Source of the DNA: Escherichia coli
GTDB taxonomy: Bacteria; Pseudomonadota; Gammaproteobacteria; Enterobacterales; Enterobacteriaceae
NCBI RefSeq assembly: GCF_001677475.2
Contig: NZ_CP015229.1
Length of the DNA stretch: 64,000 nucleotides
Reading direction: 5' to 3' (one strand)
The notes under the pieces are model-generated. The model was not told where the DNA came from, did not search any database, and saw only the letters and a program-made list of their open reading frames with translations. Positions within the stretch are counted from its first letter, which is position 1, and the number at the start of each line of letters is the position of its first letter. Of this stretch, positions 1-64,000 are shown in pieces. Position numbers and translations under genes: made by a program.

Positions 1-51
1 TTTAAAGGGAGAATGACTAAACACGCGCATACACCTCTTGAACTCATTCAT
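1..51 (-). CDS. mntS: Small manganese-responsive protein MntS, 5' part only (first 17 codons; gene runs off the window start)
   Basis: Reverse complement of 1-51 translates MNEFKRCMRVFSHSPFK, matching the N-terminus of MntS as I recall it; divergent from mntR. Confidence 0.6.
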   Translation of the reverse strand, partial: MNEFKRCMRVFSHSPFK

Positions 52-109
52 AAGACCTCCTGACTTGCTAATCCCGTCGATCCTTGAGGGATGATTGCAT
101 TACATACAG

Positions 110-147
110 ATATAGCACAGGCTATATTATATAGCTATTGCTAAAAC
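110..147. promoter_or_regulatory. Candidate MntR operator palindromes in the mntS/mntR divergent region
   Basis: atatagcacaggctatat (110-127) is an inverted repeat ATAGC-N4-GCTAT resembling the MntR box; a second atagctat palindrome lies at 131-138. Confidence 0.45.
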
Positions 148-236
148 GTTAATTTTTTGTACCTTCGCAACTCTGGTTTACAATGTGCGCACGAAATGAG
201 AACGCTATGTATGCGTCACCATAATGAGGAAGCACA

Positions 237-704
237 ATGAGTCGTCGCGCAGGTATGCCAACAGCAAAAAAAGTGACGCAGTTAGTGAACGTGGAAGAGC
301 ACGTTGAAGGGTTCCGCCAGGTCAGAGAGGCGCATCGGCGCGAGCTTATTGATGATTACGTTGAGCTGATTTCTGACTTGATCAGGGAAGTGGGGGAAGC
401 TCGTCAGGTGGACATGGCTGCTCGTTTGGGAGTTTCGCAACCGACGGTGGCTAAAATGCTTAAGCGGCTGGCAACCATGGGGCTGATTGAAATGATCCCC
501 TGGCGTGGCGTGTTTTTAACGGCAGAAGGAGAGAAGCTGGCGCAGGAAAGCCGCGAGCGACATCAGATAGTCGAAAATTTCTTGTTGGTGTTGGGCGTCA
601 GTCCGGAAATCGCCCGTCGCGACGCGGAAGGCATGGAGCACCATGTTAGTGAAGAGACGCTCGACGCTTTTCGTTTGTTTACCCAGAAACACGGTGCCAA
701 ATGA
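237..704 (+). CDS. mntR: Manganese-responsive transcriptional regulator MntR (DtxR family)
   Basis: 155-aa ORF; helix-turn-helix segment [12 protein letters not shown]; length and sequence match MntR; stop overlaps ybiR start (ATGA). Confidence 0.9.
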
Positions 705-1819
705 GCCTGCCTTTTTTACGCACGCTGCAAGGCGATCGTTTTTTTCAGTTATTAATTCTTGTTGGTATCGGATTAAGCTTTTTCGTGCCCTTTGCACCGA
801 AATCCTGGCCTGCTGCTATCGACTGGCACACCATCATCACCTTAAGCGGCCTGATGCTGCTGACCAAAGGTGTGGAGTTAAGCGGTTATTTTGATGTGCT
901 GGGGCGCAAAATGGTGCGCCGCTTTGCTACGGAGCGTCGGCTGGCGATGTTTATGGTGCTGGCGGCGGCGCTGCTTTCTACCTTTCTGACCAACGATGTC
1001 GCGCTGTTTATTGTTGTTCCGCTGACTATCACGCTAAAAAGACTGTGTGAGATCCCGGTTAATCGGCTGATTATTTTTGAGGCGCTGGCAGTCAACGCTG
1101 GTTCTCTACTGACGCCAATTGGCAACCCGCAAAATATTCTTATCTGGGGACGTTCTGGTCTTTCGTTTGCCGGATTTATTGCCCAAATGGCACCGCTGGC
1201 TGGCGCAATGATGCTGACGCTCCTGCTGTTGTGCTGGTGTTGTTTCCCTGGAAAGGCACTCCAATACCATACGGGGGTGCAAACACCGGAGTGGAAACCG
1301 CGGCTGGTGTGGAGTTGTCTGGGGCTGTATATCGTCTTTCTGACGGCGCTGGAGTTCAAACAAGAGCTGTGGGGACTGGTGATTGTGGCGGCAGGCTTTG
1401 CGCTGCTGGCACGTCGCGTGGTGCTCAGTGTGGACTGGACGCTGCTGCTGGTGTTTATGGCGATGTTTATCGACGTCCATTTACTAACCCAACTGCCAGC
1501 TTTGCAGGGGGTGTTAAGTAACGTGAGTCATTTATCCGAACCCGGATTATGGTTAACGGCGATTGGTTTATCGCAGGTGATCAGTAACGTGCCGAGTACC
1601 ATTTTGCTGCTCAATTATGTGCCACCGTCTTTATTACTGGCATGGGCGGTAAACGTAGGTGGCTTTGGTTTATTGCCCGGATCGCTGGCAAATTTGATTG
1701 CGCTACGGATGGCGAACGATCGCCGTATCTGGTGGCGTTTTCATCTTTATTCGATACCGATGCTGTTGTGGGCGGCGCTGGTAGGATACGTTGTGTTAGT
1801 TATGTTCCCGGTAGTGTAA
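701..1819 (+). CDS. ybiR: Putative anion permease YbiR (ArsB/NhaD superfamily), multi-pass membrane protein
   Basis: 372-aa highly hydrophobic ORF; synteny after mntR; start overlaps mntR stop. Confidence 0.85.
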
Positions 1820-1831
1820 GAGCCGACAAAT

Positions 1832-1862
1832 AAAAAAGGCGGATTATGAGTCCGCCTTTTGC
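1832..1862. terminator. Bidirectional rho-independent terminator between ybiR and ldtB
   Basis: aaaaaaggcggattatgagtccgccttttgc: GC stem ggcgga/tccgcc flanked by an A-run and a T-run. Confidence 0.7.
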
Positions 1863-1877
1863 TTTAAGTTTTGAAGA

Positions 1878-2798
1878 TTAATTCAGACGAACCGGCATCC
1901 CGGAGCGGTTTTTAATCGCTTCATCAAGAACAACCTGGTCAACATCTGGCTGACCGGTCACTGTCTGCACGCTCTTCGTCAGGGTAATTGGCACAATTTC
2001 CTGACCTTCAAACTGAGCTTCGGTGGTAGACAGCGGGTTATGGACTTCAATGTAACGGCTGCCGTCTGGCTCGGTGGTCGCTTTTACCGGCTCATCAATA
2101 AACTGTACGCGGGTACCGACCGGTACTTTCTCGAACAGGAATTTGATGTCTTCGTTACGCAGACGCACACAACCATGACTTACACGCAGGCCGATACCGA
2201 AGTTGGCGTTGGTGCCATGGATAGCGTACAGGCGACCGATGTAGAGTGCATACAGCCCCATCGGGTTATCCGGACCTGCCGGAACGACAGCCGGAAGCGG
2301 TTCGCCCGCAGCGCGGTACTCTGCGTGCATTTTGGCGGTCGGCGTCCAGGTCGGGCCTGCTTTCTTACGCTCAACTTTGGTGGTCCAGTTGATAGGCGTA
2401 TCTTTGCCTAACTGACCAATGCCGATCGGCAGCACGATAACGGTGTTGGTCCCTTTCGGATAGTAATACAGACGCATCTCTGCACTGTTAATGACGATGC
2501 CTTCATGAACGGTATCCGGCAGGATCAGCTGCTGCGGAATGTTCAGTACAGTACCGCCTTTCGGCAGGAAGGTATCCACACCCGGGTTCGCTTCCATCAT
2601 ATTGGAAAGCCCCATCTGGTACTCGGCGGCAAAATACTCCAGCGGCTGAGTGTTACCTTCAGGAATAGTGATCACCTGATTCTGACCAACCAGGCGACTC
2701 CCGTCGGTTGGCAGAGGATAAGTTACCGCAGAGGCGGTACTGCAAAAGCCGACAACAGCGAAGGCCGCTGCGAATAATGTTTTCAATTTCATATTCAT
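1878..2798 (-). CDS. ldtB: L,D-transpeptidase LdtB (YbiS), periplasmic, YkuD domain
   Basis: 306-aa ORF with signal peptide [24 protein letters not shown] and catalytic-region motif SHGCVRL. Confidence 0.88.
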
Positions 2799-3016
2799 GT
2801 TAAGCGAGATTTTGTGCCTGGCAGGCCATTGGGTTGAGAATATTAGAGTATTGGAAGCGCATTATAAGTTCATTCCAGCTCACAGTGAAATCAGATGTGT
2901 ACGAAATCACATTTTTTGCCTTTGGCTTGAGTGTAGACCTTAAGCGAGGAGCAGGATCTTCTTTCAGACTTATGGCATAATGCGCGGTTTGTCATATCTC
3001 TTTTCAGGATACGCCT

Positions 3017-4609
3017 GTGTTAGTTTCCAGTAACGTCACCATGCAGTTCGGCAGTAAGCCGTTGTTTGAAAACATTTCCGTCAAATTTGGCGGCGGCAAC
3101 CGTTACGGCCTGATTGGCGCGAACGGTAGTGGTAAATCCACCTTTATGAAGATCCTCGGCGGCGACCTTGAGCCGACGCTGGGTAACGTTTCCCTCGATC
3201 CCAACGAGCGCATTGGTAAGCTGCGTCAGGATCAGTTTGCCTTTGAAGAGTTCACTGTGCTGGATACGGTGATCATGGGGCATAAAGAGTTGTGGGAAGT
3301 GAAGCAGGAGCGTGACCGCATCTATGCTTTGCCGGAAATGAGTGAAGAAGACGGCTATAAAGTGGCCGATCTGGAAGTGAAATACGGCGAAATGGACGGT
3401 TACTCTGCGGAAGCTCGCGCCGGTGAACTGTTGCTTGGCGTGGGAATTCCAGTGGAACAACACTACGGCCCGATGAGTGAAGTTGCTCCTGGCTGGAAGC
3501 TGCGTGTGCTGCTGGCGCAGGCGCTGTTTGCTGATCCAGACATTCTCCTGCTCGACGAACCGACCAACAACCTCGACATCGACACCATTCGCTGGCTGGA
3601 ACAGGTGCTGAACGAGCGTGACAGCACCATGATCATCATCTCGCACGACCGTCACTTCCTTAACATGGTTTGTACCCACATGGCGGATCTGGATTACGGC
3701 GAGCTGCGCGTTTATCCAGGTAACTACGATGAGTACATGACGGCGGCGACCCAGGCGCGTGAGCGTCTGCTGGCTGATAACGCCAAGAAGAAAGCGCAGA
3801 TTGCTGAGCTGCAATCTTTCGTTAGCCGCTTTAGTGCCAACGCCTCGAAATCTCGCCAGGCAACTTCGCGCGCGCGCCAGATTGATAAAATCAAACTGGA
3901 AGAGGTGAAAGCCTCCAGCCGTCAGAACCCGTTCATCCGTTTTGAGCAGGATAAGAAACTGTTCCGTAACGCGCTGGAAGTGGAAGGTCTGACCAAAGGG
4001 TTTGATAACGGTCCACTGTTTAAAAATCTCAACCTGCTGCTGGAAGTGGGTGAAAAACTGGCTGTACTGGGTACCAACGGCGTCGGTAAATCAACGCTGC
4101 TGAAAACGCTGGTGGGCGATCTGCAACCGGGCAGCGGCACCGTAAAATGGTCTGAGAACGCGCGCATTGGTTACTACGCCCAGGACCATGAATATGAGTT
4201 CGAAAATGATCTTACCGTGTTCGAATGGATGAGTCAGTGGAAGCAGGAAGGCGATGACGAGCAGGCGGTACGCAGCATTCTCGGTCGTTTACTGTTCAGC
4301 CAGGACGACATCAAAAAGCCAGCGAAAGTGCTTTCCGGTGGGGAGAAAGGGCGGATGCTGTTTGGTAAGTTAATGATGCAGAAGCCGAACATTCTGATCA
4401 TGGACGAACCGACCAACCACCTGGATATGGAATCCATCGAGTCACTGAACATGGCGCTGGAACTGTATCAGGGCACGCTGATCTTTGTTTCACACGACCG
4501 TGAGTTCGTAAGCTCCCTGGCGACCCGTATTCTGGAAATCACCCCGGAACGCGTGATCGACTTTAGCGGTAATTACGAAGATTATCTGCGTAGTAAAGGG
4601 ATCGAGTAA
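3017..4609 (+). CDS. ybiT: ABC-F family ATPase YbiT (two ABC cassettes, no transmembrane domain)
   Basis: 530-aa ORF with two Walker A motifs ([18 protein letters not shown]) and two LSGG signatures; GTG start at 3017. Confidence 0.88.
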
Positions 4610-4664
4610 GTTATTATCCGTCAGCCCGATACTGTCGGGGTGACGGCGGCTGATGACAAACGCA

Positions 4665-4760
4665 AGATTGCCTGATGCGCTATGCTTATCAGGCCTACGC
4701 AGTACCTGCAATATATTGAATCTGCAGGACTTTGTAGGCCGGATAAGGCGTTATGAACTG
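4665..4760. repeat. REP/BIME-like palindromic repeats downstream of ybiT
   Basis: gcctgatgcgctatgcttatcaggcctac and gtaggccggataaggcg match the E. coli REP consensus in opposite orientations. Confidence 0.55.
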
Positions 4761-4847
4761 CAGGCATTAACAAAGCGCATTTGTCAGCAATCTGAGTAAC
4801 GTCGAATCGATTTTCTTAATCCCACATCAATTCATTTCCATTAACTC

Positions 4848-6107
4848 TCAAACATCCATGCCCAGTGCGCGCTTACCGTGAATGTTCAGATCCTCCAGCG
4901 TAAAGCGGCCTTCCCAGTTTGCTTCATAATCTTCCCGCGGGAAGTCGCCAGGTGATGCGCCTTTTTCCAGCGCCATTTTGACTTTGTGTGCATAAGCCCG
5001 ATTTTTCTCGCACATTGGCGCAGCAGGGATATACATCACGTTGCCCCAACCCTGTTGATTGTCTACTGGCGCGACGGAGTGAATCACATCGCAGTGCCAC
5101 CAGACGGAATCCCCTGCTGTTATCGCGGGAATGGAAGTCAGCGCTTTAAGCAGTAGTGGATGCCATTTCTCTGAAATGGGCAGAACTTTGCCAGGTGCAA
5201 CCCCGCACAGTTCATCGTCCGGTACGTCATCCAGCAGCGGGCGCAATAAAACATACGCCATCGCTTCCGGGATAGGCACCACATGTAACAATCCCTGACC
5301 CGATAACATATCAGAGAGCGCCGTCCAGCCTTGAAACGTGCGGAACACCGAACATTTTGTAGTGTTATCTACCGTGTACTCTTCGACATCGGTCCGGTGT
5401 GCAGCATCCCAGGGATCGTAATCATCGAAATTACCATTAAACACATTGGCAAAAACGCGCTGATAAGCGGGTAATAACCACCGTTCCAGCGCACCAGAAT
5501 CGGTATGCGCGCCCAGGCCTTTAGATGTAGTACCTGGAGGGCGGCGGCGGATCCTGTCTGGATAAATCACACTGATATCAGGATTAAACCACTGTTTGCC
5601 GTTGCTTTCAGACGTCCACAGTCGGTTTAGAAAAGATTGCACAGCAGCCATGTTTTCGCTCTGCCGCGCCTGCATCTGTGCTTGCGACCAGTAAATGGGA
5701 TAGATTTCGGGACGAGAAGCCTCCAGCGAGCCGAAAAAACTGTCGCCAGGGCCTTTATAAACATCATCAAAATGATTGATATCAAGATAATCGAGCATGG
5801 CACGATCCCACGCCATCGCCAGCTCGCGAGGGAAATGGCCTTTTATGACTGCACAGCCGCGACGTTTAATTTCATTGCGAGTGGCATCGCTTACTGTACC
5901 TGCGGCAATATCACTATAAGAAACTTCCGGCCAAACCGGCAGCCCTTGCGCTTTTAGGGCATCGATTTCAGCAACACGCGTTTCGATTTTTGCAGAGAGT
6001 GTATCGAAAACCTGTTGCACATCACCGAGCTGTTCTCGCAGCACAGCTTTCATCTCTCGGATAGCCGCTTTCGCATCTGTGGGCAGCGTCTCACAGGAAA
6101 AAGTCAT
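4848..6107 (-). CDS. ybiU: DUF1479-family protein YbiU
   Basis: 419-aa ORF; synteny between ybiT and ybiV; sequence recognised as YbiU. Confidence 0.8.
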   Translation of the reverse strand: MTFSCETLPTDAKAAIREMKAVLREQLGDVQQVFDTLSAKIETRVAEIDALKAQGLPVWPEVSYSDIAAGTVSDATRNEIKRRGCAVIKGHFPRELAMAWDRAMLDYLDINHFDDVYKGPGDSFFGSLEASRPEIYPIYWSQAQMQARQSENMAAVQSFLNRLWTSESNGKQWFNPDISVIYPDRIRRRPPGTTSKGLGAHTDSGALERWLLPAYQRVFANVFNGNFDDYDPWDAAHRTDVEEYTVDNTTKCSVFRTFQGWTALSDMLSGQGLLHVVPIPEAMAYVLLRPLLDDVPDDELCGVAPGKVLPISEKWHPLLLKALTSIPAITAGDSVWWHCDVIHSVAPVDNQQGWGNVMYIPAAPMCEKNRAYAHKVKMALEKGASPGDFPREDYEANWEGRFTLEDLNIHGKRALGMDV

Positions 6108-6211
6108 ATCAACCTCGCCTCTTTCATTCGAAATTAAAATGATTACGATTGATACATTAAGTTAAAAATAAGTTAACGCAAGATAAAAATCTTGAGTCAG
6201 TGCACAAAGCG

Positions 6212-6250
6212 AGCAAAAAGGAGAGAGGCCGAAGTGGTCACTTCGGCCAG
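6212..6250 (-). terminator. Rho-independent terminator downstream of ybiV
   Basis: Perfect 10-bp inverted repeat ggccgaagtg/cacttcggcc (6227-6248), followed on the minus strand by a T-rich run. Confidence 0.55.
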
Positions 6251-6258
6251 GGGGAAGA

Positions 6259-7074
6259 TCAACTATTGAAAGGAGCGATATTATCCAGCACCGCCTGAAT
6301 CACATTCAGCGCGCCTTCATGATTATTATCATCGGTAGCGTAACGGGCGATTTGTTTAATGTTTTCCGCAGCATTGCCCATCGCAAAGGAATAACGCGCC
6401 ATTTTCAGCATCTCCGCATCGTTACCGCTGTCGCCAATCGCTACCACATTTTGCGGTGACAGATCCCAGCGTTTCAGTAACCGCGAAATACCGTTTGCTT
6501 TATGTAGACCGGGAATAATCAGGTCGATAAAGCCAAAACCACTGGTAACGGGTTTCATAATGCCATCCAGCGCTATGTGCAGTTTGTCGATCACTAACGG
6601 GATTTGTTCATCCGGCAGGTTGAGCGAAAACTTGAACAGTACGTCGTCAATCTCCTGATAATCTTTTACAGGTTTCAGGCGATGGTAGTGTTTTGCCATC
6701 AGTGCGACGAATGCTTCGGGGGCGTTTTCGCTGACATATGCACTTTGCAGACCGCAGGCGACAAAATTGAGTTGCTTATCTTTTAGCAACTCGCCAATAA
6801 CAATCCGCGATTCATGTCGGGTCAGTTCGCCGTGGAACAACTGCTTGCCATGTTCGTAAACCAGTGCGCCGTTTTCCGCGACAAAAGAGATCTCATCCTT
6901 TAGCTCAGGAAAGAACGAAATAAGCTGGTAATACTGATTACCGCTGGCGACAACGAACTTAATGCCGCGCTTTTTCAGTTCCTGATATTGCGCCATAAAA
7001 CGTGGTTGGTTGTACGTTTTGGCGTCGTTAAGAAAAGTACCGTCCATGTCTGTGACGATAACTTTTACGCTCAT
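6259..7074 (-). CDS. ybiV: HAD-superfamily Cof-type sugar phosphatase YbiV
   Basis: 271-aa ORF with N-terminal HAD motif DMDGTFL and C-terminal GDSGNDAEM motif. Confidence 0.88.
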
Positions 7075-7219
7075 AGGTGTGCTCCTGGCTCGAAAATGAA
7101 ACCGTAACAGTGTAATAACAATGTGACGCAGAGCACAAATTATATTTCGAATGAAAGTAAGGATGAAATTGATGATGTGAATGATTTAGCCCGGCGACGC
7201 CGCCGCCGGGCTGAGGAGA

Positions 7220-9652
7220 TTACAGCATATGTTCAGTACGGGCGATGATATCGTCCTGTGCGTCTGGAGAGAGCGCGGTGAAGAAGGCGGAATAGCCCGC
7301 GACACGCACTACCAGATCGCGGTACTGATCCGGATGTTTTTTCGCTTCCAGCAGCGTTTCGCGGGAAACGATGTTGTACTGAATATGCCAGCCTTTATGC
7401 ACCTCGAAGAAGGTGCGCAGCAGGATCATCAGTTTCTGCTTGTCAGATTCGTTCTCCAGTGTTGCTGGATTCAGTTTCTGGTTGAGCAACACGCCGCCGA
7501 GAATCGCTGCCGTAGGCAGTTTACCCACCGAGCCAATGACCGCAGTAGGGCCAAGATGATCAGTACCGGAAGCCGGGCTTGCGCCTTCTGCCAGCGGGGT
7601 GTGGGCTTTACGCCCGTCCGGTGTTGCCATAGTCTGCGCGCCAAACGGTACGTTAGCGGAGATAGACGACGTACCCGCGTAATAGTTGCCGCCAACCGGA
7701 CCACGACCGTAGCGCGGATTATGGTACTGTTTCAGTTCGTCGATATAGGTCTGATAAGCGCGAGCCAGCAGCGTATCGACGGTATCATCGTCGTTGCCGT
7801 ACTTCGGCGCACCGTTAATCAGCCGCTGACGCAGCTGCTCGTGCGTCAGACCATCGAAGTCATCCGCCAGTGCGGCAGCCAGCTGTTGCTGACCAATCGC
7901 GCCCTGTTCAAATACCAGTTTCTTCACTGCCGCCAGGCTGTTGCCGAGGTTGGCAATGCCGACCTGCAGGCCAGAAACCCAGTCATATTTCGCGCCGCCT
8001 TGCTTGATACTTTTCGCTCGCTCAATGCAGTCATCCACCAGCGCCGAGCAGAGAATATCGTGTACGTTCTCTTCCAGCATGGTGTCGACGACATATTCAA
8101 TTTCGATTGATTTGCGGGTGTAGTAACGGATTTGCATATCCCACGCGTCCATTACTTCATCGAAATTGTTAAAGTTACCCGCTGACAACGCTTTTTCTTG
8201 TGGCAGGAACACTTTGCCGCTGGTGGCATCACGACCGCCTTCCAGCGCCGCCAGCATCACGCGGGCGAAGTTGATAAAGCTCATGCCGGTACAGCGATAG
8301 CCCCATTTGCCACCGACGGCGGTTTCGATACAACCAATCGCTGCATAGTCGTAAGCGTCCTGCGGTTCAATACCGAGTTTAATAAATTCCGGGATCACGA
8401 TTTCGTCGTTGTTGAACGCCGGCATCCCGAAGCCGCAACGGATCACCTGTACGCAGGCGTCGAGGAAATCGTTGCTCATTCCCGCGTGGTAACGCACGCT
8501 GAGGTTAGGCTGAGTGGAACGCAGGCGACCGCAGGATTCGAGGATCGCGTAAGAAAGTGGATTCACCGCGTCCATCGGTTGACCATCAACCAGATTTTGC
8601 CCGCCAATGGTGACGTTCTGATACAGCGGACTTCCCGCAGAGGCTTTTGAGTGCGAGCCGGAGCGGATTTTGTTCACTTCCAGCAGTTTCAACCAGCAGC
8701 TATGCAGCATCTCGATGGCGTGTTCACGATCCAGTATCTGGTTCAGTTCAACGTCGCGGCGATAGTACGGGTAGAGATACTGGTCCATACGACCAAACGA
8801 TACTGAGTGACCGTTAGATTCGATCTGCAAAATCAACTGGATGAAGTAGCACAGTTGCAGCGCCTGCCAGAAAGTCTGCGGCGGCTGGTGGGCGATAAGA
8901 TCGCAGTTTTCTGCTATCGCCAGCAGTTCATCGCGACGGCTTTCGCGGGTTTCAGTGGCTGCCATTTCACGCGCCAGGGCAGCGAAACGTTCAATGTGTT
9001 CACTGACTGCCACCAGCACGATATCAATCGCTTTCAGGAACTGCTCGCCGTGCAAATCTTCCAGCACCGTCAGGTTGATGCGCGAGCGACGTTCCGCTAC
9101 TTTCTCGCGCAGACCATCAAGACCTTTTTCCAGCAGCAGCGGGAAATTCACCGCCAGGTGCGCATCGCCGGAGGTCATATTGCCTTCCGCTTTAATGATT
9201 CCGGTCGCCAGCAGACCTTTTTGCTCATCGGTAAACATGCCGTAGCAGCGATCCTGTACCGTCTGACCGCGCCACCACGGGCACACTTCATGCAGAACAC
9301 GTTTGTTCTCTTCGCTCACCGCAAAACCTGCGCCGGGACGATCTGCCAGATCATCAATCTCTTTTTCGATCCAGGAGACGGTATATTCCGGGAAGATTGG
9401 CGCGGCGCGAACTTCGCTTGCCTGGTTGCCAATGATCAACTCATCGTGTTTGATCCAGATGGTGCGATTCGTCAGGTGATGTGCCAGCGCCAGCGCGCGA
9501 CGTACCGGGATCGGCTTATCGAGATGTTGTTGATACATCTCGGTATAGTGCTGCGCGCGCTCGGTACAAACCGGCGGTTTCACAATATGTACCAGCGCAT
9601 TTTTGTGCGCTTTAATGCGGTCGCTGAGCGTGTCCAGTTTCAGTGTGGTCAT
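7220..9652 (-). CDS. ybiW: Glycyl radical enzyme, pyruvate formate-lyase homologue YbiW (PflF)
   Basis: 810-aa ORF with C-terminal glycyl-radical signature RVAGYSAFF; adjacent to its activase. Confidence 0.88.
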   Translation of the reverse strand: MTTLKLDTLSDRIKAHKNALVHIVKPPVCTERAQHYTEMYQQHLDKPIPVRRALALAHHLTNRTIWIKHDELIIGNQASEVRAAPIFPEYTVSWIEKEIDDLADRPGAGFAVSEENKRVLHEVCPWWRGQTVQDRCYGMFTDEQKGLLATGIIKAEGNMTSGDAHLAVNFPLLLEKGLDGLREKVAERRSRINLTVLEDLHGEQFLKAIDIVLVAVSEHIERFAALAREMAATETRESRRDELLAIAENCDLIAHQPPQTFWQALQLCYFIQLILQIESNGHSVSFGRMDQYLYPYYRRDVELNQILDREHAIEMLHSCWLKLLEVNKIRSGSHSKASAGSPLYQNVTIGGQNLVDGQPMDAVNPLSYAILESCGRLRSTQPNLSVRYHAGMSNDFLDACVQVIRCGFGMPAFNNDEIVIPEFIKLGIEPQDAYDYAAIGCIETAVGGKWGYRCTGMSFINFARVMLAALEGGRDATSGKVFLPQEKALSAGNFNNFDEVMDAWDMQIRYYTRKSIEIEYVVDTMLEENVHDILCSALVDDCIERAKSIKQGGAKYDWVSGLQVGIANLGNSLAAVKKLVFEQGAIGQQQLAAALADDFDGLTHEQLRQRLINGAPKYGNDDDTVDTLLARAYQTYIDELKQYHNPRYGRGPVGGNYYAGTSSISANVPFGAQTMATPDGRKAHTPLAEGASPASGTDHLGPTAVIGSVGKLPTAAILGGVLLNQKLNPATLENESDKQKLMILLRTFFEVHKGWHIQYNIVSRETLLEAKKHPDQYRDLVVRVAGYSAFFTALSPDAQDDIIARTEHML

Positions 9653-9657
9653 GGTTG

Positions 9658-10557
9658 TTATCCTCGTAAGGTCGCGGTTAACCCTTTCTGGCAGGCATAC
9701 TGCTGGGCAAAGTCGAGCAGTTCTGGCGCATCAAGCGGTTTTTCCGGGGCGTCATAGGGCAGATTAAGTAAGTGATATTTGTTGATGCCCAGCGTGTGGT
9801 AGGGCAGGAAATGAATTTCACCAACGTGCAGCTCGTCGGCGGCAAAATCGGTAATGGCTTTTACAGAGGTTTCGTCGGCATTAAAGCCCTGAATCAGCGG
9901 CACGCGGATAATGATTTTTTTGCCCGCTGCGGCGAGTTTTTTCAGGTTATCCAACACCCTGGCGGCGTTACCGTCGGTCCACTGTTTAAACGGCGCGTCG
10001 GCAACGTGTTTTAAATCGGCAAGAAACAGATCGATATAGGACAGAGAAGGGGCGATATATTTCCACGGCACATGCAGACAGGTTTCTACCGCAGTATGAA
10101 TGCCGGCCTCGTGGCTGGCTTGCAGTAGCGCTGTCGCCATTTCCGGCTGCATGAATGGTTCACCGCCAGAAAGTGTTAAGCCGCCGCCGCTGCGATCATA
10201 AAACGGTTTATCGCGCAGAACGGTCGCCATGATCTCCTCAACGCTTTTCACTTCACCACACACGGTTAACGCCTGTGTCGGGCAGCAGTCGGTTAACGCC
10301 GTCAGATGCTCCGGGGTTAACTTTTCCCGATGAATAAGCAAACCATTCAGCGCGCGCTCAATCACTTCCGGCGCGGTCTTAGCGCACAGCTCGCAGCCTT
10401 CCAGACACAGTCGTGGGTCATACAGCAGATCCTGCGTGCGGGCGCGGCTTTCCGGGTTCTGACACCAGCGGCAGCCCAGCGAACAGCCTTTAAGAAATAC
10501 GACCGTGCGGATACCGGGGCCATCATGGGTCGAGTAGCGCTGAATATTGAAAATCAT
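9658..10557 (-). CDS. ybiY: Glycyl-radical enzyme activating protein YbiY (PflE), radical SAM
   Basis: Radical-SAM CxxxCxxC motif (CSLGCRWC) plus extra Cys clusters; start chosen at MIFNIQRY (about 299 aa); an in-frame ATG 27 nt upstream (10584) is the alternative. Confidence 0.8.
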
Positions 10558-10687
10558 AGTTGCCTCTCTGTTTCGTTCAAACATTAAAATACTTTCGAAT
10601 GAAAGTTAGATTGATGTGCGTCAACTGTTCAGAGAGTTTTCCCGTGATAGTCTACATTCAGACAAAAAGTACATTTTGAGGATGGTT

Positions 10688-11350
10688 ATGGAACTGTATC
10701 TGGATACTTCAGACGTTGTTGCGGTGAAGGCGCTGTCACGTATTTTTCCGCTGGCGGGTGTGACCACTAACCCAAGCATTATCGCCGCGGGTAAAAAACC
10801 GCTGGAGGTTGTGCTTCCGGAACTTCATGAAGCGCTGGGCGGTCAGGGGCGTCTGTTTGCCCAGGTAATGGCTACCACTGCTGAAGGGATGGTGAATGAC
10901 GCACGTAAATTGCGTTCTATTATTGCGGATATCGTGGTGAAAGTTCCGGTGACCGCCGAGGGGCTGGCAGCTATTAAGATGTTAAAAGCGGAAGGGATTC
11001 CGACGCTGGGAACCGCGGTATATGGCGCGGCACAAGGGTTGATGTCGGCGCTGGCAGGTGCAGAATATGTTGCACCTTACGTTAATCGTATTGATGCTCA
11101 GGGTGGTAGCGGCATTCAGACTGTGACCGACTTACACCAGTTATTGAAAATGCATGCGCCGCAGGCGAAAGTGCTGGCAGCGAGTTTCAAAACCCCGCGT
11201 CAGGCACTGGACTGCTTACTGGCAGGATGTGAATCAATCACGCTGCCACTGGATGTGGCACAACAGATGATTAGCTATCCGGCGGTGGATGCCGCTGTGG
11301 CGAAGTTTGAGCAGGACTGGCAGGGAGCGTTTGACAGAACGTCGATTTAA
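10688..11350 (+). CDS. fsaA: Fructose-6-phosphate aldolase 1
   Basis: 220-aa product starting MELYLDTSD; transaldolase-like fold; internal ATG chosen over the ORF-track start at 10616. Confidence 0.88.
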
Positions 11351-11425
11351 CCGGACGTTCTGCATCCTCATAAATTGCTGATGACGTGGCGGAGTGCCGC
11401 GTCTTATCAGGCCTGGAGGTGGCAA

Positions 11426-12175
11426 TTACTGCCCGCACACTTCACACCCCGGATTGCGCATCAGTTTCATTTCACGAAACTGGCAGGTCATCGCATCGTA
11501 CATGACGATTTTCCCGCTGGCTGGTTTGCCATAACCTGCCAGCAGTTTGATTGCTTCCATTGCCTGCAACGAACCAATTACGCCGATTAACGGTGCCATC
11601 ACGCCTGCTTCTACGCAGGTTAACGCGTTCTCGCCAAACAAACGGCTAAGGCAGCGATAGCACGGTTCGTCGTCCTGATAAGTGAAGACAGTGATTTGCC
11701 CTTCCATACGAATTGCCGCGCCGGAAACCAGCGGCACCTTCGCGGCAAAACAGCCTGCGTTCAGTTGATTACGTACCGCAACGTTATCCGTACAGTCGAG
11801 CACCAGATCGTGTTTTGCAATCATCGCAGCAAGTTCAGCGTCATCCAGCAGCGCATTGACTGGCGTAATCGCGATATGTGGGTTGATCCGCGTCAGGGCG
11901 TCACGGGCGGATTCCACCTTCGGTTGCCCGACCGTGGCATCACTGTGCAGCGTCTGGCGTTGCAGATTCGAGAGCGAAACCGAGTCGAAGTCGAGCAGCG
12001 TCAGGTTGCCGACACCGGCGCTTGCCAGATACTGCGAAGCTGCGCAGCCGAGTCCACCGAGGCCGACGATCAGCACACGAGAATCTTTTAGCGCCTCCTG
12101 ACCGTCAAAATCAAAACCGCGCAGAATGATTTGCCGGTTGTAGCGCAGCATCTCCTGATCGCTGAGTTCCGCCAT
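11426..12175 (-). CDS. moeB: Molybdopterin-synthase adenylyltransferase MoeB
   Basis: 249-aa ORF with ThiF/MoeB nucleotide-binding motif GLGGLG and C-terminal CxxC pairs. Confidence 0.9.
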   Translation of the reverse strand: MAELSDQEMLRYNRQIILRGFDFDGQEALKDSRVLIVGLGGLGCAASQYLASAGVGNLTLLDFDSVSLSNLQRQTLHSDATVGQPKVESARDALTRINPHIAITPVNALLDDAELAAMIAKHDLVLDCTDNVAVRNQLNAGCFAAKVPLVSGAAIRMEGQITVFTYQDDEPCYRCLSRLFGENALTCVEAGVMAPLIGVIGSLQAMEAIKLLAGYGKPASGKIVMYDAMTCQFREMKLMRNPGCEVCGQ

Positions 12176-13410
12176 TACCGGCCTCCGAACAACGCGTTAA
12201 ACGGTTCTACTTCCACCCATTCGCCCACTTCCACATTGCCGCGATCGCGTTCCAGCACGATAAAGCAGTTGCCGAGACTAAATGAGCTAAATATATGTGA
12301 ACCCTGATGTCCGGTGGTCGTCACTTCAAGTTCGCCGTCGGCGTTGCGTTGCAGCACGCCGCGCTGGAAATCAAGCCGACCTGGCGTTTTCTTCAGGCGG
12401 GACGCTGTGCGTACGCGCTGGCGCTCGGGCAGGCCGCTGGCGGTGTTGCCGCTTAGTTTTGCCAGCAAAGGCTGTACCAGTTGATAGAAGGTCAACGTCG
12501 CTGAAACCGGGTTGCCCGGCAGGCCGCAGAACCAACTATTAGAAAGTTTTCCGAACGCGAACGGTTTACCCGGTTTAATCGCCAGCTTCCAGAAGGCGAT
12601 CTCCCCCAGCTCTTCAAGAATGGTTTTGGTGTAATCCGCTTCACCCACTGAAACACCGCCGGAACTGATCACCACATCCGCCTGGCTGTCGGCTTCAATA
12701 AATGCGGCGCGCAGGTCATGGGGATCGTCGCGGATAATCCCTAAGTTGATTACCTCGCATCCCAACTGTTCTAACATCAGGTGTACGGCGAGACGGTTGG
12801 TATCGTAGATTTGGCCGTCGCCCAGCGGCTGACCGGGCAACTGGAGTTCATCACCGGTAGAAAAAAGCGCTACACGCACTTTACGAATCACCGGAACTTC
12901 GGCAATCCCCAGTGAAGCAATCACTGGCAGTTCAGCGGTAGTCAGGCGAGTCCCCGCCGGGAAAACAACCGCACCTGCAGAGATATCTTCACCGCGACGG
13001 CGAATATTTTGCCCGCTACGCACTTCAGCAGTAAAACGCACGCCATTGTCAGTTTGTTCAGTCTGCTCCTGCATCACCACCGCTTCGCAGCCTTCCGGCA
13101 CCGGCGCACCGGTCATAATACGAATGCAGGTACCCGCAGGCCATTCACCATGGTACGGCTGACCGGCAAAGGATTTACCGGCAACGGGCAGCGGTTGCCC
13201 GGAGGCAATATCGGCTAAACGCACCGCGTAGCCGTCCATAGCGGAGTTATCAAACCCCGGAACATCAAGCGGCGAAACGACATCGCTCGCCAGAATACGA
13301 CCAAAACACTGAACCAGTGGCAGCGTTTCCTGGGCGGTCAGTGGGGTAACGCGAGAAAGCATCTCATTAAGCGCGGTGTCGAGCGACATCAATCCGGTGG
13401 TAAATTCCAT
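12175..13410 (-). CDS. moeA: Molybdopterin molybdenumtransferase MoeA
   Basis: 411-aa ORF; sequence and moeA-moeB operon arrangement with a 1-nt overlap. Confidence 0.9.
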
Positions 13411-13613
13411 GAAAACACTCCTGCGGAGGCAAAATCGAATTTGCCTATTATGTCAGAAAAACGCCACAGACTGTATGCCACCTCGGGCGTAGCGCTGGGT
13501 CCTGCCTTTACATGCCATATCCATCTTTCTATATTCAAAAATTGAATGAGTAATTCATAAAAATTCTGATATTTATAGCAAAAGTGGCGAGCCACCCTTA
13601 ATGGACGAATACT

Positions 13614-14579
13614 ATGGGCAAAGCAGTCATTGCAATTCATGGTGGCGCAGGTGCAATTAGCCGCGCGCAGATGAGTCTGCAACAGGAATTACGCTACATC
13701 GAGGCGTTGTCTGCCATTGTTGAAACCGGGCAGAAAATGCTGGAAGCGGGTGAAAGTGCGCTGGATGTGGTGACGGAAGCGGTGCGTCTGCTGGAAGAGT
13801 GTCCACTGTTTAACGCCGGAATTGGCGCTGTCTTTACGCGTGATGAAACCCATGAACTGGACGCCTGTGTGATGGATGGTAACACCCTGAAAGCCGGTGC
13901 GGTGGCGGGCGTTAGTCATCTGCGTAATCCGGTTCTTGCCGCCCGGCTGGTGATGGAGCAAAGCCCGCATGTGATGATGATTGGCGAAGGGGCAGAAAAT
14001 TTTGCGTTTGCTCATGGCATGGAGCGCGTCTCGCCGGAGATTTTCTCCACGCCTTTGCGTTATGAACAACTACTGGCAGCGCGCGAGGAAGGGGCAACAG
14101 TCCTCGACCATAGCGGTGCGCCACTGGATGAAAAACAGAAAATGGGCACCGTGGGGGCCGTGGCGTTGGATTTAGACGGTAATCTGGCGGCAGCCACGTC
14201 CACGGGCGGAATGACCAATAAATTACCCGGACGAGTTGGCGATAGCCCCTTAGTGGGTGCCGGATGCTACGCCAATAACGCCAGTGTGGCGGTTTCTTGT
14301 ACCGGCACGGGCGAAGTCTTCATCCGCGCGCTGGCGGCATATGACATCGCCGCGTTAATGGATTACGGCGGATTAAGTCTCGCGGAAGCCTGCGAGCGGG
14401 TAGTAATGGAAAAACTCCCTGCGCTTGGCGGTAGCGGTGGCTTAATCGCTATCGACCATGAAGGGAATGTCGCGCTACCGTTTAACACCGAAGGAATGTA
14501 TCGCGCCTGGGGCTACGCAGGTGATACGCCAACCACCGGTATCTACCGTGAAAAAGGGGACACCGTTGCCACACAGTGA
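13614..14579 (+). CDS. iaaA: Isoaspartyl dipeptidase / L-asparaginase family Ntn-hydrolase IaaA
   Basis: 321-aa ORF with the GTVGAVALD autoprocessing region; first gene of the iaaA-gsiABCD cluster. Confidence 0.88.
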
Positions 14580-16437
14580 TGAACTTGATGCCGGTGATGT
14601 GCTGGCGGTTGAAAATCTGAATATTGCCTTTATGCAGGACCAGCAGAAAATAGCTGCGGTCCGCAATCTCTCTTTTAGCCTGCAACGCGGTGAGACGCTG
14701 GCAATTGTTGGCGAATCCGGCTCCGGTAAGTCAGTGACTGCGCTGGCATTGATGCGTCTGTTGGAACAGGCGGGCGGTTTAGTACAGTGCGATAAAATGC
14801 TGTTGCGGCGGCGCAGTCGTGAAGTGATTGAACTTAGCGAGCAGAGCGCTGCACAAATGCGCCATGTGCGCGGTGCGGATATGGCGATGATATTTCAGGA
14901 GCCGATGACATCGCTGAACCCGGTATTTACTGTGGGTGAACAGATTGCCGAATCAATTCGTCTGCATCAGAACGCCAGTCGTGAAGAAGCGATGGTCGAG
15001 GCGAAGCGGATGCTGGATCAGGTACGCATTCCGGAGGCACAAACCATTCTTTCACGTTATCCGCATCAACTCTCTGGCGGGATGCGCCAGCGAGTGATGA
15101 TTGCGATGGCGCTGTCATGCCGCCCGGCGGTGCTGATTGCCGATGAGCCAACCACCGCGCTGGATGTCACTATTCAGGCACAGATCCTGCAATTAATCAA
15201 AGTATTGCAAAAAGAGATGTCGATGGGCGTTATCTTTATCACGCACGATATGGGCGTGGTGGCAGAGATTGCCGATCGGGTACTGGTGATGTATCAGGGC
15301 GAGGCGGTGGAAACGGGTACCGTCGAACAGATTTTTCATGCACCGCAACATCCTTACACCCGTGCGCTGTTAGCTGCTGTTCCGCAACTTGGTGCGATGA
15401 AAGGGTTAGATTATCCCCGACGTTTCCCGTTGATATCGCTTGAACATCCAGCGAAACAGGCCCCCCCCATCGAGCAGAAAACGGTGGTGGATGGCGAACC
15501 TGTTTTACGGGTGCGTAATCTGGTCACCCGTTTTCCTTTGCGCAGCGGTTTGTTGAATCGCGTAACGCGGGAAGTGCATGCCGTTGAGAAAGTCAGTTTT
15601 GATCTCTGGCCTGGCGAAACGCTATCGCTGGTGGGCGAGTCTGGCAGCGGTAAATCCACTACCGGGCGGGCGTTGCTGCGCCTGGTCGAATCGCAGGGCG
15701 GCGAAATTATCTTTAACGGTCAGCGAATCGATACCTTGTCACCCGGCAAACTTCAGGCATTGCGCCGCGATATTCAGTTTATTTTTCAGGACCCTTACGC
15801 TTCGCTGGACCCACGTCAGACCATCGGTGATTCGATTATCGAACCGCTGCGCGTACACGGTTTATTGCCAGGTAAAGAAGCGGCTGCCCGCGTTGCGTGG
15901 TTGCTGGAGCGCGTAGGCCTGTTACCGGAACATGCCTGGCGTTACCCTCATGAGTTTTCCGGCGGTCAGCGCCAGCGCATCTGCATTGCTCGCGCGTTGG
16001 CATTGAATCCAAAAGTGATCATTGCCGACGAAGCCGTTTCGGCGCTGGATGTTTCTATTCGCGGGCAGATTATCAACTTGTTGCTCGATCTCCAGCGTGA
16101 TTTCGGCATTGCGTATCTGTTTATCTCCCACGATATGGCCGTGGTAGAGCGGATTAGTCATCGTGTGGCGGTGATGTATCTCGGACAAATTGTTGAAATT
16201 GGTCCACGGCGCGCGGTCTTTGAAAATCCGCAGCATCCTTATACGCGTAAATTACTGGCGGCAGTTCCGGTCGCTGAACCGTCCCGACAACGACCGCAGC
16301 GTGTACTGCTGTCGGACGAGCTTCCCAGCAATATTCATCTGCGTGGCGAAGAGGTGGCAGCCGTCTCGTTGCAATGCGTCGGGCCGGGGCATTACGTCGC
16401 ACAACCACAATCAGAATACGCATTCATGCGTAGATAA
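14566..16437 (+). CDS. gsiA: Glutathione ABC transporter ATP-binding protein GsiA (two ABC cassettes)
   Basis: 623-aa product starting at TTG 14566 (PHSDELDAG...); two Walker A motifs (GESGSGKS twice); overlaps the iaaA 3' end by 14 nt. Confidence 0.82.
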
Positions 16438-16456
16438 CATTCAGGCGGAGAATAAA

Positions 16457-17995
16457 ATGGCAAGAGCTGTACACCGTAGTGGGTTAGTGGCGCTGGGCAT
16501 TGCGACAGCGTTGATGGCATCTTGTGCATTCGCTGCCAAAGATGTGGTGGTGGCGGTAGGATCGAACTTCACCACGCTCGATCCGTATGACGCAAATGAC
16601 ACGTTATCTCAGGCCATAGCGAAATCGTTTTACCAGGGGCTGTTTGGTCTGGATAAAGAGATGAAACTGAAAAACGTGCTGGCGGAGAGTTATTCCGTTT
16701 CCGATGACGGCCTTACATACATCGTGAAGTTGCGGGAAGGAATTAAATTCCAGGATGGCACCGACTTCAACGCAGCGGCGGTAAAAGCGAATCTGGACCG
16801 GGCCAGCGATCCGGCGAATCATCTTAAACGCTACAACCTGTATAAGAATATTGCCAAAACGGAAGCGATCGATCCAACAACGGTAAAGATTACCCTCAAA
16901 CAGCCGTTCTCAGCGTTTATTAATATTCTTGCCCATCCGGCGACCGCGATGATTTCGCCGGCAGCGCTGGAAAAATATGGCAAGGAGATTGGTTTTCATC
17001 CGGTGGGAACCGGGCCGTATGAACTGGATACCTGGAATCAGACCGATTTTGTGAAGGTGAAAAAATTCGCGGGTTACTGGCAGCCAGGATTGCCCAAACT
17101 GGACAGCATAACCTGGCGTCCGGTGGCGGATAACAACACCCGCGCGGCAATGCTGCAAACCGGTGAAGCGCAGTTTGCTTTCCCCATTCCCTACGAGCAG
17201 GCCGCACTGCTGGAGAAAAACAAAAATATCGAGTTGATGGCCAGTCCGTCAATTATGCAGCGTTATATCAGTATGAACGTGACGCAAAAGCCATTCGATA
17301 ACCCGAAGGTCCGTGAGGCGCTGAATTATGCCATTAACCGCCCGGCGCTGGTGAAAGTGGCCTTTGCGGGCTATGCAACGCCAGCTACTGGTGTGGTACC
17401 GCCGAGTATCGCCTACGCGCAAAGTTATAAACCATGGCCTTACGATCCAGTGAAAGCGCGCGAATTACTGAAAGAGGCGGGATATCCCAACGGTTTCAGT
17501 ACCACGCTGTGGTCGTCACATAACCACAGCACCGCGCAGAAAGTGCTGCAATTTACCCAGCAGCAGTTAGCGCAGGTCGGGATTAAAGCCCAGGTGACTG
17601 CGATGGATGCCGGACAGCGGGCGGCAGAAGTTGAAGGTAAAGGGCAAAAAGAGAGCGGCGTGCGGATGTTCTACACTGGCTGGTCGGCTTCAACCGGCGA
17701 AGCTGACTGGGCACTATCGCCACTGTTCGCCTCGCAAAACTGGCCACCGACGCTGTTTAATACCGCGTTTTACAGCAATAAACAGGTGGATGACTTCCTG
17801 GCTCAGGCACTGAAAACTAATGATCCGGCGGAAAAGACCCGCTTGTATAAGGCGGCGCAGGATATCATCTGGCAAGAGTCGCCGTGGATCCCGCTGGTGG
17901 TAGAAAAACTGGTGTCGGCACACAGTAAAAACCTGACCGGTTTTTGGATCATGCCAGACACCGGCTTCAGCTTTGAAGACGCGGATTTGCAATAA
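16457..17995 (+). CDS. gsiB: Glutathione ABC transporter periplasmic binding protein GsiB
   Basis: 512-aa product from ATG 16457 with signal peptide [26 protein letters not shown]; family-5 solute-binding protein. Confidence 0.88.
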
Positions 17996-18012
17996 GCAAC
18001 GCAGGGAGTGGA

Positions 18013-18933
18013 ATGCTTAATTACGTTATCAAACGCTTGCTGGGGTTGATTCCGACGCTGTTTATCGTCTCGGTGCTGGTGTTTTTATTTGTCCATATGC
18101 TGCCCGGCGATCCGGCGCGATTGATTGCCGGGCCCGAAGCTGATGCGCAGGTTATAGAACTGGTGCGTCAGCAGCTGGGGTTGGATCAGCCGCTGTATCA
18201 CCAGTTCTGGCACTATATCAGCAATGCTGTGCAGGGGGATTTTGGCCTGTCGATGGTGTCGCGTCGTCCGGTTGGCGATGAGATTGCCAGCCGCTTTATG
18301 CCAACGCTGTGGCTGACCATAACCAGTATGGTCTGGGCGGTGATATTTGGTATGGCGGCGGGAATTATCGCCGCCGTCTGGCGTAATCGTTGGCCGGATC
18401 GATTGAGTATGACCATTGCGGTGTCGGGGATCTCGTTTCCGGCATTTGCTCTGGGGATGCTTTTAATTCAGGTATTCTCCGTTGAACTGGGCTGGCTGCC
18501 TACCGTGGGAGCAGACAGTTGGCAGCACTACATTTTACCCTCCCTGACGCTCGGCGCGGCAGTGGCAGCCGTGATGGCGCGCTTTACCCGCGCGTCGTTT
18601 GTCGACGTTTTAAGCGAAGATTATATGCGTACCGCGAGGGCGAAAGGGGTGAGCGAAACCTGGGTTGTCCTCAAACACGGGCTACGCAACGCGATGATCC
18701 CGGTAGTGACCATGATGGGCTTACAGTTTGGCTTTTTGCTCGGTGGTTCCATCGTGGTGGAGAAAGTTTTCAACTGGCCCGGACTTGGACGCTTACTCGT
18801 TGACTCCGTAGAAATGCGCGATTACCCGGTGATTCAGGCGGAAATTCTGCTTTTCTCGCTGGAATTTATTCTTATCAACTTAGTGGTGGATGTGCTTTAC
18901 GCTGCCATTAACCCGGCTATCAGGTACAAGTAA
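18013..18933 (+). CDS. gsiC: Glutathione ABC transporter permease GsiC
   Basis: 306-aa hydrophobic ORF, DppB/OppB-like permease; synteny. Confidence 0.88.
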
Positions 18934-18935
18934 GG

Positions 18936-19847
18936 ATGCGACTATTTAACTGGCGACGTCAGGCGGTGTTAAACGCCATGCCACTGGTCAAACCTGACCA
19001 GGTACGTACACCGTGGCATGAATTCTGGCGACGATTTCGCCGTCAGCATATGGCGATGACCGCCGCATTATTCGTTATTTTATTGATTGTGGTGGCCATT
19101 TTTGCACGCTGGATCGCTCCCTATAACGCCGAAAATTATTTTGATTATGACAATCTGAATAACGGACCTTCTTTGCAGCACTGGTTTGGCGTCGATTCAC
19201 TGGGGCGCGACATTTTCAGCCGTGTCCTGGTTGGTGCGCAAATCTCGCTGGCGGCGGGCGTGTTTGCCGTGTTTATCGGTGCGGCGATAGGGACGTTGCT
19301 GGGCTTGCTGGCTGGATATTATGAAGGCTGGTGGGATCGGCTGATCATGCGCATTTGTGATGTGCTGTTTGCCTTCCCGGGTATTTTACTGGCGATCGCT
19401 GTTGTTGCGGTGTTGGGAAGCGGCATTGCTAACGTGATTATTGCAGTTGCCATTTTTTCCATCCCCGCGTTTGCCCGCCTGGTGCGCGGCAACACGCTGG
19501 TGTTGAAACAGCAAACCTTTATTGAGTCAGCACGCAGTATTGGTGCCAGCGATATGACCATTTTGTTGCGTCATATCCTGCCTGGGACCGTCTCTTCTAT
19601 CGTGGTGTTTTTCACCATGCGCATCGGTACCTCGATTATCTCTGCCGCCAGCCTGTCATTTCTCGGCCTCGGTGCGCAGCCGCCGACACCAGAGTGGGGA
19701 GCAATGCTCAATGAGGCACGAGCGGATATGGTTATCGCGCCGCATGTCGCTGTTTTTCCGGCCCTGGCTATTTTTCTGACCGTACTGGCGTTCAATTTGT
19801 TGGGCGATGGTTTACGCGATGCGCTGGATCCGAAAATTAAAGGATAG
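18936..19847 (+). CDS. gsiD: Glutathione ABC transporter permease GsiD
   Basis: 303-aa hydrophobic ORF, DppC/OppC-like permease; synteny. Confidence 0.88.
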
Positions 19848-20024
19848 TTACATTTGAATATTGCTTGAAAGAGTAATCACCTCACAGGAAATTATTGCCC
19901 TAAGCAAGTGTTGTAACTTTCTGCTGATTTTGTAGAATCGGGTAATTTGGTTAAAAAGCCGCAGCAAGGGACTGTTTTTGCAGCGGCACAGCGTTCAGAC
20001 AGTTATTTTGTTAAATGTATTAAC

Positions 20025-22373
20025 ATGCTGAGTTTATACGAAAAGATAAAGATAAGGCTGATAATTTTATTTTTATTGGCAGCACTGTCATTTATTGGCC
20101 TTTTTTTCATCATTAACTATCAACTGGTATCGGAACGCGCGGTAAAACGTGCCGATAGCCGCTTTGAACTTATTCAGAAAAACGTTGGCTATTTCTTTAA
20201 AGATATTGAACGTTCGGCCCTGACATTAAAGGACTCACTGTATTTATTAAAAAATACAGATGAGATTCAACGCGCCGTGATCCTGAAAATGGAAATGATG
20301 CCATTTTTAGACTCGGTGGGACTGGTACTTGATGATAATAAATATTATCTCTTTTCGCGGAGGGCGAATGATAAAATCGTTGTTTATCATCAGGAACAAG
20401 TAAATGGACCGCTTGTCGACGAGTCAGGACGGGTTATTTTTGCCGATTTTAATCCATCGAAACGACCGTGGTCGGTGGCTTCAGATAACTCTAACAACAG
20501 CTGGAATCCGGCATACAATTGCTTTGATCGTCCGGGTAAAAAATGTATCTCTTTTACGCTACACATCAACGGCAAAGATCACGATTTGTTAGCGGTGGAT
20601 AAAATTCATGTCGATTTAAACTGGCGATATCTGAACGAGTATCTTGATCAAATCAGCGCTAATGATGAAGTTCTATTTTTGAAACAAGGCCATGAGATCA
20701 TTGCCAAGAATCAACTCGCTCGTGAAAAACTGATTATTTATAATAGCGAAGGTAATTATAATATTATTGATTCTGTCGATACTGAATATATCGAAAAAAC
20801 ATCAGCGGTGCCAAACAACGCATTATTCGAAATCTATTTTTATTATCCTGGCGGTAATTTATTGAACGCATCAGATAAACTTTTTTATCTGCCGTTTGCG
20901 TTCATTATTATCGTATTGCTGGTGGTTTATTTAATGACCACTCGTGTGTTCCGTCGGCAATTTTCTGAAATGACAGAGCTGGTTAATACGCTGGCGTTTT
21001 TGCCTGACTCAACGGATCAGATCGAGGCTCTGAAAATTCGCGAAGGCGATGCGAAAGAGATTATCAGCATCAAAAATTCGATCGCGGAAATGAAAGATGC
21101 CGAAATTGAACGGGCAAATAAATTGCTCTCGCTGATCTCTTACGATCAGGAAAGCGGTTTTATTAAAAATATGGCGATTATTGAGTCCAACAATAATCAG
21201 TATCTGGCTGTGGGGATCATCAAACTATGTGGTCTGGAAGCCGTGGAAGCGGTGTTTGGTGTTGATGAACGCAATAAAATCGTCAGGAAATTGTGTCAGC
21301 GAATTGCCGAGAAATATGCGCAATGCTGCGATATCGTGACATTTAATGCCGATCTCTATTTACTTCTGTGCCGGGAAAATGTACAGACATTTACCCGTAA
21401 AATAGCGATGGTAAACGATTTTGACAGCAGCTTTGGCTACCGCAATCTGCGCATCCATAAGTCTGCTATTTGTGAACCTTTGCAGGGAGAAAACGCCTGG
21501 AGTTACGCAGAAAAACTGAAACTGGCGATTTCCAGTATCCGTGACCATATGTTCTCAGAGTTTATTTTCTGTGATGACGCGAAACTCAACGAAATAGAAG
21601 AGAATATCTGGATTGCGCGTAATATTCGCCATGCAATGGAAATTGGCGAACTATTCCTGGTCTATCAACCGATCGTTGATATTAACACCCGCGCTATTCT
21701 GGGCGCGGAGGCGTTGTGCCGTTGGGTGTCTGCGGAGCGGGGGATCATTTCACCGCTGAAGTTCATTACCATTGCTGAAGATATCGGGTTTATCAATGAG
21801 CTGGGTTATCAGATTATTAAAACGGCAATGGGTGAATTCAGACATTTTAGTCAGCGTGCGTCGCTGAAGGATGATTTCTTACTGCATATTAATGTTTCGC
21901 CCTGGCAGTTAAACGAACCACACTTTCATGAGCGTTTTACCACCATCATGAAAGAAAATGGCCTGAAGGCAAACAGCCTCTGTGTTGAGATCACTGAAAC
22001 CGTGATCGAACGAATTAATGAACATTTTTATCTCAATATTGAACAACTGCGTAAACAAGGGGTACGGATATCGATTGATGACTTTGGCACCGGTTTGTCA
22101 AACCTGAAACGTTTTTATGAAATTAATCCAGACAGCATAAAGCTGGACTCGCAATTTACCGGCGATATTTTCGGTACTGCGGGAAAAATTGTGCGCATTA
22201 TTTTCGAGCTGGCACGCTATAACCGGATCCCGGTGATTGCGGAAGGCGTAGAGAGCGAAGACGTTGCGCGCGAATTAATCAAATTAGGATGTGTTCAGGC
22301 TCAGGGGTATCTGTACCAGAAACCCATGCCATTCTCCGCCTGGGATAAAAGTGGAAAATTAGTAAAAGAGTAG
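20025..22373 (+). CDS. pdeI: Putative c-di-GMP phosphodiesterase PdeI (YliE); membrane-anchored EAL-domain protein
   Basis: 782-aa product from ATG 20025; N-terminal TM helix, C-terminal EAL region (EALCRW, DDFGTG); AT-rich. Confidence 0.82.
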
Positions 22374-22380
22374 TTTACGT

Positions 22381-23709
22381 ATGTCCAGAATCAATAAGTT
22401 CGTACTTACAGTCAGTCTGCTGATTTTTATCATGATTTCAGCAGTTGCCTGCGGGATCTACACTCAAATGGTAAAGGAACGGGTGTATGGCCTGAAACAG
22501 TCCGTTATTGATACTGCTTTTGCGGTGGCAAATATTGCTGAATATCGGCGTAGCGTGGCAATTGATCTTATCAACACGCTAAATCCCACGGAGGAACAGC
22601 TGTTGGTTGGCTTGCGCACAGCTTACGCCGACTCGGTTTCACCCTCTTATTTGTACGATGTCGGTCCTTATCTGATTTCCAGTGACGAATGTATTCAGGT
22701 AAAGGAGTTCGAGAAAAATTATTGTGCAGATATTATGCAGGTTGTGAAGTATCGACATGTCAAAAATACAGGGTTTATCTCTTTTGACGGTAAAACCTTC
22801 GCCTATTACCTCTATCCGGTAACTCACAATCGCAGTCTGATATTTTTGCTTGGTCTGGAGCGTTTTTCTTTACTGTCAAAATCGCTGGCGATGGACAGCG
22901 AGAACCTGATGTTCTCTCTGTTTAAGAACGGTAAACCGGTGACCGGTGATGAATATAATGCTAAAAACGCCATCTTCACCGTTTCGGAAGCGATGGAGCA
23001 CTTCGCCTATTTGCCGACCGGATTGTACGTATTTGCGTATAAAAAAGATGTTTATTTGCGGGTTTGTACATTGATTATTTTCTTTGCCGCATTGGTGGCA
23101 GTGATATCGGGTGCCAGTTGCCTCTATCTGGTACGCAGAGTGATTAATCGTGGTATTGTGGAGAAAGAATCCATTATTAATAACCATTTTGAACGCGTAC
23201 TGGATGGCGGGCTTTTCTTTTCGGCTGCCGATGTCAAAAAACTCTACAGTATGTATAACTCGGCGTTCCTGGACGACCTGACCAAAGCAATGGGCAGAAA
23301 ATCCTTTGACGAAGATTTAAAAGCGCTGCCGGAAAATGGCGGTTATTTGTGCCTGTTTGACGTCGATAAATTCAAAAACATTAACGACACCTTCGGTCAT
23401 TTGCTGGGCGATGAAGTGTTGATGAAAGTGGTGAAAATCCTTAAATCACAGATCCCGGTAGATAAAGGTAAAGTCTACCGCTTCGGAGGTGACGAATTTG
23501 CGGTGATTTATACTGGCGGCACGCTGGAAGAGTTGCTATCAATTCTAAAAGAAATCGTTCATTTCCAGGTGGGAAGCATTAATTTAAGCACCAGTATCGG
23601 TGTAGCGCATTCAAATGAATGTACTACCGTCGAACGCTTGAAAATGCTGGCGGATGAGCGGCTGTATAAGAGTAAGAAAAACGGCAGGGCACAGATTAGC
23701 TGGCAGTAA
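22381..23709 (+). CDS. dgcI: Putative diguanylate cyclase DgcI (YliF); GGDEF-domain membrane protein
   Basis: 442-aa ORF with degenerate GGDEF-type active-site motif RFGGDEF; N-terminal TM helix; downstream of pdeI. Confidence 0.82.
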
Positions 23710-23755
23710 TCATTATTCGCAGGCCGGACAAATGATTTTGCCCGGCCTGAATTAA

Positions 23756-25081
23756 TTAAACCCGGCTACCCCACAAATCGTACTCATCGGCGTGCTCGAC
23801 TTTCACACGCAGGATATCACCCGGCTTAACGTTGGTTTCACCATTGAGATAAACCGCGCCGTCGATTTCCGGTGCATCTGCCATGCTGCGACCAATCGCG
23901 CCTTCTTCGTCCACTTCGTCGATAATCACCAGAATTTCACGGCCCACTTTCTCTTGCAGGCGCTCGGCGGAAATCTGCTGCTGCAACTGCATGAAACGGT
24001 TCCAGCGTTCTTCTTTCACTTCTTCCGGAACCTGGTCAGGCAGGGCATTGGCGTCTGCACCTTCAACCGGGCTGTATTTAAAGCAGCCAACGCGATCCAG
24101 ACGTGCTTCTTTCAGGAAGTCGAGTAGCATCTGGAAATCTTCTTCCGTCTCGCCAGGGAAGCCGACAATAAAGGTTGAGCGTAGGGTCAGTTCCGGGCAG
24201 ATTTCGCGCCACTGTTTGATGCGCGCCAGTTGGCGATCTACAGAACCCGGACGCTTCATCAGTTTGAGAATGCGCGGGCTGGCGTGCTGCAACGGAATGT
24301 CCAGATACGGCAGGATTTTGCCTTCTGCCATCAGTGGGATGACGTCGTCCACATGCGGATAAGGGTAAACGTAGTGCAGACGCGTCCAGATCCCCAGTTT
24401 CGATAACTGTTCGCACAGGCTGACCATGCTGGTTTTTACCGGCTCGCCGTTGTGGAAGCCAGTACGATGTTTAACATCGACGCCATAGGCGGAAGTATCC
24501 TGCGAGATCACCAGAATCTCTTTAACGCCCGCATCAACCAGACGTTTAGCTTCGCTTAACACTTCGCCAATCGGACGGCTCACCAGGTCGCCGCGCATAG
24601 ACGGAATAATGCAGAAGGTGCAGCGGTGATTACAGCCTTCAGAAATTTTCAGATAGGCATAATGACGCGGCGTCAGTTTCACACCTTGTTCTGGCACCAG
24701 GCTCAGGAATGGGTTGTGTTTCGGTTTTGGCACGTAGTGATGAACGTGCTCCAGAACCTGCTCATAGCTATGAGGCCCGGTGATTTCCAGCACTTTCGGG
24801 TGGACTTCGCGGATCTGATCTTCTTTTGCCCCCAGACAACCGGTCACAATTACCTTGCCGTTTTCATTCAACGCTTCACCAATGGCTTCCAGTGATTCTT
24901 GTACCGCGCTGTCAATAAAGCCGCAGGTGTTGACGATCACCATGTCCGCATCGTCATAGCTCGGTACCACGTCATAACCTTCAGTGCGTAGTTCGGTGAG
25001 AATACGCTCTGAATCGACAAGGTTTTTCGGACAGCCAAGGGAAACAAAGCCGATTTTCGGCTGGGGAGTTACTTTGCTCAT
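23756..25081 (-). CDS. rimO: Ribosomal protein S12 methylthiotransferase RimO (radical SAM, MiaB family)
   Basis: 441-aa ORF with radical-SAM motif CNHRCTFC and N-terminal MTTase Cys residues. Confidence 0.9.
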
Positions 25082-25293
25082 AGCTTAAAAAATATTCAGT
25101 TACAGGAAAGGTCAGGGCAGGGATTCTACAGAGTTCTGGATAAAATTTGTATCGCAATCTCATTCGCTGGCGGAGGCGAAGGAAATGTAAATTTTGTTAA
25201 TTCGGCGTGAAGAATTGATCCTGGACAGCATTTTGCTCAAAAAATAGCCATACTATTTAATTGCAACAAGGCTGGAAAGAGGAGGATCGAAGT

Positions 25294-25677
25294 ATGTTCG
25301 TTGACAGACAGCGAATCGATCTGCTGAACCGGTTGATCGACGCACGCGTTGACCTCGCTGCATACGTGCAACTGAGGAAGGCAAAAGGATACATGTCCGT
25401 CAGCGAAAGCAATCATCTACGAGATAACTTTTTTAAACTGAATCGCGAACTGCACGATAAATCTCTGCGGTTGAATCTTCATCTGGATCAGGAAGAGTGG
25501 AGTGCTCTTCATCATGCTGAAGAAGCATTAGCGACAGCCGCAGTATGTTTGATGAGTGGGCACCATGATTGCCCGACTGTTATTACCGTCAACGCCGATA
25601 AGCTTGAAAATTGTCTGATGAGCTTAACGCTGAGTATCCAGAGCCTGCAGAAGCACGCCATGCTTGAGAAGGCCTGA
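25294..25677 (+). CDS. bssR: Biofilm regulator BssR (YliH)
   Basis: 127-aa product from MFVDRQRIDLL; internal ATG chosen over the ORF-track start at 25261. Confidence 0.8.
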   Translation: MFVDRQRIDLLNRLIDARVDLAAYVQLRKAKGYMSVSESNHLRDNFFKLNRELHDKSLRLNLHLDQEEWSALHHAEEALATAAVCLMSGHHDCPTVITVNADKLENCLMSLTLSIQSLQKHAMLEKA

Positions 25678-25787
25678 AAACTAAGGGGGAGAAAGCGCCT
25701 CCCCCTTCATGTTTAAGTTTTTGTAAAAATGAATTTGTTATCTCCTCCACTGACTACGCTTTAAGCCAGAGTCAATCCGGAGGCGTT

Positions 25788-26903
25788 ATGCATCGACAAT
25801 TCTTTTTCCTTGTGCCCCTTATTTGTCTTACTTCCGCTCTCTGGGCGGCTCCTGCAACGGTAAATGTCGAAGTACTGCAAGACAAACTCGACCATCCCTG
25901 GGCGCTGGCCTTTTTACCCGACAATCACGGTATGTTAATCACGCTGCGCGGCGGCGAGTTGCGTCACTGGCAAGCAGGAAAAGGATTATCTGCGCCGCTT
26001 TCCGGAGTGCCGGACGTTTGGGCGCACGGGCAGGGCGGCCTGCTGGACGTGGTTTTAGCGCCTGATTTTGCTCAGTCTCGCCGCATCTGGTTAAGTTATT
26101 CCGAAGTTGGCGATGATGGCAAAGCCGGAACTGCTGTGGGTTATGGCCGCTTAAGTGATGATCTCTCAAAAGTGACCGACTTCCGCACCGTCTTTCGCCA
26201 GATGCCAAAACTGTCTACCGGCAACCATTTTGGCGGGCGGCTGGTATTCGACGGTAAAGGTTATCTTTTTATTGCTCTGGGCGAAAACAATCAGCGCCCG
26301 ACGGCGCAGGATCTGGATAAATTACAGGGCAAACTGGTGCGTCTGACCGACCAGGGCGAAATCCCGGATGATAATCCTTTTATAAAGGAATCCGGTGCGC
26401 GCGCCGAGATCTGGTCTTATGGCATTCGTAATCCACAAGGAATGGCGATGAATCCGTGGAGTAAAGCACTATGGCTGAATGAACATGGCCCGCGCGGTGG
26501 TGATGAAATTAATATCCCGCAAAAAGGCAAAAACTACGGCTGGCCGCTGGCAACCTGGGGAATCAACTATTCGGGCTTTAAGATACCGGAGGCGAAAGGG
26601 GAGATCGTCGCCGGGACCGAGCAACCTGTTTTTTACTGGAAAGATTCGCCCGCCGTGAGCGGCATGGCCTTCTATAACAGCGATAAATTCCCCCAGTGGC
26701 AGCAAAAATTATTTATTGGCGCGCTGAAAGATAAAGATGTCATTGTGATGAGCGTCAACGGCGACAAAGTGACAGAAGATGGCCGTATTTTAACGGACAG
26801 AGGGCAGCGAATTCGTGATGTTCGCACTGGACCCGACGGTTATTTATACGTTCTCACCGACGAGTCCAGTGGGGAATTACTTAAAGTTAGCCCACGCAAT
26901 TAG
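25788..26903 (+). CDS. yliI: PQQ-dependent soluble aldose sugar dehydrogenase YliI
   Basis: 371-aa ORF with signal peptide; beta-propeller glucose/sorbosone dehydrogenase-like sequence. Confidence 0.85.
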
Positions 26904-27526
26904 CTAACGGGAATCATCACCACTTTGCGCACTGCTGGGCGTTCAGTGAGTTGCTGATACCAGCGTTGCAGATTTGGACGCGGTGTCCAGGTCAGGCCAA
27001 CGTTAAACAAATTGTAGATGAACGGAGCGATAGCGATATCGCCCACACCAAACTCGTCGCCAGAGAACCATTTTACTTTTGCCAGTTCCGCATCGAGCAG
27101 GGCAAACAGGGCGTCGCACTCTTTGCAACTGGCATCAATGGCGGCCCGATCGCGCTCTTCCGGTGGTGTTCTGACTAATCCCATCAGGATCCCGCGATGG
27201 GCATTACTGAGTGTCTGGTTTGCCCAGTCCATCCATTTTTCTGCTTCCGCACGACGTGCCGGTGAGTCGATCCACAGACGTTTTTGCCCGTACTGTGCCG
27301 CCAGATAGCGGACAATGGCGTTTGATTCCCAAAGAATGAGATCACTTTCGTCGTCACGCAACAACGGCACCAGCCCGTTAGGGTTCATCGCCAGAAAATC
27401 AGCATCGTGATTTATCCCAAACTCACGGCCCGCGAGAATTTGCTCATAAGGTAGTTCCAGTTCTTCGAGCGTCAGCAATACTTTTTTTACGTTGGTTGAA
27501 TTATTCCGACCCCACAGCGTAATCAT
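26900..27526 (-). CDS. gstB: Glutathione S-transferase GstB
   Basis: 208-aa product from MITLWGR; GST fold; convergent 4-nt overlap with yliI. Confidence 0.85.
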
Positions 27527-27772
27527 ACTCACCCCTTTTCCGACAGGCAGCCACAGGCTGAACAGGACTCTGATGGTGAAGTAAAGTTAACTTTTAAGCA
27601 ACAGCTGGCAAAAAAATGACACCAGAAGCAGCGAAGCGGCAGGATATTGCATAAACTTTAAAAACTTTACCAACTTACGGTTTCTTTAAGTTTGTGTGTG
27701 CGTTATTAATCACCGAACTTATCATACGGCGATATAACGTATTTTTTTTGAATGGATACTCGGGTGGCATTT

Positions 27773-28975
27773 ATGACGCAATACTCCTCTCTCCTTCGTG
27801 GTCTTGCAGCGGGTTCTGCATTTTTATTCCTTTTTGCCCCAACGGCATTCGCGGCGGAACAAACCGTTGAAGCGCCGAGCGTGGATGCGCGTGCATGGAT
27901 TTTAATGGATTACGCCAGCGGTAAAGTGCTGGCAGAAGGCAATGCGGATGAGAAACTGGATCCCGCAAGCCTGACTAAAATCATGACCAGCTATGTGGTT
28001 GGGCAGGCGCTTAAGGCCGATAAGATTAAACTCACCGATATGGTGACGGTCGGTAAAGATGCCTGGGCGACGGGAAATCCGGCACTGCGTGGTTCATCGG
28101 TAATGTTCCTCAAACCGGGCGATCAGGTTTCGGTGGCAGACTTGAACAAAGGTGTGATTATCCAGTCCGGTAATGACGCCTGTATTGCGCTGGCTGATTA
28201 CGTTGCCGGGAGCCAGGAGTCATTTATTGGTCTGATGAATGGTTATGCCAAAAAACTGGGTCTGACCAACACTACCTTCCAGACGGTGCACGGCCTGGAT
28301 GCGCCGGGGCAGTTCAGTACCGCGCGCGATATGGCATTGCTGGGTAAAGCATTAATCCACGATGTGCCGGAAGAGTACGCCATTCATAAAGAGAAAGAGT
28401 TCACCTTCAACAAAATTCGTCAGCCTAACCGTAACCGTCTGCTGTGGAGCAGCAATCTGAATGTTGATGGCATGAAGACAGGAACCACTGCAGGCGCGGG
28501 ATATAATCTGGTTGCTTCGGCTACCCAGGGTGATATGCGTTTAATCTCCGTAGTGCTGGGGGCGAAAACTGACCGTATCCGTTTTAATGAGTCTGAGAAA
28601 TTATTGACCTGGGGTTTCCGCTTCTTTGAAACCGTGACGCCAATTAAACCTGATGCCACCTTTGTGACTCAGCGCGTCTGGTTTGGTGATAAGAGCGAAG
28701 TGAATCTCGGGGCAGGTGAAGCGGGCTCAGTGACCATACCGCGTGGGCAGCTGAAAAACCTGAAAGCGAGTTATACGTTAACGGAACCGCAGCTCACCGC
28801 GCCGCTGAAAAAAGGTCAGGTTGTCGGCACCATTGATTTCCAGCTTAACGGTAAATCTATTGAACAGCGTCCGCTGATCGTGATGGAAAATGTGGAAGAG
28901 GGCGGATTCTTTGGTCGGATGTGGGATTTCGTGATGATGAAATTCCATCAGTGGTTCGGCAGCTGGTTCTCTTAA
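27773..28975 (+). CDS. dacC: D-alanyl-D-alanine carboxypeptidase DacC (PBP6)
   Basis: 400-aa product; active-site motifs SLTK, SGN and KTG; signal peptide. Confidence 0.9.
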
Positions 28976-29021
28976 TTTTGTGATAACCGGATGGCGCGAA
29001 ACGTCATCCGGTTATACGTCA

Positions 29022-29780
29022 TTAATACATCAACTTAATACGCTGCGTCTGCGCGTACTTCACATATTCATCTTCCGGGCAACAATCGCTCACCATAATA
29101 TCAAAGCGTTTCAGGTCACCCATGCGCGCCGGACGCACCTTGCCAAATTTACTGTGGTCGACAACCAGCACATGCTTTTGCGCCATCGACATGGCCCAGT
29201 GTTTTACCGGCAACTCTTCAAGATTAAAACAGGTAGCGCCTTTACTGACATGCACGCCCGCCGCAGAATAAAAAGCGATATCCGGGCAAAAATTATTCAG
29301 CGTTTGCTGAAAATCGATGGGTTTGAAAATGGCGTTGCTGGCGTGAAATTCACCACCGCAAAGAAACGCGCGGCAATGGGGTTTCTCTTTCAGCGCCAGA
29401 AAGGTATTTAGCGAATAACAAACGGCGGTAAAAGGGATTTCATTATCAATCGCTTCAATAATCCACGGTGTGGTGGTGCCACAGTCAAAAAAGAGGGTCT
29501 GATCGGGTTCTACCAGCGTCGCAGCCAGTTTTGCCGCCCGGCGTTTTTCTTCCACCAGGCGGGATTTTTGATCGCTTAACAGGTAATGGCTGGCACTGCG
29601 CGGTTCCAGAACAATATAGCCGCCGAGCAAAACGACGGGCGCACTGTGGTTGTTCAGATCGCGACGAATCGTCATCTCCGAAACCCCAAGCAGGGCGGCG
29701 GCGTCTTTAAGATGTAACTTATCGCTGCGTTTTAATTCTTGCAGCAGCTGCCCGATACGCTCTTCGCGACGTGTTTCCAT
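29022..29780 (-). CDS. deoR: Deoxyribose operon repressor DeoR
   Basis: 252-aa ORF with N-terminal helix-turn-helix; DeoR-family sequence. Confidence 0.88.
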   Translation of the reverse strand: METRREERIGQLLQELKRSDKLHLKDAAALLGVSEMTIRRDLNNHSAPVVLLGGYIVLEPRSASHYLLSDQKSRLVEEKRRAAKLAATLVEPDQTLFFDCGTTTPWIIEAIDNEIPFTAVCYSLNTFLALKEKPHCRAFLCGGEFHASNAIFKPIDFQQTLNNFCPDIAFYSAAGVHVSKGATCFNLEELPVKHWAMSMAQKHVLVVDHSKFGKVRPARMGDLKRFDIMVSDCCPEDEYVKYAQTQRIKLMY

Positions 29781-29837
29781 AATCCCTCTGAATAGTTATT
29801 GAAGCGAGCCGCTCAATACTACACTTTTTAGCAGAGA

Positions 29838-30434
29838 TCAGTCACGCACCCAGCCTTTGCGGATCGGTAATGCAAAACAGAAGCGATACCACGATTGCAG
29901 ACGTTGATAGAGTTTATGCCCTATCGCTTGCCAGATAATCTGGGCGCTAAGGCAGCCAATCATACCTGCCAGCAATCCACCGAGCATATCCAGCGGCCAG
30001 TGGACGCCAAGATAAACGCGCGACCAGGCAATGACGACGGCCAGCACCATTAAAAGTGAGCCGGACCACAGGCGATGCCAGCATAAAAATGCCAGTGCAA
30101 AGGTGAAAATCACCGTACCGTGATCGCTCGGGAATGAGTCATCCGCCGCATGATGCAGGAAGTTATAGCCGATATTTTCGACAAAGGGTCGGTCGTGCGG
30201 AAAAAGATGCCCCATCGTCCAGGACACAAACAGGCTGACCGCCAGCGCAATAGCGATTTTTATCACCAGTTGCCGTTGTGCTGTAAGCCCCCACAGCCAA
30301 AGTATCGCGGCCAGCAACGGCACCACGGTAATCAAATCTTTAGCAATAAAAATCGCCAACGAGATCATCCACGGCGCAGAGTCTGGCGTCGCGTTAATAA
30401 GAGAGAATAGAGAGAGATTCAAATTTTCCAGCAT
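29838..30434 (-). CDS. ybjG: Undecaprenyl-pyrophosphate phosphatase YbjG (PAP2 family)
   Basis: 198-aa product from MLENLNLSLF; PAP2 motifs (PSDHG, SRVYLGVHWPLD). Confidence 0.85.
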   Translation of the reverse strand: MLENLNLSLFSLINATPDSAPWMISLAIFIAKDLITVVPLLAAILWLWGLTAQRQLVIKIAIALAVSLFVSWTMGHLFPHDRPFVENIGYNFLHHAADDSFPSDHGTVIFTFALAFLCWHRLWSGSLLMVLAVVIAWSRVYLGVHWPLDMLGGLLAGMIGCLSAQIIWQAIGHKLYQRLQSWYRFCFALPIRKGWVRD

Positions 30435-30718
30435 AACTTCCCGACGCAAAGTGATTAAAAGGGAGCCAATACAGGCAAGTCGTTGAGAATAAAGTGCAGG
30501 TTAAACTGGGTAAAGCGGCATCGTCTTATTTCCCTCAAGCGGCCTGTTTACGGTGGGTGATTGTAACGGGCATAGGTTAAATAAAACTTAAAGAAAGCGT
30601 AGCGATACTCGCGATAATGTAAGAATGTGCTTAACCGTGGTCTCAGCTACAAAATTCGCTTTCTCGTTAGCTGCGCTTTTATTAAACTTTGCGCGATTAT
30701 TATTGGCGAAGAAATTGC

Positions 30719-31951
30719 ATGCAAAATAAATTAGCTTCCGGTGCCAGGCTTGGACGTCAGGCGTTACTTTTCCCTCTCTGTCTGGTGCTTTACGAATTTT
30801 CAACCTATATCGGCAACGATATGATTCAACCCGGTATGTTGGCCGTGGTGGAACAATATCAGGCGGGCATTGATTGGGTTCCTACTTCGATGACCGCGTA
30901 TCTGGCGGGCGGGATGTTTTTACAATGGCTCCTGGGGCCGCTGTCGGATCGTATTGGTCGCCGTCCGGTGATGCTGGCGGGGGTGGTGTGGTTTATCATC
31001 ACCTGTCTGGCAATATTACTGGCGCAAAACATTGAACAATTCACTCTGTTGCGCTTCTTGCAGGGCATAAGCCTCTGTTTCATTGGCGCTGTGGGATACG
31101 CCGCAATTCAGGAATCCTTCGAAGAGGCGGTTTGTATCAAGATCACCGCGCTGATGGCGAACGTGGCGCTGATTGCTCCGCTACTTGGTCCGCTGGTGGG
31201 CGCGGCGTGGATCCATGTGCTGCCCTGGGAGGGGATGTTTGTTTTGTTTGCCGCATTGGCAGCGATCTCCTTTTTCGGTCTGCAACGAGCCATGCCTGAA
31301 ACCGCCACGCGTATAGGCGAGAAACTGTCGCTGAAAGAACTCGGTCGTGACTATAAGCTGGTGCTGAAGAACGGTCGCTTTGTGGCGGGGGCGCTGGCAC
31401 TGGGATTCGTTAGCCTGCCATTGCTGGCGTGGATCGCCCAGTCGCCGATTATCATCATTACCGGCGAGCAGTTGAGCAGCTATGAATATGGTTTGCTGCA
31501 AGTGCCTATTTTCGGGGCGTTAATTGCGGGTAACTTGCTGTTAGCGCGTCTGACCTCGCGCCGCACCGTACGTTCGCTGATTATTATGGGCGGCTGGCCG
31601 ATTATGATTGGTCTGTTGGTCGCTGCTGCGGCAACGGTTATCTCATCGCACGCGTATTTATGGATGACCGCCGGGTTAAGTATTTATGCTTTCGGCATTG
31701 GTCTGGCGAATGCGGGACTGGTGCGATTAACCCTGTTTGCCAGCGATATGAGTAAAGGTACGGTTTCTGCGGCGATGGGAATGCTGCAAATGCTGATCTT
31801 TACCGTCGGTATTGAAATCAGCAAACATGCCTGGCTGAACGGGGGCAACGGACTGTTTAATCTCTTCAACCTTGTCAACGGAATTTTGTGGCTGTCGCTG
31901 ATGGTTATCTTTTTAAAAGATAAACAGATGGGAAATTCTCACGAAGGGTAA
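30719..31951 (+). CDS. mdfA: Multidrug efflux MFS transporter MdfA (Cmr)
   Basis: 410-aa product from [14 protein letters not shown]; 12-TM MFS with MFS motif [11 protein letters not shown]. Confidence 0.9.
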
Positions 31952-31990
31952 AAAAATGCCTGATTGCTTTGTGCGATCAGGCATTCTCGA
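31952..31990. terminator. Bidirectional terminator between mdfA and ybjH
   Basis: aatgcctgattgctttgtgcgatcaggcatt: near-perfect inverted repeat flanked by A-run and T-rich run. Confidence 0.6.
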
Positions 31991-31991
31991 A

Positions 31992-32276
31992 TTAATGGTG
32001 ATGGTCGTCAATCTGGTGTTCGATAACCATCCCTTCACCTACGCTGGCAAGATGGCGAACATAAGGATGCGGTCGGTAAGCCGGAGCTGGCGCAGGAGCC
32101 ACATAGACGGTTTGCGGCACAGTCGCGACGCTGACCGCTTGTGGAACGCTGATTGAATCAGGAACCACAACCACTTTGTATCCACTCGGCACATCGACGG
32201 TGACATTTTGCGCCATCGCCACACCAGTAAAGCCCATTAAAAGCGCGCCCAACAGTAGACAATTTTTCATAATCAT
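31992..32276 (-). CDS. ybjH: Uncharacterised secreted protein YbjH
   Basis: 94-aa ORF with signal peptide MIMKNCLLLGALLMGFTGVAMA; synteny. Confidence 0.75.
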   Translation of the reverse strand: MIMKNCLLLGALLMGFTGVAMAQNVTVDVPSGYKVVVVPDSISVPQAVSVATVPQTVYVAPAPAPAYRPHPYVRHLASVGEGMVIEHQIDDHHH

Positions 32277-32361
32277 TTCGCCTGAAATAATGCAGCGGGT
32301 AAATTTCCGCGAATTATGCAGCCTTCATTCAGGCATTGTGTTGCCGGGCGTGCTGCCGTTT

Positions 32362-33177
32362 TTATTGGTTAAATGGCGCTTCGTGTTTAAGAACTTTATC
32401 GATCACATCCAGTACGCCTTCACGGTTATTGGAGCCTGCCCGGTATTTTGCCGCTGCGACGACCGCGCTGCCGGCATTTTCCATTGCAAAACTAAAGCCT
32501 GCCTGACGCAGCATCTCAATATCGTTACCGCCATCGCCAAAGACCACCACTTCGCTGTCGTCTATTCCCCATAATTTCTGCAGTTGGCGAAGGCCATTGG
32601 CTTTATGTACGCCGGGGATAATCAGATCGATGCTGCCGTTGCCGGTGTGGACCGGCACCATAATATCGCCGATGGCCTCATGTAATGCTTTTTGTACTTG
32701 TGGAATCAGTTCATCGGAAAGATTCAGACCAAACTTAAAGAAGATATCTTCTAAGTTGTCAAAGTTATCGACGTATTCCAGACGGTGATAATACATTTCC
32801 GCCACCGTTTTCATGGCATCGTCATATTTTTTGAGGGTATAGGCGCTATTTTTTCCGCAGGCAATAATTTCCACTTCCGGGCGCGTCAGCAAATGTTCCA
32901 CGACAGTAGCAAACGCATCCTTCGACAGCTCGCCATTAAAAACATCTTTGCCTTCGCTCACTACCCAGCCGCCGTTTTCAGCCACAAAGGCTATTTCATT
33001 AGCAATTTCCGGAAAGAAAGAGATCAACTGATAATATTGATTCCCGCTGGCGACCACAAAGCGAATGCCTTGTGCTTTCATTTGCTGATACTGAGCCATA
33101 AACCGCTCACGGTTATAGGTTTTTTGATCGCTTAAGAAAGTACCATCCATGTCTACCGCAATTAATTTAATGCTCAT
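32362..33177 (-). CDS. ybjI: HAD-superfamily Cof-type phosphatase YbjI (FMN/5-amino-6-ribitylamino-uracil phosphate phosphatase)
   Basis: 271-aa product from ATG ending at 33177; HAD motifs DMDGTFL and GDGGNDIEM; start overlaps ybjJ stop (TGATG). Confidence 0.85.
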   Translation of the reverse strand: MSIKLIAVDMDGTFLSDQKTYNRERFMAQYQQMKAQGIRFVVASGNQYYQLISFFPEIANEIAFVAENGGWVVSEGKDVFNGELSKDAFATVVEHLLTRPEVEIIACGKNSAYTLKKYDDAMKTVAEMYYHRLEYVDNFDNLEDIFFKFGLNLSDELIPQVQKALHEAIGDIMVPVHTGNGSIDLIIPGVHKANGLRQLQKLWGIDDSEVVVFGDGGNDIEMLRQAGFSFAMENAGSAVVAAAKYRAGSNNREGVLDVIDKVLKHEAPFNQ

Positions 33178-34385
33178 CAATTATTCTCCATCGCCGTCTG
33201 CGTTTTGGTATCGGGTTTGGCGACGGCTTTCGCGACAATAGCCGCGAGAATAACCAGCGCCAGTACAACCAGCATTGCACTACGTAGTCCATAATGTTCG
33301 CCGAGATAGCCCAGCAGCGGCGGCCCGACGAGGAAAGCCAGATAACCGGTCGTTGCTACTACGCTGACGCGGGTCGGTGCATCGGGGCCGGTATCGCTGG
33401 CGGCAGAAATGGTCAGCGGGAAGCCCAGCGAAGCACCCAGTCCCCAAAGTACAACAGACACCCCTGCGACCCAGGCGCTATCGACAAAAATAATCAGCCC
33501 AATACCCAACGCTCCCATTAGTGCACTGGCCCGAACCACGGCAACGCGACTGTAACGGTCGATGAACCAACCGCCGGTAAAGCGTCCAACAGTCATCCCC
33601 AGGGTAAAACCGGCATAAATCAGCGAGCCGGAAGTAGGGCTAAAACCGTGACCGTCAACCATTAATAAGGGTAACCAGTCGTTGGCAGAACCTTCGGCAA
33701 AGGCCATCGCCAGCACTACAACACCAATCAGCAGCAACTGGATATCGCGATAAAAAGGTACGCCTTTTTCACCATGCTGGGTGCCATCGGCAGCATTTTT
33801 GCCCGTACCGTCAGGGATTGCCTGAATGGCGATATAAATAGGCGCGATGCCTACCAGCGCCGCCAATAAAATGTGCACCGTTGCCGGAACGCCAAAGGCC
33901 GTCAGTGCCATCCCGATACCAGCGCCTGCCAGCGTGCCCAGGCTATAAAAACCGTGCATCATCGGCAAAACCGTCTTATTCATTTCTCGCTCAACGGCAG
34001 CACCTTCAACGTTTATCGCCACTTCCGCAGAACCAAAACTTGCCCCAAAGACGCCGAGACCAACGGCAAAGAGCAGGGGCGATGTCAGCCAGAGTGCCAG
34101 ACTTAATATCATCATCCCGATCAATGCGCAGGACATCGTGACCAGGATGACATTACGCGTCCCAAAGCGTTTCACTAACCACGCCGAGCAGAGAATACCG
34201 CTCATTGAACCGATCGACAGACCAAAGAGGACTCCGCCCATTTCAGCGATCGAAACAGAAAGAATATCGCGGATAGCAGGCGTACGGGTTGCCCAGGACG
34301 CCATTAACAGGCCCGGCAAAAAGAAGAACATAAACAGCGCCCAGGTTCGGCGTTTCAATGCATTACGTGAAGAATTTAAGGTCAT
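33177..34385 (-). CDS. ybjJ: Putative MFS transporter YbjJ
   Basis: 402-aa hydrophobic ORF; synteny. Confidence 0.85.
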
Positions 34386-34428
34386 AGATCACGTCAAAAT
34401 AAGAAGAGGGAAGACAACATTAGCAAGG

Positions 34429-34448
34429 TTGTGTACATTTGTACACAA
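34429..34448. promoter_or_regulatory. Perfect 9-2-9 palindrome in the ybjJ/rcdA divergent promoter region (candidate TetR-family operator)
   Basis: ttgtgtaca-tt-tgtacacaa read directly; lies 21 bp upstream of the rcdA start codon. Confidence 0.45.
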
Positions 34449-34468
34449 TTGCAGAGAGAGGAAATGAC

Positions 34469-35005
34469 ATGCGTCGCGCTAACGATCCGCAACGGCGAGA
34501 AAAAATTATCCAGGCCACGCTGGAGGCGGTGAAACTTTATGGAATACATGCTGTTACGCACCGCAAAATTGCTACCCTTGCCGGGGTACCGTTGGGATCG
34601 ATGACCTACTATTTTTCAGGAATTGATGAGTTGTTGCTGGAGGCGTTCAGCAGTTTTACTGAGATCATGTCCCGGCAATATCAGGCATTTTTTAGCGATG
34701 TTAGTGATGCACAGGGCGCATGCCAGGCTATCACCGATATGATATACAGCTCACAGGTTGCAACGCCGGATAACATGGAGCTGATGTACCAGCTCTACGC
34801 GCTGGCTAGCCGAAAACCGCTATTAAAAACGGTAATGCAAAACTGGATGCAGCGCAGTCAGCAAACGCTCGAACAATGGTTTGAACCCGGAACTGCCCGC
34901 GCGCTTGATGCGTTTATTGAGGGGATGACGCTGCATTTTGTCACCGACCGTAAGCCGCTATCGCGCGAGGAGATTTTGAGGATAGTTGAGAGGGTTGCAG
35001 GGTAG
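34469..35005 (+). CDS. rcdA: TetR-family transcriptional regulator RcdA (YbjK)
   Basis: 178-aa product from [21 protein letters not shown]; TetR-type N-terminal helix-turn-helix. Confidence 0.85.
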
Positions 35006-35179
35006 TAGATAAATTTTAGGCAACAAAAAACCCACCAACCTTGAACCGAAATGGCGGGGTTGATGGGCTCCACAAAATGGGGACATCAAAGAAAAGCAGT
35101 GGCACTAATTAAGACTGATGCCCTGCGGAAAAGTTCTGCGGTTGTGCAAAAAAATTTCATTTTCAGGGCAACTTCAGTT

Positions 35180-36865
35180 TTATCCTAATCCAGGCCATAC
35201 CATGACGATGATTGTCCCTGCCAGCGTCAGCAGGACGTTGGCGATTGCGTAGGTGCCCGCATAGCCCAGCGCCGGGATGTTACTGCGAGCTGTATCACTG
35301 ATGATCTCCATTGCCGGCGCGCAGGTGCGTGCGCCCATCATTGCGCCAAACAACAGTGCGCGGTTCATTCTCAATACATAAGCACCGAACAAGAAACAGA
35401 TAACCACGGGCACCAGACTGACAATCAATCCGGCAATTAACATCTGACCGCCAATCGCGCCCAGGCCGTTATTAATACCGCTACCGGCGCTCAGACCAAC
35501 GCCTGCCATAAACACCATCAAGCCGAACTCTTTCACCATGCTTAATGCACCTTGCGGAATGTAACCGAAGGTCGGGTGGTTAGCACGCATAAAGCCCAGC
35601 ATAATTCCGGCGAATAACAACCCGGCAGCGTTCCCCATGCCGAAACTGAATGTGCTGAACTGGAAGGTGATCATCCCGATCATCAGCCCAATAACAAAGA
35701 AGGCGCAGAATGCCAGCAAATCAGTGACCTGGCTGTGAATCGAGATAAAGCCGATGCGATCGGCGATGGTTTTTACGCGGCGGGCATCGCCGCTGACTTG
35801 TAATACGTCACCTTTGTTAAGCACGACGTTGTCATCTATCGGCATCTCAATCTGGCTACGAATGACGCGGTTAAGGAAGCAACCGTGATCGGTCAACTTC
35901 AGTTGTGCGAGACGTTTGCCAACGGCGTTATGGTTTTTAACGACCACTTCTTCAGTGACGATACGCATGTCGAGAAGGTCACGATCGAAAACTTCTTTAC
36001 CGTTACGGAAGCTGGGATCGAGTCGGGCATGGGCGTCGGGATAGCCTACCAACGCTATTTCATCGCCCATTTGTAGCACGGCATCACCGTCTGGATTTGC
36101 CAGAATCCCGTTACGTCGAATACGTTCAATGTAGCAGCCGGTTTGTCGATAAATACCCAGCTCACGCAGATTTTTGCCGTCGGTCCAGGCCACCAGCTCC
36201 GGGCCGACGCGGTAGGCGCGGATCACCGGTAAATAAACCTTACGGTTGGCATCAGTGTCCAGGCCACGTTCGCGGGCGATTTGCTGGGCGCTGGTCTGTA
36301 AGTCCTGATGCTGCAATTTCGGCAAGTAACGCGCACCAACAATCAAACTCACCAGACCGATTAAATAGGTTAAGGCATACCCGAGGCTCAGATTATCCAG
36401 CGCCAGTGAGAGCTGTCTGCTTTCCATGCCGGAATGACGCAGTGTATCGCCAGCACCGACCAGAACCGGTGTCGACGTCATAGAGCCTGCTAACATACCG
36501 GCCGTCAGGCCAATATCCCAGCCAAACAGCTTACCTAACCCTAAGGCGATGACCAGCGCACTGCCAACCATCACCAGTGCTAACATTAGGTAATTTTTCC
36601 CATCGCGAAAAAAAATGGAAAAAAAGTTCGGTCCGGCTTCGACCCCGACGCAGAAAATAAACAGCATAAAGCCAAGATTAAGCGCGTCGGTGTTAATGCT
36701 GAAATGTTGTTGGCCTAATAACAGCGATACGACTAAAACGCCAATGGAATTACCCAGTTGGATCGAACCAAGTCGTAATTTCCCGAGACATAGCCCAAGC
36801 GCGAGGACCACAAATAATAACAGAATGTAATTCCCATTTAACAATTCGGCGACGTTTATATTCAC
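35180..36865 (-). CDS. ybjL: Putative transporter YbjL (AAE-family permease with two TrkA-C/RCK domains)
   Basis: 561-aa ORF; duplicated membrane halves around a cytoplasmic insert; synteny. Confidence 0.85.
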
Positions 36866-37134
36866 GGAGGCTAACTTCTTGTTTACTAGTAAGCTGTTGA
36901 AAGAAATGGTAATTTACGATAATGTTTTTTACCAGAATTCAGGGCGCAGATTCATTCAGCGCACCTAAACGATAGTAAAGTAACAATATATTTTACTAGT
37001 GTAATCACATTAGGTATCAACGGCTATATGAATTGCGTTGGCCTATATTAGCATGGAATGCGAAGCGGCTTTATCTTACTGAACGCCACACTGGCGAAAA
37101 ATGTGTTCGATAGACGCAGTGTCAGGAGGAACGA

Positions 37135-37494
37135 GTGAAACATAAACAACGTTGGGCGGGGGCAATCTGCTGTTTTGTCCTCTTCATTGTGGTGTGCCTT
37201 TTTCTGGCGACGCACATGAAAGGCGCTTTTCGGGCTGCCGGGCATCCTGAAATCGGCTTGCTGTTTTTCATTCTTCCTGGAGCAGTTGCCAGCTTCTTTT
37301 CACAGCGTAGAGAAGTCCTGAAACCTCTGTTTGGCGCAATGCTGGCGGCACCCTGTTCAATGCTTATTATGCGGCTGTTTTTTTCACCGACGCGCTCATT
37401 CTGGCAAGAGCTGGCATGGTTATTAAGTGCGGTGTTCTGGTGTGCGCTGGGGGCACTGTGTTTCTTATTTATCAGTAGTTTGTTTAAACCATAG
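37135..37494 (+). CDS. ybjM: Inner membrane protein YbjM
   Basis: 119-aa hydrophobic ORF, GTG start at 37135; synteny. Exact start uncertain. Confidence 0.7.
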   Translation: MKHKQRWAGAICCFVLFIVVCLFLATHMKGAFRAAGHPEIGLLFFILPGAVASFFSQRREVLKPLFGAMLAAPCSMLIMRLFFSPTRSFWQELAWLLSAVFWCALGALCFLFISSLFKP

Positions 37495-37541
37495 CACAGA
37501 AAAAATCAATAAAGCCCTCAACGCGAGGGCTTGTCAGACGA

Positions 37542-37799
37542 TCAGGCGTCCAGATTCTCTTTCACCCATGCAGCAAAATCGGTATAGCCGCCGATATGTT
37601 GCTGATCGACAAAAATCTGCGGCACGGTTTCTACGGGTTTACCTGCCTTTTGTTGTAGATCTTCTTTAGTGATCCCTTCCGCACGAATATCAACATACTG
37701 ATACTGAAAATCATCGCGTTCATTGCTCAATTTCTCAGCCAGATCTTTTGCACGCACACAGTAAGGGCAACCCGGACGACCAAAAATAACGGTTTGCAT
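37542..37799 (-). CDS. grxA: Glutaredoxin 1
   Basis: 85-aa product from MQTVIFGRPGCPYCVRAK; CPYC active site. Confidence 0.92.
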   Translation of the reverse strand: MQTVIFGRPGCPYCVRAKDLAEKLSNERDDFQYQYVDIRAEGITKEDLQQKAGKPVETVPQIFVDQQHIGGYTDFAAWVKENLDA

Positions 37800-37958
37800 T
37801 ATTTCTCTCCTCATAGATTTATGCCTGTAATGATCACGCTAAAATGTATTCGCTGAAAGTAGGTTTAACCTGTTGCATTAATTGCTAAAAGCTATAACTG
37901 TTAAACACAATACAGTGAAAAGTTTTAGACTGAAGGCTCACTTTGCAGAGGGAAGCGT

Positions 37959-38246
37959 ATGCGCGCGATCGGTAAATTGCCTAAAAGCGTGTTGATACTG
38001 GAATTTATCGGAATGATGTTGCTGGCGGTGGCGCTGCTGTCGGTAAGCGGCTCCCAGTCGCTGCCTGAGCCATTTTCTCGGCCAGAAGTGCAGATTCTGA
38101 TGATTTTTCTCGGTGTTTTGCTCATGCTTCCCGCTGCGGTGGTGGTTATTCTTCAGGTGGCAAAACGTCTTGCCCCACAGCTGATGAACCGTCCACCGCA
38201 ATATTCACGTTCAGAAAGAGAAAAAGATAATGACGCCAACCATTGA
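37959..38246 (+). CDS. ybjC: Small membrane protein YbjC (DUF1418)
   Basis: 95-aa ORF with two hydrophobic helices; first gene of ybjC-nfsA-rimK-ybjN. Confidence 0.8.
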   Translation: MRAIGKLPKSVLILEFIGMMLLAVALLSVSGSQSLPEPFSRPEVQILMIFLGVLLMLPAAVVVILQVAKRLAPQLMNRPPQYSRSEREKDNDANH

Positions 38247-38952
38247 ACTTATTTGTGGCCATCGCTCCATTCGCCATTTCACTGATGAACCCATTTCCGA
38301 CGCGCAGCGTGAGGCGATTATTAACAGCGCCCGTGCGACGTCCAGTTCCAGTTTTTTGCAGTGCAGTAGCATTATTCGCATTACCGACAAAGCGTTACGT
38401 GAAGAGCTGGTGACGCTGACCGGCGGGCAAAAACACGTAGCGCAAGCGGCGGAGTTCTGGGTGTTCTGTGCCGACTTTAACCGCCATTTACAGATCTGTC
38501 CGGATGCTCAGCTCGGCCTGGCGGAACAACTGTTGCTCGGTGTCGTTGATACGGCAATGATGGCGCAGAATGCATTAACCGCAGCGGAATCGCTGGGATT
38601 GGGCGGGGTATATATCGGCGGCCTGCGCAATAATATTGAAGCGGTGACGAAACTGCTGAAATTACCGCAGCATGTTCTGCCGCTGTTTGGGCTGTGCCTT
38701 GGCTGGCCTGCGGATAATCCGGATCTCAAGCCGCGTTTACCGGCCTCCATTTTGGTGCATGAAAACAGCTATCAACCGCTGGATAAAGACGCACTGGCGC
38801 AGTATGACGAGCAACTGGCGGAATATTACCTCACCCGTGGCAGCAATAATCGCCGGGATACCTGGAGCGATCATATCCGCCGAACAATCATTAAAGAAAG
38901 CCGCCCATTTATTCTGGATTATTTGCACAAACAGGGTTGGGCGACGCGCTAA
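38230..38952 (+). CDS. nfsA: Oxygen-insensitive NADPH nitroreductase NfsA
   Basis: 240-aa ORF starting MTPTIELICGHRSIRHFTDEPISDAQREAII; overlaps ybjC by 17 nt. Confidence 0.92.
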   Translation: MTPTIELICGHRSIRHFTDEPISDAQREAIINSARATSSSSFLQCSSIIRITDKALREELVTLTGGQKHVAQAAEFWVFCADFNRHLQICPDAQLGLAEQLLLGVVDTAMMAQNALTAAESLGLGGVYIGGLRNNIEAVTKLLKLPQHVLPLFGLCLGWPADNPDLKPRLPASILVHENSYQPLDKDALAQYDEQLAEYYLTRGSNNRRDTWSDHIRRTIIKESRPFILDYLHKQGWATR

Positions 38953-39012
38953 AACCGCCACGTCGATGTATGATACGCGGGCTTTTGACCAGGTCTGACA
39001 GAGAGGTGCAGG

Positions 39013-39915
39013 GTGAAAATTGCCATATTGTCCCGGGATGGAACGCTCTATTCGTGTAAGCGGCTGCGTGAAGCCGCTATACAGCGCGGTCACCTGGTTG
39101 AAATTCTTGATCCGCTTTCTTGCTACATGAACATAAATCCTGCGGCGTCTTCTATTCACTACAAAGGCCGCAAGTTACTCCATTTTGACGCAGTGATCCC
39201 GCGTATTGGCACCGCCATTACCTTTTATGGGACGGCGGCACTGCGCCAGTTCGAAATGCTGGGCAGCTATCCGCTCAATGAGTCGGTCGCCATTGCCCGG
39301 GCGCGTGACAAATTGCGTTCCATGCAACTGCTGGCGCGTCAGGGCATCGACCTGCCTGTCACGGGCATTGCGCATTCGCCGGATGATACCAGCGATTTAA
39401 TCGACATGGTCGGTGGTGCGCCGCTGGTGGTCAAGCTGGTTGAAGGCACGCAGGGAATTGGCGTCGTGCTGGCGGAGACGCGTCAGGCGGCCGAAAGCGT
39501 GATTGACGCTTTCCGCGGTCTGAACGCGCATATTCTGGTGCAGGAATATATCAAAGAGGCGCAAGGGTGCGATATCCGCTGTCTGGTTGTTGGCGATGAA
39601 GTGGTCGCTGCGATTGAACGGCGGGCGAAAGAGGGCGATTTTCGTTCCAATTTGCATCGTGGCGGCGCGGCAAGCGTCGCCAGTATCACACCACAGGAGC
39701 GTGAAATCGCGATAAAAGCCGCGCGAACGATGGCGCTGGACGTTGCTGGTGTGGATATTCTGCGTGCTAATCGCGGGCCATTGGTGATGGAAGTGAATGC
39801 GTCGCCGGGGCTGGAAGGAATAGAAAAAACCACCGGTATCGACATCGCGGGTAAAATGATCCGCTGGATCGAACGCCACGCTACGACAGAATATTGCCTG
39901 AAAACGGGTGGTTAG
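39013..39915 (+). CDS. rimK: Ribosomal protein S6 glutamate ligase RimK (ATP-grasp)
   Basis: 300-aa ORF starting [18 protein letters not shown]; ATP-grasp fold. Confidence 0.92.
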
Positions 39916-40002
39916 TCGCAATCACATTACTGATCATGGTTTTGCCTGCGCTTTTTGCGTAAGCTGTGCCGGTCTTTTTATCGAAAGAGGTTGTACAAAA
40001 TT

Positions 40003-40479
40003 ATGACATCGCTGGTCGTTCCTGGTCTGGATACGCTGCGTCAATGGCTCGATGACCTGGGGATGAGTTTTTTTGAATGTGATAACTGTCAGGCTCTGCA
40101 TCTGCCCCATATGCAGAATTTCGACGGTGTCTTTGATGCCAAAATCGATCTGATCGATAACACGATCCTGTTTTCTGCCATGGCGGAAGTCCGACCTTCA
40201 GCCGTATTGCCGCTGGCGGCGGATTTATCTGCTATCAATGCCAGTTCGCTGACCGTGAAAGCATTTCTTGATATGCAGGATGATAATCTGCCAAAGCTGG
40301 TGGTTTGCCAGTCTTTATCCGTTATGCAAGGCGTAACCTATGAGCAGTTTGCATGGTTCGTGCGTCAGAGCGAAGAGCAGATTTCGATGGTCATTCTTGA
40401 AGCTAATGCCCATCAACTGCTGTTACCGACTGACGATGAAGGGCAAAACAACGTTACCGAAAACTATTTCCTCCACTGA
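40003..40479 (+). CDS. ybjN: YbjN (putative sensory transduction regulator family)
   Basis: 158-aa product from MTSLVVPGLDTLRQWL; internal ATG chosen over the ORF-track start at 39955. Confidence 0.82.
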   Translation: MTSLVVPGLDTLRQWLDDLGMSFFECDNCQALHLPHMQNFDGVFDAKIDLIDNTILFSAMAEVRPSAVLPLAADLSAINASSLTVKAFLDMQDDNLPKLVVCQSLSVMQGVTYEQFAWFVRQSEEQISMVILEANAHQLLLPTDDEGQNNVTENYFLH

Positions 40480-40754
40480 TAACTCCTTTCGAGTACGCAG
40501 TCGCTGCCGCAGTGACTGCGTGCTGCAAAATTATCTGCTGTTTTTAACCTTTTCTTAAAGATTATTTCACTTCTCTTGTGCCGATTTGGCTTTATCACAT
40601 AGAGCAAATACGCATAAAAATTTGTTAAATACCGTTTTTTAATCCGAGCTATAGTCTCAAACCCTGGCTAAAGTTATTCTTGCGATGCTTTTATATAGCG
40701 AGCAGTGCTGGCCGGGAGAGAGTTCTCTTTTCTTACACCGCGCCGATAAAAAAT

Positions 40755-40771
40755 ATGCACGTTTATTGCAT
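40755..40771 (+). promoter_or_regulatory. Candidate sigma-54 (-24/-12) promoter upstream of potF
   Basis: atgcacgtttattgca compared with consensus TGGCACG-N4-TTGCA: -12 element and spacing perfect, -24 element has T for the first G; 60 bp upstream of potF ATG. Confidence 0.3.
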
Positions 40772-40829
40772 ATCTTTCAGTGTGACAACTTTTGTTCGTT
40801 TGTTAACGAACTTTCAGAAGGAAAGAGAT

Positions 40830-41942
40830 ATGACCGCCTTAAATAAAAAATGGCTATCGGGTCTGGTTGCGGGTGCTCTGATGGCCGTCTCTGTCGGCAC
40901 GCTCGCGGCTGAACAAAAAACACTCCACATTTATAACTGGTCTGATTATATCGCCCCGGACACGGTGGCCAATTTTGAAAAAGAAACCGGTATTAAAGTC
41001 GTCTACGATGTTTTCGACTCTAACGAAGTACTGGAAGGCAAATTAATGGCGGGTAGCACCGGCTTTGACCTGGTGGTGCCGTCAGCAAGCTTTCTTGAAC
41101 GCCAGTTGACTGCGGGAGTTTTCCAGCCGCTGGATAAAAGCAAATTGCCGGAGTGGAAGAATCTCGACCCGGAACTGCTGAAGTTGGTTGCCAAACACGA
41201 CCCGGATAATAAATTTGCTATGCCCTATATGTGGGCGACGACCGGGATTGGCTATAACGTCGATAAAGTTAAAGCGGTGCTGGGCGAAAACGCGCCCGTC
41301 GATAGCTGGGACTTGATCCTCAAGCCTGAAAATCTGGAAAAACTAAAAAGTTGCGGTGTCTCTTTCCTCGATGCGCCAGAAGAAGTTTTTGCTACCGTGC
41401 TGAATTATCTCGGCAAAGATCCCAACAGCACTAAAGCGGATGATTACACCGGACCGGCTACCGATCTGCTGTTAAAGCTGCGCCCGAACATTCGTTATTT
41501 CCATTCATCTCAATACATTAACGACCTGGCAAACGGCGATATCTGCGTCGCTATTGGCTGGGCGGGTGATGTCTGGCAGGCGTCAAACCGCGCGAAGGAA
41601 GCGAAGAATGGCGTTAATGTCTCGTTCTCGATTCCGAAAGAAGGGGCGATGGCGTTCTTTGATGTCTTCGCCATGCCTGCGGATGCCAAAAATAAAGACG
41701 AAGCCTATCAGTTCCTGAATTACCTGCTGCGCCCGGATGTGGTGGCGCATATTTCCGACCATGTGTTCTATGCCAACGCGAACAAAGAAGCTACGCCGCT
41801 GGTAAGCGCGGAAGTGCGTGATAATCCAGGGATTTATCCTCCGGCGGACGTTCGTGCGAAGTTGTTCACTCTGAAAGTGCAGGATCCAAAAATAGACCGT
41901 GTGCGCACCCGCGCGTGGACCAAAGTGAAGAGCGGAAAATAA
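40830..41942 (+). CDS. potF: Putrescine ABC transporter periplasmic binding protein PotF
   Basis: 370-aa product from MTALNKKWLSGLVAGALMAVSVGTLA (signal peptide). Confidence 0.9.
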   Translation: MTALNKKWLSGLVAGALMAVSVGTLAAEQKTLHIYNWSDYIAPDTVANFEKETGIKVVYDVFDSNEVLEGKLMAGSTGFDLVVPSASFLERQLTAGVFQPLDKSKLPEWKNLDPELLKLVAKHDPDNKFAMPYMWATTGIGYNVDKVKAVLGENAPVDSWDLILKPENLEKLKSCGVSFLDAPEEVFATVLNYLGKDPNSTKADDYTGPATDLLLKLRPNIRYFHSSQYINDLANGDICVAIGWAGDVWQASNRAKEAKNGVNVSFSIPKEGAMAFFDVFAMPADAKNKDEAYQFLNYLLRPDVVAHISDHVFYANANKEATPLVSAEVRDNPGIYPPADVRAKLFTLKVQDPKIDRVRTRAWTKVKSGK

Positions 41943-42036
41943 TCCGCAGTCGTAGATGCCGGACGGGCGCACCACACCCGCCGGCAATTCGCACCATTAT
42001 GGTGCGCTTGCACACATTCAATGCCGGAGAGCAGCC

Positions 42037-43170
42037 GTGAATGACGCTATCCCTCGCCCGCAGGCGAAAACCCGTAAGGCGCTGACGCCGCTATTAGAAA
42101 TCCGCAACCTCACCAAATCCTACGATGGTCAACATGCGGTGGATGATGTCAGCCTGACCATCTACAAAGGTGAAATCTTCGCGCTGCTGGGCGCATCCGG
42201 CTGTGGCAAGTCCACGCTGCTGCGTATGCTGGCAGGTTTCGAACAACCTTCTGTCGGGCAGATTATGCTCGATGGCGTCGATTTGTCACAGGTACCGCCT
42301 TACCTGCGCCCCATCAATATGATGTTTCAGTCTTACGCGCTGTTTCCGCATATGACCGTGGAACAGAATATCGCTTTTGGCCTGAAACAGGACAAATTGC
42401 CGAAAGCGGAAATTGCCAGCCGGGTCAATGAGATGCTCGGGCTGGTGCATATGCAGGAGTTCGCCAAACGCAAACCGCATCAGCTTTCCGGCGGTCAGCG
42501 ACAGCGTGTGGCACTGGCCCGAAGCCTTGCCAAGCGCCCGAAACTATTACTGCTCGATGAGCCGATGGGCGCACTGGATAAAAAGCTGCGTGACCGGATG
42601 CAGCTTGAAGTGGTGGATATTCTGGAGCGTGTCGGTGTGACCTGCGTGATGGTCACCCACGATCAGGAAGAGGCGATGACCATGGCGGGGCGCATCGCCA
42701 TTATGAATCGTGGGAAATTTGTCCAGATTGGCGAACCGGAAGAGATCTATGAGCATCCGACCACCCGCTACAGCGCCGAATTTATTGGCTCGGTTAATGT
42801 CTTTGAAGGTGTACTCAAAGAGCGTCAGGAAGATGGTCTGGTGCTTTATTCGCCGGGGCTGGTGCATCCACTGAAAGTCGATGTAGATGCTTCGGTGGTC
42901 GATAACGTGCCGGTGCATGTGGCGCTTCGCCCGGAAAAAATCATGCTTTGCGATCAACCGCCTGCTGACGGCTACAATTTTGCGATGGGGGAGGTGATAC
43001 ACATTGCCTATCTCGGCGATCTTTCGGTGTATCACGTTCGTCTGAAAAGTGGGCAGATGATTAGCGCCCAGCTACAAAACGCCCATCGTCATCGTAAAGG
43101 GTTACCGACCTGGGGCGATGAAGTGCGTTTGTGCTGGGAAGTGGACAGCTGTGTGGTGCTGACGGTTTAA
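42037..43170 (+). CDS. potG: Putrescine ABC transporter ATP-binding protein PotG
   Basis: 377-aa product from GTG 42037 (VNDAIPRPQAKTRK...); Walker A GASGCGKST, signature LSGGQRQR. Confidence 0.88.
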   Translation: MNDAIPRPQAKTRKALTPLLEIRNLTKSYDGQHAVDDVSLTIYKGEIFALLGASGCGKSTLLRMLAGFEQPSVGQIMLDGVDLSQVPPYLRPINMMFQSYALFPHMTVEQNIAFGLKQDKLPKAEIASRVNEMLGLVHMQEFAKRKPHQLSGGQRQRVALARSLAKRPKLLLLDEPMGALDKKLRDRMQLEVVDILERVGVTCVMVTHDQEEAMTMAGRIAIMNRGKFVQIGEPEEIYEHPTTRYSAEFIGSVNVFEGVLKERQEDGLVLYSPGLVHPLKVDVDASVVDNVPVHVALRPEKIMLCDQPPADGYNFAMGEVIHIAYLGDLSVYHVRLKSGQMISAQLQNAHRHRKGLPTWGDEVRLCWEVDSCVVLTV

Positions 43171-43179
43171 GGAGCAAAG

Positions 43180-44124
43180 ATGAGTACACTTGAACCTGCT
43201 GCCCAGCCAAAACCCTTTAAGCTGTGGCTGTCGCAGTTGCAAATGAAGCACGGGCGCAAACTGGTGATTGCGCTGCCCTATATCTGGCTAATCCTGCTGT
43301 TTCTGCTGCCATTTCTGATCGTCTTTAAAATAAGCCTGGCGGAGATGGCGCGCGCCATTCCACCTTATACCGAACTGATGGAGTGGGCTGACGGGCAACT
43401 TTCCATCACTCTTAATCTCGGTAATTTCCTGCAACTGACCGACGATCCGCTCTATTTCGATGCTTATCTCCAGTCGCTACAGGTGGCGGCGATTTCGACT
43501 ATTTGCTGTTTACTGATCGGCTATCCGCTGGCGTGGGCGGTGGCGCACAGTAAGCCTTCGACTCGTAATATCTTATTGCTACTGGTGATCCTGCCGTCGT
43601 GGACCTCGTTTCTGATTCGCGTTTATGCCTGGATGGGAATATTAAAAAATAACGGCGTGCTGAATAATTTTCTGCTGTGGCTGGGGGTTATCGATCAACC
43701 TCTGACCATTCTGCATACCAATCTGGCCGTTTATATTGGCATTGTTTACGCCTATGTGCCGTTTATGGTGCTGCCGATTTATACCGCGTTGATTCGTATT
43801 GATTATTCGCTGGTGGAAGCGGCACTGGATCTCGGTGCACGACCGCTGAAAACGTTCTTTACTGTGATCGTGCCGCTGACCAAAGGCGGGATTATTGCCG
43901 GATCGATGCTGGTGTTTATCCCGGCTGTGGGCGAGTTTGTGATCCCTGAACTGCTCGGTGGCCCGGACAGCATCATGATCGGGCGTGTGCTGTGGCAGGA
44001 GTTCTTTAACAACCGCGACTGGCCGGTGGCCTCGGCGGTAGCGATCATCATGTTGCTGCTGCTAATTGTGCCGATAATGTGGTTCCACAAGCATCAGCAA
44101 AAAAGCGTGGGAGAACACGGATGA
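43180..44124 (+). CDS. potH: Putrescine ABC transporter permease PotH
   Basis: 314-aa hydrophobic ORF; synteny. Confidence 0.88.
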   Translation: MSTLEPAAQPKPFKLWLSQLQMKHGRKLVIALPYIWLILLFLLPFLIVFKISLAEMARAIPPYTELMEWADGQLSITLNLGNFLQLTDDPLYFDAYLQSLQVAAISTICCLLIGYPLAWAVAHSKPSTRNILLLLVILPSWTSFLIRVYAWMGILKNNGVLNNFLLWLGVIDQPLTILHTNLAVYIGIVYAYVPFMVLPIYTALIRIDYSLVEAALDLGARPLKTFFTVIVPLTKGGIIAGSMLVFIPAVGEFVIPELLGGPDSIMIGRVLWQEFFNNRDWPVASAVAIIMLLLLIVPIMWFHKHQQKSVGEHG

Positions 44125-44966
44125 ATAATTTACCGGTAGTTCGTTCGCCCTGGCGGATTGTGATTTTGCTGCTGGGCTTCACCTTTCTCTACGCGCCAAT
44201 GCTGATGCTGGTGATCTATTCATTCAACAGCTCGAAGCTGGTGACGGTGTGGGCCGGCTGGTCAACGCGCTGGTATGGCGAATTATTGCGCGATGACGCA
44301 ATGATGAGTGCGGTTGGTTTAAGCCTGACAATTGCGGCCTGTGCGGCGACGGCGGCGGCGATCCTCGGGACGATTGCGGCGGTCGTGCTGGTGCGCTTTG
44401 GCAGGTTTCGCGGATCAAATGGTTTTGCCTTTATGATCACCGCGCCGCTGGTGATGCCAGATGTCATCACGGGCTTGTCGCTATTGTTGTTATTCGTCGC
44501 GCTTGCTCATGCCATTGGCTGGCCTGCGGACCGCGGTATGCTCACCATCTGGCTGGCGCATGTCACTTTCTGTACGGCTTATGTGGCAGTCGTTATTTCG
44601 TCGCGTCTGCGGGAACTGGATAGCTCGATAGAAGAAGCAGCGATGGATCTCGGTGCGACGCCGCTGAAAGTGTTTTTCGTCATTACGCTACCAATGATCA
44701 TGCCCGCGATCATTTCTGGCTGGTTACTGGCTTTTACTTTGTCGCTTGATGATCTGGTGATCGCCAGCTTTGTTTCCGGGCCGGGAGCCACCACGTTACC
44801 GATGCTGGTCTTTTCCAGCGTGCGGATGGGGGTGAATCCGGAAATCAACGCCCTGGCAACATTGATCCTCGGCGCGGTCGGAATTGTCGGATTTATCGCC
44901 TGGTATCTGATGGCGCGCGCAGAAAAACAGCGGATACGCGACATCCAGCGTGCAAGACGTGGCTGA
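44121..44966 (+). CDS. potI: Putrescine ABC transporter permease PotI
   Basis: 281-aa product from MNNLPVVRSPWRIV; ATGA overlap with potH stop. Confidence 0.88.
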   Translation: MNNLPVVRSPWRIVILLLGFTFLYAPMLMLVIYSFNSSKLVTVWAGWSTRWYGELLRDDAMMSAVGLSLTIAACAATAAAILGTIAAVVLVRFGRFRGSNGFAFMITAPLVMPDVITGLSLLLLFVALAHAIGWPADRGMLTIWLAHVTFCTAYVAVVISSRLRELDSSIEEAAMDLGATPLKVFFVITLPMIMPAIISGWLLAFTLSLDDLVIASFVSGPGATTLPMLVFSSVRMGVNPEINALATLILGAVGIVGFIAWYLMARAEKQRIRDIQRARRG

Positions 44967-44997
44967 AGACACTAAAATTTGCCAACCTGGCTACATA

Positions 44998-45024
44998 ATG
45001 CCGCGCATGTCGCGGCATTGTTTT
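44998..45024 (+). terminator. Rho-independent terminator after potFGHI
   Basis: atgccgcgcatgtcgcggcat hairpin followed by tgtttt; the T-tract ends 1 nt before the annotated ybjO ATG. Confidence 0.55.
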
Positions 45025-45025
45025 C

Positions 45026-45514
45026 ATGGAAGACGAAACGTTGGGATTTTTTAAGAAAACATCTTCATCTCATGCTCGCCTGAATGTGCCTGCGCTGGTG
45101 CAGGTGGCGGCGCTCGCCATTATTATGATCCGTGGCCTCGACGTGCTGATGATTTTCAATACGCTGGGCGTGCGCGGTATTGGCGAGTTCATTCATCGCA
45201 GCGTACAAACCTGGAGTTTAACGCTGGTCTTTTTAAGCAGTCTGGTGTTGGTTTTTATTGAGATCTGGTGTGCGTTTTCACTGGTGAAAGGGCGTCGCTG
45301 GGCGCGCTGGCTGTATCTGTTGACACAAATCACGGCCGCAAGTTACTTGTGGGCGGCTTCGCTGGGGTATGGTTATCCGGAGCTGTTCAGCATTCCCGGT
45401 GAATCAAAACGTGAAATCTTCCATAGCCTGATGCTGCAGAAGCTGCCGGATATGCTCATCCTGATGCTGCTGTTCGTTCCCTCGACCAGTCGGCGGTTCT
45501 TCCAGTTGCAATAA
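45026..45514 (+). CDS. ybjO: Inner membrane protein YbjO (DUF2593)
   Basis: 162-aa hydrophobic ORF; synteny; no obvious Shine-Dalgarno before the first ATG. Confidence 0.75.
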   Translation: MEDETLGFFKKTSSSHARLNVPALVQVAALAIIMIRGLDVLMIFNTLGVRGIGEFIHRSVQTWSLTLVFLSSLVLVFIEIWCAFSLVKGRRWARWLYLLTQITAASYLWAASLGYGYPELFSIPGESKREIFHSLMLQKLPDMLILMLLFVPSTSRRFFQLQ

Positions 45515-45554
45515 TGTGTATAATCGTCGCCCCTGATGATGTGAAGGTCAATGT

Positions 45555-46682
45555 ATGCAGTGCGCACTTTACGACGCGGGTCGCTGTCGTTCCTGTCAGT
45601 GGATAACGCAGCCGATTCCAGAGCAACTCTCCGCTAAAACCGCCGATCTTAAAAATCTGCTCGCCGATTTTCCGGTTGAGGAATGGTGCGCGCCGGTGTC
45701 AGGCCCGGAACAAGGGTTTCGTAATAAAGCCAAAATGGTGGTGAGTGGTAGCGTTGAAAAACCACTGCTCGGTATGCTGCATCGAGATGGCACACCGGAA
45801 GACCTTTGTGACTGCCCGCTTTATCCTGCCTCATTTGCGCCCGTTTTTGCGGCGCTAAAACCGTTTATCGCCCGAGCGGGGTTAACGCCCTACAACGTGG
45901 CGCGTAAGCGTGGCGAACTGAAATACATTCTGCTGACTGAAAGCCAGAGCGATGGCGGCATGATGCTGCGCTTTGTACTGCGTTCTGATACCAAGCTGGC
46001 GCAACTGCGTAAGGCGCTGCCGTGGTTACAGGAACAACTACCGCAGCTGAAAGTTATTACCGTCAATATTCAGCCGGTACATATGGCGATTATGGAAGGG
46101 GAGACGGAGATCTACCTGACTGAACAACAGGCGCTGGCAGAGCGTTTTAATGACGTACCGCTGTGGATCCGTCCGCAAAGTTTCTTCCAGACTAATCCGG
46201 CGGTCGCCAGCCAGTTGTACGCCACCGCGCGCGACTGGGTACGACAGCTGCCGGTTAAACATATGTGGGATCTGTTCTGCGGTGTGGGGGGCTTTGGTTT
46301 ACACTGCGCGACGCCTGACATGCAGTTAACCGGGATCGAAATTGCGCCAGAGGCCATTGCCTGTGCAAAGCAGTCAGCTGCTGAACTGGGCTTAACGCGT
46401 CTGCAATTTCAGGCGCTGGACTCCACTCAGTTTGCCACTGCTCAGGGGGAGGTGCCGGAGCTGGTGCTGGTTAACCCGCCGCGCCGCGGCATTGGTAAAC
46501 CGCTGTGTGATTATCTCTCAACGATGGCACCGCGTTTTATCATCTACTCCAGCTGTAACGCCCAAACTATGGCGAAAGATATCCGCGAACTGCCTGGTTA
46601 TCGCATCGAACGGGTACAGCTTTTTGATATGTTCCCGCACACCGCGCACTATGAAGTGCTGACGCTGCTGGTGAAGCAATAA
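45555..46682 (+). CDS. rlmC: 23S rRNA (uracil747-C5)-methyltransferase RlmC (RumB)
   Basis: 375-aa ORF with N-terminal Cys cluster (CRSCQW...C) and SAM-MTase motif [10 protein letters not shown]. Confidence 0.9.
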
Positions 46683-46710
46683 AAAAGCCGCAGGTGCGGC
46701 TTTCTGAATC
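46683..46710. terminator. Bidirectional terminator between rlmC and artJ
   Basis: aaaaaagccgcaggtgcggctttctg: stem gccgca/tgcggc with flanking A-run and T-run. Confidence 0.65.
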
Positions 46711-47442
46711 TTACTGTGGGAACCACTGGTCATTGATTTTCTGATATGTACCGTCAGCTTTAATTGCTGCCAGCGCATTATTCAGTTTTTCCAGCAGAGC
46801 TTTGTTATCCGGACGTACAGCGATACCCAGGCCGGTGCCGAAGTATTGCGGGTCGGTTACTTTCTCAGTCGCAACGCCCAGTTGCGGATTGGTTTTCAGC
46901 CACTCATTAACTACCGCTGTATCACCAAATACCCCATCAATACGACCATTTTTCAGGTCGATAAATGCATTCTGATAACTGTCATAAGAGACGGTTTTCA
47001 CTTCCGGATGCTGATCCTGAATATATTTCTGGTGGGTAGTGCCGTTTTCCATACCAATACGTTTACCTTTCAGGTCGGCAAAAGTCTTATAGGTATCTTT
47101 TTTGGCAATCACAACGGCTGAGTTTTCGTAATAGGGGGTGGTAAAGGCGACCTGTTTGCTACGTTCCGGGGTGATATCCATACCGGAGATTACGGCGTCA
47201 TATTTTCTGAATTTCAGTGACGGGATCAGGCTGTCGAAAGCGTGATTCGTAAAAGTACATTCTGCCTGCATTTGTTTACACAAGGCTTTTGCCAGGTCGA
47301 TATCAAAGCCGACAATCTCATTATTAGCACCTATAGATTCAAAGGGTGGATAGGTGGCTGAAACGCCAAAATTGATTTTCTCTGCGGCAGAAGCGCCGAA
47401 CGCACAGGATGCCAGTAAAGCGGCAAGAACTAACTTTTTCAT
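46711..47442 (-). CDS. artJ: Arginine ABC transporter periplasmic binding protein ArtJ
   Basis: 243-aa product from MKKLVLAALLASCAFGASAA; paralogue of ArtI. Confidence 0.9.
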   Translation of the reverse strand: MKKLVLAALLASCAFGASAAEKINFGVSATYPPFESIGANNEIVGFDIDLAKALCKQMQAECTFTNHAFDSLIPSLKFRKYDAVISGMDITPERSKQVAFTTPYYENSAVVIAKKDTYKTFADLKGKRIGMENGTTHQKYIQDQHPEVKTVSYDSYQNAFIDLKNGRIDGVFGDTAVVNEWLKTNPQLGVATEKVTDPQYFGTGLGIAVRPDNKALLEKLNNALAAIKADGTYQKINDQWFPQ

Positions 47443-47554
47443 GATGGAACTCCCGTCTGTCAATCTTATGATTTTTGGCCGTGTCTGCGGCATGGGATAA
47501 CAATGCCATCAAGTGAATTTATATGCAATAAATATGATTAAATAATTTAAATGA

Positions 47555-47592
47555 AATAAAAAAAGACGGACAACTTAGTGAGTTGTCCGTCT
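47555..47592 (-). terminator. Rho-independent terminator downstream of the artPIQM operon
   Basis: gacggacaact/agttgtccgtc hairpin (47565-47591) preceded on the plus strand by an A-run, which is a T-run after the hairpin on the minus strand. Confidence 0.65.
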
Positions 47593-47617
47593 TCATTATA
47601 AGAATTTATGCACTATG

Positions 47618-47703
47618 TAGGCCGGATAAGGCGTCCACGCCGCATCCGGCACAGGCACCGTGCTGATGTCTGATGCGACGCTGGCGCGTCTTATCAGACC
47701 TAC
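47618..47703. repeat. REP/BIME palindromic repeat pair between artM and artJ
   Basis: gtaggccggataaggcgtccacgccgcatccggcac and gatgtctgatgcgacgctggcgcgtcttatcagacctac, both REP-consensus-like. Confidence 0.6.
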
Positions 47704-47733
47704 AAACCCCCCCGGCGAATGTACGCAGCTACA

Positions 47734-64000: not shown

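Follow-up and report, generated by a model that had tools for sequence, protein, structure and literature searches.

Positions 110-146 of the window, which is the whole stretch of 64,000 nucleotides of Escherichia coli DNA analyzed here, most probably correspond to the operator already known for the mntS (rybA) promoter, formed by two 18-bp MntR boxes lying 1 bp apart; we put the probability of this reading at about 0.87. Repression of mntS by MntR has been known since 2011, and the two-site architecture, with a spacing like that of mneP in B. subtilis, appeared in a 2024 paper (PMC11275975). MntR:Mn2 was reported to repress mntS (PMC4361602), the RegulonDB curation gives MntR as repressor of mntS under manganese treatment (PMC4207228), and a PmntS:egfp fusion was repressed by Mn(II), an effect that was lost in an mntR deletion and restored by plasmid-borne mntR (PMC9806134). 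The two MntR sites controlling mntS overlap its promoter, spaced as in the mneP array of B. subtilis (PMC11275975). The first three of these sources on regulation support the Mn-dependent repression of mntS that the initial annotation had suggested for the region. Our literature search, with Waters 2011 and Yamamoto 2011 outside its reach, found no MntR footprint elsewhere in the intergenic region, and a literal search of papers for the box sequences gave no match. The existence of two promoter-overlapping sites is thus taken from the literature, as is the dependence of the repression on manganese and MntR, while the match to MntR boxes, its statistics, the conservation of half-site cores and gap, and the overlap with the annotated 5' end were computed here.

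Two boxes between the divergent genes mntS and mntR

The first 1 kb of the window, in which mntS, mntR, and ybiR are annotated, matches 5,421 of 5,426 complete E. coli genomes, and positions 1-236 are identical, base for base, to the divergent mntS-mntR region of K-12 MG1655 (K-12 coordinates are obtained by adding 852,946 to the window position). Read from the minus strand, the 5' part of the mntS coding sequence occupies positions 1-51, with its start codon at 51..49 and beginning with MNEFKRCMRVFSHSPFK, and the remainder lies beyond the edge of the window. The adjoining gene mntR (237-704, plus strand) encodes the regulator that binds the boxes; its product matches PDB 2h09, the E. coli MntR, with E = 1e-96. 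The initial annotation was therefore right in placing the palindromes between the divergent starts of the two genes. In comparison with K-12, mntR displays two differences, at window positions 256 and 426. The first, T here and C in K-12, results in Met at residue 7 instead of the Thr found in K-12 and in PDB 2h09, within an N-terminal extension that B. subtilis MntR does not have.

Box 1 (positions 110-127, ATATAGCACAGGCTATAT) reads ATATAGC-ACAG-GCTATAT, a perfect 18-bp palindrome of 7-4-7 layout whose arms, 110-116 and 121-127, are 100% complementary with 4 nt between them, and judging from these letters it would be a strong operator. Box 2 (positions 129-146, ATATAGCTATTGCTAAAA), which reads ATATAGC-TATT-GCTAAAA, is predicted to be a weaker 18-bp box with the same 7-4-7 layout. 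A single base pair, at position 128, separates the two, giving a layout of 18 + 1 + 18. Both sequences named in the initial annotation, ATATAGCACAGGCTATAT at 110-127 and an adjacent small palindrome, ATAGCTAT, at 131-138, were located correctly, and both indeed resemble MntR boxes. What did not hold is the description of the latter as a separate 8-bp palindrome: it is contained in the 18-mer of box 2, and the better description is a second 18-bp box at 129-146. That the second element might be a copy of box 1 was first indicated by the repeat finder, which showed 80% complementarity between 113-127 and 129-143. The neighboring positions in the same 19-bp register (72-89, 91-108, 148-165, and 167-184) each carry 10-12 mismatches out of 14, so that there are two boxes only, and a scan of the mntS-mntR spacer with the box 1 pattern revealed, apart from the boxes themselves, nothing better than 6 mismatches.

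For comparison, the sequences upstream of mntH, mntP, and dps in K-12 were scanned with the box 1 pattern. This revealed ACATAGC-CTTT-GCTATGT upstream of mntH, ATTTAGC-CAAA-GCTATGT (site 1) and ACATAGC-TTAG-GCTATAT (site 2) upstream of mntP, and GTATAGC-ACCG-GCTATGT upstream of dps. The consensus is AYATAGC-N4-GCTATRT, and its core, TAGC-N4-GCTA, is invariant in six out of six sites. From this consensus, box 1 departs at none and box 2 at two of 14 positions, with the core intact in both. The MntR-operator likeness proposed for ATATAGCACAGGCTATAT is thereby confirmed, since it fully matches the box upstream of mntH, mntP, and dps; an alignment with the mntH and mntP boxes likewise revealed an 18-mer common to both, and also to dps. 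The two mntP sites lie 22 bp apart, about 143-184 bp upstream of the transcription start (using a 229-nt 5' UTR), which agrees with the published description of sites "over 20 bp" apart and "~170 bp" (PMC11275975), so that the comparison set appears to be right. The mntH box was also found to lie inside an annotated small ORF, ypeD (b4819), which overlaps the mntH start (positions 1722-1739 of our sequence L002, whose stretch 1688-1777 is part of the K-12 mntH upstream region).

Allowing at most two mismatches, the pattern AYATAGC-N4-GCTATRT matched three times in the 64 kb against 0.42 matches expected, and two of these are the adjacent boxes. The third match, at 37582-37599 (GTATAGCCGCCGATATGT, 2 mismatches), was treated as a chance occurrence in view of that expectation and of a GATA that replaces the GCTA core; no complete ORF of at least 100 aa covers it. 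A weight matrix was trained on the mntH, mntP (two), and dps sites only, the mntS sites being omitted to avoid circularity. With this four-site matrix, the training sites reached 24-33 bits and box 1 reached 26.0 bits, a score that was never attained in 200 dinucleotide shuffles, whose maximum averaged 10.0 and peaked at 21.4. The matrix scan therefore picked out box 1, but not box 2 by its score alone: with so small a matrix the latter reached 5.3 bits, and 3.8 such scores are expected per 64 kb.

Conservation in the Enterobacteriaceae and the case for the second box

A scan with the MntR protein, taking one genome per species, provided 80 loci from Escherichia, Citrobacter, Salmonella, Enterobacter, Klebsiella, Raoultella, Kluyvera, Kosakonia, Leclercia, Lelliottia, Atlantibacter, and other genera, and the alignment contains 71 distinct intergenic sequences, in which about 20 genera are represented. 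In nearly all of the 80 loci, mntS and mntR are divergent, and box 1 is followed by a second box at a distance of exactly 19 bp. Throughout the 71 sequences, the half-sites of box 1 are invariant except for A or G at position 17, the same R that is seen among the known sites, and the only other variation of this box is in its spacer (ACAG, ATAG, ACGG, ACGA, or ATGG). Box 2 hardly varies at positions 2-7 and 12-15 but varies freely at positions 1, 10, 11, and 16-18, and essentially every sequence retains its core, TAGC-N4-GCTA. The 1-bp gap, and with it the 19-bp register, is found in 71 of 71, with no insertion or deletion in 105-165; most of the variable columns belong to the spacers or to the outer positions of box 2. 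In about one sequence out of six, by comparison, ATAGCTAT is broken (as ATAGCTAC, ATAGCCAT, or ATAGCCAA) while the TAGC and GCTA cores and their spacing are kept. This means that the second element is the 18-bp box and not the small palindrome, and the independent 8-bp element, broken as it is in several genera in which the 18-mer cores persist, was rejected.

The whole block 99-162 is strongly conserved, beyond the boxes alone, and conservation by itself therefore does not single out the boxes. Two promoters lying back to back could be the source of part of the conservation of box 2. On the evidence of the aligned sequences, the boxes are singled out by the choice of columns that vary and by GCTA at 140-143, which is invariant: these four positions fall into the spacer between the -10 and -35 regions of mntS, where RNA polymerase imposes little constraint, and their invariance argues for a bound protein.

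Two stretches next to the boxes share this conservation. The first, ATTACATACAG (99-109), corresponds to about +10 to +20 of the mntS transcript and is as invariant as the boxes across the 71 sequences. It is not accompanied by any likeness to an MntR box in that register, 91-108 having 11 mismatches out of 14, and an RNA structure was rejected as its cause, the fold of 118..40 being no better than those of shuffled sequences (z = +1.2). The second, CGTTAATTTTTTGTAC (147-162), is nearly invariant between the divergent promoters and probably serves as the -35/UP region of mntS on the minus strand and as the UP/-35 region of mntR (TTGTAC, 157-162) on the other.

It may be argued that only box 1 is functional, and that box 2 has been conserved for promoter reasons, since it covers the upstream part of the -10 and the spacer of mntS and is a neighbor of the mntR promoter, its likeness to an MntR box being a by-product of an AT-rich promoter. 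This would be in line with the low matrix score of box 2, whose right half, GCTAAAA, departs from GCTATRT, with the equal conservation of the flanks 99-109 and 147-160 despite their lack of box likeness, and with the repression of B. subtilis mntH through a single high-affinity site (PMC11275975). We nevertheless consider it unlikely. TAGC-N4-GCTA occurs in the 64-kb window at 113 and 132 and nowhere else, and a match with at most two mismatches at either of the positions that give a 1-bp gap has a probability of about 2e-5 at the base composition of the intergenic region. The variation of box 2 follows the 7-4-7 layout, and several genera have a near-consensus right half; in Enterobacter and Lelliottia it reads GCTATTT, closer to the consensus than the sequence of E. 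coli. Besides the invariant GCTA in the promoter spacer, the description of two sites in the literature (PMC11275975) speaks for a pair of boxes as well.

The two promoters and the proposed mechanism of mntS repression

RefSeq annotates the 5' end of the RybA/mntS transcript at position 853064 of NC_000913.3, which is position 118 of the window on the minus strand and falls on the center of box 1. Counted from this annotated end, box 1 extends from about +9 to -9 and box 2 from about -11 to -28. A perfect TATAAT hexamer at 131..126 (minus strand), read by eye, is the putative -10 element of mntS/rybA. Located 7 nt upstream of the 5' end annotated for RybA, it reaches from box 1 across the 1-bp gap into box 2. 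Positions 1, 2, 4, 5, and 6 of the hexamer are conserved in the 71 sequences, and position 3 (window position 129) is free. On the minus strand, a simple promoter scan gave no canonical pair of -35 and -10 elements and no -35 above the threshold; the best candidate for the -35 of mntS is an uncertain TTAACG (152..147) with a short 15-nt spacer. Scanning also gave no terminator by which the length of RybA could be confirmed. For mntR, the putative promoter (157-184, plus strand) consists of a -35 TTGTAC (157-162), a 16-nt spacer, and a -10 TACAAT (179-184); both hexamers are conserved across the 71 sequences and were missed by the simple scan.

With the boxes over the transcription start and the -10 element, the layout fits repression by promoter occlusion. 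We infer that, when manganese is plentiful, Mn-loaded MntR dimers would bind to both boxes, probably cooperatively, with the strong box 1 helping to load the weak box 2. Together, the two dimers would cover about +9 to -28, that is, the transcription start, the TATAAT, and most of the spacer, so that RNA polymerase would be kept off by occlusion and mntS would be switched off.

Another proposal is that the paired sites mainly serve the autoregulation of mntR: bound at about -53 and -72 relative to the putative mntR start, MntR would either activate mntR-ybiR transcription or dampen it, with only a secondary effect on mntS. The nearer end of the boxes is located 11 bp upstream of the conserved -35 of mntR, the distance between boxes and hexamer is free of insertions and deletions in the 71 sequences, and MntR can activate from upstream sites both at mntP and, in B. 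subtilis, at mneP (the latter reported in PMC11275975). Against this, the boxes overlap the start and the -10 of mntS and not the core promoter of mntR, no third box lies on the mntR -35 (148-165 has 10 mismatches out of 14), and the mntR start site from which these distances are counted is itself putative. Moreover, the sources on regulation name mntS, and not mntR, as the regulated gene (PMC4361602, PMC9806134, PMC4207228). Taken together, we regard such a primary role in mntR control as very improbable. An origin of the palindromes by chance, in an intergenic region that is AT-rich (59% A+T), is refuted by the shuffles, none of which attained the score of box 1, by the conservation across genera, and by the 18-mer shared with three other MntR-regulated genes, and its probability is negligible.

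Relation to other operators and biological meaning

Among mntS, mntH, mntP, and dps of E. coli, the boxes are alike in being 18-bp inverted repeats of 7-4-7 layout with a TAGC-N4-GCTA core and in sharing MntR as their regulator. They differ in arrangement: mntH and dps have a single box each while mntS has two, the pair of mntP, with its sites 22 bp apart, is located far upstream and is activating, and mntS alone has two boxes that abut, 1 bp apart, right on its core promoter.

The closest architectural parallel is found in B. subtilis. Shi et al. described by cryo-EM four MntR dimers on the mneP regulatory region, bound to 18-bp sites "each separated by 1 bp" (PMC11275975). At mneP and mneS, where each 18-bp site consists of 9-bp inverted repeats, a weak site is helped by its neighbor via dimer-dimer contacts, and the authors themselves remark on the identical spacing at E. 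coli mntS (PMC11275975). Adjacent 18-bp sites with a gap of exactly 1 bp are thus common to the mneP array and mntS. In contrast, mneP carries four weak sites and mntS two boxes, one of which is a strong perfect palindrome; mneP is activated, with one site over the -35, whereas the output reported for mntS is repression; and the half-site sequences differ. The mntS pair is therefore not a member of the activating mneP-type arrays, though it may be similar to them in cooperativity.

This similarity was also considered at the level of the protein, where an ungapped alignment places each E. coli residue at the B. subtilis number plus 32. Of the interface residues, Arg24, Asp27, Arg58, and Gly59 are conserved as Arg56, Asp59, Arg90, and Gly91 of E. 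coli MntR, while Lys20, Tyr22, and Glu55 are changed to Val52, Glu54, and Ile87. In B. subtilis, Tyr22 is essential for cooperativity, which is abolished by its mutation, and its partner Glu55 is essential as well (PMC11275975). With Glu54 and Ile87 in their place, cooperativity through the same interface is unproven for E. coli, and the shared spacing is insufficient as proof. The base-contacting residues His35-Pro36-Ser37 of B. subtilis correspond to Ser67-Gln68-Pro69 in E. coli, a change in the recognition helix that fits the different half-site sequence. A further likeness exists to DtxR/IdeR, SloR, and Zur, for which several dimers bind cooperatively to a promoter-overlapping operator and provide a steeper response to the metal (PMC11275975), a cooperativity that we infer for mntS. 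In the case of DtxR and Zur, however, the dimers bind a common operator on opposite DNA faces, whereas at mntS each box is a separate 18-bp site that does not overlap the other.

A prophage insertion site was also found where the two boxes meet. In 30 of 5,426 complete E. coli genomes, a count that rests on the junction sequence of the mntS side only, a P2-like prophage is located at a 9-bp core, TATATTATA (123-131), where box 1 meets box 2. One of these genomes was examined, that of strain 160-11H1 (our locus L086, NZ_AP031375.1, 3298000-3330000), and revealed a remnant of about 8.85 kb between locus positions of about 670 and 9530. It encodes an integrase, CI, CII, Fil, and Dam, contains fragments of the replication endonuclease and portal genes, and carries cargo genes for a serine O-acetyltransferase and for a protein with a reverse-transcriptase domain. 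TATATTATA, the core that is duplicated, is the -10 region of mntS. In this strain, box 1 and the TATAAT remain with mntS, which is cut off from box 2 and from its native upstream DNA, and box 2 remains with mntR. After insertion of the prophage, mntS would thus have a foreign -35 and box 1 as its single box, and lysogeny might rewire manganese control. The reconstructed attP of the P2-like prophage had no match among phage records, and in our literature search no paper linked P2-like integration to mntR.

From the geometry of the region and the junction sequences, a wider reading can be drawn up, in which the boxes would form a bidirectional element that occludes the mntS promoter and at the same time tunes mntR-ybiR, with dimers in contact through an interface other than that of Tyr22, and in which lysogeny would rewire manganese control. 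We consider this combination speculative and rather doubtful.

As a discovery, the paired operators carry little weight, being already documented. What has been gained are the exact coordinates and register of both boxes, the location of the -10 element across their junction, the recognition of the second box as a real 18-mer, deeply conserved, instead of an 8-bp palindrome, and the finding that Tyr22, on which cooperativity depends in B. subtilis, is not conserved in E. coli MntR. The paired mntS operators are an ordinary and already known regulatory element, and one that is real and strongly conserved.

Follow-up and report, generated by a model that had tools for sequence, protein, structure and literature searches.

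The spacer between the genes ybiT and ybiU of Escherichia coli raises the question which kind of repeat lies downstream of these two genes, how far it extends and whether it is still complete. The DNA analysed here, called the window in the following, is a stretch of 64,000 nucleotides. In the window, the open reading frame 3017-4609 on the plus strand encodes the ABC-F family ATPase YbiT (NCBIfam PRK15064, 1064.6 bits in a profile search whose cut-off is 762), and the open reading frame 4848-6107 on the minus strand encodes the DUF1479 protein YbiU, which was named from matching DNA in complete E. coli genomes; Pfam PF07350 is recorded for a protein identical to it. A first-pass annotation had named both genes and had called the region between them convergent. 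The names are right, based on the PRK15064 profile for YbiT and the DUF1479 naming for YbiU, and the strands of the two reading frames show the convergent arrangement, with a spacer of 238 nt (4610-4847). The same annotation placed two REP-consensus-like palindromes in opposite orientation at 4665-4760 and read them as a BIME-type repeat.

The segment 4650-4795 is very probably one copy of the enterobacterial BIME-1 (RIP/RIB) element, with the mechanism typical of this family and with a loss of the Y arm that is specific to the lineage of the window. The ybiT-ybiU repeat is an element of an already known kind at a known locus. BIME-1 was defined as a single unit of one z1 and one y REP, the L linker between them being long, conserved and often provided with an IHF site (Ton-Hoang et al., PMC3333891), and the BIME-1, RIP and RIB literature (Gilson 1991; Boccard & Prentki 1993; Oppenheim 1993) is summarised in the same work. 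As REP references the three REP query sequences printed by Durrant et al. 2024 (PMC11208160) were used. The REP tail CTTATCMGGCCTAC was searched with at most one mismatch across the 64-kb window and compared with shuffles; it was found four times against 0.04 expected, an enrichment of about 100-fold, and a count of four was reached in 0 of 100 shuffles. Two of the four tails lie at 4685-4698 on the plus strand and at 4734-4747 on the minus strand, tail to tail, so the REP-like sequences are real at the place given for them and they do stand in opposite orientation. A REP consensus search, as had been proposed for this site, was run and returned a significant match: REP1 (4670-4699) is identical to 29 of the 30 positions of the published short Z REP GCCTGATGCGCTACGCTTATCAGGCCTACG (blastn-short, E = 3e-9 in a local database). 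The features of the unit are as follows (coordinates in the window).

About 4650-4795, no strand assigned: complete BIME-1 unit in its family-conserved extent, comprising left flank, Z REP, L linker, Y REP and right flank
4650-4669, plus strand: left flanking motif CTGATGACAAACGCAAGATT, conserved in most of 94 copies and partly complementary to the right flank
4670-4698, plus strand: REP1, a short Z-type REP, GCCTGATGCGCTATGCTTATCAGGCCTAC, 29/30 against the published short Z REP
4688-4698, plus strand: exact copy of the natural target of IS621, ATCAGGCCTAC, with the CT core at 4695-4696
4691-4733, minus strand: match to Rfam RF02751, ES036 (CssrF) sRNA, covering the L linker and the Z REP tail at full model length
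4699-4733, plus strand: L linker of 35 nt, with the conserved core TGCAATATATTGAAT at 4707-4721 and a short palindrome of its own (CCTGCA / TGCAGG)
4709-4721, minus strand: putative IHF-type core ATTCAATATATTG, one mismatch to WATCAANNNNTTR
4734-4766, plus strand: REP2, an inverted Y-type REP of which only the GTAG-proximal 19 nt survive
4734-4752, plus strand: proximal half of REP2, Y-type, GTAGGCCGGATAAGGCGTT, with GTAG at 4734-4737
4753-4766, plus strand: degenerate distal arm of REP2, ATGAACTGCAGGCA, with TGAACTG (7 nt) in place of ACGCCGCAT (9 nt)
4767-4795, plus strand: right flanking motif TTAACAAAGCGCATTTGTCAGCAATCTGA, fitting the family consensus TGAACAAAGCGCACTTTGTCAGCAATCTGA if a 2-nt length difference is allowed

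The outer limits of the unit were derived from an ungapped position-wise consensus of 87 non-orthologous copies, in which conservation climbs at about 4650 and drops past about 4795. In a global alignment the window is identical to this consensus in 131 of 153 columns, and the mismatches concentrate in the variable start of the L linker and in the distal arm of REP2. Both outer flanks fit the family consensus (left CTGATGACAAACGCAA.ATT, right T.AACAAAGCGCA(C)TTTGTCAGCAATCTGA), and as inverted repeat I4 the left flank (4651-4663) pairs with the right flank (4777-4789). The span of 4665-4760 proposed before covers the core of the element but misses the end of REP2 (about 4766) and the conserved flanks. 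Within these limits, one Z REP (GCCTGATG..., 4670-4698, plus strand) and one Y REP (...CCGGATAAGGCG, 4734-4752, opposite strand) are arranged in inverse orientation. Read on the plus strand, REP1 is an iREP that ends in CTAC (4695-4698), and the minus strand reads GTAG followed by the hairpin, which folds at -13.2 kcal/mol with a z-score of -3.5 and is a palindrome by this measure. The surviving part of REP2 (4734-4752) agrees in 19 of 19 nt with the published Y REP, of which it covers positions 17-35 (blastn-short). Between the two REPs the L linker folds by itself (-9.8 kcal/mol, z -2.9), and its core TGCAATATATTGAAT occurs exactly once in the 64-kb window. The IHF consensus WATCAANNNNTTR at up to one mismatch is matched 69 times in the window, about once per kb, and is not significant alone; the linker is therefore assigned an IHF site through its family membership and not through the motif. 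The entire element folds at -45.2 kcal/mol on the plus strand and -41.7 kcal/mol on the minus strand (z about -5.5), compared with -50.8 kcal/mol on both strands for the orthologous composite hairpin of K-12. The BIME forms one unit between the convergent genes and lies entirely outside of them, between the stop codon of ybiT (4609) and that of ybiU (4848). The BIME-type reading is thus supported by the Z REP, the long L linker with its IHF-type core and the inverted Y REP, and the observation that led to it is partly confirmed; it is refined in that the repeat is a BIME-1 and not a bare REP pair, that REP2 is truncated and that the unit is longer than was given.

Membership in a dispersed family was followed by an exact-pattern scan for CCTAC-N9-GCAATATATTGAAT-N11-TGTAGG over a species-representative genome collection. 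This composite was found in 83 further stretches with identical spacing to both REP tails, 14 of them in E. albertii, 13 in E. whittamii and 10 in Pseudocitrobacter faecalis, the remainder in other Escherichia and Pseudocitrobacter genomes and on a few obviously contaminated MAG contigs. Together with further copies these stretches form a set of 94 copies, whose common architecture is ACTGATGACAAACGCAAAATT, followed by GCCTGATGCGCTACGCTTATCAGGCCTAC, by a variable segment of 8-9 nt with TGCAATATATTGAATTTGCA and TTTT, by GTAGGCCGGATAAGGCGTT.ACGCCGCATCCGGCA and finally by TGAACAAAGCGCACTTTGTCAGCAATCTGA. In 93 of the 94 L-containing copies the linker is preceded by a short 29-nt Z REP and followed by a Y REP, and the flanks are shared; the sole exception is the K-12 yaaX-yaaA copy (locus L002, 566-672), where the L linker is combined with a long Z REP. 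The BIME of the K-12 phr-dtpD spacer (locus L097, 75-190) also pairs the L linker with a long Z REP. Of 5,426 complete E. coli genomes, 5,425 contain the 101-nt core of the element at 40 or more places each by blastn, a figure that is to be read as a lower bound of at least 40 in 4,054 records. BIME-1 is described as occurring in single units. In Escherichia sp. MOD1-EC7003 (locus L092, about 420-1000) five BIME-1 units stand in tandem, with a period of 115 nt between adjacent units and one wider gap, and loci L071 and L086 each hold two nearby units; these arrangements are at odds with the textbook statement of single units.

The naming of the Z-type REPs needs some care, as the labels conflict in the literature: the long Z REP at rayT is called Z2 in PMC2817692 and PMC3333891 and z1 in PMC3479197. 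Reading of the K-12 sequence showed that rayT is flanked by Y REPs and long 36-nt Z REPs, an arrangement of the BIME-2 type that contrasts with the present element. Because 93 of 94 copies combine the L linker with the short Z REP, and in line with the definition of BIME-1, we take the short Z REP as z1 and the ybiT-ybiU element as a canonical BIME-1. It shares with the BIME-1 (RIP/RIB) elements of E. coli the inverse, tail-to-tail Z and Y REPs, the long L linker with an IHF-type core, the conserved outer flanks, the occurrence as a single unit and the extragenic position at the 3' ends of transcription units; it differs in the Y REP of the window allele, whose distal arm has been exchanged for other bases and which no longer forms its hairpin, and its IHF site is a predicted one. 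BIME-2 elements contain REPs from the same superfamily, but they are characterised by a long Z REP, short linkers, tandem amplification and gyrase binding, and the ybiT-ybiU element has none of these four; BIME-2 lines up Y and long-Z REPs in tandem over short linkers, and the element has one unit only, made of a short Z REP, a Y REP and a long linker. The window holds an example of the other type at 47617-47703, a second BIME whose Y REP agrees in 33 of 35 and whose long Z REP agrees in 33 of 34 positions; its REPs stand head to head, 18 nt apart, in a BIME-2-like organisation. With REPINs, which Bertels and Rainey are said to have described as hairpin-forming REP doublets mobilised by RAYTs, the element has in common that two inverted REPs form one long hairpin and that the family is tied to a single RAYT gene. 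It differs from them in that the linker of the E. coli BIME-1 is long, conserved and protein-binding, and mobility of the ybiT-ybiU copy is putative. The K-12 RefSeq record carries no repeat features at the ybiT-ybiU locus, nor at 5,000-6,600, where presumably a RIP element had been annotated.

The second REP of the window is where the copy departs from its relatives. K-12 and SMS-3-5 read GGCGTT-AACGCCGCATCAGGC in the alignment, whereas the window reads GGCGTT-ATGAACTGCAGGC; the lesion consists of the 9 nt ACGCCGCAT changed to the 7 nt TGAACTG, and the rest of the spacer is identical to that of SMS-3-5. The REP2 segment alone folds at -3.8 kcal/mol (z +0.4) and forms no hairpin of its own, compared with -15.1 kcal/mol (z -3.5) for the K-12 orthologue, so the description as two palindromes holds for the ancestral allele and does not hold for the allele of the window. 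On the plus strand the Y segment reaches -6.2 kcal/mol, where the median of the family is -20.9, and ranks among the weakest few of the 94 copies. The allele with TGAACTG was found in 0 of 5,426 complete E. coli genomes, with no match beyond 4753 among the matches listed (blastn with the 101-nt core). The best complete E. coli genomes are only 97.9% identical to positions 1-12000 of the window, which means that the lineage of the window is not represented among the 5,426 complete genomes; draft assemblies share its ybiU and its spacer. An exact look-up of the YbiU protein led to 24 contigs, and in two representative NCBI drafts, GCA_019141245.1 and GCA_018683435.1, the spacer matches that of the window at every base. 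A sequencing error as cause of the lesion was rejected, as the two independent NCBI assemblies have the same sequence, and the allele is therefore inherited and no artefact.

Concerning the origin of the new bases, TGAACTG together with the following CAGG gives TGAACTGCAGG, which repeats the linker arm TGAATCTGCAGG (4718-4729) minus one base; this arm, TGAA(T)CTGCAGG, lies 34 nt upstream of the new bases. The probability of such a match by chance was estimated by hand to be of the order of 0.005. This resemblance hints at a replacement of the distal arm by a template switch within the element. TnpA-REP was reported to need GTAG together with an intact bulged REP hairpin and to cleave at the iREP or the linker (PMC3333891). 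Given this requirement and the missing Y hairpin, the RAYT/TnpA-REP binding site on the plus strand of the window allele is predicted to be lost; the minus strand, with GTAG and the Z hairpin, should still offer such a site. What the window allele has kept is the hairpin of the Z REP, the L linker and the long hairpin of the whole composite. The allele is a natural one-armed BIME-1 and a possible control for experiments on RAYT, IHF or mRNA stability.

Orthologous copies allow the element to be placed in time. The BIME in the ybiT-ybiU spacer of K-12 MG1655 (NC_000913.3, about 857,598-857,745; locus L001, 5599-5746) agrees with that of the window in position, flanks, linker and Z REP and is nearly identical outside of the lesion, while its Y REP is intact (GTAGGCCGGATAAGGCGTTAACGCCGCATCAGGC, -15.1 kcal/mol) and the spacer of the window is 2 nt shorter; intact orthologous copies are found in K-12 and SMS-3-5. 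Escherichia sp. E1V33 (L076) has an orthologous copy whose Y REP has lost 18 nt internally, between GCCG repeats. In E. albertii (L010, 5823-8430) and E. coli M1/5 (L006) there is no ybiU, and after ybiT come an alternative allele of the hairpin downstream of this gene, a diverged BIME-1 and then ybiV; the E. albertii copy lies downstream of ybiT at about 6680-6800 of L010. Another E. albertii BIME, at 9661 of L010, was considered as orthologue and rejected, since it lies in a different spacer, similar though its linker is. Because copies follow ybiT in E1V33, E. albertii and M1/5, the BIME predates the split of E. coli and E. albertii.

The locus is a hotspot of rearrangement, with IS621 insertions, deletions and presence or absence of ybiU. 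IS621 is a bridge-RNA recombinase element, and it is found in the ybiT-ybiU spacer of PK12, O104:H4 2009EL-2071 and 401651, inserted at the CT core of REP1. Both junctions were read in PK12 (...ATCAGGC-CT-[IS621]-CT-ACGCAG...) and correspond to the natural target ATCAGGCCTAC with its CT core; this target was reported to be located in REPs (PMC11208160). In O157:H7 F7386 (L004) a 73-nt deletion joins the 5' arm of REP1 to the distal arm of REP2 and leaves one hybrid REP, and the polymorphic presence or absence of ybiU directly abuts the BIME. According to a rough typing of 30 evenly spaced records of complete genomes, the spacer is full in 13, carries the 73-nt deletion in 2, breaks at the CT core in 6 and lacks ybiU in 6. 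Differences between strains in this spacer, i.e., IS621, the 73-nt deletion, the loss of a REP arm and ybiU being there or not, represent normal REP-associated plasticity.

Several other readings of the same DNA have to be weighed against a BIME-1 copy. That the palindromes arose by chance and are unrelated to the REP family has a negligible probability and is refuted by the enrichment of the REP tail, which no shuffle reproduced, by the match of REP1 to its reference and by the 83 further composite stretches. A bidirectional intrinsic (Rho-independent) terminator serving both ybiT and ybiU would fit the position between convergent genes and the strong fold on both strands; a scan of 4500-4950, however, found no intrinsic terminator, i.e., no GC-rich stem-loop followed by a T-run, on either strand, and as a member of a dispersed repeat family the sequence is not confined to this locus, which makes this explanation highly improbable. 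Just as improbable is a strong DNA gyrase site of the BIME-2 type. The element does contain a Y-type REP, the type that gyrase prefers to cleave in BIME-2 (PMC6379681), but it consists of one unit only, with the long L linker, instead of a tandem of Y and Z2 REPs with short linkers, and the hairpin of its Y REP is lost in the window. As the reported enrichment of gyrase concerns BIME-2 and not BIME-1 (PMC6379681), no gyrase role is proposed here.

That the minus strand carries an independent sRNA gene like ES036/CssrF at 4691-4733 is slightly less improbable than these, yet still very unlikely. Such a gene is suggested by the match to RF02751, which covers the 43-nt model in full with the minus-strand linker and Z REP tail and scores 41.6 bits, above the gathering score of 37.6 (E = 2e-7, covariance-model search). 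The founding ES036, however, was described by RNA-seq as a 43-nt RNA without a mapped start, for which the authors suggest processing from a longer transcript or a 3'-UTR (Rau et al. 2015, PMC4676190). In K-12 the seed of the model falls, once the coordinate shift between K-12 genome versions is taken into account, on the L linker of the Y-L-Z BIME in the convergent phr-dtpD spacer; ES036 differs from the present element in originating from a BIME with a long Z REP. As the model consists of a BIME linker and a REP tail, any BIME-1 copy will match RF02751. Furthermore, neither a promoter consensus nor a promoter-like site was found on either strand in the scan of 4500-4950, and no ES transcript is listed between K-12 844,893 and 914,299, the interval that includes ybiT-ybiU (PMC4676190). 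For these reasons the match is not read as an sRNA gene, and in annotation the element should be labelled as BIME-1 (REP-IHF-REP) repeat despite the ES036 hit. Beyond correct annotation the significance of this assignment is small.

How the BIME-1 copy would act can be outlined from what is described for its family. The copy is a non-autonomous REP doublet that has been residing downstream of ybiT since before the divergence of E. coli and E. albertii. At the level of DNA, IHF is predicted to bind the L linker, at CAATATATTGAAT, and the REP that starts with GTAG at its 5' end would be a substrate of the REP-associated tyrosine transposase (RAYT/TnpA-REP), by which units are spread and reshaped. 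At the level of RNA, transcripts of ybiT and ybiU that read through are expected to have their 3' ends in either a REP hairpin or the long Z-L-Y one, because there is no intrinsic terminator on either strand. As in the family, such hairpins may block 3'-to-5' exonucleases, protect the upstream mRNA and attenuate transcription, and one other BIME apparently leaves a stable 43-nt linker fragment, namely ES036. For the ybiT-ybiU copy itself we infer IHF binding, an origin and remodelling by RAYT, mRNA protection and attenuation from this family behaviour. The tail of the Z REP, ATCAGGCCTAC, is a target of IS621, and in the lineage of the window the replacement of the distal arm has removed the Y hairpin and, as predicted, with it the RAYT site of the plus strand.

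A more far-reaching proposal is that the BIME-1 acts as a shared, IHF-modulated element that forms the 3' ends of ybiT and ybiU and insulates both genes, that it possibly releases a stable ES036-like RNA from the 3' UTR of ybiU, and that its Y arm was replaced by a template switch; as a whole we consider this proposal unlikely. If it were true, the template switch would make one strand of the unit unusable for RAYT, and the ybiU 3' end would be processed differently.

Apart from the repeat, the spacer holds a strong hairpin at 4618-4646 on the plus strand, 8 nt past the stop codon of ybiT (CCGTCAGCCCGA-TACTG-TCGGGGTGACGG), which folds at -21.2 kcal/mol (z -3.6) and has no T-run. It was considered as a part of the repeat family and rejected, since it is locus-specific according to the family consensus and a blastn-short comparison with the published REPs. 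Two alleles of this hairpin exist, a K-12-like one and one of the type found in GPEC403-625, M1/5 and E. albertii, and they are separated by four compensatory base-pair swaps, which suggests that the structure is under selection. The hairpin may be the actual determinant of the 3' end of ybiT, which would leave little RNA-level role to the BIME for this gene. Beyond ybiU, the minus strand at 6228-6249 holds a hairpin (GGCCGAAGTGACCACTTCGGCC) followed by a T-rich run, read by eye from the sequence, which looks like the intrinsic terminator of ybiV. Elsewhere in the window, at about 11385-11416, TGCTGATGAC...GCGTCTTATCAGGCCTGG contains an exact 17-nt match to the long Z REP and is possibly the degenerate remnant of a solo REP.

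Follow-up and report, generated by a model that had tools for sequence, protein, structure and literature searches.

The ybiW glycyl radical enzyme locus of Escherichia coli is very probably a module for anaerobic 1,5-anhydroglucitol breakdown within a YciT-controlled regulon

In Escherichia coli, the glycyl radical enzyme YbiW and its activase YbiY are encoded between genes for a sugar phosphatase and a fructose-6-phosphate aldolase. On which substrate does this enzyme act, and which regulators and partners belong to it? To answer this question, we analysed positions 6259-11350 of the window, i.e., the whole 64,000-nucleotide stretch of contig NZ_CP015229.1 (assembly GCF_001677475.2). The four genes ybiV, ybiW, ybiY and fsaA are intact, and the two border positions are the ybiV and fsaA stop codons (Table 1). 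The initial annotation had placed ybiV and fsaA on either side of the ybiWY pair, and had described a C-terminal glycyl radical signature in YbiW and a radical-SAM CxxxCxxC motif with further Cys clusters in YbiY; all of this was recovered. YbiV and FsaA both score above their family cut-offs (222 bits against 137 for TIGR00099 and 450 bits against 306 for NF009296, respectively). The DxD nucleophile motif of YbiV is found as DMDGT from residue 9, and the Schiff-base lysine of FsaA, K85, is present within IVVKVPVT. The E-values are effectively zero, and a chance origin of the family matches is not at issue. A search of Rfam gave no match within positions 6259-11350.

Among 5426 complete E. coli genomes, 5425 contain the 5.6-kb stretch, with identities of 90-98% and a best nucleotide match of 98.0%; ybiV-ybiW-ybiY/fsaA is an ordinary core Escherichia cluster. 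Compared with K-12 (b0823-b0825 for YbiW/YbiY with FsaA), gene order, gene lengths, catalytic residues and all three of the operators described below are alike. The proteins are 97-99% identical to those of K-12, whereas nucleotide identity is only 97-98%. Residue changes number 7 in YbiW, 5 in YbiY, 6 in FsaA (none of them at K85) and 3 in YbiV. Three of the seven YbiW changes correspond to the residue found in the orthologue 6xs4, and the remaining 803 of the 810 YbiW positions are the same as in K-12.

Table 1. Positions of genes, candidate regulatory sites and hairpins in the window
Feature	Position	Strand	Description
ybiU	4848..6107	-	DUF1479/Gig2-like, 419 aa; outside 6259-11350, same regulon
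Operator copy 1 (TTTCGAATGAAAG on - strand)	6121..6133	-	14 nt upstream of ybiU ATG; also in K-12
Terminator-like hairpin, T-rich tail	6227..6248	-	just 3' of ybiV stop; 9 pairs, 6 G-C
ybiV	6259..7074	-	Cof-type HAD-IIB sugar phosphatase, 271 aa
ybiV promoter core	7139..7157	-	operator copy 2 at 7145-7157, then perfect TATAAT 7144-7139; putative role
G+C-rich hairpin, 9-bp stem, without U-run	7188..7212	-	directly 3' of ybiW stop codon, read from sequence
ybiW	7220..9652	-	glycyl radical enzyme, 810 aa, PFL-like and Gly_radical domains
ybiY	9658..10557	-	radical-SAM activating enzyme, 299 aa from K-12 start
ybiY promoter core	10583..10624	-	read towards ybiY; putative roles
FNR-like box TTGACGCACATCAA	10624-10611	-	5 nt before operator copy 3
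Operator copy 3	10605-10593	-	then -10-like TTTAAT 10588-10583
fsaA	10688..11350	+	fructose-6-phosphate aldolase (class I, TAL_FSA), 220 aa

YbiW matches PF02901 (694 bits) and PF01228 (112 bits), and matches the Protein Data Bank entries 8id7/8yjn over its full length (1848 bits). The RVAGYSAFF signature spans residues 783-791 and contains the radical glycine G786 (codon 7295-7297). In a large protein search, the best 120 matches listed were all from Enterobacterales, with at least 86% identity. In YbiY, which scores 368 bits against TIGR02494 (cut-off 174), the radical-SAM motif is C25-x3-C29-x2-C32 and is accompanied by a Cys-rich insert (C51/C55/C58 and C91/C92/C100) that is missing from PflA. 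The open frame of ybiY extends to 10584, which would give 308 aa. Upstream of the ATG at 10557 is the ribosome-binding site GAGAGG. The mechanical open frame of fsaA also begins earlier than the gene, at 10616. Only 5 nt separate the end of ybiY from the start of ybiW, and the two genes therefore form an operon.

A comparison of active-site residues with other glycyl radical enzymes had been proposed in the initial annotation, and we aligned YbiW with PflB and with the Clostridium butyricum glycerol dehydratase (1r8w). C441 of YbiW (codon 8330-8332) aligns with C433 of 1r8w and C419 of PflB, the conserved position of the thiyl-forming cysteine. However, YbiW carries a single Cys followed by a glutamate at this site (GCIE; E443, codon 8324-8326), whereas PflB carries a Cys-Cys pair (ACCVS). 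The C441/E443 pattern is of the eliminase type and not of the pyruvate formate-lyase Cys-Cys type. The family scores point the same way, as YbiW reaches 1406 bits against TIGR01774, the PFL2/glycerol dehydratase family (cut-off 678).

The substrate itself, which the initial annotation regarded as not firmly established, has been in the literature since 2024, and that statement is outdated; published evidence of a defined substrate is what the initial annotation had itself named as its refutation. According to the 2025 review PMC12441222 (section 5.1), Ma et al. 2024 (JACS 146:26187) reported that YbiW ring-opens 1,5-anhydroglucitol-6-phosphate (AG6P) to 1-deoxyfructose-6-phosphate; the Ma et al. 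paper is cited in three independent reference lists. This agrees with the anaerobic sugar-derived substrate that the gene neighbourhood had been taken to hint at. The same review states that a phosphotransferase system phosphorylates 1,5-anhydroglucitol to AG6P, and that the pathway permits anaerobic growth on 1,5-anhydroglucitol. Protein Data Bank structures exist for YbiW (8id7 and 8yjn) and for its paralogue PflD (8yjo). Because the YbiW studied here is orthologous to K-12 YbiW (803/810 residues) and has the same gene order, and because the AG6P reaction has been reported, the locus is very probably the Escherichia module for anaerobic 1,5-anhydroglucitol breakdown, the enzyme of the window being placed by orthology to that of K-12.

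From what is known of the family, the reaction would proceed as follows: (i) the [4Fe-4S] cluster of YbiY, with S-adenosylmethionine, would generate a radical on G786 of YbiW; (ii) the radical would be passed to C441, and the resulting thiyl radical would abstract a hydrogen from C2 of AG6P; (iii) with E443 as a base, the ketyl radical would expel the ring oxygen from C1. The logic would be that of the 1,2-elimination in glycyl-radical diol dehydratases, except that the leaving group would be an ether oxygen. FsaA would then split 1-deoxyfructose-6-phosphate into glyceraldehyde-3-phosphate and hydroxyacetone, a step with which synteny and co-regulation agree, and GldA could reduce hydroxyacetone to 1,2-propanediol. 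The abstract of the 2024 work is said to give both steps with these products. Hydroxyacetone can serve FSAA as a donor substrate (PMC7767278).

Several other readings of the locus were weighed. The first retains the chemistry and differs as to its purpose: the main role would be relief from the sugar-phosphate stress that AG6P causes as a toxic, non-metabolisable compound, with the YbiV phosphatase as a relief valve, and not the supply of carbon. We regard it as unlikely. In Y. enterocolitica, ybiYW lies between sgrR and sgrS, which are glucose-phosphate stress genes (PMC2760817), and this would fit such a role. A separate operator and a perfect -10 element ahead of ybiV, and the de-repression of ybiV when yciT is deleted, would fit as well; however, the clusters of Yersinia, Pantoea and Brenneria contain no ybiV. 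In addition, we know of no AG6P phosphatase activity of YbiV. Growth on 1,5-anhydroglucitol, as stated in PMC12441222, also argues against it.

A second reading, that YbiW is a glycerol/diol-type dehydratase with a small free diol as its substrate, follows its Protein Data Bank name ('Probable dehydratase YbiW'), and we consider it very improbable. The closest characterised relative of YbiW by sequence is indeed the B12-independent glycerol dehydratase 1r8w (E 8e-164), with which it has in common the TIGR01774 family, the glycyl radical motif, the Cys-x-Glu pattern and the active-site His and Ser; H165 of YbiW corresponds in the alignment to H164 of 1r8w, and H282-S283 to H281-S282. We take H164, S282 and D447 of 1r8w to be the substrate-binding set of glycerol dehydratase; YbiW retains the first two (as H165 and S283) but not the third, as would suit a related mechanism with another substrate. 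Whereas the hydroxyl group of a free diol leaves in 1r8w, the leaving group in YbiW would be an ether oxygen in the ring of a sugar phosphate. Moreover, the conserved partners are a sugar-phosphate aldolase and a DeoR-type regulator, genes for handling aldehydes are absent, and AG6P is the reported substrate (PMC12441222). Finally, a true pyruvate formate-lyase identity for YbiW, as implied by the K-12 RefSeq record ('putative pyruvate formate lyase') and by an engineering paper that counts it among four E. coli formate acetyltransferases (PMC9055928), is extremely improbable given its single Cys, its 26% identity to PflB, a score of 162 bits against the PFL equivalog TIGR01255, below the cut-off of 994, and the different reaction given in PMC12441222. 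PflB shares with YbiW the glycyl radical superfamily and the type of activating enzyme, but catalyses C-C cleavage. Both of these readings were rejected.

The assignment of YbiW to AG6P also has a parallel within E. coli, where PflD/PflC and FsaB constitute a paralogous set of glycyl radical enzyme, activase and Fsa-type aldolase, like the ybiW locus. According to PMC12441222, PflD cleaves the mannitol (C2) epimer of AG6P, 1,5-anhydromannitol-6-phosphate, likewise to 1-deoxyfructose-6-phosphate. PflD and YbiW are 39.6% identical; the NGHS of YbiW is replaced by NASS in PflD, which, unlike YbiW, retains an Asp at the position of D447 in glycerol dehydratase. In K-12, the paralogous cluster is arranged as gldA-fsaB-ptsA beside frwCB-pflDC-frwD, and it has its own phosphotransferase genes (Frw) and gldA, in contrast to the ybiW locus, which has neither.

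We found that an exact 13-mer, TTTCGAATGAAAG, occurs ahead of ybiU, ybiV and ybiY/fsaA, i.e., in three copies where about 0.002 are expected by chance. The DeoR-type repressor YciT would bind these three identical operators. In a 2021 YciT ChIP-exo/RNA-seq study, deletion of yciT gave log2 fold changes of +7.7 for ybiY, +7.0 for ybiU, +3.5 for ybiW, +2.2 for ybiV and +1.8 for fsaA. Regulators that share 58-65% identity with YciT, together with the same operator, adjoin the cluster in Yersinia, Pantoea and Brenneria. The repression by YciT is published; the assignment of the 13-mers as its operators is what we infer here, because the coordinates given for the YciT ChIP-exo peaks do not coincide with the 13-mers and are displaced from them by roughly 100 bp or more. 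For ybiY, the Reg-Seq authors themselves report an offset of about 100 bp for the YciT peak. Their preprint (first posted in 2025, version of May 2026) describes the ybiY promoter as active under anaerobic conditions and covered by bound YciT, calls ybiYW unannotated and leaves the anaerobic activator unnamed.

The FNR-like box suggests FNR as this anaerobic activator of ybiYW; no co-mention of ybiY and FNR was found in the literature searched. The layout of the ybiY promoter (FNR-like box, operator, -10-like element) is common to K-12, Yersinia, Pantoea and Brenneria, and fsa is divergent from ybiY-ybiW in all of these as well as here. A simple sigma-70 scan returned no convincing site (3 sites, compared with 6.7 in shuffled sequence), its one match near ybiY overlapping the start codon; the predicted promoter model rests on conservation instead.

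The substrate, the product and the structures of YbiW were already known in 2024, and the finding as first stated adds nothing new; the pathway is solved, the regulon is not. Current RefSeq labels are nonetheless stale ('putative pyruvate formate lyase' or 'glycyl radical protein'). The value of the present analysis is modest: its sequence evidence joins the 2024 biochemistry, the 2021 YciT work, for which the pathway was still unknown, and the Reg-Seq preprint. Three identical operators, the linkage to yciT in other genera and the conserved FNR-like box yield regulatory predictions that can be tested.

To our knowledge, YbiU and YbiV are both uncharacterised members of this YciT-controlled anhydro-sugar regulon, in which ybiU and ybiY show the strongest de-repression upon loss of yciT. 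A tentative scheme, which has perhaps a small chance of being right as a whole, is that (i) YciT senses AG6P or 1-deoxyfructose-6-phosphate, (ii) FNR limits ybiYW to anaerobiosis, (iii) YbiV serves as a relief valve by removing the phosphate from AG6P or from the deoxy-ketose phosphate and (iv) YbiU is an O2-dependent enzyme whose substrate is an anhydro-sugar or the phosphate of one. If so, the YbiU reaction, e.g., a C1 hydroxylation leading to a hexose phosphate, would constitute an aerobic branch in Escherichia. An aerobic route for removing 1,5-anhydroglucitol would be of interest for treating neutropenia in GSD Ib and G6PC3 deficiency; the radical pathway, as PMC12441222 notes, cannot work at the site of polyol absorption.

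For YbiU, permissive searches of the Protein Data Bank and Pfam yielded no weak matches to characterised families, and a single-sequence AlphaFold model was unusable (mean pLDDT 35.7). The protein scores 500 bits against PF07350 (DUF1479), which we take to have a cupin/2-oxoglutarate oxygenase-like fold. Structures of YbiU have been deposited without a function (2dbi/2csg). The YbiU of the window is only 84% identical to that of K-12, and represents a deeply diverged allele.

The four-gene cluster reported in the initial annotation at 6259-11350 was confirmed by comparing the ORF listing with the K-12 annotation: all four genes are intact and the borders are exact. The YbiY length assumes the start codon used in K-12, with GAGAGG ahead of it, in a frame that stays open as far as 10584; the mechanical fsaA ORF opens upstream at 10616. 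The products scored above the cut-offs of their family models: YbiW with TIGR01774 (PFL2/glycerol dehydratase family; 1406 bits, cut-off 678), YbiY with TIGR02494 (activase subfamily; 368 bits, cut-off 174), FsaA with NF009296 (450 bits, cut-off 306) and YbiV with the Cof-type HAD-IIB model (222 bits, cut-off 137). The glycyl radical signature RVAGYSAFF was found at YbiW residues 783-791, G786 included, and YbiY carries both the expected radical-SAM motif (C25-x3-C29-x2-C32) and extra cysteine clusters, the latter in an insert (C51/C55/C58 and C91/C92/C100) that PflA, the pyruvate formate-lyase activase, does not have.

Genes and candidate regulatory sites of the cluster in the window
Feature	Position	Strand	Product	Remark
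ybiV	6259-7074	-	271 aa	ORF listing and K-12 annotation comparison
ybiW	7220-9652	-	810 aa	ORF listing and K-12 annotation comparison
ybiY	9658-10557	-	299 aa	ORF listing and K-12 annotation comparison
fsaA	10688-11350	+	220 aa	ORF listing and K-12 annotation comparison
Candidate operator TTTCGAATGAAAG	6121-6133			14 nt ahead of ybiU start
Candidate operator TTTCGAATGAAAG	7145-7157			ahead of ybiV; perfect TATAAT abuts on ybiV side
Candidate operator TTTCGAATGAAAG	10593-10605			inside divergent ybiY/fsaA spacer
FNR-consensus-like box TTGATGTGCGTCAA	10611-10624			one mismatch to FNR consensus

The active-site comparison with PflB and other glycyl radical enzyme classes that had been suggested for YbiW, then described as PFL-like, pointed to the eliminase type. 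Whereas PflB (26% identity) has a Cys-Cys pair, YbiW has a lone C441 followed by a glutamate (G-C441-I-E443); identity to its paralogue PflD is 39.6%. In alignment with the B12-independent glycerol dehydratase 1r8w, YbiW H165 matches H164 and H282-S283 match H281-S282; however, the position equivalent to D447 of the dehydratase is not conserved. Because of the single cysteine and glutamate and the absence of a Cys-Cys pair, YbiW is, judged by its sequence, a 1,2-eliminase-type glycyl radical enzyme. Assignment as a pyruvate formate-lyase was rejected, the PFL equivalog model giving 162 bits (cut-off 994) and the Cys-Cys pair being missing. YbiW differs from its K-12 counterpart at 7 of 810 residues (A61T, E184K, M246I, T306I, H474R, T506M and D769E), three of the changes being to the residue seen in the close orthologue 6xs4. 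Protein Data Bank entries also exist for YbiW (8id7, 8yjn) and PflD (8yjo). One NCBI record of 1047 aa combines 99% identity to YbiW with HAD phosphatase domains, which probably reflects a fusion of ybiW and ybiV, or else an artefact of annotation.

The view that the YbiW substrate is not established no longer holds on the terms that the initial annotation itself set for its refutation, and the earlier interpretation of the locus is partly supported but outdated: the substrate is already known, a review of published work naming 1,5-anhydroglucitol-6-phosphate (AG6P). As summarised there, a phosphotransferase system phosphorylates 1,5-anhydroglucitol and 1,5-anhydromannitol, the glucitol 6-phosphate is cleaved by YbiW and the mannitol 6-phosphate by PflD, both to 1-deoxyfructose-6-phosphate in strictly anaerobic glycyl-radical reactions, and E. 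coli and many gut bacteria thereby grow on the polyol (Ma et al. 2024, via PMC12441222). Two papers besides the review cite this work. The conversion of AG6P is reported, and the radical steps are modelled on what is established for the enzyme class. YbiY would reductively cleave S-adenosylmethionine and abstract a hydrogen from G786, and the radical would pass to C441, whose thiyl radical would remove the C2 hydrogen of AG6P. The resulting ketyl radical would expel the ring oxygen from C1 with E443 as base, and the C1 radical would recover the abstracted hydrogen to yield the methyl ketone. Since C2 would go planar, both epimers (glucitol, mannitol) would give the same product, which would explain the two paralogous enzymes.

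FsaA or FsaB reportedly splits 1-deoxyfructose-6-phosphate into glyceraldehyde-3-phosphate and hydroxyacetone, the latter said to be reduced to 1,2-propanediol by GldA. These steps are supported by three observations: (i) the divergent arrangement of fsa and ybiY-ybiW recurs in Yersinia, Pantoea and Brenneria, (ii) fsaB and gldA adjoin the phosphotransferase genes of the K-12 pflD cluster, and (iii) FSAA, whose physiological role was termed enigmatic as late as 2020, accepts hydroxyacetone as donor (PMC7767278). In Yersinia pseudotuberculosis (L004, 9098-9996) the ybiY orthologue is called as two genes of 135 and 164 aa that jointly account for the full protein, a split suggestive of a frameshift, so that the activase there may be a pseudogene. 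Pantoea alhagi (L005, 15599-18710) has, ~3 kb downstream of ybiW, genes for a glucose-family phosphotransferase EIIBCA and a LacI-type regulator; the phosphotransferase could be a candidate uptake system, or its position a coincidence.

The three exact copies of the 13-mer TTTCGAATGAAAG are the only ones in the 64-kb window (chance expectation ~0.002), and K-12 has the same three. They are probably operators of the DeoR-type repressor YciT. The genes downstream are the published strongest responders to yciT deletion (log2 fold change: ybiY +7.7, ybiU +7.0, ybiW +3.5, ybiV +2.2, fsaA +1.8), and YciT ChIP-exo peaks were assigned to ybiV and ybiY (PMC8464067 and supplement). In a Reg-Seq preprint, the ybiY promoter was active under anaerobic conditions only, YciT was pulled down with a bait overlapping it, and the footprint of an unnamed activator lay directly upstream. 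Beside the cluster in Yersinia, Pantoea and Brenneria lies a regulator with 58-65% identity to YciT, and the candidate operator, as CTTTC(A/T)TTCGAAA, occupies the same place ahead of ybiY; further copies precede the Yersinia regulator gene and Pantoea ybiU.

The activator left unnamed in that study may act at the FNR-like box TTGATGTGCGTCAA. TTGAY-N4-RTCAA is present 5 nt upstream of the ybiY operator in all five sequences (window, K-12, Yersinia, Pantoea, Brenneria), with no mismatch to the FNR consensus in Yersinia and Brenneria; only 5 boxes as good as that of the window occur in the whole 64 kb. Its centre lies at ~-41.5, provided that TTTAAT (10588-10583) is the -10 element; the ybiY promoter would then be class II and FNR-dependent, and its repressor site would fall between the activator box and the -10 hexamer. 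No joint mention of ybiY and FNR was found in the literature searched. A G+C-rich hairpin (7188-7212; 9-bp stem, no U-run) immediately 3' of the ybiW stop codon does not qualify as a canonical terminator; it may stabilise the transcript or cause partial termination ahead of the ybiV promoter.

The 5.6-kb stretch at this locus has a match in 5425 of the 5426 complete genomes of E. coli and is therefore core Escherichia DNA. Top identity to any of these genomes was only 98.0% (98.3% when a further 20 kb of window sequence was compared), so that the source looks like a mildly divergent Escherichia, probably just beyond sampled E. coli diversity. While ybiV belongs to the regulon in Escherichia, it is absent from the cluster at the three loci compared (Yersinia, Pantoea, Brenneria); ybiU (PF07350, Gig2-like; structures solved) lies within the Pantoea cluster. 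In E. coli, ybiU is strongly dimorphic (4848-6258, including the ybiU-ybiV spacer): identity to the window allele reaches 95% or more in only ~224 complete genomes, lies at 60-90% in ~3780, and ~1400 give no megablast match, unlike the flanking genes (~98% identical). The encoded protein is 84% identical to K-12 YbiU, and the operator is retained in both alleles. Between ybiT and ybiU, Rfam matched the ES036 (CssrF) sRNA family at 4691-4733 (-), with 41.6 bits against a gathering score of 37.6.

Follow-up and report, generated by a model that had tools for sequence, protein, structure and literature searches.

The gsiA gene of Escherichia coli encodes the ATPase that energizes glutathione uptake, as described in the literature on yliABCD. 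The question raised by this locus is where translation of gsiA begins. In the window, by which we mean the whole 64,000-nucleotide stretch of DNA analyzed here, moeA on the minus strand is followed by iaaA and gsiA, both on the plus strand. The same order of moeA and iaaA is found in the RefSeq annotation of the three E. coli genomes inspected. The longest mechanical ORF for gsiA begins at ATG 14458, well inside iaaA and in its +1 frame, encodes 659 amino acids and overlaps iaaA by 122 nt. A sequence-only reading of the window had described this out-of-frame overlap with coordinates that proved exact. It placed the true start elsewhere, at a TTG within the 3' end of iaaA, by matching the N-terminus PHSDELDAG of a 623-aa GsiA. 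We asked which codon starts gsiA, how that codon came to lie inside iaaA, and whether translation of one gene affects the other.

The gene in the window is E. coli gsiA (b0829, formerly yliA) as now annotated. Its product is 98.7-99.2% identical in amino acid sequence to RefSeq GsiA and contains two ABC_tran (E 1.5e-63) and two oligo_HPY matches in Pfam, the arrangement of a fused double ABC ATPase with oligopeptide-type C-terminal regions. Translation of the window from TTG 14566 gives 623 codons up to TAA 16435-16437, and the TTG is followed by CCA CAC AGT GAT GAA CTT GAT GCC GGT (P H S D E L D A G), in agreement with the N-terminus used in that reading. The RefSeq/PGAP coding sequence has this TTG and a 14-nt overlap with iaaA in three of three E. 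coli genomes inspected. K-12 gsiA (U00096.3/RefSeq) likewise has a TTG start, 623 amino acids and a 14-nt overlap, and differs from the window by strain-level substitutions only, for example Asn11 (AAT) in K-12 versus Asp11 (GAT, 14596-14598) in the window. Thus the TTG start, which the sequence-only reading had treated as an open question, is already known: it is the one used in the standard E. coli annotation, and published ribosome profiling supports it. The distance of 14 nt to the iaaA stop given in that reading is correct as the length of the overlap; the first bases of the TTG and the TGA are 11 nt apart. The coordinates of the features discussed are collected in Table 1.

Table 1. Features at the iaaA-gsiA junction (window coordinates)
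Feature	Position	Strand	Description and basis
iaaA CDS	13614..14579	+	isoaspartyl/beta-aspartyl peptidase, 321 aa; stop TGA 14577-14579; ORF list, Pfam, RefSeq
Upstream extension of the gsiA frame, 36 codons	14458..14565	+	ATG 14458, ATG 14467, GTG 14521, GTG 14548; longest-ORF artifact, non-coding in this frame
iaaA codon 314, AAA (Lys)	14553..14555	+	homologous codon is a TAA stop in Leclercia, Enterobacter and other genera
Shine-Dalgarno-like AAGGGG	14554..14559	+	6-nt spacer to TTG; similar motif in orthologues
gsiA CDS	14566..16437	+	623 aa, two ABC ATPase domains; ORF list, Pfam, RefSeq comparison
gsiA TTG start codon	14566..14568	+	RefSeq CDS start; TetRP depth (PMC4909307); homologous start codon in 25 taxa
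iaaA/gsiA overlap, 14 nt	14566..14579	+	gsiA in the +1 frame of iaaA
GTG (Val12 of GsiA)	14599..14601	+	2006 K-12 start, since dropped; TetRP 0/0/3.0 (PMC4909307)

The gsiA region is present in 5,425 of 5,426 complete E. coli genomes. For segment 14200-14900 of the window, the highest identity to an E. coli genome is 99.4% (FDAARGOS_497), and most E. coli genomes reach 95-99%. The match to NZ_CM172609.1, an E. coli ExPEC from mussels, ends at query base 683 (equivalent to window ~14200-14882), and the gene is named there simply 'ATP-binding cassette domain-containing protein'. This pattern in the assembly suggests that gsiA may be disrupted or rearranged in that strain.

A UUG start is expected to have a Shine-Dalgarno (SD) motif 5-9 nt upstream, and AAGGGG lies at such a distance from the TTG. 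This SD would direct gsiA initiation on an mRNA shared with iaaA, and translation from the TTG would yield an ATPase beginning (f)Met-Pro-His-Ser-Asp-Glu-Leu. Footprints of initiating ribosomes at the codon are available from the tetracycline-inhibited ribosome profiling (TetRP) of Nakahigashi et al. 2016 (PMC4909307), in which yliA/gsiA is row 8 of Table S2. The TetRP depth was 46.3/140.5/70.6 at the gsiA TTG versus 0/0/3.0 at the GTG used as the start in 2006 (PMC4909307 Table S2). The new site, a TTG, precedes the 2006 (U00096.2) start by 33 nt, and the 2014 K-12 record U00096.3 (gsiA left end 867520) already carries the same 33-nt shift (PMC4909307 Table S3). The call of Nakahigashi et al. 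2016 is thus the same TTG as in the window and agrees with the 2014 annotation. The site was flagged 'not tested' under manual inspection (PMC4909307); the study lists no N-terminal peptide of GsiA, has no reporter fusion for this gene, and does not discuss the overlap or its origin. The TetRP peak falls within the iaaA coding region, 11 nt 5' of the iaaA stop, and some of its signal could in principle come from ribosomes translating iaaA. The supplements of the TRAINSPOTTER N-terminomics study have no gsiA entry, and a full-text literature search on the gsiA start codon, ribosome profiling and coupling with iaaA yielded nothing relevant beyond PMC4909307.

Comparison with related genomes points to the same codon. 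The comparison set consisted of 80 loci from one genome scan; Salmonella, Shigella and Klebsiella are not among the loci. A start-capable codon is found exactly 11 codons before Val12 in 25 taxa. It is TTG in seven of them (Escherichia, E. albertii, three Citrobacter, Superficieibacter and Pseudocitrobacter), GTG in nine (including Lelliottia, Enterobacter, Phytobacter and Pluralibacter gergoviae) and ATG in another nine (including Leclercia, Cedecea and Rahnella). In nine taxa, for example Lelliottia, Enterobacter, Cedecea and Siccibacter, the frame is interrupted by stops 9-36 nt 5' of the gsiA start. The position therefore switches among ATG, GTG and TTG with stops close upstream, as expected of a genuine start. 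Nearly all Enterobacteriaceae orthologues have an AGGAG/AGGGG-type motif 4-8 nt 5' of it.

The peptide encoded after the start is also conserved. P-H-S-(D/E)-E-L is retained where it is located wholly 3' of the iaaA stop, and also at a locus with no iaaA upstream (L009). Its serine codon is AGT in most taxa and TCT in Pseudocitrobacter. Conservation outside the overlap together with synonymous serine codons indicates selection on the GsiA protein and not on the overlapping gene. Homology of GsiA to DppD/OppD ATPases of known structure begins at residues 9-13, so the 623-aa protein has an ordinary short N-terminal tail. The PDB contains no GsiA structure, and the closest entries are Rv1281c, DppD/F and OppD/F. 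Adjacency of iaaA and gsiA is not universal: the two genes are ~230-300 nt apart at two Budvicia loci (L033 and L034), and at several Enterobacteriaceae loci (L009, L015, L017, L021 and L023) gsiA is not directly preceded by iaaA. Of these, L009 and L015 retain both an SD and a start codon at the position 11 codons before Val12.

Two other start codons have to be weighed against the TTG. Initiation at ATG 14458 (659 aa), with its 122-nt iaaA overlap, or at ATG 14467 (656 aa) would have the advantage of the strongest start codon, and in Escherichia and Citrobacter the frame lacks stops from 14446 onward. The profiling data do not speak directly to this position, as the TetRP search covered 60 nt on either side of the 2006 start and ATG 14458 is outside that range (PMC4909307). 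The open frame itself is unremarkable. With 16 stops among the 321 codons of the +1 frame of iaaA, a stop-free run of 40 codons has p ~0.13, and a gap of 65 codons occurs elsewhere in the same frame. We compared the 108 nt of the extension in the window with those of four other E. coli-type sequences, three Citrobacter species and E. albertii. Variation affects 36 columns, and 29 of these are third-codon positions of iaaA, which are second positions in the gsiA frame, where a change always alters the amino acid. Consequently, identity to E. albertii and Citrobacter is 53-61% for the gsiA reading and 92-97% for the iaaA reading. ATG 14458 is replaced by ACC in E. albertii, and in Lelliottia, Enterobacter, Cedecea, Siccibacter and others the upstream frame is closed by stops. 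No SD-like motif was found 5' of ATG 14458, and the AAGGGA 5' of ATG 14467 abuts the ATG with zero spacer. The extra 36 residues gave no domain match in the Pfam and structure-homologue comparisons. The 36 codons from ATG 14458 to the TTG do not belong to gsiA; the +1 frame of iaaA simply happens to lack stops there. An upstream ATG start is extremely unlikely. Conservation of the extension and ribosome profiling had both been proposed as checks in the sequence-only reading, and the former, like the published TetRP within its search range, came out on the side of the TTG.

The second candidate is the GTG at Val12, from which the 2006 K-12 annotation started gsiA. A 612-aa protein beginning there would have zero overlap with iaaA and would open where the DppD homology opens, at residue 13, and the codon is GTG in most E. 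coli. However, this is the position at which TetRP depth is nearly absent, and it has no SD 5' of it. The Val12 codon is GTA in a GTDB E. coli-cluster representative (L004) and in a Citrobacter (L006), GTT in L008 and GTC in L018; this variation among GTG, GTA, GTT and GTC shows that it is not a conserved start. Moreover, the 11 codons upstream are conserved as protein in taxa in which no other gene covers them. We consider initiation at this GTG very unlikely. The TTG thus stands as the start of gsiA, and the overlap with iaaA that it entails has to be explained.

In the window, the 3' end of iaaA reads GGT ATC TAC CGT GAA AAA GGG GAC ACC GTT GCC ACA CAG TGA. We located the iaaA stop in relatives by walking the frame from the alignment start. 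For most Enterobacteriaceae in the sample, among them Leclercia, Lelliottia, Enterobacter, Phytobacter, Superficieibacter, Pseudocitrobacter and Siccibacter, and for a soil MAG, iaaA ends with GIYRE followed by TAA. In the junction alignments, GAA-TAA-GG is present in L011-L014, L016, L018, L027 and L048, and GAA-AAA-GG is present in the window and L002-L008. The AAA form of codon 314 is that of Escherichia, E. albertii and Citrobacter. In the TAA-type junctions, the stop lies just before or inside the gsiA SD (GAA TAA GGG GG or GAA TAA GGA GA), and gsiA starts 9-13 nt after the stop. In the AAA form, iaaA gains eight codons, KGDTVATQ, and ends at a TGA within gsiA codons 4-5. The gsiA start, SD and N-terminal peptide have not moved between the two forms. 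Because TAA occurs in many outgroup genera, it is taken as ancestral and the overlap as derived. The junction alignments thus show the overlap as the outcome of a TAA to AAA stop loss, a single T-to-A change, in Escherichia and Citrobacter. With this change, iaaA is read through the SD and the gsiA start to the next in-frame TGA. We assign a probability of about 0.92 to the joint reading that gsiA starts at TTG 14566 and that its overlap with iaaA was derived by loss of the iaaA stop.

Loss of an upstream stop codon is a recognized route to short gene overlaps. As in known cases, one base change extends the upstream gene to the next stop inside its neighbor, and nothing about iaaA/gsiA is unusual in this respect. 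The Asparaginase_2 domain (PF01112) covers IaaA residues 5-310 of 321 (profile positions 2-308 of 309, E 1.4e-116). The domain is complete by residue 310, so the eight-residue tail lies outside the catalytic domain. A literature search for an ordered C-terminus in crystal structures of EcAIII (IaaA) found nothing useful. An IaaA-GsiA fusion produced by +1 frameshifting at GAA-AAA-GGG was considered and set aside, as nothing observed requires it and relatives of the TAA type lack the motif.

Junctions of other kinds occur elsewhere in Enterobacterales: Pluralibacter and Cedecea have TGATG or TAATG, Erwinia and Rahnella have ATGA, and a Pantoea has ATGGCTGA. The iaaA-gsiA junction is thus labile in evolution, whereas the gsiA start stays fixed. 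What the present analysis adds is this census of junction types and the origin of the overlap by stop loss, both of which represent routine evolution of a gene boundary.

The position of the start raises the possibility of translational coupling. Ribosomes that finish iaaA would cross the gsiA SD and TTG before terminating, 11 nt past the latter. By re-initiating or by holding the site in an unfolded state, these ribosomes probably affect the initiation of gsiA. Coupled pairs are co-directional neighbors with no terminator or promoter between them, and iaaA and gsiA are such a pair. They share with described coupled pairs (ATGA, TGATG; Huber et al. 2019/2023; Brown and Wade 2025) the co-directionality, the adjacent stop and start, and an SD within the upstream gene. 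They differ from them in spacing. Efficient re-initiation has been associated with a stop-start spacing of ~-8 to +6 nt, with enrichment at -4, -1 and -8, the classes also tested in experiments (PMC10666635, PMC12548453), and its efficiency drops steeply with distance (PMC10666635). Beyond the enriched classes, close gene pairs are more often separated than overlapping (PMC12548453). The spacing in the window is -14 nt, outside the efficient range and unlike the enriched -1/-4/-8. Several orthologous iaaA-gsiA junctions do fall within it, and those of Rahnella, Erwinia, Cedecea and Pluralibacter have exactly the classical coupled geometries. An RNA hairpin masking the ribosome-binding site was examined as further evidence for coupling and rejected. 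The minimum free energy hairpin enclosing the SD and the TTG has -38.2 kcal/mol in the single sequence (z = -1.7; 12 of 200 shuffles as stable), and the consensus fold of 13 orthologues reaches only -5.4 kcal/mol with essentially no covariation, so that the hairpin is weak and not conserved.

The alternative to coupling is that initiation at the TTG is wholly independent and driven by the SD, with the overlap a neutral by-product of the stop loss. A good SD at optimal spacing, the lack of a conserved structure over the ribosome-binding site and an overlap of -14 nt that is not an enriched coupling motif are all in keeping with this. The start and SD are also unchanged in L009 and L015, where iaaA is not upstream. 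The ancestral layout, in which gsiA started 9-13 nt after the iaaA stop with the SD between them, fits the +9 to +12 nt class, which was judged by Huber et al. to be likely independent in initiation (PMC10666635). However, every ribosome that finishes iaaA passes the gsiA SD and start and stops within 11 nt, and some interaction is hard to avoid. Other Enterobacterales repeatedly place the gsiA start within a few nucleotides of the iaaA stop (ATGA, TGATG, ATGGCTGA), a pattern suggesting that proximity is favored, and a weak TTG may profit from a high local concentration of ribosomes. We rate full independence at a little under even odds. That coupling to iaaA translation contributes measurably to gsiA initiation has, in our estimate, about an even chance; the sequence-only reading took the overlap to imply coupling, but the geometry only permits it.

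A stronger proposal would be that the stop loss in Escherichia and Citrobacter was not neutral and that gsiA became strictly dependent on, or throttled by, translation of iaaA. The change would have moved iaaA termination from 9-13 nt 5' to 11 nt 3' of the gsiA start, so that each ribosome completing iaaA would come to rest on the gsiA SD and TTG. We regard this as unlikely. If true, it would represent a lineage-specific rewiring of peptidase-to-transporter stoichiometry by an unusual -14 back-scanning coupling.

The transcription signals around the two genes are consistent with a shared mRNA. A sigma-70-like promoter match (TTTACA, 17 nt, TATATT; 10/12) is located on the plus strand at 13507-13535, in the moeA-iaaA intergenic region ~80 nt 5' of the iaaA ATG. 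Between 13380 and 14700 no other promoter-like site was found, and iaaA itself contains none. A sole promoter-like site upstream of iaaA fits co-transcription of gsiA with iaaA. Three terminator-like matches on the plus strand inside iaaA are weak consensus matches. On the minus strand, 14561-14578 (CACTGTGTGGCAACGGTG TCCCCTTTTT) resembles a terminator, with a hairpin and then a T-run. It is the reverse complement of the region containing the gsiA SD, the TTG and the iaaA stop, and its T-run complements GAAAAAGGGG; this element is almost certainly a chance consensus match.

Downstream of gsiA, a 601-aa ORF beginning at TTG 16190 would overlap gsiA by 248 nt through 89 extra codons (window 16190-16459). 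ATG 16457 in this ORF has GGAG 7-10 nt upstream and lies 19 nt after the gsiA stop. The part of the ORF from this ATG begins MARAVHRSG..., which we take to be the signal-peptide N-terminus of GsiB. The ORF track thus appears to over-extend gsiB by 89 codons.

For gsiA, the longest-ORF rule over-extends the gene by 36 codons, and the curated TTG is backed by independent comparative and profiling evidence. The finding means little beyond correct annotation of the gene. The iaaA/gsiA junction does offer a natural pair of geometries, +10 nt versus -14 nt, for studies of stop-start spacing and coupling.

Follow-up and report, generated by a model that had tools for sequence, protein, structure and literature searches.

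In a 64,000-nucleotide stretch of the Escherichia coli chromosome (NZ_CP015229.1; hereafter the window), we identify the c-di-GMP genes pdeI and dgcI, located between gsiD and rimO, as probably an old foreign operon that arrived with its own promoter from an AT-rich source, is bound by H-NS, and encodes a pair of proteins that make and break c-di-GMP. An ancient acquisition had been proposed in the original prediction for this DNA. It is supported by junctions that are empty in outgroups, synonymous divergence equal to that of the flanks, G+C that is low at all codon positions, and relatives that are exclusively of a plasmid type.

The pair is the known E. coli operon pdeI-dgcI in a strain-specific version. 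In K-12, pdeI (yliE, b0833) and dgcI (yliF, b0834) occupy the same gsiD-rimO locus, and their proteins have the same lengths (782 and 442 aa) and domains. The pair is 97.4-98.9% identical in nucleotide sequence to the sampled E. coli genomes, and nothing of substance differs. The operon, its composition, and its link to H-NS are all already known. Also in the window, iaaA is intact and ~99% identical to its K-12 counterpart.

The features of the locus are collected in Table 1. The original prediction had placed the module at 19947-23709. Its end holds, while its start is off by 78 nt: position 19947 is the TTG start of a mechanically called open reading frame, and the ATG annotated in E. coli genomes (giving 782 aa) is at 20025.

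Table 1. Features of the gsiD-rimO locus in the window
Feature	Position	Strand	Basis and remarks
gsiD	18936-19847	+	Left flank, outside the insert; Pfam BPD_transp_1 and OppC_N; named gsiD in E. coli annotation; G+C 0.527
177-nt upstream region	19848-20024	+	Missing from empty sites; would have arrived with the insert
Promoter-like site TTGTAA-16-TAGAAT	19911-19938	+	Promoter scan
pdeI (yliE)	20025-22373	+	782 aa; Pfam CHASE9 and EAL
dgcI (yliF)	22381-23709	+	442 aa; Pfam GAPES2 and GGDEF
H-NS high-affinity motif TCGATAAATT	23363-23372	+	Inside dgcI; sole perfect match in the 64-kb window; a motif match only
Hairpin CAGGCCGG-14 nt-CCGGCCTG	23720-23749		Between the dgcI and rimO stops; read from the sequence
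rimO	23756-25081	-	Right flank; Pfam UPF0004, Radical_SAM, and TRAM_2; G+C 0.528

The two proteins and their plasmid-type relatives

PdeI comprises a transmembrane segment, a dCache-like CHASE9 periplasmic sensor, a second transmembrane segment, a linker, a degenerate GGDEF-like region, and an EAL domain, an architecture assigned according to the Romling preprint (bioRxiv 10.1101/2025.05.09.653004). Within the degenerate region, FNADLY replaces GGDEF (read by eye); a Pfam search of residues ~297-545 for degenerate GGDEF or HAMP domains returned nothing significant. The EAL domain matches PF00563 over the full profile length (E = 9.4e-70, residues 558-793). All of its catalytic and metal-binding motifs are present (EALCR, NVSP, EITE, DDFGTG, EGVESE, and QGY), in agreement with the motif table for the CFT073 orthologue (PMC3484386). 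Judged by these motifs, the EAL site of PdeI is intact, and the protein would be expected to degrade c-di-GMP. Overexpressed PdeI blocks the c-di-GMP-dependent infection by phage N4, as other phosphodiesterases do (PMC7553319). A study in eLife reports that PdeI raises c-di-GMP (PMC11651652), which conflicts with a simple phosphodiesterase role.

DgcI consists of a transmembrane segment, a dCache-like GAPES2 periplasmic sensor, a second transmembrane segment, and a GGDEF diguanylate cyclase domain (PF00990, E = 2.2e-25) whose active-site motif is intact (RFGGDEF). The RxxD I-site is absent from its place five residues upstream of GGDEF, where DgcI has VDKG; many members of the family have this site, but it is not required. 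The I-site entry for YliF in CFT073 is likewise nonconsensus (PMC3484386). Among four cyclases tested, the Shigella flexneri DgcI produced the highest c-di-GMP, an effect abolished by a GG-to-AA mutation (PMC11327459).

Both periplasmic domains are modeled as a tandem PAS-like fold following a long N-terminal helix, which is consistent with the N-terminal membrane or periplasmic sensors without a known ligand that had been predicted for the two proteins. They share only 5-16% identity with solved structures of the extracytoplasmic ligand-binding dCache (tandem PAS/PDC) domains found in chemoreceptors, histidine kinases, and diguanylate cyclases, such as McpU, PctA, KinD, and LuxQ. Since Pfam assigns them to CHASE9 and GAPES2 only and to no Cache family, we describe these sensors as folding like dCache domains rather than as members of that group. 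Sequence comparison rejected a common origin of the two sensors, with an hhalign probability of 0.2%. Each sensor has a conserved cysteine pair (C104/C115 in DgcI, C166/C174 in PdeI) that might form a disulfide.

PdeI orthologues were found in Escherichia only. A HMMER search with the PdeI sensor region against 1.84 billion representatives gave 35 matches, all of them PdeI fragments or weaker paralogues, and the named paralogue clusters belong to E. coli, E. fergusonii, or Salmonella enterica. With the GAPES2 profile, 44 matches were obtained, and all those with names are from E. coli or Shigella. Thus, among the billions of proteins searched, no relatives of either sensor were detected beyond Escherichia and Shigella except in paralogous pairs. 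These pairs (34-42% identity) are found mainly on Escherichia plasmids, with a few in S. enterica, which agrees with the YliE/YliF-like plasmid pairs described previously (bioRxiv 10.1101/2025.05.09.653004). The PdeI-like paralogue is 34% identical over 762 aa, and the DgcI-like proteins are 39-42% identical. Of 110 matching plasmid records, 102 carry paralogues of <60% identity and 8 carry copies that are at least 95% identical.

The plasmid-type pairs share gene order, AT-richness, and full-length architectures with the pair in the window, and the spacing between their genes is 9 nt, as against 7 nt from the pdeI stop to the dgcI start. They adjoin plasmid maintenance, raffinose, or cellulose-synthesis genes, whereas the window pair is chromosomal. 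The one plasmid-type pair that was measured lies beside ccdAB/kfrA and has a G+C of 0.34 (GC3 0.285), compared with 0.42-0.44 for the chromosomal pair.

These relatives bear on a further reading, which we put forward tentatively and think unlikely. That is, the operon might be an Escherichia-specific, self-contained, transferable make/break cassette whose chromosomal copy was captured once from the plasmid pool, where paralogues are reported beside exopolysaccharide operons, and PdeI might mainly regulate DgcI through its degenerate GGDEF-like domain. If PdeI does regulate DgcI, the raised c-di-GMP would be reconciled with the intact EAL site.

Base composition

The prediction that pdeI and dgcI are AT-richer than gsiD and rimO agrees with our measurements: G+C is 41.5% for pdeI (GC1 0.49, GC2 0.31, GC3 0.45) and 43.7% for dgcI (GC3 0.50), against 52.7-52.8% for the two flanking genes and 0.507 for the entire window. 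In both genes, all three codon positions are low in G+C (GC1 0.48-0.49, GC2 0.31-0.33). The first 300 nt of pdeI, previously estimated at under 40%, have a mean of ~0.35 (0.28, 0.39, and 0.37 in successive 100-nt bins). Sliding-window G+C falls from 0.53-0.57 in gsiC and gsiD to 0.37-0.46 over ~19750-23750 and returns to 0.53-0.54 in rimO, a dip over the pair that sets it apart from its flanks.

The 3685-nt gene pair has a G+C of 0.4225, while other segments of the same length have a mean of 0.512 (sd 0.033; z = -2.7). Equally low segments elsewhere in the window all overlap a second AT-rich gene (51983-53752). A likelihood fit with two change-points, which improves on a uniform model by 50 log-likelihood units, delimits the low-GC block as 19831-23645, and both change-points lie near the edges of the pair (gsiD stop, 19847; dgcI stop, 23709). 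The G+C of the pair is therefore clearly under that of the host (0.42 versus 0.51-0.53), with boundaries at the edges of the element.

Low G+C could also be intrinsic, arising from the amino acid make-up of membrane sensors together with weak codon bias in rarely expressed native genes. Amino acid composition does lie partly behind the low GC1 and GC2 values, and the expression of the genes is very low (PMC5635695). The G+C of K-12 pdeI is 0.416, and a G+C of 0.46 or less was seen in six of the nine further K-12 c-di-GMP genes sampled, among them cdgI (0.385), dgcT (0.386), bluF (0.436), pdeG (0.446), and pdeC (0.447). Thus, many E. coli c-di-GMP genes are AT-rich, pdeI-dgcI being no special case, and composition alone is weak evidence for a foreign origin. 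An intrinsic cause is nevertheless already disfavored, and we consider it improbable, given the sharp compositional steps at the edges of the pair, the clean empty sites in outgroups, the lack of any sensor homologue beyond Escherichia/Shigella and the plasmid-type paralogues, and the still more AT-rich composition of the measured paralogue. Of the GC3 shift from the value of that paralogue to that of the host (~0.58), pdeI has covered ~55% and dgcI ~74%.

The gsiD-rimO junction and the age of the insert

A comparison across about 10 Enterobacterales, with Salmonella left out, found the gsiD-rimO junction empty in four outgroup genomes (Enterobacter sp. Bisph1, Citrobacter werkmanii, Enterobacter sp. 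BIGb0383, and Mangrovibacter). In these, gsiD and rimO are convergent with stops 38-101 bp apart, and the three shortest spacers contain a hairpin. Two further genomes carry other cargo at the junction. The pair is present at the junction in 5425 of 5426 complete E. coli genomes (5380 cover at least 80% of the query), and in E. albertii and E. fergusonii with the same synteny. The junction is a site of gene turnover, and the spacer neighboring the pair also takes cargo, such as a RelE/ParE pair in O157.

The hairpin in the window resembles that of the empty C. werkmanii site (GTAGGCCGG...CCGGCCTAC). On this sequence likeness, it appears to be a terminator-like element that the gsiD-rimO junction has kept from its ancestral state, and to mark the right edge of the insert. 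No direct or inverted repeats and no target-site duplication were found at the insert boundaries; a 12-nt exact repeat, TCTGCTGATTTT (19920 and 22416), considered as a boundary scar, is probably due to chance. The classical marks of a genomic island are absent: there are no flanking repeats, no recombinase or integrase gene, and no adjacent tRNA, and the insert holds two genes only. A scan of positions 13000-30000 gave no match to an Rfam RNA family.

Measured against E. albertii, the pair has a dS of 0.63-1.10, the gsiBCD/rimO flanks have one of 0.53-0.89, and dN/dS is 0.05-0.06; the full range given for dN/dS of the pair is ~0.05-0.08. This indicates that pdeI-dgcI is old and under purifying selection. 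In E. fergusonii, both the pair and its flanks have diverged from E. coli to roughly the same extent as the gsi genes of Citrobacter, which suggests a very old insertion, near the split between Escherichia and Citrobacter. The strongly diverged block of E. fergusonii has its start at gsiA.

The same divergence, together with the turnover at the junction, could be accommodated if the pair were ancestral to Enterobacteriaceae and had been lost separately in Citrobacter, Enterobacter, Mangrovibacter, and others. We hold this to be as improbable as an intrinsic cause of low G+C: it would require several precise deletions, each leaving a spacer of 38-101 bp, with no remnant or homologue in other genera among billions of proteins, and it leaves the atypical composition unexplained. 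A recent or still-mobile island spreading among E. coli strains, to which the eight near-identical plasmid copies, the plasmid-borne divergent paralogues, and the cargo-accepting spacer might point, is already contradicted by the distribution and divergence data (a single locus in nearly every E. coli genome, synteny kept in E. albertii and E. fergusonii, dS equal to that of the flanks, and neither terminal repeats nor recombinase genes found) and can hardly be entertained.

H-NS binding, expression, and the proposed origin

In published data, the AT-rich DNA of pdeI-dgcI is bound by H-NS. The ChAP-seq tables of Higashi et al. (2016) list three parts of the locus as bound, namely yliF, the spacer between yliD and yliE, and yliEF as a transcription unit (PMC4720273, S2/S3 Tables); the strains were K-12, SE11, and SE15, which do not include the window strain, grown in LB at 37°C only. 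The orthologue table of that study includes yliF and the upstream spacer and omits pdeI itself, and it gives yliF as "L/N" in the column for horizontally transferred genes (PMC4720273). In pdeI, a pattern search located H-NS motif sites with one mismatch at 20785-20794 and 20856-20865. The earlier suggestion of H-NS control therefore stands as far as binding is concerned (PMC4720273); control we infer.

The spacer between gsiD and pdeI contains the known yliEF promoter (PMC4720273, S3 Table), and the promoter-like core ATTTTGTAGAATC is invariant across E. coli, E. albertii, and E. fergusonii. Internal promoter-like sites show no excess (9, against 9.3 expected from shuffles), although this is a weak test because the shuffles preserve AT-richness. 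In K-12, DgcI protein is undetectable, and the study showing this refers to previous work in which dgcI expression was very low, if any (PMC5635695). In CFT073, both pdeI and dgcI are up at 37°C relative to 23°C (PMC12890032).

The pair resembles the H-NS-bound, anciently transferred core genes described previously (PMC4720273), being likewise AT-rich, near-universal in E. coli, bound, and labeled as transferred. Its nonsynonymous change relative to E. albertii is also faster than that of its neighbors (dN 0.033-0.066, versus 0.001-0.024 for gsiBCD and rimO), which matches a general finding of the same study.

We propose that a segment of ~3.87 kb (~19848-23715), comprising the promoter region and the operon pdeI-dgcI, was acquired as an old horizontal insertion. 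On the branch leading to Escherichia, it would have inserted between the stop codon of gsiD and the hairpin common to gsiD and rimO, and it would have been vertically inherited since. Its source would have been AT-rich, with the chromosomal copy having drifted part-way to the composition of its host, chiefly through changes at third codon positions. H-NS on the AT-rich insert may keep basal expression low, with relief at 37°C or in subpopulations of a biofilm, as the expression reports suggest. The two inner-membrane proteins, with their unrelated periplasmic sensors, would then act as a two-input c-di-GMP make/break pair, in which DgcI makes c-di-GMP without a feedback I-site and PdeI degrades it, its degenerate GGDEF-like domain being probably regulatory.

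On this account, pdeI-dgcI would be a clean textbook case of a foreign, AT-rich signaling operon turned core gene set, one that still shows where the insertion took place and which terminator hairpin was kept, and whose composition has moved only part of the way to that of the host.

Base composition

The window covers an unremarkable part of the E. coli chromosome, running through moeAB, iaaA, gsiABCD, pdeI, dgcI, rimO, bssR and onwards. In sliding windows, G+C falls from 0.53-0.57 in gsiC/gsiD to 0.37-0.46 at about 19750-23750, and returns to 0.53-0.54 in rimO. This confirms the predicted dip relative to the flanks, at the predicted place. The first 300 nt of pdeI, estimated earlier at under 40% G+C, have a computed mean of about 0.35. 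The start of 19947 was misplaced, being the TTG of a mechanical ORF; the annotated start of pdeI is an ATG (20025). Together, the two genes (3685 nt) lie 2.7 standard deviations under other windows of equal length, and the only equally low windows elsewhere overlap an unrelated AT-rich gene. A two-change-point fit (gain 50 log-likelihood units) places the edges of the low-GC block near the gsiD and dgcI stops.

Coordinates and base composition of features in the window
Feature	Position	Strand	GC	GC1	GC2	GC3
Whole window			0.507
Paralogous gene 1	6259-7074	-	0.456-0.468
gsiD	18936-19847	+	0.527
Low-GC block (fitted)	19831-23645
Proposed insert	about 19848-23715
Promoter-like sequence (predicted)	19911-19938
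12-nt repeat	19920-19931; 22416-22427
pdeI	20025-22373	+	0.415	0.49	0.31	0.45
PdeI C166, C174 (from residue numbers)	20520-20522; 20544-20546
dgcI	22381-23709	+	0.437	0.48	0.33	0.50
DgcI C104, C115 (from residue numbers)	22690-22692; 22723-22725
Convergent junction by rimO end	23710-23755
Hairpin	23720-23749
rimO	23756-25081	-	0.528
Paralogous gene 2	32362-33177	-	0.456-0.468
Third gene of somewhat low G+C	46711-47493	-	0.456-0.468
Pentapeptide-repeat gene	51983-53752	+	0.32

The unrelated gene, the most AT-rich in the window, encodes a 589-aa pentapeptide-repeat protein and is accessory: of 5426 complete E. coli genomes, just 1122 cover at least 80% of the stretch. Of three more genes with somewhat low G+C, two encode paralogous 271-aa proteins, with DMDGTFL common to both N-termini.

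Six of nine other K-12 c-di-GMP genes measured do not exceed 0.46 G+C, with cdgI and dgcT at 0.385-0.386; thirty neighboring genes average 0.51. AT-richness is thus usual for E. coli c-di-GMP genes, which makes the composition of pdeI-dgcI less surprising.

Insertion site and relatives

Of 5426 complete E. coli genomes, 5425 have the pdeI-dgcI region (5380 with at least 80% query coverage); identity in sampled matches is 97.4-98.9%. A few have IS1 deletions, or a toxin-antitoxin pair inserted. We surveyed the junction by a genome scan anchored on RimO, inspecting the sequence past its stop codon. The pair occupies the same junction in E. albertii and E. fergusonii, and an orthologue is present in E. 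marmotae. Four outgroup junctions (Enterobacter sp. Bisph1, Citrobacter werkmanii, Enterobacter sp. BIGb0383, and Mangrovibacter) are empty, with gsiD and rimO convergent across a 38-101 bp spacer. Each of the three shortest spacers (38-54 bp) contains a hairpin, and a similar one, CAGGCCGG...CCGGCCTG, is retained beside rimO in the window. Thus, the insert would lie between the gsiD stop and this hairpin. At its edges, a search for flanking repeats, a recombinase, a tRNA, or an RNA family match found none.

Relative to E. albertii, dS is 0.63-1.10 for pdeI-dgcI, comparable to 0.53-0.89 for the gsiBCD/rimO flanks, and dN/dS of the pair is 0.05-0.06. These values indicate that the pair has descended vertically, with purifying selection acting on it from the Escherichia ancestor onward at the latest. 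Its protein change is roughly two- to fourfold faster than that of the gsi genes. The predicted ancient acquisition is supported by the empty outgroup junctions, the occupied Escherichia junctions, and these dS values. In the E. albertii NBRC 107761 draft (locus L002, 4052-6400), the pdeI frame is broken near its 5' end (longest ORF 743 aa, from GTG); PdeI is intact at 782 aa in other E. albertii genomes (protein P0122).

Full-length PdeI and DgcI orthologues occur in Escherichia and Shigella only. A HMMER search of the PdeI sensor region against 1.84 billion cluster representatives gave 35 matches, all PdeI fragments or weaker paralogue matches; named paralogue clusters are from E. coli, E. 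fergusonii, or Salmonella enterica. The GAPES2 profile gave 44 matches among 5.8 billion proteins, the named ones all E. coli or Shigella. The plasmid-type paralogues, adjoining ccdAB and kfrA, share the chromosomal gene order: a 772-aa PdeI-like gene (34% protein identity to PdeI over 762 aa), a 9 nt gap, and a 448-aa DgcI-like gene (39-42% to DgcI). Among 110 plasmid records that carry this unit, 109 are from Escherichia; such homologues and their confinement to Escherichia have been described (bioRxiv 10.1101/2025.05.09.653004). The plasmid unit has 0.34 G+C overall and a GC3 of 0.285. The chromosomal pair has similar GC2 but higher GC3, which looks like partial drift to host composition. 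We infer transfer from the plasmid pool to the chromosome.

The junction by the rimO end is a cargo hotspot across the compared genomes. O157:H7 strains carry a RelE/ParE toxin and HTH antitoxin between dgcI and rimO (locus L087, 4780-5485), and E. albertii has a 237-aa HEAT-repeat ORF there (L002, 2016-2729). A homologue of the latter, with SUKH-like, DUF4288, and metallophosphatase ORFs, lies in the rimO-gsiD interval of Superficieibacter (L003, 11448-14286).

We also compared E. fergusonii CU928158.2 997071-1015419 (L083) with window 14566-29780. For moeB and moeA, divergence from the E. coli genes is normal (nucleotide identity 91-92.5%, dS 0.28-0.43). Throughout gsiA-deoR, a block of at least 15 kb that includes pdeI-dgcI, each gene is only 70-86% identical, with dS of 1.1-2.7, about the divergence of Citrobacter gsi genes; iaaA is absent at the left edge. 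The stretch resembles either an old, divergent haplotype or a block that was replaced, with pdeI-dgcI already aboard.

H-NS and expression

H-NS ChAP-seq of K-12, SE11, and SE15 (LB, 37 C; Higashi et al. 2016, PMC4720273) records pdeI-dgcI as the transcription unit yliEF, which is H-NS bound, as is the yliD-yliE spacer, site of its promoter (S2 and S3 Tables). There, yliF is bound even under the stricter definition and is marked "L/N" for horizontal transfer, a label we read as the Lawrence-Ochman and Nakamura predictions cited there. Because gsiD is also bound, and rimO under the looser definition only, the signal spills into neighboring genes. DgcI is toxic when induced and undetectable in K-12, and the authors cite earlier work that found very low expression of its gene, if any (PMC5635695); in CFT073, both genes are higher at 37 C than at 23 C (PMC12890032). 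The one perfect TCGATAAATT motif match in 64 kb lies inside dgcI. The motif, low K-12 expression, and 37 C rise are consistent with H-NS binding. Binding is thus documented, and we infer H-NS control.

The predicted promoter-like TTGTAA-16-TAGAAT is kept even in E. fergusonii. Two identical 12-nt copies of TCTGCTGATTTT stand in direct orientation, one within the pdeI promoter region and one just inside dgcI; the repeat is probably chance.

Predicted functions and significance

PdeI (782 aa; CHASE9 and EAL in Pfam) keeps all EAL catalytic motifs, with a degenerate GGDEF-like stretch, FNADLY, upstream. The gene for DgcI (442 aa; GAPES2 and GGDEF) begins 7 nt past the end of pdeI. The protein carries RFGGDEF and has no RxxD feedback site; of four cyclases tested, c-di-GMP was highest with its S. 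flexneri orthologue (PMC11327459). Reports on PdeI conflict: its overexpression stops c-di-GMP-dependent N4 phage infection, like other phosphodiesterases (PMC7553319), but an eLife study found an 11-fold c-di-GMP rise dependent on G412 in the degenerate domain (PMC11651652). Speculatively, PdeI regulation of its neighbor DgcI would square the two. Each periplasmic sensor domain has a cysteine pair, invariant across chromosomal orthologues and 20-35%-identical plasmid-type paralogues, hinting at a disulfide bond with a structural or redox-sensing role.

The G+C observation is confirmed, and the evidence supports its interpretation. Earlier publications already cover the genes, the prediction that they are foreign, their H-NS occupancy, and their plasmid relatives. 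Our searches add that no sensor homologue was found beyond Escherichia/Shigella and the plasmid-type paralogues. Modest additions are the mapped empty site with its retained hairpin and the E. fergusonii side observation; a further one is the dCache-like fold predicted by modeling for both sensors.

Follow-up and report, generated by a model that had tools for sequence, protein, structure and literature searches.

TetR/tetO-type pairs share a simple layout, in which the gene of a regulator carrying a TetR_N domain lies beside the divergent gene of an MFS pump, the pump is repressed, and the short spacer holds a dyad operator that overlaps the promoters. The ybjJ-rcdA locus of Escherichia coli has the same layout, but the regulator RcdA differs from such pairs in several respects. 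Its reported effect on the rcdA promoter is activation; it shows cooperative spreading and, like H-NS, aggregates DNA; csgD and the others of its roughly 30 additional targets have single or tandem half-sites only; and no clear inducer is known. Negative autoregulation, which is typical of the TetR family without strictly defining it, is thus not what the literature describes for RcdA. EilR/eilO-EilA of Enterobacter lignolyticus ('Jungle Express') also resembles this locus in combining a TetR-family repressor with a divergent MFS pump, in conferring tolerance to imidazolium ionic liquids, and in using a palindromic operator with a 2-bp centre that is embedded in both promoters (PMC6127294). 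Yet eilO reads AAAGTTGGACACGTGTCCAACTTT, has 11-bp arms and occurs in two copies per spacer (PMC6127294), and the match of EilR (PDB 5vl9) to RcdA is weak (E = 1.5e-4) and limited to residues 5-68 in the N-terminal DNA-binding region. We considered ybjJ-rcdA as the E. coli orthologue of eilA-eilR and rejected this assignment, since the eilO sequence is unrelated and EilR is a distant paralogue; the EilR system is an analogue of RcdA, not an orthologue.

The closest described element is the RcdA box of E. coli K-12. Shimada et al. (2012, MicrobiologyOpen; PMC3535384) printed TTGTGTACAttTGTACACAA as the palindromic putative RcdA box, after genomic SELEX with purified RcdA (then called YbjK) had yielded 15 clones from the ybjJ-rcdA spacer. 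DNase I footprinting at low RcdA gave one clear protected band in this spacer, and the ybjJ-rcdA probe showed the highest RcdA-binding activity among the probes tested. The unit consensus, TTGTnnACA, is arranged as a palindrome at ybjJ-rcdA and in tandem at other targets, and RcdA binding is highly cooperative, spreads along the DNA and aggregates the complexes. The same study detected ybjJI mRNA only without RcdA and found ybjJ promoter activity to be raised in the rcdA mutant, which amounts to repression, while rcdA-lacZ activity fell markedly in the rcdA mutant, which amounts to positive autoregulation (PMC3535384). Two slips in that paper concern the origin and spelling of the element. The text places the 72-bp palindrome fragment in tfaX-appY clones and the Fig. 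1 legend places it in ybjJ-rcdA, and the palindrome is once printed in a garbled form, TTGTGACAtttGTaCACAA. We examined tfaX-appY as a source and rejected it: allowing up to three mismatches, the palindrome has no match in the K-12 MG1655 tfaX-appY region 582000-585500, so the attribution in the Fig. 1 legend is the correct one.

We analysed a 64-kb stretch of E. coli DNA, hereafter the window, in which the same element lies between ybjJ and rcdA. Gene names follow the RefSeq annotation of near-identical E. coli genomes and of MG1655. The two genes diverge from an 83-bp spacer (34386-34468). The ybjJ product, starting at 34385, has 402 residues and matches Pfam MFS_1, and the rcdA product, starting at 34469, has 178 residues and matches TetR_N (31.7 bits, cut-off 24) and TetR_C_31 (37.9 bits). 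Searched against the PDB, the latter matches the RcdA entries 7acl, 7aco and 5x5i at about E = 3e-114 (best 2.6e-114); the solved RcdA structures comprise 5x5i, 7acl, 7acm and 7aco, and the PDB entries searched include no co-crystal of RcdA with DNA. RcdA of the window differs from K-12 RcdA (7acl) only by P82Q and M172I, both outside the helix-turn-helix. Reading the plus strand, we found the perfect inverted repeat TTGTGTACA-tt-TGTACACAA at 34429-34448, with arms of 9 nt (34429-34437 and 34440-34448) that a repeat finder scores as 100% complementary across a 2-nt gap; G at 34428 and T at 34449 prevent any longer arms. The first-pass annotation, made from the letters of the window, had described just this 9-2-9 palindrome and its divergent neighbours, an MFS gene and a TetR-family gene; the sequence and the repeat finder bear out the former, and RefSeq, Pfam and PDB agree on the latter. 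Past the other end of rcdA, 17 nt beyond its stop codon, lies a convergent RybB sRNA gene (Rfam RF00110, 104 bits; 35022-35100, minus strand), in agreement with the rybB annotation of MG1655. Rfam also matches naRNA4 (78.5 bits; 47620-47700, plus strand), which by collinearity with K-12 falls between artJ and artM, and ES036 (4691-4733, minus strand), whose 41.6 bits are barely above the gathering score.

The 20 nucleotides at 34429-34448 equal the published palindrome TTGTGTACAttTGTACACAA when compared with the text of PMC3535384, and the whole spacer corresponds base for base to MG1655 887340-887422. There is thus no difference from the K-12 RcdA box at the site, in either the 20-mer or the 83-bp spacer around it, and the published experiments are directly applicable to the window. 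We conclude that the palindrome is an already known, published high-affinity RcdA operator. This answers the proposal of the first-pass annotation that the repeat is a candidate RcdA operator: the comparison it suggested, with the published RcdA box, returned an identical 20-mer that had been recovered by SELEX and footprinted with DNase I (PMC3535384). Its further proposal that the site also controls ybjJ is supported by the rise of ybjJI mRNA and promoter activity in the rcdA mutant (PMC3535384). Its expectation of TetR-style autoregulation through the dyad holds in part, in that rcdA is indeed autoregulated; the self-repression usual for TetR proteins does not hold, the published effect being positive (PMC3535384). 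The features discussed here are collected in the table.

Features of the ybjJ-rcdA locus, in window coordinates
Feature	Coordinates	Strand	Basis
ybjI, second gene of the ybjJI operon	32362-33177	-	RefSeq annotation; operon named in PMC3535384
ybjJ, MFS transporter, repressed target	33177-34385	-	RefSeq annotation, Pfam MFS_1; repression in PMC3535384
Candidate rcdA -35, aaGACA	34411-34416	+	Inferred; GACA kept in 80, 78, 78 and 80 of 80 loci
Second conserved block GACAAC-A-y-TA-g-CAAg, putative promoter elements	34413-34427		10 of 15 positions invariant in 80/80 loci
Candidate ybjJ extended -10, TGcTAATGT	34417-34425	-	Inferred from conservation
RcdA operator palindrome TTGTGTACA-tt-TGTACACAA	34429-34448		Sequence; identical 20-mer, SELEX and DNase I footprint in PMC3535384
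Invariant operator core TGTACA-TT-TGTACA, 14 bp	34432-34445		Unchanged in 80/80 loci
Candidate rcdA -10, TACATT, at the palindrome centre	34434-34439	+	Inferred; invariant in 80/80 loci
Candidate ybjJ -35, TGTACA (4/6 to TTGACA), in the right operator arm	34440-34445	-	Inferred from conservation
rcdA (ybjK), TetR-family regulator binding the palindrome	34469-35005	+	RefSeq annotation, PDB match, Pfam

Within its spacer the palindrome ends 20 nt short of the rcdA ATG at the 3' side, and 43 nt separate its other edge from the ybjJ ATG. The centres of the two arms fall at 34433 and 34444, a distance of 11 bp, and the dyad lies in the spacer to the divergent gene. Allowing up to three mismatches, the 64-kb window has a single occurrence of the 20-mer pattern, against 0.02 expected. 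Both arms match the TTGTnnACA unit (34429-34437 on the plus strand and 34440-34448 on the minus strand), and an additional overlapping match lies at 34439-34447 (plus strand); the unit by itself is at chance level, with 7 matches in the window versus 8.1 expected. The whole window holds four distinct perfect palindromes whose arms reach 9 bp or more with loops no longer than 4 nt, versus a mean of 1.7 in first-order Markov simulations. Palindromes with 9-bp arms are therefore not rare, and what makes this one significant is where it lies, how well it is conserved and what experiments on it have been published. The other three, placed by assuming collinearity with MG1655, are GGCCGAAGTGGTCACTTCGGCC between ybiU and ybiV (6227-6248), the AT-rich TTATCTTTTTAAAAGATAA within the 3' end of mdfA (31905-31923), and AAAGCCGCAGGTGCGGCTTT at the convergent rlmC/artJ junction (46684-46703), the last resembling a bidirectional terminator.

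Within E. coli the spacer is strongly conserved. Over the 5001 nt from 31545 to 36545 the window differs from MG1655 by 81 substitutions and no indels, and the 83-bp spacer is nevertheless identical; for the 2-kb ybjJ-rcdA segment (33100-35100), none of 5426 complete RefSeq E. coli genomes exceeds 98.9% identity. At least 3029 of the 5422 complete E. coli genomes compared carry exactly the spacer of the window (100% identity), and in none does the identity fall below 95%. Four variant genomes were sampled, and their changes fall only at 34428-34429 (GT to AC) or outside the palindrome. The GT-to-AC change puts C in place of the outermost left-arm T, so that the palindrome loses its outermost base pair, and this AC form, in its exact 46-nt context, is found in 1032 genomes. 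Among its carriers are Nissle, LS4 and Trh52, where the operator is an 8-2-8 dyad. A plasmid search matched only chromosome-sized records filed as plasmids, giving no sign of mobility.

We extended the comparison to the Enterobacteriaceae by a family scan with RcdA, which gave 80 species-level loci with RcdA identities from 98% down to 67%. They come from Escherichia, Citrobacter, Salmonella, Klebsiella, Raoultella, Enterobacter and Lelliottia, from Leclercia, Kluyvera, Kosakonia, Phytobacter and Pseudocitrobacter, and from others. In all 80 the core TGTACATTTGTACA is present upstream of rcdA exactly once and unchanged, while the spacer varies freely beyond 34448 on the right and beyond 34413 on the left. 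Outside the core the arms are less uniform. G34431 is retained in 79 loci, its symmetric partner C34446 in only 34 (the other 46 having T), and Watson-Crick complementarity of the two outer arm pairs is seen in 69 and 52 of the 80 loci; the identical 20-mer is found in 25 loci and a perfect 9-2-9 palindrome in 28. The operator is co-conserved with its regulator: 29 of RcdA residues 1-60 are invariant, including the stretches VTHRKIA and PLGS-TYYF in the helix-turn-helix region.

The position of the core is tied to one of the two genes. Divergence of ybjJ from rcdA is seen in 79/80 loci, the exception being truncated by a contig end, and the distance from the core to the ybjJ start codon is 45-49 nt in 70 of the 71 loci with an alignable start. 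Between the core and rcdA there are 22-26 nt in 69 loci and 56-123 nt in the remaining 11, which belong to Salmonella, the K. oxytoca group, Raoultella and others. These conservation data are our new contribution: the operator has a 14-bp invariant core, whose spacing is fixed to ybjJ and not to rcdA. In the same 11 species an unrelated insert of 30-100 nt lies between the operator and the rcdA ribosome-binding site, and the spacing on the ybjJ side is kept. Separately, Salmonella RcdA apparently starts 5 codons earlier (MKENTVRR...).

Scanning 34250-34600 with a generic promoter model gave no canonical sigma-70 match within the spacer, and the sole match, a weak one on the minus strand, lies inside rcdA (34533-34505). 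Since that scan is silent in the spacer, the candidate promoter elements listed in the table were assigned from conservation. The candidate -35 and -10 elements are spaced by 17 bp for ybjJ and by 17 bp for rcdA. In the candidate ybjJ extended -10, all 80 loci retain the T, G, T, A, G and T positions and 75 retain T at the fourth base of the hexamer; the two positions that vary are the 'n' base and the third base of the hexamer. On the rcdA side, the short distance between the palindrome and the ATG means that any sigma-70 promoter of rcdA must overlap the operator or sit upstream of it. Either arrangement predicts that RcdA represses itself, the opposite of what the published rcdA reporter shows.

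One possible, though rather doubtful, way out of this conflict is that the 35-bp block 34411-34445 holds two interdigitated and mutually exclusive divergent promoters, with a positive autoregulation that is not classical activation. The rcdA promoter may consist of the GACA -35 and the central TACATT as -10, and the ybjJ promoter of the right-hand TGTACA as -35 and TGcTAATGT as extended -10. The apparent activation of rcdA could then come about through RcdA shifting RNA polymerase between the overlapping promoters; alternatively, within the same arrangement, a TetR-family protein could activate in a MerR-like manner while bound to the promoter spacer. Such an arrangement would account for the retention of G34431 and not of C34446 and for the invariant central TT, a non-symmetric pair of bases that a -10 at the centre of the palindrome would explain.

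Three other explanations of the palindrome were weighed against its role as an RcdA operator. The repeat could form a hairpin in the 5' leader RNA of rcdA or ybjJ that affects mRNA stability or translation, and plus-strand RNA of 34420-34470 does fold at -13.5 kcal/mol (z = -4.15 versus shuffles), with the frequent change of C34446 to T still permitting a G-U pair with the conserved G34431. However, any perfect palindrome folds in this way, and the pattern of conservation is not that of a hairpin: the 14-bp core is invariant including the TT of the presumed loop, which leaves no compensatory change to be seen, while the outer pairs are often mismatched (complementary in only the 69 and 52 loci given above). 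The site has no T-run, no terminator-like site was called at 34429-34448, and Rfam has no match there, its nearest being RybB at 35022-35100. With the putative promoters placed as above, moreover, neither mRNA would hold the full palindrome, and the published protein footprint already accounts for the site (PMC3535384). We therefore consider a leader hairpin very improbable.

It is less probable still that the site is mainly the operator of another regulator, such as a CRP-like reader of TGTGA-N6-TCACA, with RcdA binding being secondary. By eye, TGTGTacatttGTACA fits the CRP half-sites at 7/10 positions, but the invariant bases are TGTACA and not the TGTGA/TCACA critical for CRP, the adjoining and co-conserved regulator gene is rcdA, and RcdA leaves its footprint exactly here at the lowest protein levels, the site being its strongest SELEX target (PMC3535384). 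That the palindrome arose by chance and lacks function might seem reasonable from its arms alone, given four palindromes with 9-bp arms in the window against the 1.7 expected by simulation. Against this stand the core kept in 80/80 loci amid a freely varying spacer, the fixed distance to ybjJ, and the published binding and regulation (PMC3535384); conservation and footprint together already refute the chance reading, and we give it a negligible probability.

Taken together, we are highly confident that the palindrome is the primary high-affinity RcdA operator, through which ybjJI is repressed and rcdA autoregulation is mediated. RcdA is listed in RegulonDB as a dimer, and a homodimer most likely occupies the site with one helix-turn-helix per TTGTGTACA arm, a stoichiometry that we infer and that fits arm centres 11 bp apart, that is, in successive major grooves. 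At higher concentrations, further RcdA spreads cooperatively from the palindrome as a nucleation site, as published. Repression of the divergent ybjJI operon by bound RcdA is likewise published, and the conservation pattern suggests that RcdA acts by promoter occlusion, covering the candidate ybjJ -35 in the right-arm TGTACA and the spacer to the extended -10. The spacing of the core and the second conserved block would fit occlusion of the candidate ybjJ promoter, and the fixed distance from operator to ybjJ agrees with it. The same palindrome mediates the autoregulation of rcdA, reported to be positive.

Loss of RcdA is published to derepress the YbjJ pump and thereby to give tolerance to ionic liquids. 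Mutations in rcdA (a missense change, an IS insertion, amber codons) recur in evolution experiments with ionic liquids; those selected under this stress are loss-of-function, and a delta-rcdA strain is strongly tolerant. In vivo, ybjJ is induced 3.2-3.7-fold by [C2mim]Cl. As to ligands, TMAO binds RcdA with a Kd of 7 mM, RegulonDB records RcdA-TMAO and RcdA-Tris as inactive conformations, and acetate is reported to raise RcdA binding to other promoters.

The finding leaves current understanding unchanged, and it means that a reading of the sequence by itself recovered a real, experimentally validated operator. The comparative data delimit this operator more tightly than the published TTGTnnACA logo, and they bring out the contrast between an operator overlapping all plausible rcdA promoters and the reported activation of rcdA. 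For the biology of E. coli, the operator controls the YbjJ pump, whose derepression gives an ionic-liquid tolerance that is useful in biofuel strains, and the palindrome serves as nucleation site for a regulator with input into csgD and the control of biofilm formation.

Follow-up and report, generated by a model that had tools for sequence, protein, structure and literature searches.

The potFGHI locus and its sigma-54 element

The locus belongs to the Escherichia coli chromosome: many complete E. coli genomes match a 501-bp query around the element at 100% identity, between ybjN and potF, and the open reading frames of the window (the whole 64-kb stretch of DNA analysed) follow the K-12 order nfsA, rimK, ybjN, potF, potG, potH, potI, ybjO, rlmC. 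Coordinates are those of the window; adding 852,177 converts them to the U00096.2 coordinates used in the literature. The ybjN stop codon ends at 40479, and a spacer of 351 bp separates ybjN from potF (40830..41942, + strand; open reading frame list and RefSeq annotation), the first gene of the operon, which encodes a putrescine-binding protein of 370 aa. The potF-potG spacer is 94 bp long, and potG starts with GTG at 42037.

The ybjN-potF spacer carries the sigma-54 -24/-12 element of potFGHI, TATGCACGTTTATTGCA (40754..40770, + strand), identified by its sequence, its identity with the published binding site OS08, its position weight matrix (PWM) score and its conservation. The preliminary description had ascribed to atgcacgtttattgcat (40755-40771) a perfect -12 TTGCA, correct spacing and a T for the first G of the conserved GG, about 60 bp upstream of potF; all three features are read in the sequence, and the measured distance is 58 nt between the element and the potF ATG (40830). 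The -24 block is ATGCAC (40755-40760) and the -12 block is TTGCA (40766-40770). Compared with TGGCAC-N5-TTGCA, all specified positions match except A at 40755 (-26) and T at 40756 (-25); when the sequences are aligned on the -12 GC (40768-40769), the position of the consensus GG (40756-40757) reads TG. The spacing is that of a sigma-54 promoter, with G at 40757, GC at 40768-69 and 11 bp between the two Gs. Among 134 other ChIP-bound sigma-54 sites, G is found at -24 in 133, G at -13 in 133 and C at -12 in 124. The GG doublet is lacking from the potF site, as 40756 is T, a position at which the other bound sites have G (130), A (3) or T (1; n = 134). Since bound sites without the first G exist, the missing GG leaves sigma-54 membership possible.

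A PWM was built from the 134 other sigma-54 ChIP-seq motifs (Bonocora et al. 2015, Tables 1 and 2), with the potF site excluded. The potF site scores 8.9 bits, the fourth-lowest value among the 135 bound sites, due to the T that replaces the first consensus G at 40756. It ranks 46th of 127,968 window positions and is the top match within 40200-40830. Under an iid model the probability of such a score is 1.7e-4 per position, which gives an expectation of ~21 hits per window and ~1,500 per genome, and of ~0.06 equal-or-better hits on the + strand of the 351-bp ybjN-potF spacer. By sequence score alone, the potF site is only marginally above chance. The window has 45 positions that outscore it, and only one of these, 30703-30719 (OS07), is in the high-stringency ChIP list of Bonocora et al. 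Four sites absent from that list, 12464-12480 (-), 55561-55577 (-), 9278-9294 (+) and 19533-19549 (-), reach 13.7-15.1 bits, an illustration of how unspecific the matrix is. Outside the window, the OS32 motif TATGCCCGTTTATTGCA, upstream of K-12 ygfT, shares 16 of 17 positions with the potF motif, the variable spacer and the rare T at -25 among them.

Published binding and expression data

Bonocora et al. 2015 mapped sigma-54 by ChIP-seq, and the 17-mer TATGCACGTTTATTGCA is their site OS08 (PMC4591121). As the same sequence has already been published, the present finding is a rediscovery: the potFGHI sigma-54 promoter is already catalogued and is not new. The OS08 peak centre (892944) and the motif centre (892939) are 5 bp apart, occupancy is low and near threshold (fold-above-threshold, FAT, 2), and the site is marked 'P' (predicted, not confirmed) in EcoCyc; the study places its start 19 bp beyond the motif centre, at a distance of 49 bp from potF (PMC4591121). 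The same study found a sigma-54 peak at 15 of 15 earlier-described NtrC operons and, by ChIP-qPCR in S. Typhimurium, robust sigma-54 association at all 14 sites tested, potF included (PMC4591121). A low PWM score had been put forward as grounds for refuting the element; applied here, it would wrongly discard a site that is bound in vivo.

The sigma-54 promoter list of RegulonDB includes potF (PMC3118216), RegulonDB and EcoCyc give the gene as dependent on sigma-54 and NtrC, and potFGH are annotated 'RpoN NtrC' in a 2009 table (PMC2907692). On nitrogen depletion, mRNA of potG rises 6.0-fold and that of potI 3.2-fold, and Shimada et al. 2021 conclude that RpoN and NtrC are both needed for the induction of these two genes (PMC8743547). 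The RT-qPCR targets in that work are potG and potI, not potF, and the effect is ascribed to a 'potG promoter' (PMC8743547). The suggestion that potF has a sigma-54 promoter within the NtrC regulon is supported by the OS08 ChIP-seq peak, RegulonDB, the 'RpoN NtrC' annotation and the induction on nitrogen depletion. The segment 40754-40770 is very probably a genuine sigma-54 promoter of potFGHI (potFp). A catalogued promoter has been re-identified, and putrescine import by PotFGHI is confirmed as part of the NtrC/sigma-54 nitrogen-scavenging response.

The strongest RpoN gSELEX peak, described by Shimada et al. as 'upstream of potF', was considered as direct support and downgraded. Its centre (892632, window 40455) is ~307 bp upstream of the motif, and Table S2 of Shimada et al. 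assigns the peak to a sequence beginning TTTGCATGGTTCGTG, which corresponds to window 40348-40364, inside ybjN. This segment, TTTGCATGGTTCGTGCG, scores 6.3 bits in the PWM and also has T for the first G of GG. Shimada and Bonocora place five further shared sites within 72 bp of each other. With its centre ~307 bp away and its assignment to another sequence, the peak gives no clean support for the potF motif.

Conservation of the element

Conservation was analysed in a sample of 80 PotF loci, each from a different species. An unanchored MAFFT alignment across 25 genera has just two invariant blocks ahead of the Shine-Dalgarno sequence and start codon, ATGCA (40755-59) and GCAT (40768-71), and the bases between them vary freely. 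A pattern search recovers the promoter element at a fixed position in 56 of the 80 species, mostly 58-60 nt before the ATG and up to ~95 nt in Buttiauxella and Cedecea. The -24/-12 spacing is fixed in at least 55 of the 56 species carrying the element. Yokenella has a 2-bp spacer deletion, keeps both arms and fails the search pattern. Canonical GG is absent from every one of the element-bearing species (56 of 80), which have ATGCA and never TGGCA. Outside the palindromic core, conservation extends to Y at -21, G at -20, T at -17/-18 and T at -14/-15, a distribution that fits the sigma-54 matrix better than a simple two-fold symmetry; the table of conserved positions is motif-anchored, with -21, -20, -15 and -14 partly constrained by the pattern and only the flanking columns fully independent.

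Yersinia, Serratia, Pectobacterium, Dickeya, Brenneria, Rahnella and Sodalis lack the element, and in Salmonella arizonae and diarizonae (L012, L010) the -12 TTGCA is degraded to AGGCA. This species pattern agrees with the cross-genus scores of Bonocora et al. (S5, PMC4591121). Among E. coli genomes, 5,404 of 5,426 contain the 66 bp that surround the site; the variants sampled, including the most divergent, show TT to AA in the spacer and a change in the length of the upstream A-tract, and the -24/-12 blocks are never altered. The conservation places the potF element far beyond what chance would give. The matrix alone would drop a genuine conserved site, and 44 better-scoring positions in the same 64 kb lack a high-stringency ChIP listing; conservation is the better filter for sigma-54 sites.

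Extra canonical sigma-54 sites are found in two species: TTGGCGAGATTCTTGCA in a Kluyvera (L019; 15.8 bits, ~265 bp upstream of the potF ATG) and TTGGCGAGGTTTTTGCA in a Pseudocitrobacter (L028; 16.6 bits, ~141 bp upstream). Both species also retain the conserved ATGCA-type element in the same spacer. Two Yersinia loci (L045, L046) have the palindromes GCATCCCACGGATGC and GTACCCGTCAGGTAC ~59 bp upstream of potF, where enterics carry the sigma-54 element, which suggests that potF may have a different regulator in Yersinia.

An NtrC-type palindrome between potF and potG

A search of the interval 40480-40750 for NtrC enhancer sites had been proposed, and none was found there; the entire 40480-40829 region has no match to the 17-bp NtrC consensus within 3 mismatches. 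The best match to the 10-bp core in the upstream spacer has 2 mismatches, sits in the ybjN terminator hairpin and was rejected. Across the species examined, no NtrC core occurs within 400 bp upstream of potF.

An NtrC-type palindrome, CGCACCATTATGGTGCG (41990-42006), is instead found in the potF-potG spacer and is proposed as a downstream enhancer from its consensus match, its conservation and its overlap with a gSELEX peak and a gel-shift probe. It fits GCACCAnnnTGGTGC perfectly, and its 17 bp, cGCACCAttaTGGTGCg, match TGCACCAnnnTGGTGCA in an atypical place, ~1.2 kb downstream with none upstream. In the 64-kb window it is the sole match to TGCACC-N5-GGTGCA with at most two mismatches and the sole match to the core GCACC-N5-GGTGC with at most one. 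It lies 1,217 bp downstream of the predicted transcription start and ends ~31 bp before the potG GTG (42037). The arms are conserved and the central 5 bp are variable in 45 species, a pattern as expected for what would be a protein-binding palindrome.

In vitro binding of NtrC to the potF-potG spacer is documented: an NtrC gSELEX peak of 95% intensity, at 894130 (window 41953), covers the palindrome, and so does the NtrC-shifted 'potG' probe, which maps to 41704-42123 (Shimada et al., PMC8743547). The NtrC ChIP-seq of Brown et al. 2014 has no peak between 847 and 1073 kb, hence none called in vivo at potF/potG. Evidence for NtrC occupancy is therefore mixed, gSELEX and gel shift being positive in vitro and ChIP-seq showing no peak in vivo.

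With the 17-bp consensus, promoter and palindrome occur together in 46 of the 80 species, the promoter alone in 10, neither in 24, and the palindrome alone in none. With the 10-bp core, the palindrome is present in 45 of the 54 species that have an intact promoter element. The conservation of the palindrome and its co-occurrence with the promoter are themselves observed, in the sequences compared. The co-occurrence mostly separates Enterobacteriaceae from other families and its statistic is inflated by shared ancestry, so it is suggestive only. Apparent co-losses are seen in two lineages: in Salmonella arizonae and diarizonae the palindrome is deleted and the promoter also degraded, and in Yokenella the palindrome is absent and the promoter spacing altered. 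In S. Typhimurium, sigma-54 ChIP-qPCR at potF is positive (PMC4591121), despite the degraded elements of arizonae and diarizonae.

Directly after the potF stop codon is a G+C-rich inverted repeat, GCCGGACGGG..CCCGCCGGC (41958-41985), which has no T-run and contains a GCACCA half-site in its loop. Possible roles of this stem are mRNA stabilisation or partial termination.

On the simplest reading for E. coli, 41990-42006 is a downstream NtrC enhancer of potFp, and we give this about an even chance. The palindrome has no obvious local promoter to serve, since no sigma-54-like site within ~900 bp around it exceeds 6.9 bits in E. coli. A separate potG sigma-54 promoter was considered for E. coli and rejected for this reason.

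A rather unlikely alternative is that the promoter is real and the palindrome is not its enhancer. The palindrome would then serve an internal potGHI promoter, as Shimada et al. assume, or act for example as a roadblock, and the activator of potFp would be either NtrC, acting from solution or from sites that are weak or unrecognised, or a different enhancer-binding protein. Shimada et al. regard the potG promoter as a known RpoN/NtrC target, report an RpoN+NtrC gSELEX peak of 45% at potG, and find that NtrC and RpoN holoenzyme both shift the 41704-42123 probe (PMC8743547). However, all seven additional gel-shift probes also bound RpoN holoenzyme (PMC8743547), so the assay discriminates poorly, and the ChIP-seq of Bonocora et al. 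has no high-stringency sigma-54 peak at potG (PMC4591121). Several Citrobacter species do have a correctly spaced sigma-54 match of 15-16 bits, CTGGTGCGTTATTTGCA, that overlaps the right half of the palindrome (2700-2716 of locus L003, and the same relative position in L005, L006 and L008), and may possess a genus-specific internal potG promoter. In the E. coli counterpart, however, the sequence after the palindrome, TGGTGCGCTTGCA, is 3 bp too short in spacing for a -24/-12 pair, and nothing nearby scores above 6.9 bits. In addition, the 31 bp from the end of the palindrome to the start codon of potG are too few for the usual enhancer-to-promoter distance of 100-150 bp. The nine species with an intact promoter element and without a good palindrome fit a promoter that is independent of it.

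Conserved non-consensus bases and an inverted repeat

The sigma-54 matrix disfavours or ignores three bases of the potF element that are nevertheless invariant: A at -26, T at -25 and T at -10. They complete a 7-bp inverted repeat, ATATGCA-N7-TGCATAT (40753-40773). Two readings are considered. In one, selection keeps the closed complex weak, as the low (FAT 2) occupancy would lead one to expect; in the other, they belong to an overlapping operator, Lrp, ArgR and ArcA having been reported at the promoter.

As a rival to the sigma-54 explanation, the main or an additional function of ATATGCA-N7-TGCATAT would be that of an operator for a dimeric transcription factor, with sigma-54 binding secondary; we regard this as unlikely. 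The matrix-unfavoured invariant bases are exactly those that make the arms symmetric, no orthologue has reverted to GG, Yokenella keeps both arms despite its changed spacing, and there are reports of Lrp, ArgR and ArcA binding in the region of the potF promoter. As TGCA is self-complementary, however, part of the symmetry is automatic in any TGCA..TGCA promoter. The conservation has the asymmetry expected of a sigma-54 site, with Y at -21 and G at -20 to the left and T at -15/-14 to the right, the spacing is fixed in 55 of 56 species, and the sigma-54 ChIP peak is centred on the motif (PMC4591121). By eye, the inverted repeat does not match the consensus of ArgR, ArcA, Nac or AtoC, and it was matched to none of the consensus sequences of Lrp, ArgR and ArcA. 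AtoC was rejected as the regulator in question, the motif given for it in PMC3118216 differing in spacing.

Flanking structures and transcription from potFp

The transcription start of potFp is predicted at 40781 (+ strand), 12 nt after the C of the -12 GC, from sigma-54 geometry, which would give a 5' UTR of 49 nt. No mapped start for the potF sigma-54 promoter was found in the literature consulted. In the predicted 5' UTR is a hairpin, GTTCG..CGAAC with a conserved GTTAAC loop (40794..40811, + strand; RNAalifold). Across 26 species, RNAalifold gives it four pairs, three of them with compensatory changes (one pair is UA in 11, CG in 9, UG in 4 and GC in 1), and a weak consensus energy of -2.5 kcal/mol. 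The hairpin fits a transcript that would start upstream of 40794; its possible roles are in stability, in translation or as a DNA site.

Directly upstream of the promoter is a second hairpin-forming stretch (40703..40746, + strand), whose membership of the promoter is uncertain. It stands after a conserved AGCGAGC and is followed by an A-tract (40746-40753). It forms a two-tier hairpin, for example CTGCC..GGCAG around GGAGAG..CTCTCC, found in most species with differing sequences. Its mean folding z is -1.4, compared with -0.95 for a control segment, which weakly supports a structure, and RNAalifold returned no consensus structure for it from a poor alignment. The stretch could be a terminator, an insulator or part of a longer leader. 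An Rfam search of 40300-42200 gave only a meaningless sub-threshold match, with no known leader RNA family and neither hairpin matched. The IHF consensus WATCAANNNNTTR has four exact matches in the window, none near the locus, the nearest being at 30330.

Regulators other than NtrC are on record: potFGH is strongly RpoS-dependent in O157:H7 (PMC2907692), and Lrp, ArgR and ArcA sites are annotated at the potF promoter, so other promoters or regulators contribute to potFGHI. A sigma-70 promoter scan of 40400-42150 gave no + strand candidate in the ybjN-potF spacer at the thresholds of the tool.

Sigma-54 holoenzyme might bind potFp and never fire, the site being poised or repressive and nitrogen control coming from a sigma-70 or sigma-S promoter with Lrp, ArgR or Nac. 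We judge this very unlikely. It would agree with the low occupancy, the merely 'predicted' status in EcoCyc and the caution, stressed by Bonocora et al., that sigma-54 binding alone does not prove promoter function (PMC4591121), as well as with the repressive RpoN sites described by Shimada et al. (PMC8743547) and with the RpoS dependence. However, RpoN and NtrC are reported as necessary for the induction of potG and potI under nitrogen limitation (PMC8743547), the element has the classical distance and orientation relative to potF, it co-evolves with the NtrC site, and a conserved hairpin is found within the predicted 5' UTR. A functionless chance resemblance to sigma-54 sites is extremely improbable: the genome-wide expectation and the 45 better-scoring window positions, among which only OS07 is ChIP-listed, would allow it, but the invariance of both blocks in 25 genera around a variable spacer and the ChIP-seq peak centred on the site (PMC4591121) already contradict it, and the expectation in the spacer is only ~0.06 on the + strand.

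Proposed mechanism

In the preferred reading, in which potFp is a sigma-54 promoter activated by NtrC, RNA polymerase-sigma-54 binds ATGCAC (-24) and TTGCA (-12) as a closed complex and would start near 40781. To open, the complex requires an ATP-dependent enhancer-binding protein, under nitrogen limitation phosphorylated NtrC; putrescine uptake would thereby be turned on as part of nitrogen scavenging. The weak, conserved variant of the -24 element, with A and T for T and G at -26 and -25, would keep occupancy low, and might make the promoter strongly dependent on activators and architectural proteins. From 41990-42006, past the end of potF, NtrC would contact the promoter through a DNA loop of ~1.2 kb. 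Precedents for action at such distances are summarised in PMC4941409: NtrC sites remain active when more than 1 kb away from glnAp2, and RocR acts on the B. subtilis rocG promoter from a site 1.5 kb downstream of it.

The full proposal, that potFp is an enterobacterial sigma-54 promoter with an enhancer ~1.2 kb downstream and a selected non-consensus -24 element, is made tentatively, and we think it somewhat improbable as a whole. The reason for the selection could be a weak closed complex that is fired only through looping from the distant enhancer, or the operator of a second regulator. Neither the downstream enhancer nor the selected -24 element was found stated in the literature consulted; Zimmer 2000, Reitzer and Schneider 2001 and EcoCyc may cover them. 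If the palindrome is the enhancer, potF would be a chromosomal case of long-range downstream enhancer action in E. coli, and would lend itself to studying why so weak a -24 element has persisted for so long.

Comparison with known systems

Like glnAp2, glnHp2, nac, astC, argT and glnK, potFp has the -24/-12 architecture, the spacing and a sigma-54 ChIP-seq signal. It also shares with the E. coli NtrC promoters the logic of nitrogen scavenging and, putatively, an associated NtrC palindrome fitting TGCACCAnnnTGGTGCA. Unlike them, it has T for the first G, where only 4 of 134 other bound sites lack G, and it has no upstream NtrC site, the only one being ~1.2 kb downstream, past the first gene. 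Occupancy is FAT 2 for potFp, compared with 6-24 for glnH, nac and glnA (PMC4591121).

The arrangement resembles that of the sigma-L (sigma-54) promoter of B. subtilis rocG: in both systems the site for the enhancer-binding protein is found past the first gene, in the spacer that separates it from the next gene of the pathway, at 1.2-1.5 kb downstream from the -24/-12 promoter. The downstream activating sequence of rocG was shown by deletion and relocation (Belitsky and Sonenshein 1999), whereas at potF the link between enhancer and promoter is suggested by sequence, in vitro binding and co-conservation only. The rocG site doubles as the UAS of the rocABC promoter, whereas E. coli shows no second promoter after the palindrome.

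Weak sigma-54 promoters of the glnHp2 type are dependent on an architectural protein, which is IHF at glnHp2, whereas the one reported at the potF region is Lrp; a role for Lrp in potF looping is speculation. Both glnHp2-type promoters and potFp have a conserved departure from the consensus in one element, the -12 element in the former and the -24 element in potFp, and a weak closed complex is implied in each case.

Follow-up and report, generated by a model that had tools for sequence, protein, structure and literature searches.

Introduction

In Escherichia coli, the T-run of a terminator-like element behind the potFGHI putrescine-importer operon ends 1 nt before the annotated ATG (45026) of the next gene, ybjO, with only C45025 in between. 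This arrangement raises the question of where the synthesis of YbjO begins and which transcripts carry the gene. A preliminary description of this DNA had stated that no room is left there for any Shine-Dalgarno (SD) motif, and had offered three possibilities: that ybjO starts at a downstream codon, that it is translated without a leader, or that it is expressed only by read-through of the terminator.

Locus and annotation

The locus was analyzed in the window, i.e., the whole stretch of 64,000 nucleotides under study, in whose numbering all positions are given; features lie on the plus strand unless a minus strand is indicated. According to the RefSeq annotation of E. coli 042 and K-12, the gene order is potH-potI-ybjO-rlmC (plus strand). 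E. coli chromosomes are 99.6% identical to the window, and the region is present in 5,418 of 5,426 complete genomes. Between 44940 and 45060 the sequences of the window and K-12 MG1655 are identical, and K-12 coordinates were obtained by adding 852,963 to the window coordinates. By sequence and RefSeq annotation, the TGA stop codon of potI (44964-44966) marks the end of the potFGHI operon. For the start of potI, the mechanical list of open reading frames gives GTG 44079 (295 aa) and RefSeq gives ATG 44121 (281 aa), the latter overlapping the potH stop codon by 4 nt, which is ordinary translational coupling.

The start of ybjO annotated by RefSeq is ATG 45026-45028, codon 1 of a 162-aa ORF (b0858 of K-12 MG1655, 897989..898477). 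The product is an inner-membrane protein of the YbjO/DUF2593 family, and the first residue of its Pfam domain (PF10767) is residue 21 of the 162-aa form. A protein search returned orthologues with at least four different N-termini set by gene callers (157, 162, 165, and 169-178 aa), the 157-aa form being used by RefSeq in Salmonella, Yokenella, Lelliottia, and others. A review citing RegulonDB places ybjO in one operon with rumB/rlmC.

For comparison, a set of orthologous loci from Enterobacteriaceae (80 loci, one per species) was combined with the window to give 81 loci, anchored on invariant downstream codons. The DNA alignment of the potI-ybjO spacer comprised 70 distinct orthologous sequences.

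The annotated ATG

The 17 nt located 5′ of the annotated ATG pair with the anti-SD sequence at -1.7 kcal/mol, against a background mean of -2.1 kcal/mol, and this ATG is thus without a Shine-Dalgarno sequence, as the preliminary description had concluded from the position of the T-tract. A stable hairpin ends 5-7 nt upstream, inside the footprint of a 30S subunit centred on this codon. Among the 81 loci, 28 have the ATG in frame (Escherichia, whose whole clade, L002-L007, retains it, some Citrobacter, Klebsiella, Kluyvera, and Leclercia). In 6 loci it lies in another frame, and in 47 its place is taken by AGG, ACG, or AAG. The T of the E. coli ATG is the sole variable column (T, G, C, or A) within an otherwise invariant CAnGGAA, and the residues specified by codons 2-5 of the annotated form are not conserved (EDET, EDDS, EDDA, EDFT, EGDT, EDIT). 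Judged by conservation and by the published profiling data described below, ATG 45026..45028 is most likely not a start, its G being the first base of the SD sequence of a downstream codon, and the annotated start is very probably a gene-caller artefact.

Two other reading frames were considered at this site and rejected. The next in-frame ATG (Met34, 45125) is already within the first transmembrane segment, which is invariant, and within the Pfam domain. A minus-strand ORF (45027..44893) starts at the CAT of the ATG site, and its own ATG is present only where the plus-strand ATG is.

Conservation of a TTG or GTG start

A TTG codon at 45041..45043 (K-12 898004; 897227 in U00096.2), located in frame 15 nt downstream of the annotated ATG and corresponding to codon 6 of the E. 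coli form, is most likely the true initiation codon of ybjO, as judged from conservation and from tetracycline ribosome profiling (TetRP). The codon-6 column holds TTG in 73 and GTG in 8 of the 81 loci, and never CTN, TTA, or ATG. As a control, 14 conserved internal leucine columns of ybjO were inspected in the same genomes; each used 3-6 leucine codons and none was fixed (overall, CTG 74% and TTG 8%). Because these control columns vary freely, codon 6 is taken to be constrained as a start codon and not as leucine.

Near the start, the invariant columns of the DNA alignment are exactly C-A-n-G-G-A-A and nTG. In 36 of the 81 loci, the stretch from the upstream stop to the TTG/GTG is devoid of in-frame start codons, and in 5 (three Trabulsiella, Raoultella terrigena, and Silvania confinis) an in-frame stop lies only 6 nt 5′ of the TTG/GTG. 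The stretch between the SD sequence and the start (45033..45040, annotated codons 3-5) behaves as non-coding DNA, with in-frame TAA or TAG in some genera, and is regarded as not coding because of its 1-nt indels. An apparent 1-nt frameshift early in ybjO was observed in Leclercia adecarboxylata NCTC13032 relative to other Leclercia (locus L071, ~1500-1545); it is either a sequencing error or the mark of a pseudogene.

Initiating ribosomes were mapped by TetRP in the work of Nakahigashi et al. 2016 (DNA Res 23:193; PMC4909307). In row 88 of Table S2 of that paper, ybjO has an entry as a 'new site', with TTG as start codon at +15 nt (897227, U00096.2) and the product MGFFKK... (157 aa). The TetRP values in three samples were 129, 60.2, and 16.7 at the TTG versus 0, 0, and 0 at the annotated ATG, and the lacZ fusions meant to check this site had activity too low in all constructs (PMC4909307). 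The correction of the ybjO start is therefore already known, having been published in 2016 and being implicit in the RefSeq annotation of other genera; it is absent from the K-12 and RefSeq E. coli annotation. The one N-terminomics supplement searched (TRAINSPOTTER 2026) yielded no N-terminal peptide of YbjO, and a literature search including the Meydan 2019 preprint, Conway 2014, Choe 2022, and Grunberger 2022 found no independent initiation-site, TSS, or 3′-end data for ybjO.

From conservation together with the published TetRP signal, the start of ybjO is nearly certain to be UUG 45041 (GUG in some genera). The revised CDS (45041..45514; ORF, Pfam, and protein search) comprises 157 aa and a stop codon. 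The downstream start offered by the preliminary description is thereby strongly supported, and the two checks it had proposed, namely initiation peaks in ribosome profiling and conservation of alternative in-frame starts, both single out the TTG/GTG codon.

Shine-Dalgarno sequence and strength of the initiation site

The sequence GGAAG (45028..45032), which overlaps the annotated ATG, was assigned from its invariance and spacing as a weak Shine-Dalgarno sequence for the TTG start. GGAA is invariant in 70 of 70 distinct sequences, and GGAA(G) is found 6-9 nt 5′ of the start in all 81 loci (8 nt in 53, including the window, and 7 nt in 22). The duplex of GGAAG with the anti-SD sequence has an energy of -3.3 kcal/mol, and 31% of background positions pair as well or better; because this pairing is weak, the case for function is made by invariance and fixed spacing. 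The preliminary description had named a canonical ribosome-binding site (RBS) for a downstream start as evidence against it. A site of this kind does exist, albeit a weak one, and it in fact supports the first alternative which that description itself had offered.

A weak SD sequence combined with UUG predicts very low translation, in agreement with the failed lacZ fusions. None of the species in the 81-locus set has ATG in place of the TTG/GTG start, which would point to selection keeping the expression of this membrane protein low. Relative to the UUG, the hairpin ends ~20 nt upstream, where a 30S footprint centred on that codon would have its 5′ edge.

It was also observed that GUUUUC of the U-run can pair with GAAGAC (the SD sequence and its flank) within 45020-45034, forming a 6-bp mini-hairpin with the ATG as loop, and that this mini-hairpin appears in the MFE and centroid folds of the read-through RNA. 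If formed as modelled, it could partly mask the SD sequence. All of its columns are invariant, and covariation is consequently uninformative.

Hairpin and U-run after potI

A GC-rich, conserved, terminator-like hairpin (44995..45021) was identified after potI by folding and covariation. Its 9-bp core is formed by the arms 44997-45005 (AAUGCCGCG) and 45011-45019 (CGCGGCAUU) and encloses the loop CAUGU (45006-45010); with additional pairs the stem can reach 11 bp (44995-45021). The stem is followed by G45020, UUUU (45021-45024), C45025, and the ATG at 45026-45028. Folded alone, the hairpin has an energy of -16.3 kcal/mol (z = -3.35), and none of 200 shuffled sequences was as stable; its 79-nt context is less distinctive than the hairpin alone (z = -1.74). 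Within the window the hairpin is single-copy.

Among the 70 distinct sequences, 49 different hairpins were found (median, -15.7 kcal/mol), and double compensatory changes were present in 9 of 9 consensus stem pairs, with stem variants such as GCCGCG/CGCGGC, GCGCAGC/GCUGCGC, CCUCUCCC/GGGAGAGG, and GGUUCCC/GGGAACC. In the stem alignment 96% of cells are paired, versus 24-61% in slid registers, and none of 500 shuffles reached the observed values.

The U-rich tail UUGUUUUC (45018..45025), with its uninterrupted T-run at 45021-45024, was read from its sequence as a terminator tail and, on the precedent of rnd, possibly as a translational enhancer. A T-run of 3-5 stands directly before the invariant CA in 74 of the 81 loci, and the other 7 carry TTTTT(T)CACA. 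When the 9-bp stem is taken, the tail GTTTTCAT contains 5 T in 8 positions. A simple consensus terminator scan did not list the potI-ybjO hairpin, probably since some of the short T-run is taken up by the maximal stem; by consensus the hairpin is borderline as a terminator, its U-tract being short and interrupted by G. From this signature, the hairpin and the U-run would represent the intrinsic terminator of potFGHI, and the short, interrupted U-tract suggests that termination is only partly efficient. No entry for potI or ybjO 3′ ends was found in the supplement text of Adams 2021 or of SMRT-Cappable-seq 2018.

Several other readings of the hairpin were considered. A REP/BIME-type repeat was rejected, the hairpin being single-copy in the window. 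As to a known RNA family, the only Rfam hit was asX2 at chance level (20.9 bits versus a gathering score of 70, E = 0.38). Pairing of the A-run of TAAAAT, the box described below, with the U-run to extend the stem was dismissed, since the box variants TATTAT, TACTAT, and TAGAAT occur without a compensating change in the U-run. A 3′-UTR-derived Hfq sRNA from potI is unlikely, given the short U-tail and the lack of conservation from the box to the hairpin.

Candidate promoter and transcription of ybjO

The sequence TAAAAT (44973..44978) belongs to a conserved TAnnAT box, a candidate sigma-70 -10 element of a ybjO promoter. TAnnAT is present in 80 of the 81 loci (TAAAAT in 68, TAGAAT in 4, TACTAT in 4, TATTAT in 3, and TATAAT in 1); T1 and T6 never vary and A2 and A5 are conserved to at least 90%, a pattern typical of a sigma-70 -10 hexamer, the rest of the spacer being variable with indels. 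It is the only conserved non-coding element 5′ of the hairpin. A candidate weak -35 element proposed from the sequence, GTGCAA (44950..44955; 3/6 to TTGACA), lies inside the last potI codons at exactly 17 nt from the box, without indels in any genus, even where the C-terminus or the stop of potI differs. Conservation of GTGCAA is explained by coding constraint on potI as well. A consensus promoter scan called no promoter in the potI-ybjO region, the box being missed because the -35 element is weak. As judged from these sequence features, the chance that the box is the ybjO promoter, with a TSS near 44985 (predicted, 44984-44986) upstream of the hairpin, is placed somewhat short of even. For sequences of the Enterobacter type, the TSS predicted in this way lies 1-3 nt in front of the stem. 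For a TSS of ybjO, the Kim 2012 supplements yielded only an orthologue table for b0858.

Rearranged loci were compared at the same site. In K. spallanzanii (L047), an insertion of ~200 nt follows potI, and a TAnnAT-type box (TATAAT/TAATAT) stays beside the hairpin. In Intestinirhabdus alba (L073, 1380-1450), potI was not found upstream by tblastn, apart from a short C-terminal remnant (…KKRRIRDIPRARGG…), and the TAAAAT box, the hairpin, GGAAG, and the TTG of ybjO are all intact despite this degradation. One Superficieibacter (L077) carries an insertion of 125 nt that separates the hairpin from the box, and the box stays next to potI.

Because the SD sequence begins 4 nt after the last T, any ybjO mRNA contains the hairpin or starts within it. 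To have a promoter 5′ of a terminator is an awkward arrangement, except where termination leaks or where the hairpin acts mainly as a 5′ element of the mRNA. Of the proposal that ybjO is expressed only by read-through of the terminator, the part that stands is that every ybjO mRNA must cross the hairpin, but the source of these transcripts may be the candidate promoter at 44973-44978 and not potFGHI exclusively.

Side observations were made on the spacers flanking ybjO. In the ybjO-rlmC spacer (40 nt, 45515-45554), a -10 box (45519..45524) lies directly at the stop codon of ybjO and is highly conserved, as TATAAT in Escherichia, Enterobacter, and Citrobacter and as TGnTACAAT, an extended -10, in Klebsiella, Kluyvera, Kosakonia, and others; 3′ of it come GCCCC, also conserved, and then an AAGG SD sequence. 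From this conservation, rlmC probably has a promoter of its own, despite being listed in one operon with ybjO. The sequences suggest that ybjO and rlmC each have a small conserved promoter and are insulated from the potFGHI operon. Highly structured insertions of 100-200 nt were seen in the potI-ybjO and ybjO-rlmC spacers of several species (L047:1240-1450; L077:1330-1455; and 3′ of the ybjO stop in L024, L028, L032, L039, L059, and L073), some of which contain what we take to be ERIC/IRU-like sequences (e.g., ...CCCCAGGAGCTTACATAAGTAAGTGA...). The conserved boxes and the hairpin stay next to the downstream gene in these cases (for the box of L077, see above).

Weighing of the explanations

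The account considered highly probable as a whole is that the annotated ATG is an artefact, that ybjO starts at UUG 45041 with a weak GGAAG, that the hairpin and U-run end the potFGHI transcript, and that YbjO is made in low amounts. According to this account, the weak SD sequence GGAAG (45028-45032) would position the 30S subunit at UUG 45041 (GUG in some genera), and the hairpin with its short U-run would end the potFGHI transcript. The ybjO transcripts, all bearing the hairpin, would derive from partial read-through of potFGHI, from the candidate promoter (GTGCAA, 17 nt, TAAAAT), or from both, and the terminator-like hairpin, the weak SD sequence, and UUG together would lead to very low synthesis of YbjO. 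Of this account, the layout of the elements, the conserved start codon and SD sequence, the lack of conservation of the ATG, the covariation of the hairpin, and the published initiation footprint are observations. Termination at the hairpin, promoter activity of the box, and an rnd-like contribution of the U-run to translation are the parts which we infer.

It is extremely improbable that the annotated ATG is the real start in spite of its missing SD sequence, whether on a leaderless transcript beginning at its A or by SD-independent initiation on a read-through mRNA. This codon is the first ATG of the ORF, is the one chosen by PGAP in E. coli, and is in frame in 28 of the 81 loci; however, it is absent or out of frame in the remaining 53, in-frame stops precede the conserved TTG/GTG in 5, codons 2-5 contain frame-breaking indels, and its TetRP signal was 0 in all three samples (PMC4909307). 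The hairpin of -16 kcal/mol ending 5-7 nt upstream speaks against initiation there, and the -10 element needed for a leaderless transcript, i.e., for a TSS at the ATG, would be located within the covarying stem; a consensus scan found no promoter-like site at the corresponding distance. Translation without a leader, the second possibility in the preliminary description, was accordingly discarded. Dual initiation where the ATG is in frame, mostly at UUG with a minor 162-aa proteoform from AUG, is also very improbable, though less so. As a start codon AUG is intrinsically far superior to UUG, the ATG has been retained across the Escherichia clade (L002-L007), and the low TetRP depth at the weakly expressed ybjO could hide a small fraction; against this stand the lack of an SD sequence, the hairpin within the footprint, the zero reads in three samples, and the five extra residues, which are not conserved as protein. 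The position of the T of this ATG in the variable column of CAnGGAA suggests a neutral variant in the flank of the SD sequence.

A further reading concerns the hairpin and is compatible with the UUG start. The hairpin and U-run may be mainly the 5′-leader of a dedicated ybjO mRNA transcribed from the TAAAAT box, as a stabilizing stem-loop and an S1-binding enhancer, and not chiefly the potFGHI terminator; this is regarded as unlikely, although it carries more weight than the two readings above. It would accommodate the fixed 17 nt between GTGCAA and the TAnnAT box, the predicted TSS just before the stem in Enterobacter-type sequences, and the persistence of box and hairpin with ybjO where potI is displaced or degraded (L047, L073), as well as the same anatomy in the rnd leader, whose U-run is reported to be needed for translation. 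On the other hand, the -35 element is poor (3/6) and no promoter was called by the scan, and in L077 the box stays next to potI, 125 nt from the hairpin. A GC-rich stem and a U-run after the last gene of an operon are the textbook signature of an intrinsic terminator, with the U-run conserved in all genera; the hairpin is preferably read as a terminator of potFGHI.

As a consequence of the UUG start, the E. coli reference YbjO (K-12 b0858 and WP_000389260-type RefSeq entries) is five residues too long, and one conserved TTG/GTG start resolves all the divergent N-terminal annotations of YbjO. A start codon that appears to abut a terminator is a useful sign that the start may have been called wrongly. 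The additions made here are modest, namely the comparative proof of the start, the covariation of the hairpin, the candidate promoter, and the rnd-like layout, and none of the results on ybjO would surprise a specialist.

Comparison with known systems

Nakahigashi et al. 2016 reported the same TTG codon of the same gene, whereas comparative and structural analyses were not part of that study. Compared with a canonical Rho-independent terminator, the potI-ybjO element is alike in its GC-rich stem of 9-11 bp, its 5-nt loop, and, in part, the U-rich tail immediately 3′, and it resembles canonical operon-end terminators in that the hairpin lies 30 nt after the last potFGHI stop and that structure, not sequence, is conserved. 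It differs from a canonical intrinsic terminator in that the U-tract on the ybjO side has 4 consecutive U (3-5 in most genera) and is interrupted, and in that the next RBS follows 4 nt after the last U, which makes read-through functionally required.

The closest likeness was found by direct comparison of 44995-45043 with the K-12 fadD-rnd junction (L083:3975-4065, minus strand), which consists of the fadD stop, a hairpin ACGCCGG/CCGGCGU, U8, a weak purine-rich SD sequence, and UUG. The anatomy of the two leaders is the same: the upstream stop is followed by a terminator-like hairpin rich in GC, then by a U-run, and then by a weak SD sequence and UUG, with U8 and 24 nt from the U-run to UUG in rnd versus UUGUUUU and 16 nt in ybjO. 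The U-run of rnd is reported to be needed for translation. By analogy, the U-run of ybjO could have two roles, forming the tail of the terminator and, as a U-rich, S1-binding element, enhancing translation from a poor RBS. The mRNA of rnd is described as a UUG mRNA with a U-rich translational enhancer (Zhang & Deutscher, JBC 1989 and PNAS 1992, as cited in PMC7769764 and PMC3592434). Besides rnd, ybjO is a second example of a UUG gene with a weak RBS directly behind a terminator-like hairpin and a U-run, and a succession of terminator-like hairpin, U-run, weak RBS, and UUG might recur as a design elsewhere.

In the polyamine modulon of Igarashi and Kashiwagi, polyamines stimulate the translation of E. 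coli mRNAs with a poor or distant SD sequence or an inefficient start codon, such as the UUG start of cya. ybjO resembles the members of this modulon in its weak SD sequence, its conserved UUG/GUG, and its place directly behind a putrescine importer; drawn from sequence features and position, this likeness is a lead only. A polyamine response of ybjO is conceivable because a weak SD sequence and UUG mark the modulon and because the gene follows the importer of putrescine. The 70-nt potI-ybjO spacer might be a dedicated and conserved module for expression, in which the -10 box and the hairpin precede a U-run of dual role (leaky terminator tail and rnd-type, S1-binding enhancer), the weak SD sequence, and UUG, and in which read-through or UUG initiation might respond to polyamines, a speculation drawn by analogy and considered improbable. 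If true, such a polyamine-responsive module would tie the synthesis of YbjO to the uptake of putrescine.

Follow-up and report, generated by a model that had tools for sequence, protein, structure and literature searches.

Stem-loops formed by REPs in 3′ UTRs can halt exonucleases that act 3′→5′ (PMC10100675; PMC6061677), and REPs have been described both as context-dependent stabilisers and as partial terminators (bioRxiv 10.64898/2026.03.23.713779; PMC10100675). About 13% of the mapped E. coli intrinsic terminators are associated with REPs (PMC6061677), so that the combination of a REP and a terminator is commonplace. At the art locus, artPIQM and artJ each have a sigma-70 promoter of their own, and two 18-bp ARG boxes 3 bp apart overlap the -35 element of artJ (PMC6640053). 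Naville and Gautheret (2010) listed an element upstream of artJ in a BIME cluster (PMC2965389), and 'REP83a-b' is listed against artJ/artPIQM in a 2023 paper (PMC10100675); since K-12 has two BIMEs at the art locus, this name is not assignable to one of them. The arrangement analyzed here is thus already known in substance, the BIME near artJ, the operon organisation and the ArgR operator all having been published, while a conserved TG(C/A)ATAA that keeps a constant spacing of 85 bp to ARG box 2 is mildly new.

The art elements resemble several described systems. Like E. coli REP/BIME-2 elements (Y, Z2), the art pair consists of two imperfect palindromes, each ~35 nt long and bearing a GTAG/CTAC tail, that are oppositely oriented and joined by a short linker; it occupies an extragenic 3′-UTR site and belongs to a family with many copies per genome. 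Classic BIME-2 arrays, however, have several units, whereas the art locus has a single Y-Z2 unit. The pair also passes the gathering score of naRNA4/REP325 (RF02564, the yjdM-yjdN BIME-2 array), and both are REPs between tandem genes. The art REPs precede a strong terminator, whereas for REP325, with its 12 hairpins, an adjacent intrinsic terminator is not described; the best art match to naRNA4, moreover, falls on the plus strand, the antisense of the art mRNA. In the known REP stabilisers (malE-malF, osmC, yghA) the REP lies at or near the 3′ end of the transcript, whereas the art REPs are internal and the terminator hairpin is 3′-terminal. In its G+C-rich stem of 14 bp, loop of 5 nt, U7 tract, position 140-180 nt past the stop codon and covariation, that hairpin is like the canonical Rho-independent terminators that close operons. 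Compared with them it is unusual only in having an ArgR operator a few bases from its U-tract and a conserved motif upstream of its stem.

The window, by which we mean the whole 64,000-nt stretch of DNA that was analyzed, is from Escherichia coli and carries the art genes on its minus strand (Table 1). The ArtM protein is 100% identical to MG1655 ArtM, and the interval is annotated artM/artJ across thousands of E. coli genomes. The 171 bases at 47590-47760 are 100% identical in strains M8 and MB06171. An earlier note, made from the sequence alone, had described a strong hairpin terminator followed by two REP copies. Its coordinates are accurate and all of these elements are present, but their order is reversed, since transcription runs along the minus strand and meets the REPs first.

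Table 1. Coordinates of art genes and intergenic elements in the window.
Feature	Position	Strand	Remarks
artI	49125-49856	minus	
artQ	48402-49118	minus	
artM, last gene of artPIQM	47734-48402	minus	from the ORF list; stop TAA 47736-47734
Intergenic region artM-artJ			291 nt; order of transcription: artM stop, Z2 REP, Y REP, TGCATAA, hairpin + T7, ARG boxes, artJ
Spacer from artM stop to first REP			30 nt
Z2-type REP	47668-47703	canonical on plus	first REP met by the art transcript
Head-to-head linker between the REPs	47651-47667		17 nt; inside the Rfam naRNA4 match 47620-47700
Y-type REP	47617-47650	canonical on minus (mRNA) strand	in every E. coli allele examined
TGCATAA motif, ARG half-box-like	47606-47612	minus	3 nt past the Y REP
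Intrinsic terminator of artPIQM	47552-47594	minus	14-bp stem, 5-nt loop, T7ATTT
Putative ARG boxes, artJ operator	47512-47550	minus	box 1 47550-47533, box 2 47529-47512; 3 bp apart
artJ, separate transcription unit	46711-47442	minus	ATG 47442

The core of the terminator is a perfect 13-bp inverted repeat (47563-47575 and 47581-47593) with a loop of 5 nt. A terminator scan extended the stem to 14 pairs, 6 of them G-C, reading on the minus strand from 47594 to 47562 and continuing into TTTTATTTCA. The folding energy of the hairpin RNA, -21.3 kcal/mol, stands far outside the values for shuffled sequences (-5.1 +/- 2.2 kcal/mol; z = -7.5), and none of 200 shuffles folded as well. When the whole 192-nt 3′ UTR was folded, the hairpin formed in both the MFE and the centroid structures, independently of the REP hairpins. 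The U-tract is found on the minus strand only; the corresponding tail on the plus strand reads UUCAUUAU, which rules out a bidirectional terminator. Terminator-like sites as a class are not above chance in the surrounding 2 kb (3 found, 2.2 expected), so that the case for termination rests on the strength and conservation of this particular hairpin. A perfect TATAAT lies 5 nt before the stem; it was rejected as a promoter within the 3′ UTR, having no -35 element, not being reported by the promoter scan and not being conserved in other genera.

Published Term-seq data (Adams et al. 2021, PMC7815308) place minus-strand 3′ ends at MG1655 899644, the artJ terminator, and at 903889, the ybjP terminator. 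Among the Term-seq entries listed there is no 3′ end in MG1655 900500-900899, where the U-tract (47555-47561) would fall at about 900688-900693; this may be due to low artPIQM expression, but it lends the terminator no support. None of the rows listed bears the names artM or artJ (PMC7815308).

To follow the hairpin through the family, the artM-artJ region was taken from 80 Enterobacteriaceae species, 75 intergenic regions were extracted, and the presence of a hairpin in these relatives was scored with RNAfold together with an alignment-based count. A hairpin with a T-run ending ~120 nt upstream of the artJ ATG is found in 73 of 75 aligned regions, a count that includes the window and leaves out Enterobacter sp. 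kpr-6 (L066). Stem sequences vary from species to species, for example GACGGACAAC/GTTGTCCGTC, GCGGGTAACC/GGTTATCCGC and GCGGCTATC/GATAGCCGC, while pairing is kept. Across the 75 species, 88% of the cells in the stem alignment are paired, a share that falls to 32-48% after shifting the 3′ partners by 1-3 columns. Compensatory changes occur in 7 of the 11 stem pairs, and double-change cells number 141, compared with 62 +/- 9 in shuffles. Two exceptions were found. In Escherichia sp. MOD1-EC7003 (L006) the T-run of the terminator is broken (TCTTTCCTCATC); the intergenic region of this strain (2170-2592) has grown to 423 nt through a tandem duplication of ~129 bp that comprises the last ~25 nt of artM and the Y and Z2 REPs. 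In Enterobacter sp. kpr-6 (L066, 2170-2472), about three copies of a different palindromic repeat, of the CCCTCTCCCTCAGGGAGAGGG type, replace both the TGCATAA motif and the terminator; the ARG boxes and the artJ leader of this strain are intact. One further region (L071) is borderline, having five Ts only.

The comparative evidence argues strongly for a functional terminator that would divide artPIQM from artJ throughout the family, in agreement with the published separate sigma-70 promoters of artJ and artPIQM (PMC6640053). The strong hairpin terminator of the earlier note is hence borne out: it is on the correct strand, lies downstream of artM, has all the sequence features of an intrinsic terminator, and is conserved with covariation.

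The REP identity of the two upstream palindromes is equally clear. The Y REP, canonical on the minus strand, reads GCCGGATGCGGCGTGGACGCCTTATCCGGCCTAC, and the Z2 REP, canonical on the plus strand, reads GTCTGATGCGACGCTGGCGCGTCTTATCAGACCTAC. A REP consensus search, which the earlier note had proposed as a check, was run; each copy agrees with the pattern of its type (Y or Z2) without a mismatch, and none of 100 shuffles gave a match. Assignment to the Y and Z2 types relies on sequences that we take to be the consensus of each type, together with a Y-like consensus quoted in the literature. From that published consensus, GCCGGATGCGGCGTGAACGCCTTATCCGGCCTACGA (PMC12306157), the Y REP differs at 1 of the first 34 positions. 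Each REP is a palindrome in its own right, with 14-nt arms of 86% complementarity (inverted repeats I4 and I5). Folded singly, the Y REP reaches -21.9 kcal/mol and the Z2 REP -20.1 kcal/mol (z = -4.7); folded together, the pair can reach -47.9 kcal/mol. With Z2 and Y in opposite orientation and 17 nt between them, the pair qualifies as BIME-2, as a single unit only. Both copies are extragenic, lying between the artM stop codon and the terminator, and from this position upstream of the terminator they would be co-transcribed with artM.

Against the Rfam model naRNA4 (RF02564), the pair scores 78.5 bits on the plus strand, above the gathering score of 59.5, and 47 bits on the minus strand. Since RF02564 was built on one Z2-Y unit, it is in effect a model of a single BIME-2 unit, and we treat the match as one to a repeat family and not to a distinct RNA gene. 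Promoter-like sites on the strand that would yield the naRNA4 sense RNA (plus) were no commoner than in shuffles (2 found, 2.9 expected), and for this reason the promoter-like site at 47518-47546 was discarded as the driver of a naRNA4-sense transcript. Used as a megablast query, the region matched 39,115 places in E. coli genomes, with a median of 6 per genome and a maximum of 19; these are undercounts because the search needs an exact word of 28 nt.

In E. coli and its relatives, the REPs at this site come and go. The two-REP allele is present in 3,408 of 5,426 complete E. coli genomes (63%), counted as genomes covering at least 80% of a query that needs both REPs and their flanks. In most of the remaining E. 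coli genomes the locus is 66 bp shorter; this short allele has the Y REP alone, without Z2 (aligned examples ST38, BEN2908 and N1). E. albertii and one Escherichia sp. carry a Y REP, then a Z2 REP, then the remnant of a second Y, while E. whittamii and strain E69 resemble the window allele. Such a distribution fits a Y-Z2-Y ancestor that would have lost different units in different lineages; independent REP insertions could also have produced it.

Outside Escherichia, the naRNA4 model finds nothing at the artM-artJ loci of Enterobacteriaceae. In most genera the intergenic region is 150-180 nt long and has no REP, and in species without a REP 2-13 nt separate the artM stop codon from the GCATA of the TGCATAA motif. 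In Citrobacter, Salmonella and Enterobacter this slot is taken by REPs of other types. Across the species compared, the repeats seen there are of at least four kinds: Y/Z2, Z1/Y, the Enterobacter GCCGGGTAAGCG type, and decayed Salmonella REPs. Extra sequence of more than 20 nt, mostly REPs or other repeats, separates the artM stop codon from TGCATAA in 26 of 69 species; in these 26, none of it lies downstream of the motif, between TGCATAA and artJ.

We are fairly confident that the hairpin at 47552-47594 is the ancestral artPIQM terminator, and that the REPs were inserted later, in Escherichia only, and are dispensable for the split between the two operons. RNA polymerase starting at the artP promoter would transcribe the two REPs and then the stem and U7 tract, where the transcript would be released; termination in vivo at the U-tract is what we infer from the features described above. 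Transcription of artJ would depend solely on its own ArgR-controlled promoter, starting a few bases beyond the terminator. The terminator hairpin would then be the 3′-terminal structure shielding the artPIQM mRNA, with the REPs internal to the message. Any effect of the REPs on art mRNA would at most be modulatory: as extra stem-loops they may retard 3′→5′ degradation after nucleases have passed the terminator hairpin, or they may cause partial Rho-linked attenuation.

The earlier note had held that the terminator and the REP pair explain the separate transcription of artJ. This stands for the terminator and fails for the REP pair, since most genera have the same terminator and promoter without any REP. 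As most genera are REP-less and about a third of E. coli genomes are without Z2, we conclude that the REP pair is not the cause of the split. The note's further suggestion, stabilisation of the upstream mRNA, is plausible for these REPs by analogy with other REPs, but any such protection would be partly redundant, because the downstream terminator hairpin already protects the 3′ end. With a strong terminator directly downstream, a stabilising role is hard to tell from none. REPs that regulate translation of the upstream gene are those within 15 nt of its stop codon (PMC12306157); we rejected REP-mediated translational control of artM, given that the GTAGG tail of the first REP is 30 nt from the stop codon and not within 15 nt.

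It is quite possible, at a little under even odds, that the REPs are functionally neutral, selfish or merely tolerated insertions, kept because the bases between the artM stop codon and the conserved block are unconstrained. Within Escherichia, presence or absence and copy number change exactly at REP boundaries, as expected from loss out of a Y-Z2-Y arrangement; unrelated repeat families fill the same slot in Citrobacter, Salmonella and Enterobacter; and insertions are never seen between TGCATAA and artJ. For terminal REPs in general, a large variance and no general effect on half-life were reported (bioRxiv 10.64898/2026.03.23.713779). The repeated, independent filling of the slot could, however, equally mean that repeats are beneficial there, and the retention of the Y REP in all E. 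coli alleles seen also speaks against neutrality.

The reverse assignment of roles, in which the REP pair (BIME) is the main boundary, acting by partly Rho-dependent attenuation and by stabilising the artPIQM mRNA while the hairpin serves as a back-up, we regard as unlikely. It has precedents: REP325 is a partial Rho-dependent terminator and stabilises upstream mRNA, and where REPs lie between tandem genes, expression is biased towards the upstream gene (bioRxiv 10.64898/2026.03.23.713779). A computational screen assigned the element that precedes artJ to a BIME 'attenuator' cluster (PMC2965389), and each REP folds stably, as can the pair. Yet dozens of REP-less genera share the operon split, the terminator and the artJ promoter, the Z2 REP is missing from about a third of E. 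coli genomes, and a strong canonical terminator sits 22 nt downstream of the Y REP. These observations favor the ancestral terminator as the boundary.

An action of the BIME on DNA and not via RNA, as a gyrase, Pol I or HU site relieving supercoiling between the transcription units, appears improbable. BIME-2 elements were reportedly identified as gyrase targets by Espeli and Boccard in 1997, and the Rfam match is to naRNA4, which was once proposed to act with HU on the nucleoid. Against this, no measurable role of REP325/naRNA4 in the nucleoid or in long-range contacts was found (bioRxiv 10.64898/2026.03.23.713779), and the best Rfam match at the art locus is antisense to the art mRNA, on a strand that has no promoter above chance.

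The artJ operator starts directly past the terminator tail; its two boxes, presumably the published artJ ARG boxes, score 12/16 (box 1) and 15/16 (box 2) against the ARG-box consensus, and their starts are 21 bp apart. On the other side of the hairpin, within the artM 3′ UTR, a TG(C/A)ATAA motif has G, C, A, T and A conserved at 90% or more across the 75 species. In the window the motif precedes the stem core by 17 nt, or by 14 nt if all 14 pairs of the stem are counted. In 66 of 69 species, 85 +/- 1 bp separate it from the TTGCATA of ARG box 2, while the intervening sequence diverges and indels are common elsewhere in the region. TGCATAA itself scores 12/16 against the ARG-box consensus. A variant of the motif, TGAATAC (L036, L075), equals the canonical half-box TGAAT of ARG boxes, and the alternation of C and A recurs in box 2.

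ArgR hexamers protect ~93 bp in vivo, and at hisJ a stabilising site is located ~90 bp from the ARG boxes (PMC4381063). Of the art elements, only the TGCATAA motif can be likened to the upstream ArgR-stabilising site of hisJQMP, by its position: the hisJQMP site and the candidate artJ site both lie ~85-90 bp upstream of a canonical ARG box pair, and in both the gene is an ArgR-repressed periplasmic binding-protein gene. It is reasonable to regard TGCATAA as a candidate distal ArgR contact, and the fixed distance between motif and ARG box hints at an artJ operator extending beyond the two published boxes. A bolder and doubtful extension would place the artPIQM terminator inside an extended, spacing-constrained artJ control region, with TG(C/A)ATAA as a distal ARG half-box 85 bp (~8 helical turns) from box 2, touched by the two spare subunits of an ArgR hexamer around which the terminator DNA would be wrapped. 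If true, the distal half-box would explain why REP insertion is limited to a slot of at most 13 nt between the artM stop codon and the motif in many genera, and possibly also why artJ is far more arginine-repressible than artP.

A role of TGCATAA as the seed of a 3′-UTR sRNA is less likely and appears weaker than that of a distal ArgR contact. The corresponding scenario, in which TGCATAA, the A-rich spacer, the hairpin and the U-tract would together be released as a 3′-UTR-derived Hfq-type sRNA, the hairpin serving both this RNA and termination, is very unlikely: in most genera a conserved 7-nt motif is followed by a variable A-rich spacer and by a strong terminator whose U tail is long, as in the general layout of 3′-UTR sRNAs, but no Rfam family matches, we found no publication tying artM to an sRNA, Hfq or RIL-seq, the interval has no 3′ end among the Term-seq entries listed (PMC7815308), and the C/A alternation of the motif and its fixed 85 bp to ARG box 2 better fit an ArgR half-site read in the DNA.

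On the far side of the operator, the artJ leader (47465-47495, minus strand) is highly conserved across genera. Among its elements are a small hairpin (GCCGCAGACACGGC) and, ahead of the start codon, ATCATAAGATTGACAGACGGGAG; the near-invariant TGGCATTGT in this leader may be an extended -10 element.

Taken as a whole, the region is a normal enterobacterial operon end, in which an ancient terminator separates the genes and mobile REPs have settled in unconstrained bases of the 3′ UTR, and it has little importance beyond correct annotation. It does offer a clean natural case of REP turnover: across thousands of genomes, this one locus exists in alleles that have two REPs, one REP or a rearranged set. 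These natural alleles could serve as a series for testing the effect of REPs on mRNA stability or read-through beside a terminator.

A second REP insertion is found on the other side of artJ in K-12. Between rlmC and artJ, K-12 (MG1655 899645-899844; L001 2646-2845) carries a 170-bp insertion that is absent from the window strain (46682-46711). A Y REP and a Z1-type REP joined by a long linker make up this BIME-1-like insertion, which is flanked by a duplicated rlmC/artJ terminator hairpin. Elsewhere in the window, Rfam matches above the gathering score were obtained for the RybB sRNA (35022-35100, minus strand, 104 bits) and for ES036/CssrF (4691-4733, minus strand, 41.6 bits). Among the relatives, a stretch downstream of artJ in Citrobacter sp. 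Cu233 (L031 3322-3515) strongly matches Ysr251 in Rfam (135.8 bits).
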